In this document: positions 1 to 24,000 of the stretch, piece after piece
Layout: each line of letters opens with the position of its first letter
Position numbering within the stretch: position 1 is the first letter of the stretch
NCBI RefSeq assembly: GCF_042656905.1
Contig: NZ_JBHSMZ010000004.1
Location: forward strand, 570,221 to 594,220
DNA: 24,000 nt
Reading direction: 5' to 3'
From: Massilia aerilata
GTDB taxonomy: Bacteria > Pseudomonadota > Gammaproteobacteria > Burkholderiales > Burkholderiaceae_D
Position numbers and translations under genes: made by a program
Notes under the pieces: generated by a model
Seen by the model: the letters and a program-made list of their open reading frames with translations, nothing else
The model's database searches: none
What the model was told of the DNA's origin: nothing

Positions 1-120
1 GATGAATCTCCAAAGGGGTTCGGGAAAACTACTATGATACCAAAAGCGAATCGGTGGTTCGGGCACCGAATCGACCGGGAGTGTAGTCCTCCGATATTCC
101 ATCTGTCAATTCATATCATA

Positions 121-136
121 TGTCTTATATAAGACA
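121..136. promoter_or_regulatory. Perfect 16-bp palindrome TGTCTTATATAAGACA; candidate GntR/HutC-type operator, possibly overlapping a -10-like TATATA/TATAAG
   Basis: Read directly: tgtcttat/ataagaca is self-complementary. It lies in an AT-rich stretch about 40-60 bp upstream of the GntR-family gene start. The GT...AC dyad core fits the general GntR-family operator logic (GT-Nx-AC). Binding is untested. Confidence 0.4.
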
Positions 137-177
137 CATAATCTTTCCGGCTGCGCACTGGACGCAGAGGGGGATTT

Positions 178-1017
178 GTGAAAAAATCGCAGTCTATGAA
201 TCAGGTCCCGTCCAATCCGAACAGCAATGGCGCCGCAAACAACACCGCGGGCGGCGCCGGCAACGCTAGCACCGGGACAGGGGCCGCGCAGTCCAGCAGC
301 TCCCCCACATTCTCCCCGCTGTACCAGCAGATCAAGGCCCTGATCACCCAGAGCCTGCAGTCCGGCGAGTGGAAGCCCGGTGAACTCATCCCCAGCGAAG
401 TCGAGCTGGCCGGCCGCTACAAGGTCAGCCAGGGCACGGTGCGCAAGGCGATCGACGAGCTCGCGGCCGAGCACCTGGTGTTGCGGCGCCAGGGCAAGGG
501 CACCTTCGTGGCCAGCCACAACGAGGCGCGCGCCCACTTCCGCTTCCTGAAGCTGGTGCCCGACGAAGGCCTGCCCCATCCCCTGGATCACCAGTACCTG
601 GAGGTCAAGCGCATCCGTGCGGCGGCCGAGGTGGCGCGCCTGCTCGACCTGAAATCGGGCGACGCGGTTGTCTACATCAAGCGCACCATGTCCTTCGAAG
701 GTGCGCCGACGATCCTGGAAGAGCTGTGGCTGCCGGGGCAGCTGTTCAAGGGCCTGACGGCGGAACGCCTGGCGGAATACAAGGGGCCGATGTACGGCCT
801 GTTCGAATCGGAGTTCGGCACCCGCATGATCCGCGCGACGGAAAAGATCCGCGCGGTGGCGGCCGATGCCGGCGCGGCGGAATTGCTGAAAGTACCGGAA
901 GGCACGCCGCTGCTGTGCGCCGACCGGGTGTCGTTTACCTATGGGGACAAGGCAGTGGAATTGCGCCGCGGTTTGTATCTGACCGCCTCGCACCATTACC
1001 AAAATGAATTGTCCTGA
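178..1017 (+). CDS. GntR/HutC-family transcriptional regulator (winged HTH plus UTRA-like effector domain) with a low-complexity N-terminal extension
   Basis: The segment ...YQQIKALITQSLQSGEWKPGELIPSEVELAGRYKVSQGTVRKAIDELAAEHLVLRRQGKGTFV is a typical GntR wHTH, and the C-terminal half resembles the HutC-type UTRA domain. It sits immediately upstream of sdhC, as in many Burkholderiales. The start is ambiguous: GTG at 178 or ATG at 196. Confidence 0.85.
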   Translation: MKKSQSMNQVPSNPNSNGAANNTAGGAGNASTGTGAAQSSSSPTFSPLYQQIKALITQSLQSGEWKPGELIPSEVELAGRYKVSQGTVRKAIDELAAEHLVLRRQGKGTFVASHNEARAHFRFLKLVPDEGLPHPLDHQYLEVKRIRAAAEVARLLDLKSGDAVVYIKRTMSFEGAPTILEELWLPGQLFKGLTAERLAEYKGPMYGLFESEFGTRMIRATEKIRAVAADAGAAELLKVPEGTPLLCADRVSFTYGDKAVELRRGLYLTASHHYQNELS

Positions 1018-1200
1018 TAAATTTTTGTGCTGGCCCTATGCTGGTGCAGGAATCGCATTGAGCGAGTAAAATGGATTGGTTTTGGGAAAGCGTCAACGAA
1101 GCCCGGTCGACGTTCCCCCAGGTCCGAAAACGGATCTGAAGCAAGTCGCAAAATCGATGAATCTGGGTTGGATAACTAAGTATTTGAGGGAGGTGTTGCA

Positions 1201-1632
1201 ATGTCCGAAGCCGTGAGAGAGGCTCAAAAGAAGGGCCGACCGGTAATTCGTAACGTCGATTTTGGCGATATTACTTACCGTGGTTACTACAAACAGCCGC
1301 CATCGGCGATCGTGTCGATCCTGCACCGCGTGAGCGGCGCCGGCCTGTTCCTGTTCCTGCCGTTCCTGCTCTGGCTGCTCCAGGAAAGCCTGCGCTCGGA
1401 GATCTCGTACGCGCACTTCGCCGGTGTCGTCAGCCACCCGTTCGCCAAGATCATCATCCTCGGCCTGTCCTGGGCTTACCTGCACCACTTCTGCGCGGGC
1501 GTGCGCCACCTGTTCATGGACAACCACATGGCCCTGGACAAGGACGCTTCCCAGAAGACCGCACGCTGGGTGCTGGTCGTCAGCCTGGTCCTGACCCTGC
1601 TGGTTGCCCTCAAACTGTTCGGAGTGTTTTAA
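1201..1632 (+). CDS. sdhC: Succinate dehydrogenase cytochrome b556 subunit
   Basis: 143 aa with three hydrophobic helices and an SILHRVSG motif. First gene of the sdhCDAB order. A strong SD (GAGGGAGG) precedes the ATG. Confidence 0.9.
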   Translation: MSEAVREAQKKGRPVIRNVDFGDITYRGYYKQPPSAIVSILHRVSGAGLFLFLPFLLWLLQESLRSEISYAHFAGVVSHPFAKIIILGLSWAYLHHFCAGVRHLFMDNHMALDKDASQKTARWVLVVSLVLTLLVALKLFGVF

Positions 1633-1634
1633 TC

Positions 1635-2009
1635 ATGCAATCCCATACTAAAAAGAATATCGGGCAACGCCGCCTGGTCGTCGGCGCCCACTACGGCATG
1701 CGCGACTGGCTGGCCCAGCGCCTGACCGCGATCTTGATGGCGGTGTTCACCATCGTCCTGCTGGTCTCTTTCCTGACCGGCCAGAATTTCACCTACGAAG
1801 GCTGGGCCGGGCTGTTCGCGCGCCAGTGGTTCAAGCTCTTCACGATGGTGACCCTGTTCGGCCTGTTCTACCACGCCTGGGTCGGCATCCGTGACATCTG
1901 GATGGACTACGTCAAACCGGTCGGTATCCGCCTGACCCTGCAGACCCTCACGGTGTTCTGGCTGCTTGCCTGCGCCGCCTGGACTGTGCAAATTCTCTGG
2001 AGCGTTTAA
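1635..2009 (+). CDS. sdhD: Succinate dehydrogenase hydrophobic membrane anchor subunit
   Basis: 124 aa with three TM helices and ...FYHAWVGIRDIWMDY... typical of SdhD. There is a 2-nt gap after sdhC and a 2-nt gap before sdhA. Confidence 0.9.
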   Translation: MQSHTKKNIGQRRLVVGAHYGMRDWLAQRLTAILMAVFTIVLLVSFLTGQNFTYEGWAGLFARQWFKLFTMVTLFGLFYHAWVGIRDIWMDYVKPVGIRLTLQTLTVFWLLACAAWTVQILWSV

Positions 2010-2011
2010 TC

Positions 2012-3790
2012 GTGGCAGCATTCAATTCTTCCATTCCCACCCGCCACTTCGACGTGGTGATCGTCGGCGCCGGCGGCTCCGGCCTGCGCGCGGCACTGCA
2101 ACTGTCGGAAGCCGGCCTGAACGTCGCCGTGCTGTCGAAAGTCTTCCCGACCCGCTCGCACACCGTGGCGGCGCAGGGCGGCATCGGCGCTTCGCTGGGC
2201 AACATGAGCGAAGACGACTGGTACTGGCACATGTTCGACACCGTCAAGGGTTCGGACTACCTGGGCGACCAGGACGCGATCGAATTCATGTGCCGCGAAG
2301 CACCGAAGGTCGTGTACGAGCTCGAACACTTCGGCATGCCTTTCGACCGTAATCCGGACGGCACCATTTACCAGCGTCCGTTCGGCGGCCACACCGCCAA
2401 CTTCGGCGAGAAGCCGGTGCAGCGCGCCTGCGCCGCCGCCGACCGTACCGGCCACGCGCTGCTGCACACCCTGTACCAGCGCAACGTCCGTTCGCGCACC
2501 CACTTCTTCGTCGAATGGCAGGCGCTGGACCTGGTCCGCAATGCCGACGGCGACGTGCTCGGCGTGATGGCGCTGGAAATGGAAACCGGCGACGTCATGA
2601 TGCTGCAGGCGAAGACCACCGTGTTCGCCACCGGCGGCGCAGGCCGTATCTTCGCCGCGTCGACCAACGCCTTCATCAACACCGGCGACGGCCTGGGCAT
2701 GGCGGCACGCGCCGGCCTGCCGCTGGAAGACATGGAATTCTGGCAGTTCCACCCGACCGGCGTGGCCGGCGCGGGCGTGCTGATCACCGAGGGCGTGCGC
2801 GGCGAGGGCGGTATCCTGATCAACTCGAACGGCGAACGCTTCATGGAGCGCTATGCGCCGACCCTGAAGGACCTGGCGCCGCGCGACTTCGTCTCGCGCT
2901 CGATGGACCAGGAGATCAAGGAAGGCCGCGGCGTCGGCCCGAACAAGGACCACGTGCTGCTGGACCTGCGCCACATCGGCGCGGACACCATCCGCAAGCG
3001 CCTGCCGTCGATCCTGGAAATCGGCCACAAGTTCGCCAACGTCGATGCAACCAAGGAACCGATCCCGGTCGTGCCGACCATCCACTACCAGATGGGCGGC
3101 ATCCCGACCAACATCCACGGCCAGGTCATCGCCCCGGACGGCACCGGCGGCCAGAAGATCGTCAACGGCCTGTACGCCATCGGCGAGTGCTCCTGCGTCT
3201 CGGTCCACGGCGCCAACCGCCTGGGCACCAACTCGCTGCTCGACCTGGTGGTGTTCGGCCGCGCGGCCGGCAACCACATCGTCGGCCAGAACCTGAAGGC
3301 GCAAGGCAACCGCGCGCTGCCGAAGGACTTCGCCGACTACGCGCTGGGCCGCCTGAACGCCCTCGAGAACTCGACCGGCGGCGAGAAGGTCCAGAACGTG
3401 GCCAACGACATCCGCGCCACCATGCAGAAGTTCTGCGGCGTGTTCCGTACCCAGGCCCTGATGGACGAAGGCGTCAAGGAAATCATGAAGCTGGACGAGC
3501 GCCGCAAGCACGTCTCCTTCAAGGACAAGTCGAAGGTGTTCAACACCGCCCGTATCGAGGCGATCGAACTGGACAACCTGATCGAAGTGGCAAAGGCGAC
3601 CATCGTCTCGGCCGCGGCGCGCAAGGAATCGCGCGGCGCCCACGCCCACAGCGATTTCCCGAACCGCGACGACGAGACCTGGATGAAGCACACCCTGTAC
3701 TTCTCGGAAGGCAACCGCCTGGATTACAAGCCGGTCATCACCAAGCCGCTGACGGTCGATACCTTCAAACCGAAGCCACGTACTTTCTAA
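2012..3790 (+). CDS. sdhA: Succinate dehydrogenase flavoprotein subunit
   Basis: 592 aa. FAD dinucleotide fold VVIVGAGGSGLRAAL, covalent-FAD histidine context RSHTVAAQGGI, and HPTG, ITEGVRGEGG and RLGTNSLLDL motifs. GTG start. Confidence 0.97.
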   Translation: MAAFNSSIPTRHFDVVIVGAGGSGLRAALQLSEAGLNVAVLSKVFPTRSHTVAAQGGIGASLGNMSEDDWYWHMFDTVKGSDYLGDQDAIEFMCREAPKVVYELEHFGMPFDRNPDGTIYQRPFGGHTANFGEKPVQRACAAADRTGHALLHTLYQRNVRSRTHFFVEWQALDLVRNADGDVLGVMALEMETGDVMMLQAKTTVFATGGAGRIFAASTNAFINTGDGLGMAARAGLPLEDMEFWQFHPTGVAGAGVLITEGVRGEGGILINSNGERFMERYAPTLKDLAPRDFVSRSMDQEIKEGRGVGPNKDHVLLDLRHIGADTIRKRLPSILEIGHKFANVDATKEPIPVVPTIHYQMGGIPTNIHGQVIAPDGTGGQKIVNGLYAIGECSCVSVHGANRLGTNSLLDLVVFGRAAGNHIVGQNLKAQGNRALPKDFADYALGRLNALENSTGGEKVQNVANDIRATMQKFCGVFRTQALMDEGVKEIMKLDERRKHVSFKDKSKVFNTARIEAIELDNLIEVAKATIVSAAARKESRGAHAHSDFPNRDDETWMKHTLYFSEGNRLDYKPVITKPLTVDTFKPKPRTF

Positions 3791-3829
3791 GCTTCGCTTC
3801 CTAGCTTCGAAGACAACAGAACTTTAAAA

Positions 3830-3848
3830 GGACGGGCAGCGCCCGTCC
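3830..3848 (+). other. Stem-loop GGACGGGC-AGC-GCCCGTCC in the 76-nt sdhA-sdhB spacer
   Basis: The 8-bp GC-rich perfect stem was read directly. No U-tract follows, so it is not a classical terminator. It may be an mRNA stability or processing element. Confidence 0.4.
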
Positions 3849-3866
3849 CACCCGATAGGTAAAAAA

Positions 3867-4577
3867 ATGGCACGTACTGTCCAACTGAAGATCTACCGCT
3901 ACGATCCGGACAAGGATTCGAAGCCCTACATGCAAGACGTCACCGTCGAACTGAAAGACACCGACAAGATGCTGCTCGACGCCCTGCAGCGCATCAAGTC
4001 CGACGTCGACGACTCGCTGGCCCTGCGCCGCTCCTGCCGTGAAGGCGTGTGCGGTTCGGACGCGATGAACATCAACGGCAAGAACGGCCTGGCCTGCACC
4101 ACCAACCTGAACGAGCTGACCCAGCCGATCGTGCTGCGTCCTCTGCCGGGCTTGCCGGTGGTGCGCGACCTGATCGTCGACATGACCAACTTCTTCAAGC
4201 AGTACCACTCGATCAAGCCGTTCCTGATCAACGACTCGATCCCGCCGGAGAAGGAGCGTCTGCAGTCGCCGGAAGAGCGCGAAGAGCTGGACGGCGTGTA
4301 CGAGTGCATCCTGTGCGCCTGCTGCTCGACCTCCTGCCCGTCGTTCTGGTGGAACCCGGACAAGTTCGTCGGCCCGGCCGGCCTGCTGCAGGCCTACCGC
4401 TTCATCGCCGACTCGCGCGACGAAGCGACCAACGAGCGCCTGGACAACCTGGAAGACCCGTACCGCCTGTTCCGCTGCCACTCGATCATGAATTGCACGG
4501 ACGTGTGCCCGAAGGGCCTGAATCCGAACAAGGCGATCGGCAAGATCAAGGAATTGCTGGTACGCCGCGCGATCTAA
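3867..4577 (+). CDS. sdhB: Succinate dehydrogenase iron-sulfur subunit
   Basis: 236 aa with three Cys clusters: CREGVCGSDAMNING (2Fe-2S), CILCACCSTSCP (4Fe-4S) and CHSIMNCTDVCPK (3Fe-4S). Confidence 0.97.
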   Translation: MARTVQLKIYRYDPDKDSKPYMQDVTVELKDTDKMLLDALQRIKSDVDDSLALRRSCREGVCGSDAMNINGKNGLACTTNLNELTQPIVLRPLPGLPVVRDLIVDMTNFFKQYHSIKPFLINDSIPPEKERLQSPEEREELDGVYECILCACCSTSCPSFWWNPDKFVGPAGLLQAYRFIADSRDEATNERLDNLEDPYRLFRCHSIMNCTDVCPKGLNPNKAIGKIKELLVRRAI

Positions 4578-4661
4578 CGTCGCTGATAAATATAGTAAAA
4601 CTACCGTACTGCCGCGAAACGGCAGCCGGGGTATAGTGTTGACCGAACAACGGACTCTAGT

Positions 4662-4928
4662 GTGAAAACGCATCAATCCGATCCAGCCAACCGTGCACGC
4701 CTGCGCTGGCGCGCACGCCGGGGGCTGCTAGAAAACGACCTGATCCTCACGCGCTTCCTGGATGCGCACGAAGAGGAACTGACGGACGAGGAAGTCGATG
4801 CGCTGACCCGTTTGCTGGACCTGGCGGATAACCCGCTGATGGACCTGCTGCTGGGACGCACCGAGCCCGCGGGCGAGGTCGACCTGCCGCACGTGCGCGC
4901 CCTGGTGGCGCGGCTGCGGCAAGCGTGA
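4662..4928 (+). CDS. sdhE: FAD assembly factor SdhE (succinate dehydrogenase assembly factor 2, DUF339/YgfY family)
   Basis: 88 aa with an RGLLENDLIL segment carrying the RGxxE motif of SdhE. It lies between sdhB and gltA. GTG start. Confidence 0.8.
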   Translation: MKTHQSDPANRARLRWRARRGLLENDLILTRFLDAHEEELTDEEVDALTRLLDLADNPLMDLLLGRTEPAGEVDLPHVRALVARLRQA

Positions 4929-4951
4929 GCGAATCGACGCTTTTTTATTTT
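4921..4951 (+). terminator. Weak hairpin plus T-tract (AAGCGT-N10-ACGCTT-TTTTATTTT) overlapping the sdhE stop; possible attenuator before gltA
   Basis: Read directly. The stem is only 6 bp and is followed by a run of nine bases that are T except for one A. It is probably leaky. Confidence 0.35.
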
Positions 4952-4979
4952 GTACCCACCTCCCAAAGAAGGAAGTGCC

Positions 4980-6281
4980 ATGAATACCTCTGAAACCAAA
5001 GCCACCTTGTCGTTCTCCGACGGCAGCCCGTCGGTCGACATGCCGATCTACAAGGGCACCATCGGCCCGGACGTCATCGATATCCGCAAGCTGTACGGCC
5101 AGACCGGCAAGTTCACCTACGACCCGGGCTTCATGTCGACCGCTGCGTGCCAGTCCGCCATCACCTACATCGACGGTGACAAGGGCGAGCTGCTGTACCG
5201 CGGCTACCCGATCGAACAGCTGGCCGAGAACTGCGACTTCCTGGAATCCTGCTACCTGCTGCTGAACGGCGAACTGCCGAACGCCGAGCAGAAGGAGAAG
5301 TTCACCGACACCGTGACCAAGCACACGATGATCCACGAGCAGATGAACTTCTTCTTCCGTGGTTTCCGTCGCGACGCGCATCCGATGTCGGTGCTGGTGG
5401 GTACCGTCGGCGCGCTGGCCTCGTTCTACCACGACTCGCTGGACATCAACGATCCGGAGCAGCGCGAGATCTCGGCAATCCGCCTGATCGCCAAGCTGCC
5501 GACCCTGGTCGCGATGGCCTACAAGTACTCGATCGGCCAGCCGTTCATGTACCCGCGCAACGACCTGTCGTACAGCGCCAACTTCATGCACATGATGTTC
5601 GCCAACCCGTGCGAAGAGTACAAGGTCAACGACGTGCTGGTGCGCGCCCTGGACCGCATCCTGATCCTGCACGCGGACCACGAGCAGAACGCATCGACCT
5701 CGACCGTCCGCCTGGCCGGTTCGTCGGGCGCCAACCCGTTCGCCTGTATCGCAGCCGGCATCGCCTGCCTGTGGGGCCCGGCGCACGGCGGCGCCAACGA
5801 AGCCGCCCTGAACATGCTGAAGGAAATCGGCAGCGTCGAGAACATCCCGGCCTTCATCGAGAAGGTCAAGGACAAGAACTCGGGCGTCAAGCTGATGGGC
5901 TTCGGTCACCGCGTGTACAAGAACTTCGACCCGCGCGCCAAGCTGATGCGCGAAACCTGCCATGAAGTGCTGAACGAACTGGGCCTGCACGACGACCCGC
6001 TGTTCAAGCTGGCCATGGAACTGGAAAAGATCGCCCTGAACGACGAATACTTCGTGTCGCGCAAGCTGTACCCGAACGTCGACTTCTACTCGGGCATCGT
6101 GCAGTCGGCCCTGGGCATCCCGGTCTCGCTGTTCACCGGTATCTTCGCGATGGCCCGCACCATCGGCTGGATCGCCCAGTGGAACGAGATGATCGCCGAC
6201 CCGGAACAGAAGATCGGCCGTCCGCGCCAGCTGTTCGTCGGTTCGCCGCGCCGCGACGTGCCTTCGATCGACAAGCGTTAA
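4980..6281 (+). CDS. gltA: Type II citrate synthase
   Basis: Motifs [11 protein letters not shown] and [14 protein letters not shown], about 433 aa. I prefer the ATG at 4980, which is preceded by AAGGAAG, over the TTG at 4950 given in the ORF track. Confidence 0.95.
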
Positions 6282-6295
6282 TTTGCGCTAGTCGG

Positions 6296-6331
6296 CAACA
6301 AAAAAGCGAGCCCAGGCTCGCTTTTTTGTTG
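6296..6331. terminator. Bidirectional rho-independent terminator between convergent gltA and the 6349-6696 gene
   Basis: CAACAAAAAAGCGAGC-CCAG-GCTCGCTTTTTTGTTG. A GC core stem is flanked by an A-tract and a T-tract, so it reads as hairpin plus U-run on both strands. Confidence 0.75.
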
Positions 6332-6348
6332 GCTGCGTCAAATAAAAA

Positions 6349-6696
6349 TTACTCGTCGAAATCTTCGGCCAGGTTCTTCCAGCCCTTGCTCTTGGCAAAG
6401 CTCGAAAACTCCTCCGGCGCCTCCAGCACGATCAGTTTGCTCTCCTGCAGGCCCGGGTCGCTGAGCCCGAAGTCCGGCCCCTTGTAGCCGACCGCGCGCA
6501 GGCGGTCGACGATCTGGCGCAGCAATACGCTATCCTTGTGCGTGCCCGGCTCCAGCTTCGCCTTGAATTCCACGTACACATCGATGATCCCGTAACCCTC
6601 GTCGAAGATGCGGATCGCCTTGACGTCGAGGGTACGGCCGGTTCCGTCCTTGGCCTGGAAGGGGCCGGACAGTTCAATATCAGTATCGGTAGTCAT
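6349..6696 (-). CDS. Hypothetical protein (115 aa, acidic C-terminus); no family recognised
   Basis: Clean ORF between two terminator-like hairpins, with codon usage like its neighbours. There is no obvious SD and no motif I recognise. Confidence 0.55.
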   Translation of the reverse strand: MTTDTDIELSGPFQAKDGTGRTLDVKAIRIFDEGYGIIDVYVEFKAKLEPGTHKDSVLLRQIVDRLRAVGYKGPDFGLSDPGLQESKLIVLEAPEEFSSFAKSKGWKNLAEDFDE

Positions 6697-6742
6697 GGTG
6701 GAAGCATACCACTGCGCACGCCCTCAGGCTTGCCGCTGGCGT

Positions 6743-6784
6743 TCCAGAAACGAAAACGGCTGCGGGATCGCTCCGGCAGCCGTT
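6743..6784 (-). terminator. Hairpin AACGGCTGC-N12-GCAGCCGTT followed on the minus strand by TTTCGTTTC; likely terminator after the DUF3297 gene
   Basis: The 9-bp perfect stem was read directly, and a T-rich tail lies downstream on the minus strand. Confidence 0.45.
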
Positions 6785-6809
6785 GTTCCAAAAAGATGTC
6801 AGTAGAGGA

Positions 6810-7061
6810 TCAGACAGCGTAGTAGGCCTCGACCGTGCCCTTCAGCTTGATCAGCATCGGACGGCCCTTGCGGTCGACAACCTTGCCGGCGGCAACCTTG
6901 ATCCAGCCTTCGCTGATGCAGTATTCCTCGACGTCGGTGCGTTCCTTGCCGTTGAAACGGATGCCGACCGGGTGCTTGAAGACTTCCGCGTCGTGATGCG
7001 GGCTGCGCGGGTCGATGGACAGGTGGTCGGGCAGGGGAGGGAGTTGGGTAGTATCGTTCAT
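6810..7061 (-). CDS. DUF3297-family small protein
   Basis: MNDTTQLPPLPDHLSIDPRSPHHDAEVFKHPVGIRFNGKERTDVEEYCISEGWIKVAAGK... matches my memory of the DUF3297 pattern (PDxLS..PRSP ... GIRF.G ... VEEYC.SEGW). I chose the internal ATG at 7061. The track start at 7148 would overlap the upstream gene. Confidence 0.65.
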   Translation of the reverse strand: MNDTTQLPPLPDHLSIDPRSPHHDAEVFKHPVGIRFNGKERTDVEEYCISEGWIKVAAGKVVDRKGRPMLIKLKGTVEAYYAV

Positions 7062-7086
7062 GCCGATATTATCCACGATTCGTCTT

Positions 7087-7479
7087 TCATTTGCACTTGC
7101 CGCGCACCACGGCCGCCGCCCAGAATGGCAGGGCGAACAGGCCGGCAACGCCGACGACGTAATCCTGTCCGCCGGCTTTCACGACCGTGGTCGGCGATTG
7201 GAATTTCATCGCATCCGGATGCAGGCAGCCCGGCTTTTCGGCTTCCGAAAATGCCCGCTCGAACTTCCGGTAAGCATCCCCGCTCAGCGCCTTGTCCGAA
7301 CGCAGCCTGGGACCGGCCGGCTGTTCGGCCAGTGTTTCGCGCACCGCCTTGCTGATCACCTCGTCGGTCAGGCGCAGGCTGAGCTTGCCCTCGGCCTTGC
7401 GTTCATCGGGCGCCTGCGCCATCGCCTGCCATCCCGCCAGGCACAGGCCCATCGCCGCCATCCAGGTCCACGCTCTCAT
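7087..7479 (-). CDS. Secreted hypothetical protein (signal peptide ...LAGWQAMAQA; hydrophobic C-terminal segment)
   Basis: 130 aa with an N-terminal signal-peptide-like sequence ending AMA-QA. It lies in tandem with the DUF3297 gene. Confidence 0.55.
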   Translation of the reverse strand: MRAWTWMAAMGLCLAGWQAMAQAPDERKAEGKLSLRLTDEVISKAVRETLAEQPAGPRLRSDKALSGDAYRKFERAFSEAEKPGCLHPDAMKFQSPTTVVKAGGQDYVVGVAGLFALPFWAAAVVRGKCK

Positions 7480-7620
7480 CGCCCACCCAAAAAAGTTGCT
7501 GGTGAGTCAACTCTACACCACTTATCGAACAATCACGGATCTTGCACAATTGGTTACATTTCCAACGTACAATGCATAACCGATGAACGACGAGGTTCCG
7601 ATGAAACCTTTCCTTGCCCT

Positions 7621-7830
7621 GAAGGCAGTGCTCCTGCCGGCGATCCCAGCCTTCGCCGCCGCCACCAAGCGGTCCCGGCCCACATGAAGATGGTGGCGCA
7701 AAGGCTGCAGCATGGCCGCCTGCCGATGTGCGAGAAGGGCAGCCACATGTCCATGTACGACGACCAACAAACCTGTTTCACCGCACTGATCAAATTCTTG
7801 CGCAACGGCGACGGAGGCCGATTCAAATGA
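7621..7830 (+). pseudogene. Possible 3' remnant of an alpha/beta-hydrolase gene (C-terminal ~50-70 codons only)
   Basis: The translation ...GDPS....AHMKMVAQRLQHGRLPMCEKGSHMSMYDDQQTCFTALIKFLRNG has the typical C-terminal layout of alpha/beta hydrolases (G.D..., then a catalytic-His segment xGHxxxxExP..F...I..FL). Its TGA overlaps the ATG of the next gene (ATGA at 7827-7830). No N-terminal hydrolase part is present upstream. Confidence 0.3.
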
Positions 7831-8333
7831 TGCACACCACCCTGAAATCCCTGTTCCTGGCCTGCTGCCTATGCCTCGCGAATCTTGCCCAAGCCGCCGG
7901 CGCCGATCCCGCCCTGGCGAAGCAGGTCAACGCCTTCGTCGATGCCTGGCACGACGATGCCGCCCACGCGCGCATGGCCTATTTCGACAAGATGGCGCCC
8001 GATGGGGTCTATATCGGCACCGACCGCAGCGAGCTTTGGCAGCGCGACGACTTCAAGGCCTGGGCCCGCAAGTACTTCGAAGGGAAAACGTCTGCCTGGT
8101 CGTTCAAGGCCACGCGCCGTAACGTGTATACTGCGGGCGATGGCAAGCTGATCTGGTTCGACGAGCTGCTCGACACGCCGAACATGGGCCACTGCATGGC
8201 CAGCGGCGTGATCCGCAAGACCGATAAGGGTTTCGAAATCCTGCACTACCAGCTGTCGATGGCGGTGCCGAACGAGATCGCAAAGCAGGTGACGGCGCTG
8301 GTGACGAAGGCCGAGGCCGCACCGGTCAAATAG
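7827..8333 (+). CDS. Secreted NTF2/SnoaL-like (DUF4440-like) family protein
   Basis: Signal peptide MMHTTLKSLFLACCLCLANLAQA, then ...VNAFVDAWHDDAAHARMAYFDKMAPDGVYIGTD..E.W, typical of the NTF2-like fold. The internal ATG at 7827 is preferred over the track start at 7728. Confidence 0.65.
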   Translation: MMHTTLKSLFLACCLCLANLAQAAGADPALAKQVNAFVDAWHDDAAHARMAYFDKMAPDGVYIGTDRSELWQRDDFKAWARKYFEGKTSAWSFKATRRNVYTAGDGKLIWFDELLDTPNMGHCMASGVIRKTDKGFEILHYQLSMAVPNEIAKQVTALVTKAEAAPVK

Positions 8334-8424
8334 AGATATTCAATATTTCTATTGCAACACCTGTCCTATATTCGCCACAGCGCATCATTCATTGCATGAC
8401 AGGCGCATGCGAACCGAATTAGAA

Positions 8425-8439
8425 TGTTGCTATGCAACA
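8425..8439. repeat. Perfect palindrome TGTTGC-TAT-GCAACA about 55 bp upstream of the GGDEF-EAL gene (an extra GCAACA half-site at 8354-8359)
   Basis: Read directly in the AT-rich 5' region. Function unknown. Confidence 0.5.
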
Positions 8440-8491
8440 ATGAATAATCCTCAGTAGAAATTCTCTGTGGGGTAAGTGAGAAGAACGCTCC

Positions 8492-10792
8492 ATGGGAACC
8501 TATTACGACATCGATCACTGGCGCTCCAGGGTCTTCGCGTCCCTGCTGTCGTACGTGGTCATGCTGGGTACGCTCGCCGCGGTGCCGAGTATCGGCCTCT
8601 CGATCAGCGAGGGCCTGTGGCCGGTCGCCCTGATGGACAGCGTGGCGCTGGCCTGGGTGGCCGTGCTGTGGCGCATGCCGCGCCTGAACTACACCTTCCG
8701 CGTCCTCAACTTCCTCGCGATCCTCTACCTGATCGGCATCGGCCTGATGCTCACGGTCGGTCCGGTCAGCCAGATCTTCCTGATGGCGCTGCCCGTGCTG
8801 GGCGTGGTCCTGCTGGGCATGCGGTCGGCGCTGGCCGCGCTGGGCCTGAGCGGCGCCACCATCTTCGTGCTCGGCCTGACCGGCTATGCCAGGCTGTACG
8901 TCACCGGCATGGAAGAGCATGCGCTGCTGCCCTGCCTGATCGTCACCCTGAACTACCTGTTCGTCGGCGCGCTGATTACCCTGACCTGCGGCAGCCTGCT
9001 GCAGCGCCTCGATAATTCGATGGCGGAGCTGGGCCGCACCGCCGACTCGCTCGAGGAAGGCCACGCCAGGCTGCACGAGCTGAACGCCGAGCTGCGCCTG
9101 ACCTCGGCCGCGGTCGCGCGCCTGAACGACATGGTCCTGATCGCCAGGGTGGTCGACGACGCCGGCGCCGAGCAGCCGATCATCTTCGCCAACGACGCCT
9201 TCGTGCGCCGCACCGGCTACACGCGCGACGAAGTGGTGGGCAGCAGCATGCGCCTGCTGCACGGCCCCGAGACCGACCAGATCGAGGTCGCCCGCATCTT
9301 CGGCGCCATGGCGCGCGGCGAAGCCGCCAAGGCCGAGCTGGTGAACTACACCCGGCGCGGCGAAAAATACTGGGTCGAGATGGAGCTGGTGCCCTTCGCC
9401 GACGAAGGCGGCCGCAACACGCACTGGGTGGTGGTCGGGCGCGACATCACCGAGCGCCGCAACGCCGCCGACGCCATCCACCGCCTCGCGTTCTACGACG
9501 TCCTCACCGGACTGCCGAACCGGCGCCTGCTGATCGAACGCCTGGACGCCATGGTCGCGCGCGCGCACGCGGCGGCCGGACTGGGCGCGGTGCTGTTCAT
9601 CGATCTCGACAACTTCAAGACCATCAACGATGCGCGCGGCCACGCCATCGGCGACAACATGCTCAAGCACGCGGCGCAGCGCGTGGCGGCCGCGCTGCGC
9701 CAGGGCGACACGGTGGCGCGCCTGGGCGGCGACGAATTCGTGGTGGTGCTCGAGAACCTGGGCCCGGACGCGCAGCGCGCGACCTGCGCGGCGCAGGTGG
9801 TGGCGGAGAAGATCCGCGGCGCGCTGGCCGAGCAGGTCGAGATCGGCGGCCAGCTGTATCACGCCTCGGCCAGCATCGGCATCGCGCTGCCGCTGCGCAG
9901 TGGCCAGACCGGCCACGATCTGCTGCGCGAGGCCGATACCGCGATGTACCACGCCAAGGTGGCGGGCCGCAACGGCGTGACCCTGTTCGAAGCCGGCATG
10001 CTGGCCGAGGCGGAGCGCAAGCTGACGCTGGAACGCGACTTCGCCGCCGCGATGGAAAACGGCGAACTGTCGATGTACCTGCAACTGCAGATCGATCACC
10101 TGCGCATGCCGGTGGGCGCCGAGCTGCTGATGCGCTGGCAGCGCCCGGACGGCAGCTTCGTGCCGCCGGACGTCTTCATCCCGGCCGCCGAATCGAGCGG
10201 CCTGATTTATCCGCTCGGCCAGTGGGTGCTGCGCCAGGCCTGCGAATACTGGCTGCGCCTGGACCGCGCCGGCCTGGCGGTGCCGCTGTCGATCAACGTC
10301 AGCCCGCTGCAGTTCCGCCAGCCGGAGTTCGTCGAGCAGGTCTGCGCGGTCCTGGTCGAAACCGGCGCCCCGGCCAGCCAGCTGATCTTCGAAGTGACCG
10401 AGGGCCTGCTGGTGAGCGACCTGAACGAGACCATCGCGCGCATGCACGAACTGGCGCAGATGGGCATCCGCTTCTCGATCGACGATTTCGGCACCGGCTA
10501 TTCGAACCTGGCCTACCTGAAGAAGATGCCGCTGTACGAACTGAAGATCGACAAGAGCTTCATCCGCGACACCCCCGGCGACGTCAACGGCACCGCGATC
10601 GTGCAGTCGATCCTGGCGATGGCCGACCACCTGGGCCTGCGCGTGGTGGCGGAAGGCGTCGAGACCGACCAGCAGGCCAGCTTCCTGGCCGCCAACCGCA
10701 AGCCGGCCATGCAGGGCTTCCTGTTCTCGCGCCCGGCGCCGCTGGAAGAGTTCATGACGCAGATGCGCTCCTGGCGCGCCAGGGCGGCGTAG
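8492..10792 (+). CDS. Membrane-anchored PAS-GGDEF-EAL protein (putative bifunctional diguanylate cyclase/c-di-GMP phosphodiesterase)
   Basis: About 5-6 N-terminal TM helices and a PAS domain at about residues 205-322. The GGDEF domain has an intact RLGGDEFVV. The EAL domain has ELLMRW, SINVS, EVTE, DDFGTGYS, KIDKSF, EGVET and QGF elements. Confidence 0.9.
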   Translation: MGTYYDIDHWRSRVFASLLSYVVMLGTLAAVPSIGLSISEGLWPVALMDSVALAWVAVLWRMPRLNYTFRVLNFLAILYLIGIGLMLTVGPVSQIFLMALPVLGVVLLGMRSALAALGLSGATIFVLGLTGYARLYVTGMEEHALLPCLIVTLNYLFVGALITLTCGSLLQRLDNSMAELGRTADSLEEGHARLHELNAELRLTSAAVARLNDMVLIARVVDDAGAEQPIIFANDAFVRRTGYTRDEVVGSSMRLLHGPETDQIEVARIFGAMARGEAAKAELVNYTRRGEKYWVEMELVPFADEGGRNTHWVVVGRDITERRNAADAIHRLAFYDVLTGLPNRRLLIERLDAMVARAHAAAGLGAVLFIDLDNFKTINDARGHAIGDNMLKHAAQRVAAALRQGDTVARLGGDEFVVVLENLGPDAQRATCAAQVVAEKIRGALAEQVEIGGQLYHASASIGIALPLRSGQTGHDLLREADTAMYHAKVAGRNGVTLFEAGMLAEAERKLTLERDFAAAMENGELSMYLQLQIDHLRMPVGAELLMRWQRPDGSFVPPDVFIPAAESSGLIYPLGQWVLRQACEYWLRLDRAGLAVPLSINVSPLQFRQPEFVEQVCAVLVETGAPASQLIFEVTEGLLVSDLNETIARMHELAQMGIRFSIDDFGTGYSNLAYLKKMPLYELKIDKSFIRDTPGDVNGTAIVQSILAMADHLGLRVVAEGVETDQQASFLAANRKPAMQGFLFSRPAPLEEFMTQMRSWRARAA

Positions 10793-10796
10793 CCGT

Positions 10797-11696
10797 TCAG
10801 GTCCTGACGGCGGCCAGGGCCTGGCGGCCGGCGTCCAGCGTCGGCAGCAGGCGCACGCCGGCCACGCCCTCGAGGCGCGCCACGCCGGCGCCGCCGGCCC
10901 ACAGCTCGACCTCCGGCGGCAAGGCCTGGCGCAGCTGGGCCAGCACGGGCCCCACCTGGCGCCGCGAATAAGCTGCCGAGAAGGACAGGGCCACGATGCC
11001 GGCGCCGTACGCGCTTGCCGCGCGCGCGATGTCGAGCAGCGGCGTTTCGAGGCCGAGCGAGATGCAGTTGGCGCCTTCGAGCGAGAACAGGGCCTCGGCC
11101 ATCAGGAGGCCGAGGCCGTGCCCTTCGCCGGGGACGGTGGTCATCAGGATGCGCGGGCCCTGGCGCGCGGCGGGCAGGTCGGCGATCGCCTGGCGCAGCT
11201 GCTGCTGGGCCGACTCGGTATAGAAATGTTCGTCGAAGACGTCGAAGCTGCCGTCTTCCCAGCACGCGCCGACGGCCGTGGTCAGCGGCGCCATGGTGTG
11301 CTCGACGAAGCGCTCCAGGCCCTGGCGCGCCAGCGACTGGCGCAGCGCGTGGCGGAACACGGCCGGGTCGCGCGCGCGGATCGTTTCCAGCAGGCGGGCG
11401 ATGGCGCCGTTCTGGCCCTCGTCGTCCGCGGCGCGCTGCGGCGCCGCCAGCGCGGCCAGTTCGCCATGCTCCAGCGCGGCCAGCGCGCCGGGCCGGTGGC
11501 CCTGGTCCATCAAGCGCTTCATCAGGCGCAGGCGTTCGACCTGCTCGCCCGGGTAGCAGCGTTCGCCGTTCGCGTCGCGCACCGGCTGCGGGAAGCCGTA
11601 GCGGCGTTCCCAGACCCGCAGCACGTCCTTGGACAGGCGCGTCTCGCGCTCGACGGCGGCGATGCTGAAAGTGGGCGATGTGATGGTGGCGTTCAT
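10797..11696 (-). CDS. CarH/LitR-type MerR-family transcriptional regulator with a cobalamin-binding photoreceptor domain
   Basis: N-terminal MerR HTH FSIAAVERETRLSKDVLRVWERRYGFPQPVRDANGERCYPGEQV. W146-x9-E156-H157 (ACWEDGSFDVFDEH) matches the CarH Wx9EH signature. E191-G-H193-G-L-G196 matches the B12 lower-ligand motif E/DxHxxG, followed by ...LGLETP...SFS...GGAG. It is collinear with Thermus CarH as I remember it. Its ATG overlaps the upstream stop (ATGA at 11693-11696). Confidence 0.85.
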   Translation of the reverse strand: MNATITSPTFSIAAVERETRLSKDVLRVWERRYGFPQPVRDANGERCYPGEQVERLRLMKRLMDQGHRPGALAALEHGELAALAAPQRAADDEGQNGAIARLLETIRARDPAVFRHALRQSLARQGLERFVEHTMAPLTTAVGACWEDGSFDVFDEHFYTESAQQQLRQAIADLPAARQGPRILMTTVPGEGHGLGLLMAEALFSLEGANCISLGLETPLLDIARAASAYGAGIVALSFSAAYSRRQVGPVLAQLRQALPPEVELWAGGAGVARLEGVAGVRLLPTLDAGRQALAAVRT

Positions 11697-12961
11697 GGAA
11701 CAGCCATTCTAGCGCGGCAGAGCAGGGCCGCGCCATCGTAGCGGATCACGGCCAGCAGGCGCCGCAGGTCCTGGTCGAGGCGCCGCTCGGCGCCGGCCAA
11801 GGGCACCAGTTCGGCGATGCGCGCCATGCAGTCGAGCAGGCCGGCCCCGAGCCGGCGCGGCAGGCCGTCCGGGTGGCGCAGGGCGCAGGCCTGGCGCACC
11901 GCCACCAGCAGCGCCGCCGCCACCTGTTCCGTCAGTTCGACCGCGCGCAGGCAATCGCGCGCCGCGATCATGCCGGTGCCGGCCTTGTGGACCACCGCGT
12001 CCGGCGTCAGCCTGAGCGCCTCCGCGGTCCAGGCAGAAACGCTGGCCTGCAGCGCCTTCAGGCCGTGGCCGCCGGCCGCGCTGCGCAGGCCGGGCGGCAG
12101 GCCCTTGCCGGCGCAAGCGTCGGCCACCAGCGCCATCTGCTGTTCGAACAGGTCGGCGAGCTTGGTCACCGCATTCTTCATGCCTTCCATCGCGAACCTC
12201 AGGTGGCCGGCGTGGTCCTGGAAAAGCGGATCGCCGCCGGCGCTGTTCAGTTCCAGTTCGATGTGGCCGATCATCCAGGGCAGGGCGTCCGCCAGGACCC
12301 CGATCACCTGCGGCGCGCAGCGCAGCGGCGCCAGGTCGTGCGGCCGCACGGCGCCCGTCGCCTGGCCGAGGTCGTCGCGGATCCAGCCGGCCGCGCGCAG
12401 CGTGCCGGGGTAGGGCCGGGCCGCGAACAGGGCCTGGTCGAAGTGGGCGGCGTTGGCGTCCAGGGCGACGGCGGCCAGCGCCGCGATGCGGCCGGCCAGC
12501 CTGCACAGGCTTCGCGCGCGCACCGCCGCCAGGCAGGCCAGGCCGGTCATGGCGGCGTCGCGGTCGATCAGTGCCTGGTCCTCGGCGGCCAGCGCCGGCG
12601 GCGCGTCGTCCTCGAGCAGGGCGGCCAGCCGCCGCAGCGCGTCCATGCCGGCGCCGGACCCGCCCTGGCACAGCGAAGCCAGGCGCACCGCGAGGATCGC
12701 GCGGGTCTGCTCCGGCGTGAAAGGCGTGTCCAGGCCGGCGCCGTGCCAGCTGAAGAGCCGCTGCGGCGCATCGCCATCGCCGGCCAGGCGCTTGAGCCGC
12801 GCGGCGCCGGCCTCGATGCGGTCGGCAAAGGCCGGGTCGCCGGACAGTACCGGCCGGGCGCGGCCCGCGGCCAGGGCCTCGATTTCGTCCACGGTGACCG
12901 GGCCGGCGCCAAACACCACGGCGGGCAGGCCGCCGGCCGGGAGGTCGATCTGCATGATCAT
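11693..12961 (-). CDS. Histidine/tyrosine ammonia-lyase-fold protein (TAL position in the pyp cluster), apparently lacking the MIO Ala-Ser-Gly loop
   Basis: 422 aa. These segments align to P. putida HutH (from memory): [51 protein letters not shown] with [71 protein letters not shown] with [20 protein letters not shown]; and NSAGGDPLF with NAVSDNPLVF. No GS(V)GASGDLAPL segment and no YGxNTGFG segment is present. The start was chosen at the ATGA overlap with the pcl stop (12958-12961). The track start at 13417 lies inside pcl. Confidence 0.75.
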   Translation of the reverse strand: [422 protein letters not shown]

Positions 12962-14175
12962 GGGGCGATGCTCCAGTCGGCGGGCTTGCCCAGCATGCCG
13001 CGCGGGATGCGTTCGCCCAGCGTGATCGCCTTCGGGCGCTCCGGCGCGGCCAGTCTGGCGTCGGTCCAGGCGCGCAGTTCCTGGATAAAGCCTTCGCCGG
13101 CGCCGGCGCGCGGCACGATGAAGGCTTTCAGGCGCTGGCCTTCGTCGGGGCGCATCAGGCGCACGGCGGCGTCCTCGACCAGCGGGTGCTCGAGCAGGAC
13201 CTGGCGCACGCGCTCCGGGAAGACGTTGACGCCGCCCACCTGCACCGCGCTGTCGCGGCGCGGACCGAGCGTAAACCGGTCGTCGCCGCACCAGGCCAGG
13301 CTGTCCTGCGGGTGCAGGGCCTGTGCTTCGCCATCGGGGCCGCGGCGCAGCAGCGCATCGCCGGCCCGTTCGATGTGCGGCAGCAGGCGGTAAGGATCGC
13401 GGTGCGAGGCGCGCCAACCCAGGCCGCCGGTCTCGGAAGCGCCATACACCTGGACCAGCGCCAGGCCCGCGGCTTCGGCGCGTTCGGCCACCGCATCGGG
13501 GCAGGGCGCAGTCGAACTGACGCCGGTCACGTCATTGGGGAAGTCCTGGTCCGCGCCCAGCGCCGCCTGCCAGAACTGCGGATGGCCGATCGCCAGGTCG
13601 CCGGGCAGCAGGTGGCGGGCCAGCTGCGACGGCAGGCGCGCGCGCACGCTCAGCACCTGGTCCGCTTCGAGTCCGAGATGGCGCGGCAGCAGCACGCCGA
13701 ACAGGAAACCGTAGATGTGATGCGCCGGCACCGCCAGCAGCAGGCGCCGGCGCCCGCTGAACAGCGTGGCCAGGCTGGCCGCTTCCTGCTCCAGCGTGGC
13801 GAGGGCGTGCGCGCAGCGTTTCGGTTCGCCGGTGCTGCCGGAAGTGCGGAAAGTCAGTTCGGCATCGCGGTGCTGCAGGCCCGCGGTGGCGATGTCGAGC
13901 CAGTCGCCGAGGGTGCGGCGCGCCAGCAGGTAGTCTTCGACGCCGCTGTGCTGCAGCTGCAGGGCCTCGGCCAGCGCGCCCGCCAGCTGCAGCAGCTCGA
14001 GCGAATCGACGCCCAGGTCCTGTTGCAGCGACAGCGAGGGCTTCCAGCCGTCCGGCAGCAGCAGCGGGTCGTGGCGCAGCGCCGCCAGCTCGCCCGCCAC
14101 CAGATCGGCGACGAAGCGCAGCAGGGCGCTGCGGTCGGCCCACCACGGGGCAAGAAGTGCGCTCGGTGCTTGCAT
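12958..14175 (-). CDS. Adenylate-forming enzyme, p-coumarate ligase-like (pCL position), with an N-terminal carrier-protein-like domain
   Basis: 405 aa. AMP-binding core motifs: FRTSGSTGEPK (A3), YGASETGG (A5), RRDSAVQVGGVNVFPERVRQVLLEHPLVEDAAV (A8) and a terminal GKPADW Lys. Residues ~20-90 contain LQQDLGVDSLELLQLAGALAEAL, which resembles a phosphopantetheine-attachment site. The ATG is 4 nt after the pyp stop. Confidence 0.8.
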   Translation of the reverse strand: MQAPSALLAPWWADRSALLRFVADLVAGELAALRHDPLLLPDGWKPSLSLQQDLGVDSLELLQLAGALAEALQLQHSGVEDYLLARRTLGDWLDIATAGLQHRDAELTFRTSGSTGEPKRCAHALATLEQEAASLATLFSGRRRLLLAVPAHHIYGFLFGVLLPRHLGLEADQVLSVRARLPSQLARHLLPGDLAIGHPQFWQAALGADQDFPNDVTGVSSTAPCPDAVAERAEAAGLALVQVYGASETGGLGWRASHRDPYRLLPHIERAGDALLRRGPDGEAQALHPQDSLAWCGDDRFTLGPRRDSAVQVGGVNVFPERVRQVLLEHPLVEDAAVRLMRPDEGQRLKAFIVPRAGAGEGFIQELRAWTDARLAAPERPKAITLGERIPRGMLGKPADWSIAP

Positions 14176-14179
14176 GGGC

Positions 14180-14569
14180 TTACAGGCGCTTCACGAAAAT
14201 CCAGTAGGTGCCGTCGCTGATGGCCTTCTTCATGTGGATTTTTACTTTTGTCGGGGTCATTTTGTAGTCGAACACGTACTCGAACATCGTGTTCAGGTTA
14301 CTCGCGCGCACGCCGGCGTCGAACACGCCCTTGAAGCGCGCGGTGTTGGTGCAGGGCGCGACGTCGCGGAAGAAGTTGGTGCCGATCACGGCGCCGGCGT
14401 GGCGGCCGGTGATGTCGGCTTCGGCCTGATTGTAGCGCAGGACCTTGCCCTGGCCATCGAGCTGGATGGCGCCGAAAGCCAGTTCGTCGATCTGCTTGCC
14501 CGACAGCTGTGACAGCTTGTTGTCGATGTCGTCCTTGCCGAAGGCGATTACGTTGAGGGTAGACAGCAT
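14180..14569 (-). CDS. pyp: Photoactive yellow protein (blue-light PAS photoreceptor, p-coumaroyl-Cys chromophore)
   Basis: 129 aa. It aligns end to end with Halorhodospira halophila PYP as I recall it, at roughly 60% identity by hand count. Examples are [51 protein letters not shown] and YW.FVKR. Pocket residues are conserved: Y46/E50/T54/R56/C73 correspond to Hh Y42/E46/T50/R52/C69. A strong SD (AAGGAG) lies 6 nt upstream. Confidence 0.95.
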
Positions 14570-14607
14570 GGTGCTCCTTTTATCTTTGTATGCAATTGAA
14601 CCATAGT

Positions 14608-14673
14608 TTTGTCTAGGACAAAGCGCGATTGTATATTACTTTTTGGAAACAATGCTTATTTGTCCTGGACAAA
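14608..14673. promoter_or_regulatory. Dyad-symmetric operator-like array: TTTGTCTAGGACAAA (14608-14622), ATTGT (14628-14632), ACAAT (14649-14653), TTTGTCCTGGACAAA (14659-14673)
   Basis: Read directly in the pyp/gluQ divergent intergenic region. The two 15-bp palindromes are 51 bp apart centre to centre, and the inner half-sites mirror each other about 14640/14641. Possible promoters overlap palindrome A. On the plus strand this is TTGTCT-17-TATATT (14609-14637). On the minus strand it is TAGACA-19-TACAAA (14615 down to 14585). Promoter calls are weak. Confidence 0.45.
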
Positions 14674-14703
14674 GTTTCGACTGTCGCCCTTGGGAGACGC
14701 GGT

Positions 14704-15714
14704 ATGCTAAGGTGGCGCCTTCCCCCATCAACCGAGTTTCCGCAGCGCGCAGTGAGCAGCTTTTCCGCCCCCATACCGACCCCGGCCGCCTCCTATGTCG
14801 GCCGCTTCGCCCCATCCCCGACCGGCCCGCTGCACGCCGGCTCGCTGGTGGCGGCCCTGGCCAGCTACCTGGACGCGCGCGCCAACGGCGGCGCCTGGCT
14901 GATCCGCATCGAAGACATCGACGAGGGCCGCGCCGTGCCGGGCGCCGCCGGCACCATCCTCGAGCAGCTGGACTGGCTGGGCATGCATTCGGACGGCGAG
15001 ATCGTCTGGCAGAGCCGGCGCAAGGACCTTTACCAGGCCGCGCGCGAGCGCATCGCCGACTGGGTCTACGGATGCGGCTGCAACCGCCGGGAGATCGCCG
15101 ATTCGCGCCTGGGCGTGGGGCCGGACGGCGCGGCCATCTATCCGGGCACCTGCCGCCATGGCCTGGCGCCGGGACGCGAGGCGCGCAGCCTGCGCCTGCG
15201 GGTGCCGGAATCGGGCGACGACGCGGTCGGCTTCACCGACCGTTTCGCGGGTTGGCAGGAACAGCGGCTGGCGCTGGAATCGGGCGATTTCGTGCTCAAG
15301 CGGGCGGACGGCTACTGGGCCTACCAGCTGGCGGTGGTCGTCGACGATGCGGAGCAGGGCGTCACCGACGTCGTGCGCGGCGCCGACCTGCTCGATTCGA
15401 CCCCGCGCCAGATCTACCTGCAGCGCCTGCTCGGCGTGCCGACGCCGCGCTACCTGCACGTGCCGGTGGTGCGCAACGCCAACGGCGAAAAGCTGTCCAA
15501 GCAGACCGGGGCGCTGGCCATCTCGCCCGGTCCGCAAGGACGCGATGAAGAGGCCGCCGTCGCGGCCCTGCAACAGGCGGCTGGTTTCCTGGGACTGCGG
15601 CTGGCCTCGCCGGCCCCGTCCATCCGCTCGCTGGCCGCGTTCTGGCAGGAGGCGGTCCCGGCCTGGGCCAGCCTGCTCGCCGAACGCGGCGCCCAGCTAA
15701 GGCTCCCGGACTAG
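14704..15714 (+). CDS. gluQ: Glutamyl-Q tRNA(Asp) synthetase (truncated GluRS paralogue)
   Basis: [16 protein letters not shown] (HIGH-like), [24 protein letters not shown] and KLSKQ (KMSKS-like) motifs, with no anticodon-binding domain. The start is uncertain: ATG at 14704 is preferred, GTG at 14752 is possible, and the track start at 14629 falls in AT-rich intergenic DNA. Confidence 0.85.
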
Positions 15715-16316
15715 CGCTGCCAGCTGGCCTCCCAGCGCCGCCGCCGGCCTACCCACCACAGCGCGCCCAGGCCGCCCGCCAGCATCGCCCACTCGGACGG
15801 TTCCGGGATCGGCGCGGCCACGATGAAGCCGCGGATCTCGCCTTCCGGATAAGCACTGGTATGGATGTTGACGTAGGCCTCGTTGGCATTGAGGCCGCTC
15901 ACGAAGGCCGAGGCCGCGCCCTTCACCGTGCCGCCGTTGGCCGCCAGGAAGGCCGGGTCATAGGTGGCTTCCTCGTACAGCGGCAGGGTCGCCGAGAAGG
16001 TGCCGGACTTCACGCCGGTCGGGAAGTCGGCGAAGGGGATCGCGACGCCCGAGGTGCCGGTGAAGGCGTCGGTGGTGCAGCAGTGGATGTGGGCTTCAAG
16101 CGAGGTGCCCACCAGGTCGGTGAAGGGCATGTCGACCGTCATGTTGCTGGTGCCGGGATCGAACCTGAGCTCGATCGCCGCCATGCCGGAACCCGGCGAG
16201 CCGTTGGGCGGGCTTTCGGCCGGGCCGCTGGCGATGGCCCGGTAGGTCTGGGCGAAGGCCGGGCTGGCCAGGCCCGCCGCCGCTGCCAGTGCTAGAACGG
16301 ACAGAACTTGTTTCAT
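15711..16316 (-). CDS. CHRD-domain protein with signal peptide and C-terminal PEP-CTERM sorting signal
   Basis: Signal peptide [26 protein letters not shown]-like features are EAHIHCC...GVAIPF... and [19 protein letters not shown]. The C-terminus [26 protein letters not shown] has the PEP motif, a TM helix and an Arg cluster. Confidence 0.8.
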
Positions 16317-16467
16317 GGAATACCTCCTGTTGAACAGAGTCTCTGCAACGCACCCGTCCTGGGTGCTGACAAAAACTTAGCACCGGCAGCCAGGCCGGAC
16401 TCGCACCGTACGGCTGAGATAGTGCCTATGAGCGACTAACTTTTGGAAAGATTGGCATAATATCCAA

Positions 16468-17451
16468 ATGACCCGTGATTCAGTAAATACACGATACAAA
16501 TTTCTAGCCCTGCCGCTCGTTTTCGTATCATGTCTGGCCCAGGCCCAGGATGCGTCCCTGCTGGCGGGCGGCATGCGGCTCGACCAGGACAAGGACGACA
16601 CTTCGTTCGCCGTGGCGCTCGGCTATACCCACCACATCAACAAATACGTCTCGGTCAGCGCCGACTACCTGAACGAAGGCCACCCAAGGCAGCACCACCG
16701 CGACGGCCTCGGGTCCCAGCTCTGGCTCCACACGGCCTTCCCCACGCGCGGCTGGTCGGTCGCGGCCGGTTTCGGCCCCTACTATTACTTCGACACCAAC
16801 ACCGGCAACGGCACCCTGGCCGACTACCGCAACGACCACGGCTGGGGCCAGCTGATGAGCGTGAGCCTCAAGTACCACCTGGCCTCGAGCGCCTACCTCG
16901 AGACACGCCTGTCGCACACCCACGGCATCACCAGCCACGACACCACCATGCTGCTGTTCGGCGCCGGCTACGAGCTGCGCAATCTGCCGCGCGGGATCCG
17001 CCTGCAGAACGCGGAGCGGGGCGACAAGCTGCTCATGCTGCTGGCCGGCCGCTCGATCGTGAACAGCCTGGCCTCCGAGACCGCGGCCTCCTACGGTCTC
17101 GAATACCGCCGCACGGTGAATCCGAACGTCGAGTGGAGCGTGATCCTGATGAGCGAAGGGAAGGTCGATGCGGCCGAGCGCAAGGGCGTCAGCGGCCAGG
17201 TCTGGCTGCTGCGCCCCTTCACCGAACGCACCGTGCTGGAAATGGGCTTCGGCGCCTACGCCATGCGCGACCAGCTCGACCGCAAGGATCCCAAGGCCGA
17301 ACGCGAAAACCACGTCGCGCCGATCGCCTCGATCGGCATGCGCTACCGGATCAGCGACAGCCTGCGCGCCCAGCTCACCTGGAGCCGGGTGATCACCAGC
17401 TACGAGCGCGATTCGGACGTGTTCATGCTCGGCGCCGGCGTCGCCTTCTAG
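16468..17451 (+). CDS. Outer-membrane beta-barrel protein with internal duplication (hypothetical)
   Basis: Signal peptide ...FVSCLAQA-QD, alternating hydrophobic beta-strand patterning and a C-terminal ...MLGAGVAF (terminal Phe). The two ~150-aa halves are visibly related: ...LLFGAGYEL ends half 1 and ...FMLGAGVAF ends half 2. Confidence 0.6.
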   Translation: MTRDSVNTRYKFLALPLVFVSCLAQAQDASLLAGGMRLDQDKDDTSFAVALGYTHHINKYVSVSADYLNEGHPRQHHRDGLGSQLWLHTAFPTRGWSVAAGFGPYYYFDTNTGNGTLADYRNDHGWGQLMSVSLKYHLASSAYLETRLSHTHGITSHDTTMLLFGAGYELRNLPRGIRLQNAERGDKLLMLLAGRSIVNSLASETAASYGLEYRRTVNPNVEWSVILMSEGKVDAAERKGVSGQVWLLRPFTERTVLEMGFGAYAMRDQLDRKDPKAERENHVAPIASIGMRYRISDSLRAQLTWSRVITSYERDSDVFMLGAGVAF

Positions 17452-17470
17452 CGCGTCCTGGCGGCTTCGC

Positions 17471-17944
17471 TCAGTCGCCCGCCCTGGGCCGCTTCATGAT
17501 CGTGATGCCGCCATCGGCTTCGAGGAAGGCGCACTGCATTTCGTGGCGCGCGCAGCCGGATTCGCGCAAGGCCTGCTCGAGGTCGATCTGGCCGATGCGG
17601 TTGCGGCGGACGACCTTGTCGAAGAAGACGCCGTCGCGTCCGATCAGCACGGGTTCGCCCTCGACCATCGCTTCCACCTTGCGGCTGCGCGCCGACAGCA
17701 AGCCGATGCCGCCGTTCAGCACGATCAGCGTCCCCGCGATGATCAGGCCGCCGCTGACGGAATTGTCGCCGCCGGATAGGCCGTTCGATACCGATTCCGA
17801 GAGCAGCATGACGACCAATAAGTCGAACGGCGTCAGCTGGCTGATCGTACGCCGGCCCGACAGGCGCACCATGACCAGCAGCGCAAGATAGATCATCGCG
17901 CCGCGGGCCATGAATTCCCACCAGGGAAGATCCATATCGAACAT
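17471..17944 (-). CDS. DUF421 (YetF-like) membrane protein
   Basis: 157 aa. The layout ...IYLALLVMVRLSGRRTISQLTPFDLLVVMLLSE... and ...LIGRDGVFFDKVVRRNRIGQIDLEQALRESG... is typical of DUF421. Confidence 0.7.
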   Translation of the reverse strand: MFDMDLPWWEFMARGAMIYLALLVMVRLSGRRTISQLTPFDLLVVMLLSESVSNGLSGGDNSVSGGLIIAGTLIVLNGGIGLLSARSRKVEAMVEGEPVLIGRDGVFFDKVVRRNRIGQIDLEQALRESGCARHEMQCAFLEADGGITIMKRPRAGD

Positions 17945-18011
17945 GATGGCCTCTCGTGGAGTGCTTACGGATGAGAGGATTGTAGTGACAGCGGGCGGGT
18001 TTGATTGTTCG

Positions 18012-18704
18012 CTAGGGAACGTAGCGGGCGTCAGGCGTCACCACCCGCACCACCGTCTCGCAATAATCCCGGAAGCCCATGCGCAAATAAAGTCCATGCG
18101 CCGCCTCGTTCGCCCGCATCACGTGCAGGAAGGGCGTCTCGCCGCGCAGCAGCTGGCGCCGGATCAGCTTCAGCATCAGGCGGCGCGCGTAGCCGCGGCC
18201 CTGGTGGTCCGGATGCGTGCAGACGCCGCTGATCTCGTGCAGCCCGGGTGCGGCCATGCGCTCGCCGGCCATCGCGACCAGCCGGTCGCCCTCGAAATAG
18301 CCGAAGTATTCGCCCAGTTCGATGGTGCGCGGCCCGAAGGGTCCGGGCCTGGTCAGCAGGGCCAGCGCCAGGGCCTGCCCGGCATGGCTTGCGTCGAGCT
18401 GGATCGCGTCGGGCGCTTCGTCGCGTTCGGGCATGAGGCCATCCCAGATCATCCGGACCATGGTCGATTCGGCTTCGATGCGCCAGCCGGCCGGCGCGGG
18501 GCCGGACCAGGCGTCGCAGTAAAAGCGCTCGCCGGGTTCGCAGAAGGGCAGCAGGGCCGCGAAGTCGGGCCGCTGCGGGTCGGGAAAGCCGACGATGGGC
18601 GAGAAGCCGGGGGCGTAGCGCCGTGCGGCATCCGTGCCGGTCGCCAGGTGCGCGTGCGTGCCGTTCAGCGTGTTCCAGAAGATGTTGTCGAGCAGGGGGG
18701 CCAT
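18012..18704 (-). CDS. GNAT-family N-acetyltransferase
   Basis: The C-terminal acetyl-CoA motif ISGVCTHPDHQGRGYARRLM fits Q/RxxGxG/A and is followed by ...NEAAHGLYLRMGF. The internal ATG at 18704, 2 nt after the upstream stop, is preferred. The track start at 18908 overlaps two other genes. Confidence 0.75.
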   Translation of the reverse strand: MAPLLDNIFWNTLNGTHAHLATGTDAARRYAPGFSPIVGFPDPQRPDFAALLPFCEPGERFYCDAWSGPAPAGWRIEAESTMVRMIWDGLMPERDEAPDAIQLDASHAGQALALALLTRPGPFGPRTIELGEYFGYFEGDRLVAMAGERMAAPGLHEISGVCTHPDHQGRGYARRLMLKLIRRQLLRGETPFLHVMRANEAAHGLYLRMGFRDYCETVVRVVTPDARYVP

Positions 18705-18706
18705 GC

Positions 18707-18892
18707 TCAAGCCTCTTCCCCGGGATGGCGCGCCAGCCAGGCGGCCAGCGCCGTTTCGTAGTTCTCCCGCGCGATCTGGTAGGCGTCGAACACGCACATC
18801 ACGCAGCCGGTGCCGCAGCAGTCCTCGAGTTCCGGTTCCCTGGGCGGCAGCGGACGCGGATCGGGGTCCGCGGGCGCGATCGGCTCGCTCAC
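18707..18892 (-). CDS. Small oxidoreductase-like-domain protein (CCGxGCxxCV motif)
   Basis: 61 aa. EDCCGTGCVMCVFDAYQ matches the motif of the 'Oxidored-like' small-protein family as I remember it. The GTG start overlaps the blaI-like stop (GTGA at 18889-18892). Confidence 0.55.
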   Translation of the reverse strand: MSEPIAPADPDPRPLPPREPELEDCCGTGCVMCVFDAYQIARENYETALAAWLARHPGEEA

Positions 18893-19287
18893 GGGTCTTT
18901 CCTGTCATTCAGGATGGCCTGGATCTCCTCGCGCTCCTTCTTGCTGACGTGGCCGCGCAGGGCGGCCAGCACCAGCGCCTTGCCGGAGCCGGAAAAAGCC
19001 TTGGTAATCAGTTCGCTGACCAGGCTCGTTTGCAGGGCGTCCTGCGGCTGGGCCGGCGCGTAGACGTGGGCGCGCTGGGACTCGTCGCGCAGCAGCAGGC
19101 CCTTGGCATGCATCAGCTGCAGCAGGCGCAGCACGGTGGCCGCCGTCAGGTCGGGACGGTCGCCTGCCACCGCCTCGTGCACCTGCCTGGCGGTGGCGGC
19201 GCCGAGCTGCCACAGGACGCGCAGCAGCTCCAGTTCGGACGGGGTCGGTTTGGGGGGAGAAGCGGGATGCGGCATGCGTTGCAGCAT
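18889..19287 (-). CDS. BlaI/MecI/CopY-family transcriptional repressor
   Basis: 132 aa. Winged helix PSELELLRVLWQLGAATARQVHEAV....TAATVLRLLQLMHAKGLLLRDESQRAHVYAP, then a C-terminal dimerisation helix region. There is no CopY-type CxCx4CxC tail. The start is at ATG 19287, and the longer track ORF is an artefact. Confidence 0.8.
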   Translation of the reverse strand: MLQRMPHPASPPKPTPSELELLRVLWQLGAATARQVHEAVAGDRPDLTAATVLRLLQLMHAKGLLLRDESQRAHVYAPAQPQDALQTSLVSELITKAFSGSGKALVLAALRGHVSKKEREEIQAILNDRKDP

Positions 19288-19307
19288 ACCGTCTCCCGCC
19301 TGGAATG

Positions 19308-19769
19308 TCACTCCGTCAGCTGGTACTCGCGCAGCGCGAACACCATTTTGCCGCCCTGTTTCCGGCAGACGCCGCTCATGGTTTCGCCCGGACGCAGGGT
19401 GAACATCATGCGCGTGCCCGGCTTCCTGGCGGCGCAGTCGGCGTGGGCGCTGTCCGGCACCGGTGGCACTTTCGGCGGCGGCGGCGGGGCCGGCGGCGCC
19501 GGGATGTCCGGCATGGCAGGCATGGCGGGCATGGCGGGCATCGGGGCTTCGGCCGCCGAGTAAGCCGTCGCGCCGTCGGGTGCGGGCGGTGCCGGCGGCG
19601 CGGGCGGGGCCGGCGGTGCGGGTGGACGCGGCGGCTTCGGCGGCTTGGGCGGCGGCGGGCACCTGGCGTCCTTGTCGCTGCAGTCGACGTAGACGTGGAC
19701 GTCGGCCAGGCTGGCGCCGGCGGCGCTCGACAGCAGGGCAAACATCAGGATGGCGGCGCTGGTTTTCAT
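19308..19769 (-). CDS. Secreted proline-rich protein with a Met-x2-Met repeat and four Cys (hypothetical)
   Basis: Signal peptide MKTSAAILMFALLSSAAGASLA preceded by a GAGGAG SD. It has a (PPx)n tract, PMPAMPAMPAMPD, and a ~50-aa C-terminal domain ...RMMFTLRPGETMSGVCRKQGGKMVFALREYQL. The start at ATG 19769 is preferred over 19796. Confidence 0.65.
   Translation of the reverse strand: MKTSAAILMFALLSSAAGASLADVHVYVDCSDKDARCPPPPKPPKPPRPPAPPAPPAPPAPPAPDGATAYSAAEAPMPAMPAMPAMPDIPAPPAPPPPPKVPPVPDSAHADCAARKPGTRMMFTLRPGETMSGVCRKQGGKMVFALREYQLTE
19501..19545. repeat. About 4-5 tandem 9-bp units (GGCATGGCR) encoding P-A-M repeats
   Basis: Read directly: gggatgtcc ggcatggca ggcatggcg ggcatggcg ggcatcggg. 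Confidence 0.7.
19581..19661. repeat. Nine degenerate tandem 9-bp units (NNSSGGYGG) encoding the (PPx)n tract
   Basis: Read directly: tgcgggcgg tgccggcgg cgcgggcgg ggccggcgg tgcgggtgg acgcggcgg cttcggcgg cttgggcgg cggcgggca. Confidence 0.6.
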
Positions 19770-19815
19770 CGTGTTCTCCTCGGGTTGGATGGACACATGA
19801 TGTCGCCCGAATGTG

Positions 19816-19853
19816 GAGAAAAAATGAAGATTTGTGCGCGCCAGTCACAAATC
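19816..19853 (-). terminator. Hairpin GATTTGTG-N9-CACAAATC followed by TTCATTTTTT on the minus strand, just after the response-regulator stop; terminator and/or operator
   Basis: The 8-bp perfect inverted repeat was read directly at 19829-19853, with a T-run at 19816-19828 (minus sense). The stem is AT-rich, so termination may be weak. Confidence 0.35.
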
Positions 19854-19858
19854 GCGCA

Positions 19859-20533
19859 TCACAGGTCGAATCTGTAGCCCAGGCCGTAGATCGAATGGAT
19901 GGCCTCCACGCCCGGCAGCACCGCATCCAGCTTGCGCCGCAGGTTCTTCACGTGGCTGTCGATGGCGCGGTCCGCCACCTCGAGGTTGGCGTTGCCCTCG
20001 CGCGCGGCGTCGAGCAGCTGGGCGCGCGAAAACACCTGGCCGGGCCGGCGCGCCAGTGCCGCGAGGATGCCGTATTCGGTCGGCGTCAGCTCCAGCGGAC
20101 GGCCGTGGATGCGCACCCGGCGCGCGGCGGCGTCGACCTCGATGCGCGGCGCGGCGGGCATGGACCCCTGTCCCGCGCGCCGCAGAATCGCCTTGATGCG
20201 CGCCATCAGCTCGCGCGGGCTGAAGGGCTTGCACAGGTAGTCGTCGGCCCCGGCTTCGAGGCCGAGCAGGCGGTCGATCTCCTCGACGCGGGCGGTCACC
20301 ATCACGACCGGCACTTGCGAAAACTGGCGGGCTGCGCGGCATACCGACAAACCGTCCAGCCCGGGCAGCATCAGGTCCAGCACCACCAGCGCCGGCGGCT
20401 GGCGCCGGATCGCGTCCAGGGCCAGGGCGCCGTCGCCGAACACGGTGGCGTGGTAGCCGGCGGCGCGGGCATAGTCGGCCACCAGCGCGGCCAGTTCGGG
20501 TTCATCCTCGACGATGAAGATCTCGGTGCTCAT
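19859..20533 (-). CDS. OmpR/PhoB-family response regulator, BaeR-like
   Basis: 224 aa. The receiver has IFIVEDE, VVLDLMLPGLDG and CKPFSP. The winged-helix output has LTPTEYGILAAL ... SHVKNLRRKL ... IYGLGYRF. Its ATG overlaps the kinase stop (ATGA at 20530-20533). Confidence 0.9.
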   Translation of the reverse strand: MSTEIFIVEDEPELAALVADYARAAGYHATVFGDGALALDAIRRQPPALVVLDLMLPGLDGLSVCRAARQFSQVPVVMVTARVEEIDRLLGLEAGADDYLCKPFSPRELMARIKAILRRAGQGSMPAAPRIEVDAAARRVRIHGRPLELTPTEYGILAALARRPGQVFSRAQLLDAAREGNANLEVADRAIDSHVKNLRRKLDAVLPGVEAIHSIYGLGYRFDL

Positions 20534-22170
20534 GCGCGTTCGCTTGACGGGATCGAAATGGTGGCGCGCAGGCCGCCGAGCGGCGAATGCGCGAAGTTCA
20601 ACGACGCGCCTTGCGCCTCGAGCAGGCGGCGGCACAGGGCGAGCCCCAGGCCGGCGCCGCCATGCGCGCGGCTGCGCGAGGTGTCGACGCGGTAGAAACG
20701 CTGCGCCAGGCGCTCGAGCGCGTCGTCCGGCACGCCGGGCGCGCTGTCGTCCAGGTGCAGATGCAGCGCAGCGCCTTCCAGCGCCGCACCGAGAACAACC
20801 CGGCCGCCGGCCGAGGTATAACGCAGGCTGTTCTCGAGCAGGTTGTCGAGCACCTGGCGCATGCGGTCCGGATCGGCCATGACCGTCGAACGCGGCGGGG
20901 CGGGGCCGATGTCGAGCTGGAGGCCCGCCGCCTGCAGGCGCGCTTCGAAGGCGCGGGCCTGCTTGCTGGCCAGCTGCCACAGGTCGAGGCGTTCCGGCTT
21001 GACGTCGAGGGCGCCGACGTCGGCCCGCGCCAGCGCGTACAGCTCGTCGATCAGCTTGTTCAGGGCCAGCACCTGGCGCAGCATGGCGTCGACCGTGTCC
21101 GGGCCGGCGCTGCGCACGCCATCCTGGATCGCCTCGAGCTGGGCGCGCAGCACGGCCAGCGGGGTGCGCAGCTCGTGCGAGGTGTCGGCCACCCACTGGC
21201 GGCGCGCGCTCTCCGCGCTGCCGAGGCGCTGGGCCAGGGTGTTGAAGTGGCGCGCCAGCTCACCCAGTTCGTCGCTGCGCGAGGCGGGCAGGCGCACGTC
21301 GAAGCGGCCCTCGGCCAGCATGCCGGCGCCGCCCGCCAGCGCCTGGATCGGCCGGCGGAAGTGGCGCGCCAGCAGGGTCGCGGCCAGCGCCGAGAAGGCC
21401 ACCGCAAAGGCCAGGATCCACCACAGGCTGGCGCGCAGCTGCTCGAGGAAGGCCAGCGCCATGGCGTCGCTCGGCCGCGGGCTGCGCGCCACGCCGAGGT
21501 AGCCGACGGTGCGGCCATTTACCTCGATCGGCCGGCGCGCCAGCGGGATCGCGTCCGGCCTGCGCCCGGCCAGGTAACGGCCCGCCGGATCCAGCAGGGT
21601 GATGCGCTGGGGCAGGGAGGCATCGGCGCCGGCTTCGGGAGCATTGCCGATGCCGGCGCGGGCATCGACGCGCCGCTCGGGCAGCGGCGGCAGCGCCGGC
21701 GCGGGCGGCTGGGGCGGGGCCGGCGGCTGGACCGGCGCGGCCGGCGGCGCGGGCGCCACCGGGGCCGCCTGCGTAAGCTGCGTATTCGTGGCCGGGGCGG
21801 GCGGCAGGTCGGGAACCGGCACCGCGGCGGCGCGCGACAACGCCTTGACGGCTGCCGCCGAAGGCGCAGGCGGGGTTGCGGACACGGGCAGGGCTTCGTC
21901 CTCGCGCTCGCGCTGCAGGCGTTCCAGCTCGCGCGCGATCCAGCGCCGCCGGCCGTCGCCCTCGGGCAGGAAGCCCCAGCCGCCGTGTCCGCGGTACTGG
22001 CGCGCCAGCGATACCGACAGTTCTTCCAGGCGGTCCAGCTCGATCCCGACGGCATAGTCGCCAAAACCGGCCAGCACGTTCTGGCGCAGCAGATAGACGG
22101 CGCCCGCCGCCACCGCGAGGATCGCGAGCAGGACCGAGATGAACAGGCGGTGACCGATGGAGATTTTCAA
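20530..22170 (-). CDS. Sensor histidine kinase, BaeS-like, with a Pro/Ala-rich insertion in the periplasmic domain
   Basis: 546 aa. It is collinear with E. coli BaeS from memory: MK.....LF..., HAMP, H-box ADTSHELRTPLAVLRAQLEAIQDGVR, N-box LDNLLENSLRYT, DDSAPGV and GGAGLGLA. TTG start at 22170. Confidence 0.9.
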   Translation of the reverse strand: MKISIGHRLFISVLLAILAVAAGAVYLLRQNVLAGFGDYAVGIELDRLEELSVSLARQYRGHGGWGFLPEGDGRRRWIARELERLQREREDEALPVSATPPAPSAAAVKALSRAAAVPVPDLPPAPATNTQLTQAAPVAPAPPAAPVQPPAPPQPPAPALPPLPERRVDARAGIGNAPEAGADASLPQRITLLDPAGRYLAGRRPDAIPLARRPIEVNGRTVGYLGVARSPRPSDAMALAFLEQLRASLWWILAFAVAFSALAATLLARHFRRPIQALAGGAGMLAEGRFDVRLPASRSDELGELARHFNTLAQRLGSAESARRQWVADTSHELRTPLAVLRAQLEAIQDGVRSAGPDTVDAMLRQVLALNKLIDELYALARADVGALDVKPERLDLWQLASKQARAFEARLQAAGLQLDIGPAPPRSTVMADPDRMRQVLDNLLENSLRYTSAGGRVVLGAALEGAALHLHLDDSAPGVPDDALERLAQRFYRVDTSRSRAHGGAGLGLALCRRLLEAQGASLNFAHSPLGGLRATISIPSSERA

Positions 22171-22275
22171 GGCGGTATAAAAAGTGAGCGGCGAGCCATT
22201 CTAGGGCAAGTTTCGATTGACGGTCCAACAAGCCATGATTAGCATCAGCCGGGTTCATCCATCGGAGATCCGCCC

Positions 22276-23694
22276 ATGCCGCGCAGCATCCTCATCGCCG
22301 CCGCCCTCGCGCTCGTCGCGCCGGCCCACGCCGCCACCAAAGCCGCGCCGGTCGCCGCCATCGACACCGGCAAGCTGGCGGGTGCAGTCGAGGATGGGGT
22401 GGCAAGCTGGAAGGGCATTCCCTTCGCCGCGCCGCCGGTGGGCGCACTGCGCTGGCGCGCGCCGCAGCCGGCCGCTTCCTGGAGCGGCATCCGCCAGGCC
22501 ACCGAATACGGCCACGATTGCATGCAGCTGCCCTTCGCCAGCGATGCCGCGCCGCTCGGCACGCCGCCGGCGGAAGACTGCCTGTACGCCAACGTCTGGA
22601 AGCCGATCGGCGCGAAAGCGGGCGGCAAGCTGCCGGTCATCGTCTGGATCTACGGCGGCGGCTTCGTCAACGGTGGCAGCTCGCCGCCGACCTATACGGG
22701 CGCGCATCTGGCGAAACAGGGCGTGGTGGTGGTCAGCTTCAATTACCGTCTCGGGCGCTTCGGCTTCTTCGCCCATCCCGGCCTGCGCCGCGAAGGCGCC
22801 GACGGCCCGGCCGGCAACTACGGCTTCATGGACCAGGTCGCGGCCCTGCAGTGGGTCAAGCGCAACGTGGCGGCCTTCGGCGGCGATCCGTCCCAGGTCA
22901 CGATCTTCGGCGAGTCCGCGGGCGGCATGTCGGTCGTCACCCTGCTGGCCTCACCGATGGCGCAGGGCCTGTTCGCGAAGGCGGTGATCCTGTCCGGCGG
23001 CGATGGCGGCGCGGCGAAGGCGCCGATCGCTTACGCCGAGCAGGTCGGCGTCAACTTCGGGCTCGAGAAAGGCATCGCGGCGGACGATCCGCAGGCGCTG
23101 GCCAAATTGCGCGCGCTGTCCGCGGAAGATGTCGTCGATGGCATGAACCTGGCCAACCGCGCACCCGCCAATCCGTCCACCTACCTTGGTCCGTTCGTAG
23201 ACGGCAAGCTGGCGCTCGATCCGAACGCCGCCTTTGCCGAGGGCCGCTTCGCCAGGGTGCCGGTGATGATCGGCGCCACCGGCGCCGACATCGGCGGCAA
23301 GACCGGCTTCATGGTCGCCGGCGCGCGCAGCATGGCGGGCCTGCTTTCCGGGCAGGGCGTGCCGGTCTACGCCTACCGCTTCTCCTACGTGGCCGAATCG
23401 CTGAACGAGCAGGGCGCCCAGCACGCCAGCGACATCCCCTTCTTCATGGACACCGCCGCCATCAAGTACGCCGGCAAGACCACGGCGCGCGACCGGGCGA
23501 TGGGCAAGGCGATGAGCAGCTACCTCGTCAACTTCGCCATGCGCGGCGACCCGAACGGCAAGGGCCTGCCGGCCTGGTCGCGTTACGCGCGCGCCAGCGA
23601 CGCCATCATGGATTTCGCCGCCACCGGCGAGCCAGTTGCGGTGAAAGATCCTTGGGGAAGGGAGATTGACGCGGCACAGGCCGCACGCCATTGA
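22276..23694 (+). CDS. Secreted type-B carboxylesterase/lipase family protein
   Basis: Signal peptide MPRSILIAAALALVAPAHA. Motifs are EDCLYANVW, VWIYGGGFVNG, and the Ser nucleophile context FGGDPSQVTIFGESAGG. Confidence 0.85.
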   Translation: MPRSILIAAALALVAPAHAATKAAPVAAIDTGKLAGAVEDGVASWKGIPFAAPPVGALRWRAPQPAASWSGIRQATEYGHDCMQLPFASDAAPLGTPPAEDCLYANVWKPIGAKAGGKLPVIVWIYGGGFVNGGSSPPTYTGAHLAKQGVVVVSFNYRLGRFGFFAHPGLRREGADGPAGNYGFMDQVAALQWVKRNVAAFGGDPSQVTIFGESAGGMSVVTLLASPMAQGLFAKAVILSGGDGGAAKAPIAYAEQVGVNFGLEKGIAADDPQALAKLRALSAEDVVDGMNLANRAPANPSTYLGPFVDGKLALDPNAAFAEGRFARVPVMIGATGADIGGKTGFMVAGARSMAGLLSGQGVPVYAYRFSYVAESLNEQGAQHASDIPFFMDTAAIKYAGKTTARDRAMGKAMSSYLVNFAMRGDPNGKGLPAWSRYARASDAIMDFAATGEPVAVKDPWGREIDAAQAARH

Positions 23695-23708
23695 GGTCCT
23701 GCCTGCCT

Positions 23709-23750
23709 GCGCACGCGTGAGAAAGTACGCATTTTCTTGCGCCGCTTTTT
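23709..23750 (+). terminator. Imperfect hairpin (GCGCA...AGAAA-loop-TTTCT-TGCGC) followed by CGCTTTTT after the esterase gene
   Basis: Read directly. The stem is interrupted by a 6-nt bulge and a T5 run begins 3 nt after the stem. Confidence 0.3.
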
Positions 23751-23793
23751 GATATTGTTGCAAATGTTAAATATGACGTTGACGAGGACTTTC

Positions 23794-24000
23794 ATGAAGC
23801 AGATCGGTGCCTGGCTATTGATGATGTGTTTGCTTGCTGCGTGCAGCGATCCCGACCAGGGACCGCCGCTGGGTCCGTTCGCCGCCATCACGAAGACCGA
23901 AACGGACAAGCCCTTCAACATCGATGGCCCTACGTCCAAGAGCCCGGCGCCCTTCACCTACACCAGCAGCAATGCAGCGGTGGCGACCATCGTCGGCAGC
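23794..24000 (+). CDS. Lipoprotein, 5' partial (runs off the window); possible Ig-like (Big_2-type) domain beginning
   Basis: My own translation is MKQIGAWLLMMCLLAACSDPDQ..., with lipobox LLAAC and a GAGGA SD 5 nt upstream. ...FTYTSSNAAVATIVGS resembles the first strand pattern of bacterial Ig-like domains. This ORF is not in the supplied track because it is open-ended. Confidence 0.5.
   Translation, partial: MKQIGAWLLMMCLLAACSDPDQGPPLGPFAAITKTETDKPFNIDGPTSKSPAPFTYTSSNAAVATIVGS

Follow-up and report, generated by a model that had tools for sequence, protein, structure and literature searches.

Why does a gene for a predicted adenosylcobalamin (AdoCbl)-dependent repressor of the CarH type close an operon whose first gene encodes a different photoreceptor, the photoactive yellow protein (PYP)? 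The question is raised by a Massilia aerilata locus, analysed here within a window of 24 kb (the whole stretch of DNA examined), where four minus-strand genes at 10797-14569 encode PYP, a 4-coumarate-CoA ligase of the PYP type, a homolog of aromatic lyases and a CarH-type protein. The reading frames are packed just as the initial annotation described: pyp and pcl are separated by a 4-nt gap (TAA-GCCC-ATG), and the junctions of pcl with the tal-like gene (12958-12961) and of the tal-like gene with carH (11693-11696) read as ATGA overlaps. Also in agreement with that annotation, no crt or photolyase gene was found within the 24-kb window.

The gene pyp (14180-14569, minus strand; 129 aa), preceded by a Shine-Dalgarno sequence AGGAG (14574-14578, minus strand) 4 nt 5' of its ATG, had been called unmistakable, and its product bears this out. 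It matches the H. halophila PYP structures of the PDB with E=3e-52 (phmmer), scores 179.6 bits on the NCBIfam model TIGR02373 (cut-off 143) and keeps the equivalents of the pocket residues Y42, E46, T50 and R52 as well as the chromophore cysteine C69; dN/dS relative to the Massilia locus L001 is 0.06. The adjacent pcl (12958-14175, minus strand; 405 aa) encodes a 4-coumarate-CoA ligase of the PYP-activation type, as indicated by the TIGR02372 equivalog model (337.0 bits, cut-off 334.7), Pfam AMP-binding and AMP-binding_C matches and gene order, since pcl comes after pyp in 79 of the 80 pyp loci of the survey.

The third gene (11693-12961, minus strand; 422 aa when read from the ATG at 12961) is homologous to tyrosine ammonia-lyase (TAL), as first proposed, but it is a multiply deleted relic without the catalytic MIO motif. 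Compared with the intact Massilia orthologs (L005 and L006; GSVGASGDLTPL), it carries four in-frame deletions, one of which removes the MIO Ala-Ser-Gly loop. The Pfam Lyase_aromatic match spans profile positions 177-451 only, alignments to PDB entries leave out some 50 residues around this loop, and the best NCBIfam score, on the HAL model, is 97.5 (cut-off 524). The product is probably non-catalytic, and dN/dS of the gene (0.39-0.57) exceeds that of its neighbors. With this TAL gene dead, p-coumarate would have to be supplied by the environment or by another locus.

A survey of pyp neighborhoods located a carH-like gene in 10 of 80 species-level loci, all of them in Massilia, and the CarH proteins of these ten loci form one clade. 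The order pyp-pcl-(tal)-carH is not a chance arrangement, since it recurs in these 10 species-level Massilia genomes and on 5 further metagenome or MAG contigs; in every Massilia locus, consecutive genes of the series overlap or lie only a short gap apart. The tal gene is intact, decayed or absent in relatives (it is missing from L002, L003 and L007-L010), and the conserved module is therefore pyp-pcl-carH. By its distribution this arrangement is an innovation of a single clade, Massilia, rather than a general feature of pyp loci in Burkholderiales. The initial annotation had left aside whether such operons were already characterized; no paper interpreting the pairing was found in the literature, where its sole trace is an uncommented line of a supplementary table.

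The last gene, carH (10797-11696, minus strand), encodes a 299-aa protein that shares 100% identity with a protein of Massilia aerilata and is predicted from Pfam matches, PDB alignment and motifs to be a photoreceptor-repressor with a MerR helix-turn-helix and an AdoCbl-binding module. In sequence terms, CarH proteins are defined by a DNA-binding domain of the MerR type, a four-helix bundle that bears Wx9EH, and a Rossmann domain that contains the B12 motif (PMC8156234). By every family-defining sequence criterion the product is of the CarH type. It exceeds the Pfam gathering scores of MerR_1 (47.3), B12-binding_2 (26.3 vs 23) and, barely, B12-binding (34.3 vs 32.1), as the profile searches proposed with the initial annotation established, and aligns over its full length to Thermus thermophilus CarH (5c8d/3whp, E~1e-33). 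The placement of its motifs by that annotation, W146-x9-E156-H157 and E191-x-H193-x-x-G196, is exact. The extended signature, Wx9EH with ExHx2Gx41SxSx27GG, is invariant in this protein and in all 16 other pyp-linked orthologs, and occurs in 34 of the 35 other homologs checked that are associated with the operator described below, as well as in the homolog of Accumulibacter. Certain features depart from the canonical type: the NCBIfam CarH equivalog model gives 129.6 bits (cut-off 400), the B12 motif has SxS at the SxV/T position, and Glu replaces the His which lies next to the Trp in T. thermophilus CarH. In the latter protein this His forms the bis-His photoproduct.

The modest Pfam and NCBIfam scores of the B12 module would also suit a repressor that ignores light, either independent of B12, like Myxococcus xanthus CarA, or sensing the supply of cobalamin; in that case its association with PYP would be a matter of nutritional or some other regulation, and no circuit of two photoreceptors would exist. 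CarA does contain a B12 motif and yet represses without B12 (PMC8156234). However, CarA is without Wx9EH, whereas this motif and the complete one of the lower ligand are invariant in all orthologs linked to pyp and are kept by nearly all homologs linked to the operator, which makes light-independent repression distinctly improbable.

A repeat search and a DNA pattern search of the window revealed two copies of a 15-nt palindrome, TTTGTCCnGGACAAA, in the pyp promoter. The proximal predicted operator (14608-14622; TTTGTCCTAGACAAA in minus-strand reading) begins 5 nt past the -10 hexamer and covers the predicted transcription start, and the distal one (14659-14673; TTTGTCCAGGACAAA in minus-strand reading) lies 51 bp upstream of it. 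At up to one mismatch these are the only copies in the 24 kb, where 0.43 would be expected by chance even at up to two mismatches. The pair is kept in every Massilia pyp-pcl-carH locus examined, with spacings of 51, 62-64, 72-73, 107 and 110 bp, and the position of the proximal copy relative to the -10 is the same in 14 of 14 Massilia-type loci. The putative -10, TACAAT (14628-14633, minus strand), on which a consensus promoter scan of the window made no call, belongs to a TAnnnT hexamer kept in all aligned Massilia loci (TACAAT, TATAAT, TATAGT, TATATT or TAAAAT), at a distance of 5-6 nt from the proximal operator in most of them and of up to 10 nt in L005. The -35 is poorly defined, and therefore an activator or other factor may also act at this promoter. 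A conserved TGTTTCC...AAAG element (14639-14651, minus strand) sits in the interval that separates the distal operator from the -10; it is represented in all Massilia pyp promoters by ATTTCC or ATTGCC with AAG.AA at the equivalent spot. The pyp leaders of Noviherbaspirillum bear a related palindrome, ATGTTTTCTyAAGGAAACAT.

The palindromes are tied to the repressor family by their distribution. In a metagenome scan whose only input was the DNA pattern of the operator pair, 80 loci were returned, and in 51 of these a carH-like gene has its start no more than 200 nt from the pair; many of the 51 belong to related lineages and do not count as independent events. Spacing in carH-associated loci is quantised (51 bp in 1 locus, 61-65 bp in 29, 73-74 bp in 29), a pattern consistent with cooperative binding along a single helical face, and is scattered in the 21 unassociated matches. 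In the pyp survey, the palindrome (up to one mismatch) occurs within 300 bp upstream of pyp in 20 of the 80 loci, with only 6 copies in the other 1.44 Mb of these loci. In Accumulibacter and Rhodocyclales, a 61%-identical CarH homolog carries the pyp-type pair in its own promoter region and is divergent from a cluster of GSHPx, amine-oxidase, DUF1365 and CMAS genes. On this genomic evidence the operator pair marks the CarH-like repressor family.

These neighbors bear on light-independent repression too, as the usual partners of the family (GSHPx, amine oxidase, DUF1365, CMAS/UfaM-like) resemble genes that in Pseudomonas are light-induced under LitR-type control (PMC9758184). Assignment of the operator by co-occurrence alone would also be compatible with another factor binding the palindromes, carH lying in the operon for unrelated reasons and without autoregulation. 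Ten pyp loci have the palindrome and no nearby carH, and the TGTTTCC... element points to a possible role of other factors at this promoter. Against such a factor stand the proximity of carH starts to the pair in the 51 loci and the persistence of the association in three different settings (beside the light cluster, beside a fasciclin gene and at pyp). Furthermore, on two contigs with matching flanks and no pyp-pcl, a stand-alone carH is without palindromes and has lost a key motif residue (Wx9EH to Wx9EQ). Binding by an unrelated factor thus seems very improbable.

Because CarH shares an operon with PYP, and the promoter of this operon bears the paired operator of the repressor's own family, the CarH-type photoreceptor most likely switches on the synthesis of the second photoreceptor. 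The preferred reading (probability about 0.65) is that P/O-pyp-pcl-(tal relic)-carH forms a light-inducible operon under negative autoregulation, which would be repressed in the dark by an AdoCbl-CarH oligomer and released by light; from sequence comparison we infer B12 binding, the light response, the state of oligomerization and the direction in which regulation runs. The autoregulation first suggested has thereby become likely, with the palindrome pair bracketing the pyp promoter. In the dark, the protein would bind AdoCbl and oligomerize, probably as a tetramer with four DNA-binding domains, and occupy the four half-sites of the two 15-bp palindromes, the proximal one over the transcription start and the distal one five helical turns upstream, blocking RNA polymerase. 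UV to green light would photolyse the Co-C bond, the oligomer would fall apart and the operon would be transcribed. PYP apoprotein and ligase would be made, and holo-PYP would form only after exposure to light. New CarH could re-close the promoter once light ends, given AdoCbl. The hierarchical two-chromophore circuit with fast PYP signaling envisaged in the initial annotation would extend this scheme.

The wiring could run the other way, with PYP as the light input: activated by blue light, it would bind the CarH-type repressor, for example at the HTH domain, as an anti-repressor, and B12 would serve mainly for oligomerization or as a second input, in a sensor-effector pair with positive feedback. 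This is a live rival because the short LOV protein PmSB-LOV acts on the class II LitR PmlR2 (PMC9758184); other small photoreceptors or light-induced proteins that neutralize MerR- or CarH-type repressors encoded next to them are BluF, acting on BluR (as cited in PMC9758184), and CarS, whose targets are CarA and CarH (PMC8156234). Single-domain PYP is without an identified partner (PMC12826048, PMC9664959), its gene is tightly coupled to carH throughout the clade, and the stand-alone carH loci, which have no pyp-pcl, have lost both the His of Wx9EH and the operators. Nevertheless, of the 51 carH loci linked to the operator, 49 are devoid of pyp and retain every AdoCbl-binding motif, so light sensing by the subfamily does not depend on PYP. 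Besides, the known effectors PmlR2 and BluR have no functional B12 domain, whereas the Massilia protein has one, and the operator precedes pyp without a linked carH in other Oxalobacteraceae, as expected of a plain regulon member (the same configuration occurs in Alcaligenaceae). Control of the repressor by PYP is accordingly considered unlikely.

Under the preferred reading, repression by AdoCbl-CarH, the closest established systems are the class I CarH/LitR proteins (T. thermophilus CarH, PDB 5C8D/5C8E; Bacillus megaterium LitR/CarH; M. xanthus CarH). They share with the Massilia protein the succession of MerR wHTH, four-helix bundle with Wx9EH and Rossmann domain with a His-on B12 motif, an operator overlapping the promoter, and a gene that is autoregulated (predicted in Massilia) in or beside the target operon. 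Apart from the sequence departures given above, they differ in their targets, carotenoid or photolyase genes instead of PYP and its chromophore ligase, and in the operator: T. thermophilus and B. megaterium CarH use three or four tandem 11-bp direct repeats in place of two phased 15-bp palindromes, and therefore the binding geometry should differ from that of the solved CarH complex. Betaproteobacterial carH-like loci (Accumulibacter, Rhodocyclales and metagenome loci L081, L087 and L093-L172) belong to the same protein subfamily (42-84% identity) and share the palindrome pair, its 63/74 bp phasing and the motifs; there carH stands first and is transcribed divergently from photo-oxidative-stress or fasciclin genes, whereas in Massilia it is the last gene, behind pyp-pcl. 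They are an uncharacterized relative rather than an established system, and no paper on them or on their operator was found.

In Pseudomonas mendocina (PMC9758184), a PAS-type blue-light sensor gene likewise adjoins a LitR/CarH-family repressor gene, and PmlR2 binds two sites around a sigma-70 promoter with a light-induced response, a likeness that is predicted for Massilia. However, PmlR2 is no sensor itself and is devoid of the Rossmann B12 domain, the sites that it binds (TGTACA-N12-TGTACA) are unlike those of Massilia, and the sensor is an FMN-LOV protein, in place of a PYP whose interaction with CarH is hypothetical. The operon of Halorhodospira halophila has the same order of pyp, PYP-type pCL and TAL homolog, and its PYP is 62% identical; Massilia, a non-phototrophic soil betaproteobacterium, differs in the MIO-less TAL relic, the fourth gene carH and the CarH-type operator. 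In Caballeronia sp. SBC2 (Dohmen et al., 2025; PMC12826048), two unrelated photoreceptor types also share one predicted operon with pyp, but the BLUF protein is a signaling photoreceptor without a DNA-binding domain, while the second photoreceptor of Massilia is a transcription factor with a predicted operator at the operon promoter.

The four genes had been regarded as one operon, which the packed junctions support, although this view may be incomplete, as a conserved TAGAAT 9-11 nt 5' of the carH start suggests that carH may also have its own internal promoter. In the window this hexamer (11706-11711, minus strand) stands 9 nt 5' of the carH ATG, inside the 3' end of the tal-like reading frame. 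In the window and in L001-L004, L090, L007, L010 and L089, GCTAGAAT or TAGAAT keeps a constant distance to the carH start, whether tal-like coding sequence or a pcl-carH spacer precedes carH, and the stand-alone carH of L092 has TACAAT 7 nt upstream.

Four genes are packed on the minus strand of the Massilia aerilata window, with the boundaries given in the initial annotation, and the sequence itself reads TAA-GCCC-ATG, ATGA and ATGA at their junctions. They encode a photoactive yellow protein (PYP; ORF 1, 14180-14569), a PYP-type 4-coumarate-CoA ligase (ORF 2, 12958-14175), a tal-like protein (ORF 3, 11693-12961) and a CarH-type protein of 299 aa (ORF 4, 10797-11696), which matches a Massilia aerilata entry at 100% identity. 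The assignment of ORF 1 as PYP stands: the protein has the PYP-family PAS fold, aligns with the H. halophila PYP structures in PDB (E=3e-52), scores 179.6 bits with TIGR02373 (cut-off 143) and carries the chromophore cysteine and the Tyr/Glu/Thr/Arg pocket, with C73, E50, T54 and R56 invariant and Y46 conserved. ORF 2 scores 337.0 bits with TIGR02372, the equivalog of the PYP-activation 4-coumarate-CoA ligase (cut-off 334.7), and a ligase gene lies downstream of pyp in 79 of the best 80 loci of a species-level survey.

The neighborhood includes a divergent gluQ-tRNA synthetase gene, TCA-cycle genes, a two-component system, an esterase and a MASE11-PAS-GGDEF-EAL gene (8492-10792, plus strand) that converges on carH, the two stop codons being 4 nt apart. 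Photolyase and carotenoid genes were not found in the 24-kb window, as the initial annotation had remarked, and an Rfam scan of the window returned none of the known RNA families and no cobalamin riboswitch. A weak terminator-like hairpin inside the tal-like ORF (12919-12935) is within chance expectation and was not taken as real. The MASE11-PAS-GGDEF-EAL gene was rejected as a conserved part of the system, being syntenic only in the closest relatives (loci L001-L004 and L089). Several unrelated loci (L024, L043/L046 and L060) likewise have GGDEF/EAL genes close to pyp; PYP could act through c-di-GMP, but this is not supported as a conserved feature here.

Sequence criteria place the regulator among the CarH (class I LitR-like) proteins, and whatever is said of this locus beyond sequence identity and conservation is what we infer. 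Its N-terminal MerR-type winged-helix DNA-binding domain (residues 10-71; Pfam MerR_1, 47.3 bits vs 21.6) aligns to the DNA-binding domains of CarH and CarA (5c8d, 2jml), and the full-length protein aligns with T. thermophilus CarH at E~1e-33. MerR_1, B12-binding_2 and B12-binding all pass the Pfam thresholds, the latter with 34.3 against 32.1. The family is defined by the Wx9EH signature together with the lower-ligand B12 motif (PMC8156234), and both were found at the residues named initially. W146-x9-E156-H157 matches the T. thermophilus motif column for column and is invariant in 17/17 pyp-linked sequences, while the Rossmann domain carries E191-G-H193-G-L-G196, x41, S-F-S, x27, GG, which deviates from ExHx2Gx41SxV/Tx22-27GG solely by Ser for Val/Thr. 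The CarH equivalog of NCBIfam (NF052513) gave 129.6 bits, below its cut-off of 400, and is still the best-scoring family. Class II LitR proteins (Pseudomonas PplR/PmlR type) are B12-independent, possess only the B12-binding_2 four-helix bundle and are devoid of a functional Rossmann B12 domain (PMC9758184); this identity was rejected, because the protein has both B12 subdomains and the His ligand, all of them conserved.

The third gene, called tal-like initially, encodes a dead TAL homolog from which the MIO loop, the source of the catalytic electrophile of aromatic ammonia-lyases, has been deleted, and this rules out a functional TAL. The Pfam lyase match is confined to the C-terminal two-thirds of the profile, PDB alignments skip the Ala-Ser-Gly region, and the [AST]SG motif is absent in its context. 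The best scores with curated NCBIfam lyase models are far below the cut-offs (HAL subfamily, 97.5 vs 524; hutH, 93.8 vs 539). The lyase orthologs at two other Massilia loci, L005 and L006 (518 and 521 aa), both contain GSVGASGDLTPL; compared with them, ~54 residues including this segment are missing from the tal-like protein, and the alignment reveals four in-frame deletions in the versions of the window, L001 and L004, one of which takes out the MIO loop. Decay is graded among Massilia pyp loci (window 11693-12961; L001, L004, L005, L006, L148): the lyase of L006 is intact, that of L005 keeps the MIO motif and has lost the NQD-containing segment, and the gene is wholly missing from six other Massilia pyp loci. 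Its dN/dS (0.39-0.57) is above that of pyp, pcl and carH (0.06-0.32), yet not neutral, and no locus that keeps the gene has lost its reading frame, perhaps as a result of the overlap between the carH start and the tal-like stop codon. Since the tal-like gene is dead here and missing from other Massilia loci, the conserved module is pyp-pcl-carH, and with TAL predicted to be inactive p-coumarate must reach the cell from elsewhere.

To follow the distribution of this module, a PYP profile was run against GTDB at one genome per species, and the 80 best loci were taken with 10 kb on either side. In 10 of the 80, pyp-pcl(-tal) is immediately followed by a carH-like gene, so the fourth gene does recur; all ten are Massilia, among 11 Massilia loci in the set, and the other 70, including those of Ramlibacter, Noviherbaspirillum, Idiomarina and Marinospirillum, have no carH-like gene within 10 kb. 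Five further examples came from metagenome or MAG contigs, and throughout, the module genes either overlap or are separated by no more than ~50 nt. In a neighbor-joining tree of 54 CarH-like sequences the pyp-linked proteins form one clade nested within CarH-like proteins of other contexts, consistent with carH having been captured once, in a Massilia ancestor.

The initial description as one operon agrees with these overlapping or short-gap junctions in all loci, but it has to accommodate a putative extra carH promoter. In most Massilia loci a conserved TAGAAT precedes the carH start by 9-11 nt (11706-11711, minus strand, in the window; also L001-L004, L007, L010, L089 and L090) and is kept whether its context is tal-like coding sequence or a pcl-carH spacer; at the stand-alone carH of L092 its counterpart is TACAAT, 7 nt upstream of the start. 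It may be an internal promoter that provides basal repressor synthesis from a near-leaderless transcript.

Upstream of pyp, a sequence repeat comprises two copies of the 15-nt palindrome TTTGTCCnGGACAAA, proximal (14608-14622) and distal (14659-14673, 51 bp farther upstream). The proximal copy begins 5 nt past a conserved -10, an assignment that rests on a conserved TAnnnT hexamer instead of the consensus promoter scan; the latter missed the pyp promoter, its sole calls being one intragenic site and one on the plus strand that overlaps the proximal palindrome. All Massilia pyp-pcl-carH loci share the order distal palindrome, TTTCC...AAG element, TAnnnT hexamer and, after 5-10 nt, proximal palindrome. 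The predicted operator overlaps the putative pyp promoter, as CarH operators do with the sigma-A/sigma-70 promoters under their control, and a repressor bound at the proximal palindrome would cover the predicted transcription start. Across pyp loci generally, the palindrome (at most one mismatch) is strongly enriched: 20/80 loci have it within 300 bp upstream of pyp, against just 6 copies in the remaining 1.44 Mb. The 20 include loci of Noviherbaspirillum, Herbaspirillum, Glaciimonas and Pusillimonas that have no linked carH; in these, a good TTGACA -35 lies directly beside the palindrome.

Two other elements were observed in this region. On the plus strand, a sigma-70-like TTGTCT-17-TATATT (14609-14637), whose -35 is the proximal palindrome, would read through the distal palindrome toward the divergent glutamyl-Q tRNA(Asp) synthetase gene (gluQ-RS, ORF 14629-15714, plus strand), so that gluQ-RS might come under the same repression in the subclade with this divergent arrangement. 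On the minus strand of Massilia pyp promoters, TGTTTCC...AAAG (14639-14651 in the window) lies between the distal operator and the -10; Noviherbaspirillum leaders (L057, L062, L063 and L065) show a clear palindrome, ATGTTTTCTyAAGGAAACAT, ~60-90 nt upstream of pyp. This element may be the site of another regulator.

Loci outside the pyp survey associate the palindrome pair with the CarH-type regulator. CarH homologs of Accumulibacter and Rhodocyclales, 61% identical to the window protein, are encoded divergently from a GSHPx/amine-oxidase/DUF1365/CMAS cluster, and the intergenic region contains the same two palindromes. Metagenome contigs were then searched with the DNA pattern TTGTYYWRGACAA-N35-65-TTGTYYWRGACAA, using no protein information, and in 51 of the 80 loci fetched a carH-like 5' end (42-84% identity) lies within 200 nt of the pair; 40 of the 80 have light-cluster genes, a fasciclin gene lies divergently in several, and two carry pyp-pcl-carH. 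Among the 59 loci that contain carH, cluster or pyp genes, the pair is spaced at 51 bp (1 locus), at 61-65 bp (29 loci, mode 63) or at 73-74 bp (29 loci, mode 74), while in the 21 unassociated matches it was scattered across 48-78 bp; Massilia loci show 51, 62-64, 72-73, 107 and 110 bp. These steps of ~10.5-11 bp imply that both sites must face one side of the helix, as expected if one oligomer binds both, and this evidence is supportive rather than statistically independent, many loci being of shared ancestry. Association of the palindrome pair with a CarH-type regulator is thus supported by the comparison of loci.

The large betaproteobacterial subfamily to which these regulators belong (the metagenome loci L093-L172, together with L081, L087 and L088) has palindromes 63 or 74 bp apart, and its carH diverges from a GSHPx/amine-oxidase/DUF1365/CMAS/Chalcone_3 cluster or from a small secreted fasciclin gene. 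No description of this two-palindrome subfamily was found in open-access papers and preprints.

In studied CarH proteins, AdoCbl drives a dark-state tetramer onto an operator that overlaps the promoter, and under UV, blue or green light the Co-C bond breaks and the tetramer dissociates (PMC8156234). The most likely reading of the pyp operon follows from this mechanism: dark repression by AdoCbl-CarH and release by light, with the autoregulation suggested initially. In the dark, AdoCbl-CarH would repress the pyp promoter through the two palindromes, whose four half-sites would accommodate four DNA-binding domains; light would de-repress pyp, pcl and carH itself. PYP and its loading ligase would then be made only after light exposure, and the repressor, being co-transcribed, would later bring the system back to its starting state.

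Signaling in the opposite direction, with light-activated PYP binding the CarH-type repressor and modulating its DNA binding, would make the repressor the downstream partner of single-domain PYP. Precedent exists in Pseudomonas mendocina, where a short LOV protein encoded near a LitR/CarH-family repressor binds the repressor HTH in the light as an anti-repressor (PMC9758184), and in the analogous pairs BluF with BluR and CarS with CarA or CarH. Two contigs (L091, 5001-5945; L092, 5001-5930) that share the dapD ... pilT-like flanks and the locus of L084 and L090 bear a stand-alone carH and no pyp-pcl; the gene has no palindromes, encodes Wx9EQ for Wx9EH and forms a long branch inside the pyp-linked clade. 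Because the stand-alone gene lost both palindromes and Wx9EH, repressor and pyp cassette appear mutually dependent in this clade, an observation in favor of signaling by PYP. However, the same CarH subfamily works in most lineages without PYP and keeps every AdoCbl motif, whereas known effector-type regulators have lost the B12 domain, and we consider a direct action of PYP on the repressor unlikely as the primary mechanism. If true, one transcription factor would integrate two chemically unrelated chromophores, through irreversible AdoCbl photolysis and the reversible p-coumaroyl photocycle, and the operon would be a self-contained sensor-effector cassette that gives single-domain PYP its first effector.

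The system differs from studied CarH proteins in its operator (a phased palindrome pair vs tandem direct repeats), in its cargo (a photoreceptor and its ligase), in the position of carH as last gene of the operon and in some individual residues. The window palindromes are inverted repeats; tandem 11-bp direct repeats nAnnTnnACAn, a trait of the studied T. thermophilus and B. megaterium members and not part of the CarH definition, were absent from the window in a two-repeat search even at one mismatch, which excludes an operator of the T. thermophilus type. The phased architecture (51, 63 or 74 bp), previously undescribed, suggests a DNA-binding geometry different from that of the solved T. thermophilus complex and could serve the design of optogenetic parts. 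The operator architecture of the betaproteobacterial CarH subfamily is new in a comparison that covered class II and class III LitR operators as quoted in PMC9758184.

PYP is among the biophysically best-studied photoreceptors. The regulation and the signaling target of single-domain PYPs are open questions, as stated in a 2025 survey of 113 pyp operons whose text contains no MerR, B12 or Massilia (PMC12826048), and a 2022 paper on the PYP family notes that clade A PYPs often adjoin "transcriptional regulators" and nothing further (PMC9664959). No paper linking PYP with CarH, LitR or B12 regulators was found among open-access papers and preprints. The pairing, whose novelty was left for verification at first, was found there only as an uncommented supplementary table line for Massilia sp. 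WG5 (PMC12826048). The parts and the regulatory principle are known; what is new is the predicted wiring, a B12 photoreceptor gating a PYP photoreceptor. The locus supplies a concrete regulatory input, a B12 photoreceptor with a predicted operator in a culturable, non-phototrophic soil bacterium, as well as a candidate partner protein of PYP, and the known cargo of CarH-type regulation would widen from photoprotection genes to another light sensor.

Massilia sp. WG5 encodes a second pyp in a GGDEF/EAL operon that has no pcl gene (supplementary table of Dohmen et al., PMC12826048); it is speculation that, if M. aerilata resembles WG5, CarH-gated pcl could gate the chromophore loading of both PYPs. 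The predicted pyp operon of Methylobacterium durans, inside a photosynthesis gene cluster, starts with a 298-aa cobalamin-binding protein followed by PpsR (supplement file 2, PMC12826048), a second kind of co-occurrence between a B12-binding regulator component and a PYP-family gene. In Glaciimonas (L043 and L046, ~7700-10400) pyp-pcl is preceded by an intact TAL and by a second PYP-like gene, which is divergent, with palindromes in both intergenic regions, so that several PYP-related genes may share one regulon there.

Follow-up and report, generated by a model that had tools for sequence, protein, structure and literature searches.

A tyrosine ammonia-lyase relative stripped of its catalytic loops in a Massilia photoactive yellow protein operon, and the graded erosion of its orthologues

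The closest solved structure to the protein described here is the tyrosine ammonia-lyase (TAL) of Rhodobacter sphaeroides (RsTAL; PDB 2O6Y/2O78), an enzyme with Y60 and its loop, the A149-S150-G151 MIO triad, N203, Y300 and N435/Q436, together with His-Leu at the selectivity positions H89/L90. By its position 3' of pyp and pcl, the gene under study shares the operon role of the TALs found in Halorhodospira and Rhodobacter pyp operons. TAL genes are present in only 7 of 113 surveyed pyp operons (PMC12826048), so p-coumarate is normally supplied from outside. Within the HAL fold there are also lyases that work independently of MIO, for example ergothionase (PDB 6S7J) and histidine betaine trimethylammonia-lyase, in which the catalytic Tyr and the carboxylate-binding Gln/Arg/Asn are still present (bioRxiv 10.1101/2025.08.13.670108); the premise of a first-pass annotation of this DNA, that the family always needs MIO, has been corrected on this point. 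Furthermore, Massilia, Janthinobacterium and Stenotrophomonas possess a paralogue of the same family (e.g., P0079, L024; ~40% identity) in aryl-polyene (APE) clusters. This paralogue is widespread in Massilia, intact and not linked to pyp, shows no less than 79% identity among the listed members of the genus and close relatives, and shares its catalytic motifs unchanged with the intact PYP-linked enzymes. Its neighbours encode an AMP-ligase/ApeI dehydratase, an O-methyltransferase, a GT2 enzyme, an acyltransferase, a thioesterase, a LolA-like protein and a ketosynthase.

In the DNA analysed here (a stretch of 24,000 nucleotides from a Massilia-like genome, the window), the operon order is pyp-pcl-TAL-carH, all on the minus strand. 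An intact photoactive yellow protein gene (pyp, 14180..14569; TIGR02373, 179.6 against a cut-off of 143 in the profile search) is followed by a PYP-type 4-coumarate-CoA ligase gene (pcl, 12958..14175; TIGR02372, 337 against 334.7), by the TAL-derived gene (11693..12961; 422 aa, assigned by its ORF translation, PF00221 and the HAL/PAL/TAL fold) and, as the last gene of the operon, by a CarH-type MerR/B12-binding regulator (10797..11696). The adjacency and common orientation of pyp and a PYP-type pcl, with both models above their cut-offs, identify a PYP chromophore operon, as the first-pass annotation had proposed. The TGA stop of pcl overlaps the ATG of the TAL-derived gene (ATGA, 12958..12961), which has a GGAG 9 nt 5' of it, and the TGA of the TAL-derived gene overlaps in the same way the ATG of carH (ATGA, 11693..11696). 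Judging from these overlaps, the gene may be translationally coupled with pcl and carH; several orthologues have gaps of 7-13 nt and not overlaps. The synteny gluQ-like/pyp/pcl/TAL(-like)/carH-like is common to ten loci (the window, L001, L003, L004, L005, L085, L086, L087, L089 and L090), and pyp itself is very strongly conserved, with a maximum-likelihood (ML) omega of 0.01-0.03 among close relatives. No structured RNA or riboswitch was found in the window at the Rfam gathering threshold. A terminator-like hairpin inside the gene (12935..12919) was dismissed, the count of terminator-like sites being not above that of shuffles.

The family membership of the 422-aa product is clear from PF00221 (166.8 bits, E 9e-49, cut-off 27.3), with the best stretch covering only profile positions 177-451 of 466, while all seven NCBIfam hutH/TAL/PAL/TAM models stay far below their cut-offs (best 97.5 bits vs 524). 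The AF2 model reaches a pLDDT of 84.8 and a pTM of 0.88; its poorly predicted parts are the ends of the chain and three of the four deletion scars described below (pLDDT <50 at residues 64-76). RsTAL is its top Foldseek match (TMq 0.78, E 2e-16), and the top matches are all HAL, PAL, TAL or TAM structures, with TMq 0.75-0.79 for the enzymes of bacterial size. Compared with the AF2 model of the intact orthologue P0012, only active-site cap elements have been removed, and the predicted structure retains the long-helix core along with the N-terminal and C-terminal subdomains. The protein is, on these models, still foldable despite its deletions, and the ammonia-lyase fold read from the letters alone by the first-pass annotation is borne out.

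Intact positional orthologues of the gene are available (P0012, P0013, P0015 and P0017, as well as those of Massilia sp. IC2-477, L006, and Massilia sp. UMI-21, P0024). They share with the window protein the locus, the gene order and the N- and C-terminal blocks, and keep all eight catalytic motifs. P0012 aligns with RsTAL over its full length (E 3.5e-66), even though the intact Massilia orthologues have Tyr-His at the H89/L90 positions. The window protein is 67% identical to P0012 over shared columns and 110 residues shorter; in comparison with RsTAL it is ~100 residues shorter, lacks the active-site cap and has none of the RsTAL catalytic elements named above. Across the intact enzymes, both PYP-linked and APE-linked, the eight motifs hardly vary, and in the window protein each of them has been deleted or substituted, with the exception of the Arg.

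Four scars and one degenerate motif, all on the minus strand, account for these losses. At scar 1 (residues 60-68, AGDGDAPQR; 12758..12784), nine residues replace 24, among them the YGVTTGYG Tyr loop with its catalytic base (RsTAL Y60/HAL Y53). Scar 2 (residues 118-135; 12557..12610) replaces 52 residues including Ala-Ser-Gly: the MIO loop, a helix, a beta-hairpin and two further helices are gone, and N203 has become D133. In the alignment with the closest intact orthologues, the 52-residue gap (length relative to P0012) removes VGASGDLTPL...RPKEAL and thus spans GSVGASGDLTPL. Residues 208-214 (HDLAPLR; 12320..12340) were once a Q-D-x-Y-S-x-R motif, in which the Gln equivalent to HAL-Q277 is now H208, the catalytic Y300 is A211 and R303 is kept as R214. 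At scar 3 (residues 241-252; 12206..12241), NDNP has degenerated to GGDP and an 11-residue deletion took a beta-hairpin together with the HAL-F329 equivalent, and at scar 4 (residues 320-330; 11972..12004) a 9-residue deletion removed the STECHNQDK loop, i.e., the NQD loop with RsTAL N435/Q436. The sole x-Ser-Gly in the 422-aa protein is G101-S102-G103, at a non-MIO position; it was rejected as a source of MIO, since it aligns with S126-G127 of P0012, a non-MIO Ser-Gly invariant in the aligned intact enzymes. Profile alignment and structure prediction thus confirmed the loss of the MIO triad (estimated earlier as a gap of ~45 residues) and the collapse of the Tyr loop. The substitutions of N203, HAL-Q277 and Y300 and the deletions of the F329 hairpin and the NQD loop are lesions beyond those first reported.

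R214 is hence the sole catalytic element left. Because nothing but this R303 equivalent survives, a canonical ammonia-lyase is ruled out, and the window protein, as far as its residues tell, cannot act as one; the earlier claim that p-coumarate could not be made here by the canonical mechanism agrees with these motif losses. A different chemistry might be imagined, in which the protein would be an enzyme independent of MIO, similar to ergothionase, whose substrate here would offer a better leaving group. Such lyases do exist in this fold, 6S7J appears among the fold matches and, like the window protein, lacks Ala-Ser-Gly, and the R303 equivalent is kept here. We consider this very improbable, because the known enzymes of the ergothionase type keep the Tyr base, the Gln/Arg/Asn site and the loops, whereas the window protein has lost the Tyr loop, Y300, the Gln and N435/Q436 and retains only the Arg; besides, the entire cap above the active site is gone and the active-site remnants evolve neutrally.

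The same deleted architecture was recovered in seven independent assemblies: the window, L001 and L002 (both Massilia sp. Bi118, the isolate genome and Logan's separate assembly of that isolate's reads), and the four metagenome contigs L085, L086, L088 and L091, which come from different samples. That the catalytic segments are missing only through an artefact of sequencing or assembly is thereby excluded for practical purposes, as isolate, reassembled reads and metagenomes all agree. Other relatives preserve further states of the gene, which can be ordered from the intact P0012 to P0011 (NQD loop deleted), to P0018, P0019 and P0020 (catalytic Tyr residues substituted), to P0016 (Tyr loop deleted, ASG changed to AGG), to P0005-P0010 and P0014 (MIO loop deleted) and finally to the window clade. 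According to the neighbour-gene tree, the MIO loop was excised twice independently, with different boundaries. Frameshifted alleles were looked for in P0021, P0022 and P0100, which proved to be N-terminally truncated fragments with no sign of a frameshift. Roughly 42 pcl lineages were found. The dead form occurs in at least 12 sampled lineages, across inter-species divergence (~81% pcl identity between A and B), and public records label these dead proteins “tyrosine ammonia-lyase” or “histidine ammonia-lyase.”

The series does not stop at loop loss. In L093, L094 and L095 (Massilia sp. LXY-6), pyp-pcl-carH occurs without a TAL gene, and remnants of the TAL 3' end persist at the excision junctions; the whole gene has been excised in at least two events. 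L093, the sister of the window clade (96% bootstrap), lost the gene by a deletion that fused (A/G)TGATC repeats at codons 1-2 and 405-406 and left a mini-ORF of 22 codons, which still overlaps the pcl stop and a carH ATG. No acceleration of pyp, pcl or carH was seen in this TAL-less lineage, the single one on which the test was made. The comparison shows that the gene of the window is a positional orthologue of the intact MIO-bearing enzymes and marks one step in a graded erosion, whose end point in sister lineages is the clean removal of the entire gene. Loss in a sister lineage is no proof that the dead protein is functionless; an intact TAL was probably lost as well in the lineages of L094 and L095.

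Selection on the gene was examined in clades that all post-date the deletions, where ML omega is 0.16-0.31 and omega = 1 is rejected with 2dlnL of 43-121; the bootstrap confidence intervals of the NG86 estimates all lie below 1. The constraint is unevenly distributed. NG86 omega is 0.90 in the scars against 0.37 over all non-scar segments at similar dS, with 1.61, 1.35 and 1.42 for scars 2, 3 and 4 taken one by one, and 0.26-0.39 in the core helices and termini, to be compared with 0.20-0.32 for pcl, carH and gluQ. By these values, the deletion scars are neutral and the scaffold is constrained. Per-site conservation in dead and intact clades shows a Spearman correlation of ~0, which, given that the clades differ in depth, can be read only as a sign of redistributed constraint. 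In the ASG-bearing clade, omega is 0.34 for catalytic and 0.22 for non-catalytic segments, the segment definition including variable hairpins.

These values also bear on whether the gene is a neutral pseudogene, its frame open only through the rarity of stop codons at 75% GC. The composition makes the question legitimate, as GC across the gene is 73-76% and long spurious ORFs run in other frames and on the opposite strand of the region. It is nevertheless an extremely unlikely explanation: the homology stays in one frame through 12 or more indel events among more than 12 orthologues, every indel being in frame, omega is significantly below 1 by two methods, and the constraint is strongly heterogeneous along the gene at similar dS. 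A frame kept open by GC alone is ruled out by the in-frame indels, the likelihood-ratio tests, the bootstrap intervals and the regional omega. The first-pass annotation had offered “a decaying gene kept open by high GC” as one outcome and had suggested comparing orthologues and dN/dS. The deletions proved common to the seven assemblies and omega lower than 1; the decay is upheld by a series that ends in excision, but the frame is held by selection and not by GC.

Pseudoenzymes are catalytically dead homologues kept under selection. The window protein shares with them the loss of catalysis, the retained fold and purifying selection after the loss. Unlike pseudoenzymes with a known non-catalytic role, it belongs to a gene that has been deleted in sister lineages, and any role here is a candidate only. 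It is plausible, if short of probable, that the protein is a neofunctionalised or moonlighting pseudoenzyme, a helical and probably tetrameric scaffold maintained by purifying selection for a real non-catalytic role, such as partnering or stabilising pCL, taking part in the PYP/CarH light response or regulating the APE-cluster ammonia-lyase in a “prozyme”-like manner. The scaffold omega of 0.37 against ~0.9 in the scars at equal dS, the strongly supported ML estimates and the confident fold all speak for it. So do the preservation of the dead form in two deep subclades and many metagenomic lineages, the convergent excision of the MIO loop with the scaffold kept, and the tight coupling of the gene to pcl and carH. 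An omega of 0.08 between L004 and L089, which have lost only the NQD loop and the catalytic Tyr residues, likewise suggests a constraint independent of catalysis. On the other hand, the unchanged rates of pyp, pcl and carH in the sister L093 argue against an indispensable role, leaving room for a minor one. The dead clade shows no new motif of its own, its conserved N- and C-terminal blocks being shared with the intact orthologues, and the ligand-contact positions vary among the dead forms.

Nearly all of these contact positions (Y60, the H89 position in sister forms, the MIO, N203, Y300 and N435/Q436) are deleted or substituted. A coumarate-binding or chromophore-delivery scaffold, as the first reading of the sequence had imagined, is disfavoured by the loss of the ligand positions, by the neutral evolution of the remnants and by the L093 excision, which left the pyp, pcl and carH rates unaltered. 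That the dead TAL scaffold has kept or acquired some non-catalytic job in the light-sensing operon can be entertained only tentatively, the candidates being stabilisation of, or channelling to, pCL in the loading of the PYP chromophore, a link between PYP and the CarH B12 photoreceptor, or a “prozyme” subunit of the APE lyase.

The best explanation, in which we place moderate confidence, is that the gene encodes a catalytically dead, still translated remnant of the tyrosine ammonia-lyase of an ancestral pyp-pcl-tal-carH operon in a Massilia lineage, without a new specific function. Such a remnant would persist owing to its place as a translated gene between pcl and carH, joined to each by an ATGA overlap, and translation between these neighbours would oblige it to stay in frame and foldable. 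In-frame deletions would then trim the peripheral active-site elements, while selection would purge frameshifts and substitutions in the core; the remnant, itself dispensable, would await the rare deletion that removes the gene and preserves the junction. A residual non-catalytic role is possible. Two observations fit less easily with a translated relic: the scaffold is under nearly as much constraint as the functional neighbours, above the naive expectation from selection against misfolding alone, and the dead form has persisted in its 12 or more lineages across species divergence. Bacterial deletion bias normally clears useless genes faster than this.

The gene product presumably makes no p-coumarate. 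Without its canonical synthesis, the precursor of holo-PYP must come from some other source, and in this respect the change in the route to holo-PYP anticipated by the first-pass annotation holds. The candidate sources are the APE-cluster ammonia-lyase paralogue of Massilia and the environment; among the 120 matches listed and the 80 genome loci, Massilia sp. Bi118 and M. norwichensis do not appear with an APE-type paralogue.

The TAL and HAL labels on these dead proteins are wrong, and so is the inference on PYP chromophore supply drawn from them in these Massilia. With pyp and pcl strongly constrained while the operon's own TAL has been dismantled or deleted, the supply of p-coumarate appears external to the operon, in keeping with the rarity of TAL genes among the surveyed pyp operons. 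The relatives preserve nearly every step from an intact MIO enzyme, through a loop-deleted dead scaffold, to microhomology-mediated excision, and the comparison of scars with scaffold provides an internal neutral control. They thus form an unusually complete natural series on the death of operon-embedded enzymes, in which an adaptive pseudoenzyme stage can be weighed against a transitional one. Should the scaffold have a job, the intermediates would document the stepwise conversion of a MIO enzyme into a pseudoenzyme, and the isolate Massilia sp. Bi118 opens the question to experiment.

The gene labelled as a tyrosine ammonia-lyase (TAL) in the pyp operon (11693..12961, minus strand, a 422-codon ORF) is a catalytically dead TAL derivative, documented together with intact ancestors and deleted descendants. 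Public sources call these proteins tyrosine or histidine ammonia-lyases; among known proteins the nearest is the TAL that serves the PYP pathway in Rhodobacter sphaeroides (RsTAL). The product belongs to PF00221 by descent and fold, and by no catalytic criterion: the family match is strong (E 9e-49), with a best stretch spanning profile positions 177-451 only, and the scores lie far below every cut-off of the NCBIfam HAL, TAL, PAL and TAM models. The first-pass annotation had described the MIO and Tyr loops as absent, and the damage goes further than stated. Residues were mapped onto RsTAL by phmmer alignments, the window protein was aligned with 27 homologues (alignment A1), eight catalytic motifs were tabulated across 40 sequences, and the coordinates of all lesions were confirmed by translation. 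Deleted are 24 residues of the Tyr-loop segment (YGVTTGYGDS...), 52 residues from VGASGDL... to ...RPKEAL, the Ala-Ser-Gly MIO triad among them, and nine residues of the STECHNQDK loop (N435/Q436). The N203 equivalent is Asp, Q-D-x-Y-S-x-R reads H-D-L-A-P-L-R (Ala at Y300, with R303 as the sole survivor), and NDNP has become GGDP, followed by an 11-residue deletion of the hairpin with the HAL-F329 equivalent.

One x-Ser-Gly remains, G101-S102-G103; it was rejected as an alternative MIO triad, its counterpart being a non-MIO Ser-Gly shared by all intact enzymes in the alignment. The protein is incapable of MIO chemistry, and its description as dead as an enzyme holds, every catalytic motif but R303 being lost. 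Ergothionase and histidine betaine trimethylammonia-lyase, MIO-independent lyases of the same fold, retain their general base and substrate-binding residues (bioRxiv 10.1101/2025.08.13.670108); the window protein has lost the general base and most of these residues, differing from this group as well, and some alternative catalysis is accordingly very improbable. An assembly artefact is hardly credible either, and is excluded by the identical 420-422 aa architecture in the isolate genome of Massilia sp. Bi118 (L001), a separate assembly of the reads of that isolate (L002) and four metagenome contigs (L085, L086, L088, L091).

The AlphaFold2 model, made from an alignment of 112 sequences, reaches pLDDT 84.8 and pTM 0.88; its low-confidence parts are the chain ends and three of the four deletion junctions (residues 64-76, 125-128 and 322-327). 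Foldseek against the PDB ranks RsTAL first (TMq 0.78, E 2e-16), followed by HAL, PAL and TAM structures. Compared with the secondary-structure map of a model of P0012, an intact orthologue (pLDDT 87.7), the window protein lacks four stretches, given here in P0012 numbering: 64-90 (the Tyr-loop strand plus small helices), 149-207 (a strand, the MIO loop, a helix, a beta-hairpin and two helices), 327-336 (a hairpin) and 423-434 (a loop); all long core helices, the N-terminal alpha/beta unit and the C-terminal helices are kept. The fold is predicted to be retained with only the active-site cap lost.

The window protein is a positional orthologue of intact enzymes, inside a graded series. The homologues P0012, P0013, P0015 and P0017 (532-536 aa) keep eight of eight catalytic motifs; P0011 has lost the NQD loop and nothing else; P0018, P0019 and P0020 additionally carry further deletions and substitutions of Y300, Y60 or the selectivity Tyr, and retain Ala-Ser-Gly. 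P0016 (contig L087, 505 aa) has lost the Tyr loop, shows AGG for ASG and changes at Y300 and R303, and keeps the MIO-loop segment; this segment is lost in P0005-P0010 and P0014 (439-448 aa, M. norwichensis included), and in the window clade the F329 hairpin is lost as well. In a neighbour-joining tree from 823 columns of the adjacent genes pyp, pcl and carH, clade A (that of the window) and a clade B of L087 plus the 443-448 aa forms each receive 100% support, and their grouping 99%. The MIO loop was excised twice, independently, since L087 keeps the segment and the deletions differ at their 3' boundary, clade A retaining ALIDRD (the ALMNGT equivalent) and clade B not.

The forms of contigs L004 and L089 (P0011, P0018), as well as P0019 and P0020, combine Ala-Ser-Gly with a lost NQD loop; the substitutions in the last three proteins put H or D at Y300, H at Y60, or Ser in place of the selectivity Tyr, and omega of the L004-L089 pair is still low (0.08). 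At the selectivity positions TALs carry His-Leu, PALs Phe-Leu and HALs Ser-His. P0012 and all intact PYP- or aryl-polyene (APE)-linked homologues (alignments A2, A3) show Tyr-His (TYHGCGLG) at RsTAL H89/L90, and the intact "TAL" orthologues are therefore putative as to substrate.

Loss of catalysis has not meant loss of constraint. Across more than 12 orthologues a single reading frame of homology holds through every length difference, and at least 12 indel events (our count from A1) are all multiples of three. Pairwise codon analysis, limited to clades younger than the deletions, gave omega of 0.16-0.31 under GY94/F3x4 (2dlnL of 43-121 against omega=1). NG86 omega is 0.35-0.66, with all bootstrap 95% intervals below 1. 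Biopython ML estimates in the window clade are 0.15-0.19 for the TAL-derived gene, 0.10 for pcl, 0.10-0.15 for carH and 0.01-0.03 for pyp, and in the ASG-bearing clade the order is reversed, with TAL (0.08-0.11) under tighter constraint than pcl (0.15-0.17); relative to its neighbours, the dead gene is therefore about two- to three-fold relaxed, but constraint has not vanished. Most informative is the regional pattern within the gene: the four deletion scars and the former Y300 motif together give NG86 omega 0.90 (1.61 at the MIO-loop scar, residues 118-135; 1.35 at the F329 hairpin, 241-252; 1.42 at the NQD loop, 320-330), and the remaining segments 0.26-0.55 (0.37 overall), at similar dS (0.26 in scars, 0.22 elsewhere). 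The scars are a neutral benchmark inside the gene, against which purifying selection at the protein level is evident in the scaffold. Compared with intact enzymes, the pattern of conservation is turned round: the ex-catalytic segments are now the least conserved. A neutral pseudogene is contradicted by the in-frame indels, omega below 1 and the contrast between scars and scaffold, and deserves almost no credence. Of the earlier suggestion of a decaying gene kept open by high GC, the decay is real, as the series documents, but the frame is held by selection.

The TAL-derived gene lies in an operon of four co-oriented genes, all with closest relatives in Massilia (Massilia sp. Bi118, M. norwichensis): pyp (14180..14569, minus; TIGR02373, 179.6 bits against a cut-off of 143), the PYP-type 4-coumarate-CoA ligase gene pcl (12958..14175, minus; TIGR02372, 337 against 334.7), the TAL-derived gene and a carH-like MerR/B12-binding regulator gene, the last of the operon (10797..11696, minus). 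The ATG of the TAL-derived gene, with GGAG 9 nt upstream, overlaps the pcl TGA (ATGA at 12958..12961), and its own TGA overlaps the carH-like ATG (ATGA at 11693..11696). Ten related contigs have the common order gluQ-like, pyp, pcl, TAL(-like), carH-like.

The gluQ-like tRNA-synt_1c gene (14629..15714, plus), divergent from pyp, is syntenic across all related loci of the clade; its annotated length in relatives (mostly 312-320 aa; 357 aa in L004) suggests a true start downstream of the TTG at 14629, near 14755. Convergent with the operon and ending 5 nt from the carH-like gene end, a 766-aa MASE11-PAS-GGDEF-EAL protein gene (8492..10792, plus) is in line with the link reported between pyp and c-di-GMP enzymes; it is kept in L001, L003, L090 and L093-L095, and absent from L004 and L089. 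The carH-like product has a MerR and a B12-binding domain, and by published motif definitions (PMC9304148) it carries the DNA-recognition motif RxWERRY as LRVWERRYG, an intact Wx9EH (CWEDGSFDVFDEH) and the lower-ligand motif E-x-H-x-x-G as GEGHGLG, with S-x-S and GG after it, spaced as expected. PYP thus seems to be co-transcribed with a B12-based photoreceptor, whose gene is kept in all related loci, TAL-less ones included. A 506-aa ORF antisense to the TAL-derived gene and pcl (11873..13393, plus), and other very long opposite-strand or alternative-frame ORFs across 10.5-14.2 kb, are not genes but a by-product expected at 73-76% GC.

The series ends in complete removal. With the pcl product as query, about 42 pcl clusters were recovered at no less than 75% identity, whereas the TAL(-like) clusters found for this clade numbered only 22. 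Three pcl genes lacking a TAL counterpart were inspected on long contigs (L093, L094 and L095, the last from Massilia sp. LXY-6): pyp, pcl and carH adjoin directly, synteny is otherwise identical, and the junctions hold remnants of the TAL 3' end, so that the absences are derived deletions. L093, placed as sister of the window clade (96% bootstrap) within A+B (100%), thus lost an already dead form; L094 and L095 show other junctions and branch off close to the tree base, giving at least two, probably three, independent whole-gene excisions. In L093, (A/G)TGATC repeats at codons 1-2 and 405-406 were joined in an in-frame fusion, leaving a 22-codon mini-ORF (7224..7292; VIRYDGATLLCRAKMDPPCPPP and stop) whose GTG overlaps the pcl stop (GTGA) and whose TGA overlaps a carH ATG (ATGA). 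The overlap with both neighbours suggests that translational coupling into carH was preserved.

Why the remnant persists is best answered, at roughly even confidence, by a translated relic. With its start and stop codons overlapping those of the genes on either side, it would be exposed to selection against frameshifts, nonsense mutations and core-destabilising substitutions, peripheral cap elements could be trimmed in frame, and removal would need a rare junction-preserving deletion such as that of L093. A residual non-catalytic role of the scaffold is possible, if rather doubtful: its constraint comes close to that on the functional genes next to it, and the dead form has lasted through inter-species divergence, but a clade-specific new motif is lacking, and a sister lineage excised the gene without consequence. 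In a relative-rate comparison of L093 with clade A (outgroup clade B), dN was 0.114 against 0.118-0.136 for pcl, 0.048 against 0.051-0.064 for pyp and 0.101 against 0.094-0.101 for carH, i.e., no acceleration of these genes in the L093 lineage after TAL loss. The ex-ligand-binding positions are not conserved, which also leaves the coumarate-binding scaffold of the first-pass annotation without support.

PYP, where inspection shows Cys69 and the pocket residues in place, and pCL probably stay functional beside the dead TAL, and p-coumarate would therefore come from elsewhere. Such outside supply is the usual situation, a TAL being encoded in only 7 of 113 surveyed pyp operons (PMC12826048). One candidate source is the paralogous ammonia-lyase of APE-type clusters, at least 79% identical among the Massilia, Janthinobacterium and Undibacterium matches listed. 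Homologues at about 40% identity that are not pyp-linked occur in L024 (Massilia sp. Root351, 1..13494) and in L007-L084 generally; the APE-type cluster includes an AMP-ligase/ApeI dehydratase fusion, an O-methyltransferase, a GT2, a lipid A-type acyltransferase, a 4HBT thioesterase, a LolA-like protein, DUF3261 and a ketosynthase. P0032, a family member of 700 aa that is 64% identical to this paralogue over 92% of the query, may be a fusion protein.

No paper joining "ammonia-lyase", "MIO" and "pseudoenzyme" was found in the literature, and the 2025 survey of pyp operons mentions neither Massilia, MerR, B12 nor degenerate TALs (PMC12826048). This is not a new kind of system; the annotation is corrected, and the photoreceptor operon offers a clean, testable natural series of enzyme dismantling.

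Follow-up and report, generated by a model that had tools for sequence, protein, structure and literature searches.

Photoactive yellow protein (PYP) serves as a model photoreceptor, and much use is made of the pyp-pcl-tal cassette to produce holo-PYP in Escherichia coli. The activation step in its maturation has long been taken as ordinary CoA ligation. The pyp locus of Massilia aerilata raises the question of whether this is so, as a preliminary description of its ligase noted a carrier-protein-like sequence ahead of an unusually early A3 motif, and suggested that adenylation and thioester formation could both occur within this single protein. That question is addressed here within a 24,000-nucleotide stretch of contig NZ_JBHSMZ010000004.1 (hereafter the window, from the first letter of which all coordinates are counted), and across the family to which the ligase belongs.

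Genomic context of the ligase

The pcl gene (12958..14175, reverse strand) encodes a 405-residue PYP-activation ligase, which scored 337.0 bits against the whole-protein NCBIfam model TIGR02372 (cut-off 334.7 bits), and 336.7 bits in a genome-wide search. It lies directly downstream of pyp (14180..14569, reverse strand), with four nucleotides separating the pyp stop codon from the pcl ATG. The product of pyp matched TIGR02373 at 179.6 bits (cut-off 143), and is the presumed acyl acceptor through its equivalent of Cys69. At its other end, pcl shares an ATGA overlap at its stop codon with a TAL-like gene (11693..12961, reverse strand) identified by PF00221, which matched at profile positions 68-124 and 177-451 only, the MIO-forming segment being missing. 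The last gene of the operon (10797..11696, reverse strand) encodes a CarH-like MerR/B12-binding regulator, based on MerR_1, B12-binding and NF052513 (CarH) matches.

Two acyl carrier protein (ACP) HMMs found no ACP-like open reading frame in the window besides the ligase’s own N-terminal domain, which is also the sole PP-binding signal in this span of the contig, and neither a KS nor an ACP gene was found near the ligase. As originally stated, the window encodes no PPTase: the two PF01648 genes in the genome, AcpS and HetI/AcpT-like, are both on another contig.

Catalytic core of the ligase

Judging by its motifs, the ligase appears to have retained an intact ANL catalytic apparatus, comprising A3, A7, the A8 hinge R-x-D and the A10 lysine. 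The A3 P-loop TSGSTGEPK spans residues 111-119 (13819..13845, reverse strand), and the Pfam AMP-binding match opens at the first of these, corresponding to profile position 170 of 384, with positions 1-169 missing. The equivalent residue is at ~150-161 in those solved ANL enzymes whose alignment extends to it, confirming that the A3 motif is early, and alignments with PDB entries begin at residues 99-108 of the ligase, opposite chain residues 147-161. Plant and Streptomyces 4-coumarate:CoA ligases, as well as FlxY, share its substrate, and their two-step chemistry is expected of it too, yet solved canonical ANL enzymes, the plant 4CLs included, are ~500-540 residues in length.

The reduced ANL N-terminal core (residues 106-305; 13261..13860, reverse strand), supported by structural alignment and hhalign, contains HHIYGF, STAPCP and the A7 motif YGASETG at residues 244-250, and was aligned by VIA-align with PaaK2 from model residue 100, as well as with canonical ANLs. 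It is followed by the ANL C-terminal subdomain (residues 306-405; 12961..13260, reverse strand), matched by PF13193 at residues 325-395, which includes the hinge R306/D308 and the A10 Lys397. Across 143 sequences, all of these motifs, A7 included, were invariant or nearly so: G113 and R306 were invariant, and S112, G116, D308, G396 and K397 nearly invariant.

An N-terminal domain resembling carrier proteins

Profile comparisons and structural modelling indicate that the N-terminal ~100 residues form a carrier-protein domain, which takes the place of the part of a canonical ANL enzyme that precedes the P-loop. AlphaFold2 modelled the whole ligase with a pLDDT of 95.8 and a pTM of 0.91, and the N-terminal domain alone with a pLDDT of 89.8. 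The domain, at residues 11-105 (13861..14145, reverse strand), is predicted to be a four-helix bundle (residues 15-34, 58-72, 80-84 and 89-102), and all four helices fit the carrier topology. When a profile of residues 11-105 from 55 sequences was run against the PDB, the best 60 matches were ACPs only, aligned on DSL with E values from 3.5e-5 to 0.06; the family profile matched solved ACPs at E values of 3.5e-5 to 3e-3. The top 50 VIA-align matches were carrier proteins throughout (Z 8.2-11.6, rmsd ~2 Å over 73-85 residues), and Foldseek ranks 1-50 were ACPs or ACP-containing entries, with TM up to 0.80. The only NCBIfam models to match the domain were ACP models, besides TIGR02372 itself, against which the domain alone scored 43.7 bits over positions 4-92. 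Hence the carrier-like domain of the preliminary description is supported by independent profile and fold searches, and the predicted structure has the four-helix ACP fold.

The same description had suggested that Pfam would delimit the two domains, which was only partly the case, as AMP-binding began at residue 111, but PF00550 (PP-binding) matched residues 49-75 at 16.7 bits (E 0.009), under its gathering cut-off of 20.8 bits. A second scoring with PF00550 gave 19.4 bits, which is still below this threshold, and just nine of 120 family members matched at E 0.01. In the AlphaFold2 model there is no flexible linker between the domains, with helix IV ending at residue 102 and the P-loop strand beginning at 106, and the carrier-like domain is N-terminal to the core, rather than C-terminal to A10 on a flexible linker.

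Conservation of Ser58 and distribution of stand-alone carriers

The N-terminal domain contains LQQDLGVDSLELLQLAGALAEALQL, and the candidate site for 4'-phosphopantetheine attachment is Ser58 in G-V-D-S-L-E, which opens helix II in the AlphaFold2 model. Its codon (14002..14004, reverse strand) was correctly placed at the outset, reading TCG at 14004-14002. Among 143 representatives with pairwise identities of at most 50%, Asp57 was kept in 134 and Ser58 in 131 (92-94%). TIGR02372 favours D-S at these columns, as the score of a 45-residue fragment fell from 29.2 bits for the wild type to 26.8 bits with an in-silico S58A substitution, and 25.1 bits with D57A; ACP-model scores likewise dropped with both changes. 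A few representatives missing the serine are scattered among serine-bearing branches (P0157, P0257, P0236 and perhaps P0188), and none of the collected loci was close to these four; the serine would be dispensable if these representatives are PYP-linked.

How common this architecture is among PYP-linked ligases had been posed as a question, and the answer is that it is the rule, with TIGR02372 spanning ligase residues 14-397, equivalent to profile positions 4-384 of 386, and Asp-Ser present in about 131 of the 143 representatives. The carrier-like N-terminal domain is therefore the normal architecture of TIGR02372, and not special to this window. When compared through the TIGR02372 model, the pCLs of the Halorhodospira halophila and Rhodobacter pyp operons belong to the same family, with the same length, gene position and N-terminal domain. 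There is no architectural difference between these ligases, only one of interpretation, the published description of the family being that of a CoA ligase.

The flanks of 161 loci were scanned, with stand-alone ACPs identified by two ACP HMMs. Where the ligase bore the serine (144 loci), PYP was in the flank in 136 cases, and a stand-alone ACP in none. Three serine-bearing loci (L010, L029 and L074) had no PYP nearby, their neighbours being unrelated housekeeping genes, among which there was neither an ACP nor a KS, and in these genomes PYP is presumably encoded elsewhere. In a serine-less clade of 14 loci, PYP was never found, and a stand-alone PF00550 ACP was present at ten. These TIGR02372-like ligases of Desulfovibrio-type bacteria (including L084, L087, L094, L118, L126 and L136) are found in aryl-polyene-like clusters: at the Pfam-annotated L084, there are KS, CLF, LpxL-type acyltransferase and GT2 genes beside the stand-alone ACP, and homologues of these neighbours recur in seven to nine of the ten loci examined. 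They share the family core with the M. aerilata ligase (264 bits on TIGR02372), along with a vestige of the N-terminal domain, but differ in the loss of D-S, the decay of this domain, the adjacent ACP, KS and CLF, and the lack of PYP. At matched core identity, N-terminal domains were 17% identical in this clade, compared with 31% between serine-bearing pairs, so constraint on the domain relaxed after the serine was lost. The cis serine and the trans ACP are distributed in a complementary fashion among these relatives. A search for PPTases in the flanks of the 161 loci (L003-L162 and the window), which used this genome’s AcpS and HetI-like proteins as queries and was of low sensitivity, found none.

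Relationship to other adenylating systems

Sequence comparison suggests that the nearest characterised relatives of the core are the ApeH-type aryl:ACP ligases. An hhalign comparison of the ligase family with ApeH gave an E value of 9e-25, from the P-loop onward, and the top NCBIfam model for the ApeH of an Enterobacter APE cluster was TIGR02372 (82 bits, core only), so that ApeH is the best family match in the reciprocal direction too. Among 401 evenly sampled genomes there were 28 such core-only matches, 25 of which had an ACP within 1.5 kb. ApeH and the ligase both have a short ANL core, in which QHLYGL of the former corresponds to HHIYGF in the latter, and YGSSETxG is common. ApeH, a benzoyl-ACP synthetase, loads p-hydroxybenzoate and p-coumarate on its starter carrier, holo-ApeE, using ATP, but no CoA (PMC12624758). 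Nevertheless, ApeH keeps a canonical A1/A2-type N-terminus that is absent from this ligase, and its carrier, ApeE, is a separate gene beside KS/CLF, rather than a fused N-terminal carrier-like domain; furthermore, the acceptor in the present system is a photoreceptor. The parallel with aryl-polyene starter loading that had been drawn from the window alone is therefore upheld, both by this kinship and by the serine-less clade beside its stand-alone ACPs.

Other likenesses are more distant. XanA2, the 3-HBA:ACP ligase of xanthomonadin synthesis (PMC6859482), is a functional analogue likened by literature description alone. The A-T loading didomains of NRPS and PKS systems, and the aryl-acid adenylating enzymes that work with aryl carrier proteins (EntE/EntB type), have in common adenylation followed by formation of a thioester on protein-bound pantetheine, and the structural matches to the ligase include PigI-PigG, PltF-PltL and LgrA in its thiolation state. 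In contrast to these systems, T would precede A in the ligase, with no flexible linker and with the carrier standing in for a portion of the A domain, and neither a condensation nor a ketosynthase partner follows downstream. The acyl-protein synthetase LuxE, from the PaaK-like branch of the ANL superfamily, holds an acyl group and hands it to the cysteine of a partner; it uses a cysteine of its own to do so, whereas a pantetheine arm is proposed here.

Discussion

The best reading of this locus is that pcl encodes a self-loading carrier-ligase, which hands p-coumaroyl to Cys69 of apo-PYP, and we regard this as slightly on the probable side of even. It is founded on the identity of the N-terminal domain, the conservation of D-S, the intact catalytic motifs, the linkage to PYP and the pattern of cis serine and trans ACP. 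An ACP domain (residues ~11-105) would be joined, with no linker, to a reduced ANL core, replacing the subdomain before the P-loop, and Ser58 would be phosphopantetheinylated by a host PPTase. The core would adenylate p-coumarate, and the acyl group would then move to the thiol of the protein’s own pantetheine arm, either in cis or across a dimer, from where the tethered p-coumaroyl thioester would pass to Cys69 by transthioesterification. Modification of Ser58, self-loading, direct hand-off to PYP and independence from CoA are inferred steps that we favour. The chances seem evenly poised that PYP maturation bypasses free p-coumaroyl-CoA, and that the fused carrier-ligase derives from an aryl-polyene starter module, composed of an ACP and an ApeH-like ligase. 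Holo-PYP forms in E. coli given TAL and pCL, hence a carrier mechanism needs an E. coli PPTase that accepts the N-terminal domain, which is plausible. The lack of a linker, the sub-threshold PF00550 match, the scattered serine-less members, the example of FlxY and the absence of a flanking PPTase were all counted against such a mechanism.

Within the literature searched, the CoA route is assumed rather than shown. Its support in PYP maturation comes from in vivo co-expression (PMC12826048), and a role for 4CL in PYP biosynthesis is mentioned only as ‘hints’ (PMC3992019). A carrier domain in PYP ligases is nowhere mentioned in this literature.

The ligase may instead be a conventional 4-coumarate:CoA ligase, with the ACP-fold domain an unmodified pseudo-carrier, and free p-coumaroyl-CoA acylating apo-PYP. 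The domain would then be a structural stand-in for the lost N-terminal subdomain, or an entrance for the CoA nucleotide or pantetheine. We consider this possible, albeit doubtful. Both the name of the family and the accepted pathway agree with it (PMC12826048), as do the rigid fusion of the N-terminal domain to the core (pTM 0.91), the sub-threshold score against PF00550, and the missing serine in some family members. In addition, FlxY of the flexirubin aryl-polyene pathway is a good bacterial CoA ligase, efficiently synthesising 4-coumaroyl-CoA in vitro (PMC3992019), meaning that ligases of aryl-polyene pathways can use CoA, although FlxY is likened to the present enzyme by pathway alone. Yet if the role were purely structural, neither the 92-94% retention of D-S exactly where carriers have it, nor the decay of the whole domain in the clade with a separate ACP as a neighbour, would be explained. 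The enzymes most closely related to the core load carrier proteins instead of CoA (PMC12624758), and the literature searched holds no report of a PYP-type pCL forming a CoA ester in vitro.

A less probable arrangement, which we rate as unlikely, is a coumarate:PYP ligase that passes p-coumaroyl directly from the adenylate to Cys69, in which the ACP-like domain is a platform where apo-PYP docks, and not a carrier. This would fit the tight linkage of pyp and pcl, seen in 136 of 144 serine-bearing loci and in the 4-nt spacer here, and the confinement of N-terminal domain conservation to PYP-linked lineages. However, thiols enter ANL enzymes via a long pantetheine tunnel, so the adenylate is probably out of reach for a cysteine on a folded PAS protein of 14 kDa, and a D-S-L motif resembling those recognised by PPTases would have no reason to persist. 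Far more improbable still is a fortuitous likeness, with the N-terminus a shrunken ANL A1/A2 remnant, the first helix of which happens to resemble carrier helix II. By eye, the ANL A1 helix (L-T/S-Y-x-E-L, then an amphipathic helix) does resemble DSLELLQLAGALAEAL, and the VIA-align of the whole model covers canonical ANLs from their first residues. Against this, each of the four helices fits the topology of a carrier; hhalign of the N-terminal domain with residues 1-135 of ApeH gave an E value of 0.24 over six columns, whereas ACPs, tested likewise, gave 6e-4 to 4e-3; and the 60 best PDB profile matches included no ANL, despite there being hundreds in the PDB. The remnant and chance-motif explanations were therefore rejected.

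If the ligase is indeed a self-loading carrier protein, then the textbook pathway of PYP maturation would be altered, with the chromophore being attached to a photoreceptor through carrier-protein-mediated post-translational modification. The yield of holo-PYP in heterologous hosts would hinge on a suitable PPTase, which is relevant to optogenetics and biosensors, and thousands of database entries would be misnamed under the family name ‘4-coumarate--CoA ligase’. The starter modules of aryl-polyene pigments and the maturation of a photoreceptor would be joined by an evolutionary link.

Results

The pyp operon and the short front end of its ligase

The operon comprises four head-to-tail genes, all on the minus strand: pyp (14569-14180; TIGR02373, 179.6 bits), the 405 aa ligase gene (14175-12958; TIGR02372), a TAL-like gene (12961-11693; partial PF00221 match) and, third and last after pyp, a gene for a CarH-like MerR/B12-binding regulator (11696-10797). 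A 4 nt spacer separates pyp from the ligase gene, and the next two junctions are ATGA overlaps, translationally coupling the CarH-like gene to the operon's end. Close relatives come from Massilia/Telluria, and the closest Massilia relatives (L003-L008) retain the CarH-like gene. The PF00221 match of the 422 aa TAL-like product is confined to profile positions 68-124 and 177-451, hence the product lacks the MIO-cofactor-forming segment. L098, a metagenomic relative that is 94% identical, shares this short form, with 90% identity over 422 aa, and alignments of 509-514 columns to the same query suggest that the genes of Massilia relatives L005 and L006 are longer and full-length. The window's genome has a single full-length PF00221 gene, on contig C24, and one copy of the ligase.

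The ligase's P-loop (TSGSTGEPK) occupies residues 111-119, as early as the preliminary description had it, and the Pfam AMP-binding match sets in at the same point, opening at position 170 of its 384-position profile and leaving the ~170 leading positions without a counterpart. Solved ANL enzymes align from ligase residues 99-108 onto their own residues 147-161, and short-N-terminus ANLs such as PaaK2 from ligase residue 100. The phosphopantetheine-type motif LGVDSLELL was also read correctly, with Ser58 encoded by TCG (14004-14002). The N-domain (residues 11-105) is too divergent for the PF00550 threshold, matching weakly over residues 49-75 (E 0.009; 16.7 bits against a cut-off of 20.8). How common this architecture is had been left open; the short front end is family-wide, rather than a peculiarity of this gene. 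The curated model of PYP-activation ligases, TIGR02372, scores 337 bits (cut-off 334.7), with its profile positions 4-384 of 386 aligned to residues 14-397.

The N-domain resembles carrier proteins

Searching 1.84 billion cluster representatives yielded 648 relatives with E of at most 1e-30, from the best of which 143 were taken with no pair >50% identical. Asp57 is conserved in 134, Ser58 in 131 and Trp92 in 135 of these 143, a handful of scattered representatives being without the serine, and their consensus resembles ACP helix II to helix IV. The curated TIGR02372 model, through which alone the Halorhodospira and Rhodobacter prototypes are represented, shows a preference for D-S at these columns. 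In P0161, tandem five-residue repeats (LDTLG) lie at residues ~120-140, near the expected D-S-L position. Two family members are natural fusions: P0230 (1322 aa) joins a ligase, apparently without D-S, to a full aromatic ammonia-lyase, and in P0142 (1080 aa) a ligase that has D-S is fused to a HATPase_c (histidine-kinase-type) region.

When a profile of residues 11-105 only (55-sequence alignment) was run against all PDB sequences, the best 60 matches were all acyl carrier proteins aligned on DSL (E 3.5e-5 to 0.06), including the PigH doublet ACP, plant and mitochondrial ACPs and E. coli AcpP, with no ANL enzyme among them. In NCBIfam, the isolated N-domain matched TIGR02372 (43.7 bits, profile 4-92) and otherwise ACP models only. 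The AlphaFold2 model of the full ligase (143-sequence alignment; pLDDT 95.8, pTM 0.91) has predicted helices at residues 15-34, 58-72, 80-84 and 89-102, such that helix II begins at Ser58, and a predicted strand (106-110) running directly into the P-loop. Modelled alone (pLDDT 89.8), the N-domain retrieved ACPs or entries containing an ACP at ranks 1-50 of Foldseek (TM up to 0.80), and the top 50 entries from VIA-align, which is independent of Foldseek and covered 48,161 chains, were all ACPs or PCPs (Z 8.2-11.6, rmsd ~2 Å, 73-85 of 95 residues covered).

A shrunken ANL A1/A2 region mimicking helix II was considered and rejected: aligned by hhalign with the canonical N-terminus of ApeH, the aryl:ACP ligase of aryl polyene clusters, the N-domain profile reached E 0.24 over 6 columns, whereas it reached E 6e-4 to 4e-3 with three ACP targets. 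We conclude that the N-domain, as originally proposed, is a real carrier-protein homologue and takes the place of the ANL segment that precedes the P-loop.

The core is related to ApeH

The predicted core aligns to canonical ANL enzymes with Z ~17-18 over 330-350 residues, and it retains the conserved catalytic motifs intact (G113, Y244-G245, E248, R306, D308, G396-K397). Judged by sequence, its nearest characterised relative is ApeH, which upholds the suggested aryl-polyene analogy. The ApeH used came from a plasmid-borne enterobacterial cluster (CLF, acyltransferase, ApeE, ApeF, hypothetical, AMP-binding protein, dehydratase, GT2, thioesterase, LolA); TIGR02372 is its best NCBIfam model (82 bits, core only, above all other ANL models), and hhalign matched it to the pCL family, with the alignment starting shortly ahead of the P-loop and continuing to the end (99.6% probability, E 9e-25). 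ApeH is a demonstrated aryl:ACP ligase that charges holo-ApeE with p-hydroxybenzoate and also with p-coumarate, using ATP but not CoA (PMC12624758, citing Grammbitter 2019), and XanA2 of Xanthomonas is a reported 3-HBA:ACP ligase (PMC6859482). Among 401 genomes sampled evenly across the phylum, TIGR02372 detected two full-length ligases: the window's own and that of G262, which has D-S and lies between PYP, immediately upstream, and a full TAL, downstream. It also gave 28 core-only matches, 25 with an ACP within 1.5 kb.

Cis serine and trans ACP across loci

Loci were collected from species-representative genomes (80) and metagenomes (80, seeded with serine-less members), and each was classed on its Ser58-column residue (hmmalign) and on matches to one PYP HMM and two ACP HMMs. 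The serine was kept at 144 loci, the window included, with a PYP homologue in the flank of 136 and a stand-alone ACP in none; the 14 loci of the serine-less clade (two duplicates) had no PYP, and 10 had a stand-alone ACP. Several of the eight serine-bearing loci without PYP end at contig edges, and three with full flanks lie among unrelated genes; the four serine-less loci without ACP have very short flanks. A second ligase subfamily, ~50% identical and keeping D-S (L019, L025, L032, L036, L038, L042 and many others), lies beside a PYP-like gene that is transcribed divergently and shares only 28-36% identity with the window's PYP, and several Massilia genomes have both ligase-PYP pairs (e.g. 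L006 with L036, L008 with L042).

Eight serine-less representatives neighbour one another in the core tree, a grouping by leaf order alone, with a few scattered singletons elsewhere; named members of the group are Desulfovibrio or Desulfobulbaceae. At L084, the serine-less locus with Pfam annotation, the genes around the ligase encode a KS, a CLF-like KS, an LpxL-type acyltransferase, a family-2 glycosyltransferase and a B12-radical-SAM protein, and 7-9 of the 10 loci examined have homologous ORFs. This is an aryl-polyene-like cluster, and the starter ligase of such Desulfovibrio-type clusters would be a serine-less member of the PYP-ligase family. The order (L084:241-7107) is B12-radical-SAM, GT2/DUF2062, LpxL-type acyltransferase, ACP, KS, CLF-like, ligase, with matching parts in L087, L094, L118, L126 and L136. 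Decay in the serine-less clade affects the whole N-domain: for pairs matched in core identity (35-50%), the N-domains are 17% identical there versus 31% among serine-bearing pairs.

Discussion

ApeH has a canonical N-terminus and its carrier in trans, the serine-less ligases form a middle grade with a vestigial carrier domain and a carrier in trans, whereas PYP-linked ligases have a D-S-L carrier domain and no trans carrier. Given this three-grade pattern, the simplest reading, which we favour by a little, is that PYP-linked ligases carry their own acceptor thiol in cis, as self-loading carriers. Phosphopantetheine would be attached to Ser58; p-coumarate would then be adenylated by the core and thioesterified onto the Ser58 arm; and the tethered thioester would acylate Cys69 of apo-PYP. 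In support, the window's genome encodes AcpS and a HetI/AcpT-like PPTase away from the operon. Activated p-coumaroyl esters acylate apo-PYP readily in vitro, so that no extra enzyme would be required for the last step. By analogy, the carrier domain would be well placed at the mouth of the pantetheine tunnel, because the pre-P-loop segment it replaces helps bind the CoA nucleotide there in canonical ANL enzymes. Domain identity and aryl-polyene analogy stand from the preliminary interpretation, and its chemistry is what we infer.

This reading has to be weighed against a conventional CoA ligase whose ACP-like domain is not a carrier, an account we regard as possible though rather doubtful. Also weighing against self-loading are the sub-threshold PF00550 score and the scattered representatives that lack the serine. 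FlxY, a ligase from an aryl-polyene pathway, that of flexirubin, forms the CoA ester efficiently (PMC3992019), and in the literature consulted the accepted CoA route to PYP draws its support from in vivo co-expression in E. coli (PMC12826048, references 53 and 81). For PYP itself, PMC3992019 offers 'hints' of a 4CL, no more, and a recent PYP review makes no mention of a carrier or phosphopantetheine. A low-sensitivity search linked no PPTase gene to the ligase at any locus checked. The genome's HetI/AcpT-like PPTase (contig C6, 430643-433586) lies just downstream of a 1366-aa open frame with a weak PP-binding match, and is probably the partner of that frame rather than of the ligase.

The reach of the Ser58 arm is in question, because the AlphaFold2 model has no linker between carrier domain and core; action in trans across a dimer is possible. 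Direct transfer to apo-PYP or docking is improbable. A carrier resemblance arising by chance is more improbable still, given the hhalign matches to ACPs and not to the ApeH N-terminus. The contributions of this work are the link to ApeH and the complementarity of cis serine and trans ACP: because both PYP/ACP counts and N-domain identities split by serine class, the serine and the conserved N-domain surface are retained precisely at loci that encode no separate carrier, and lost where there is one.
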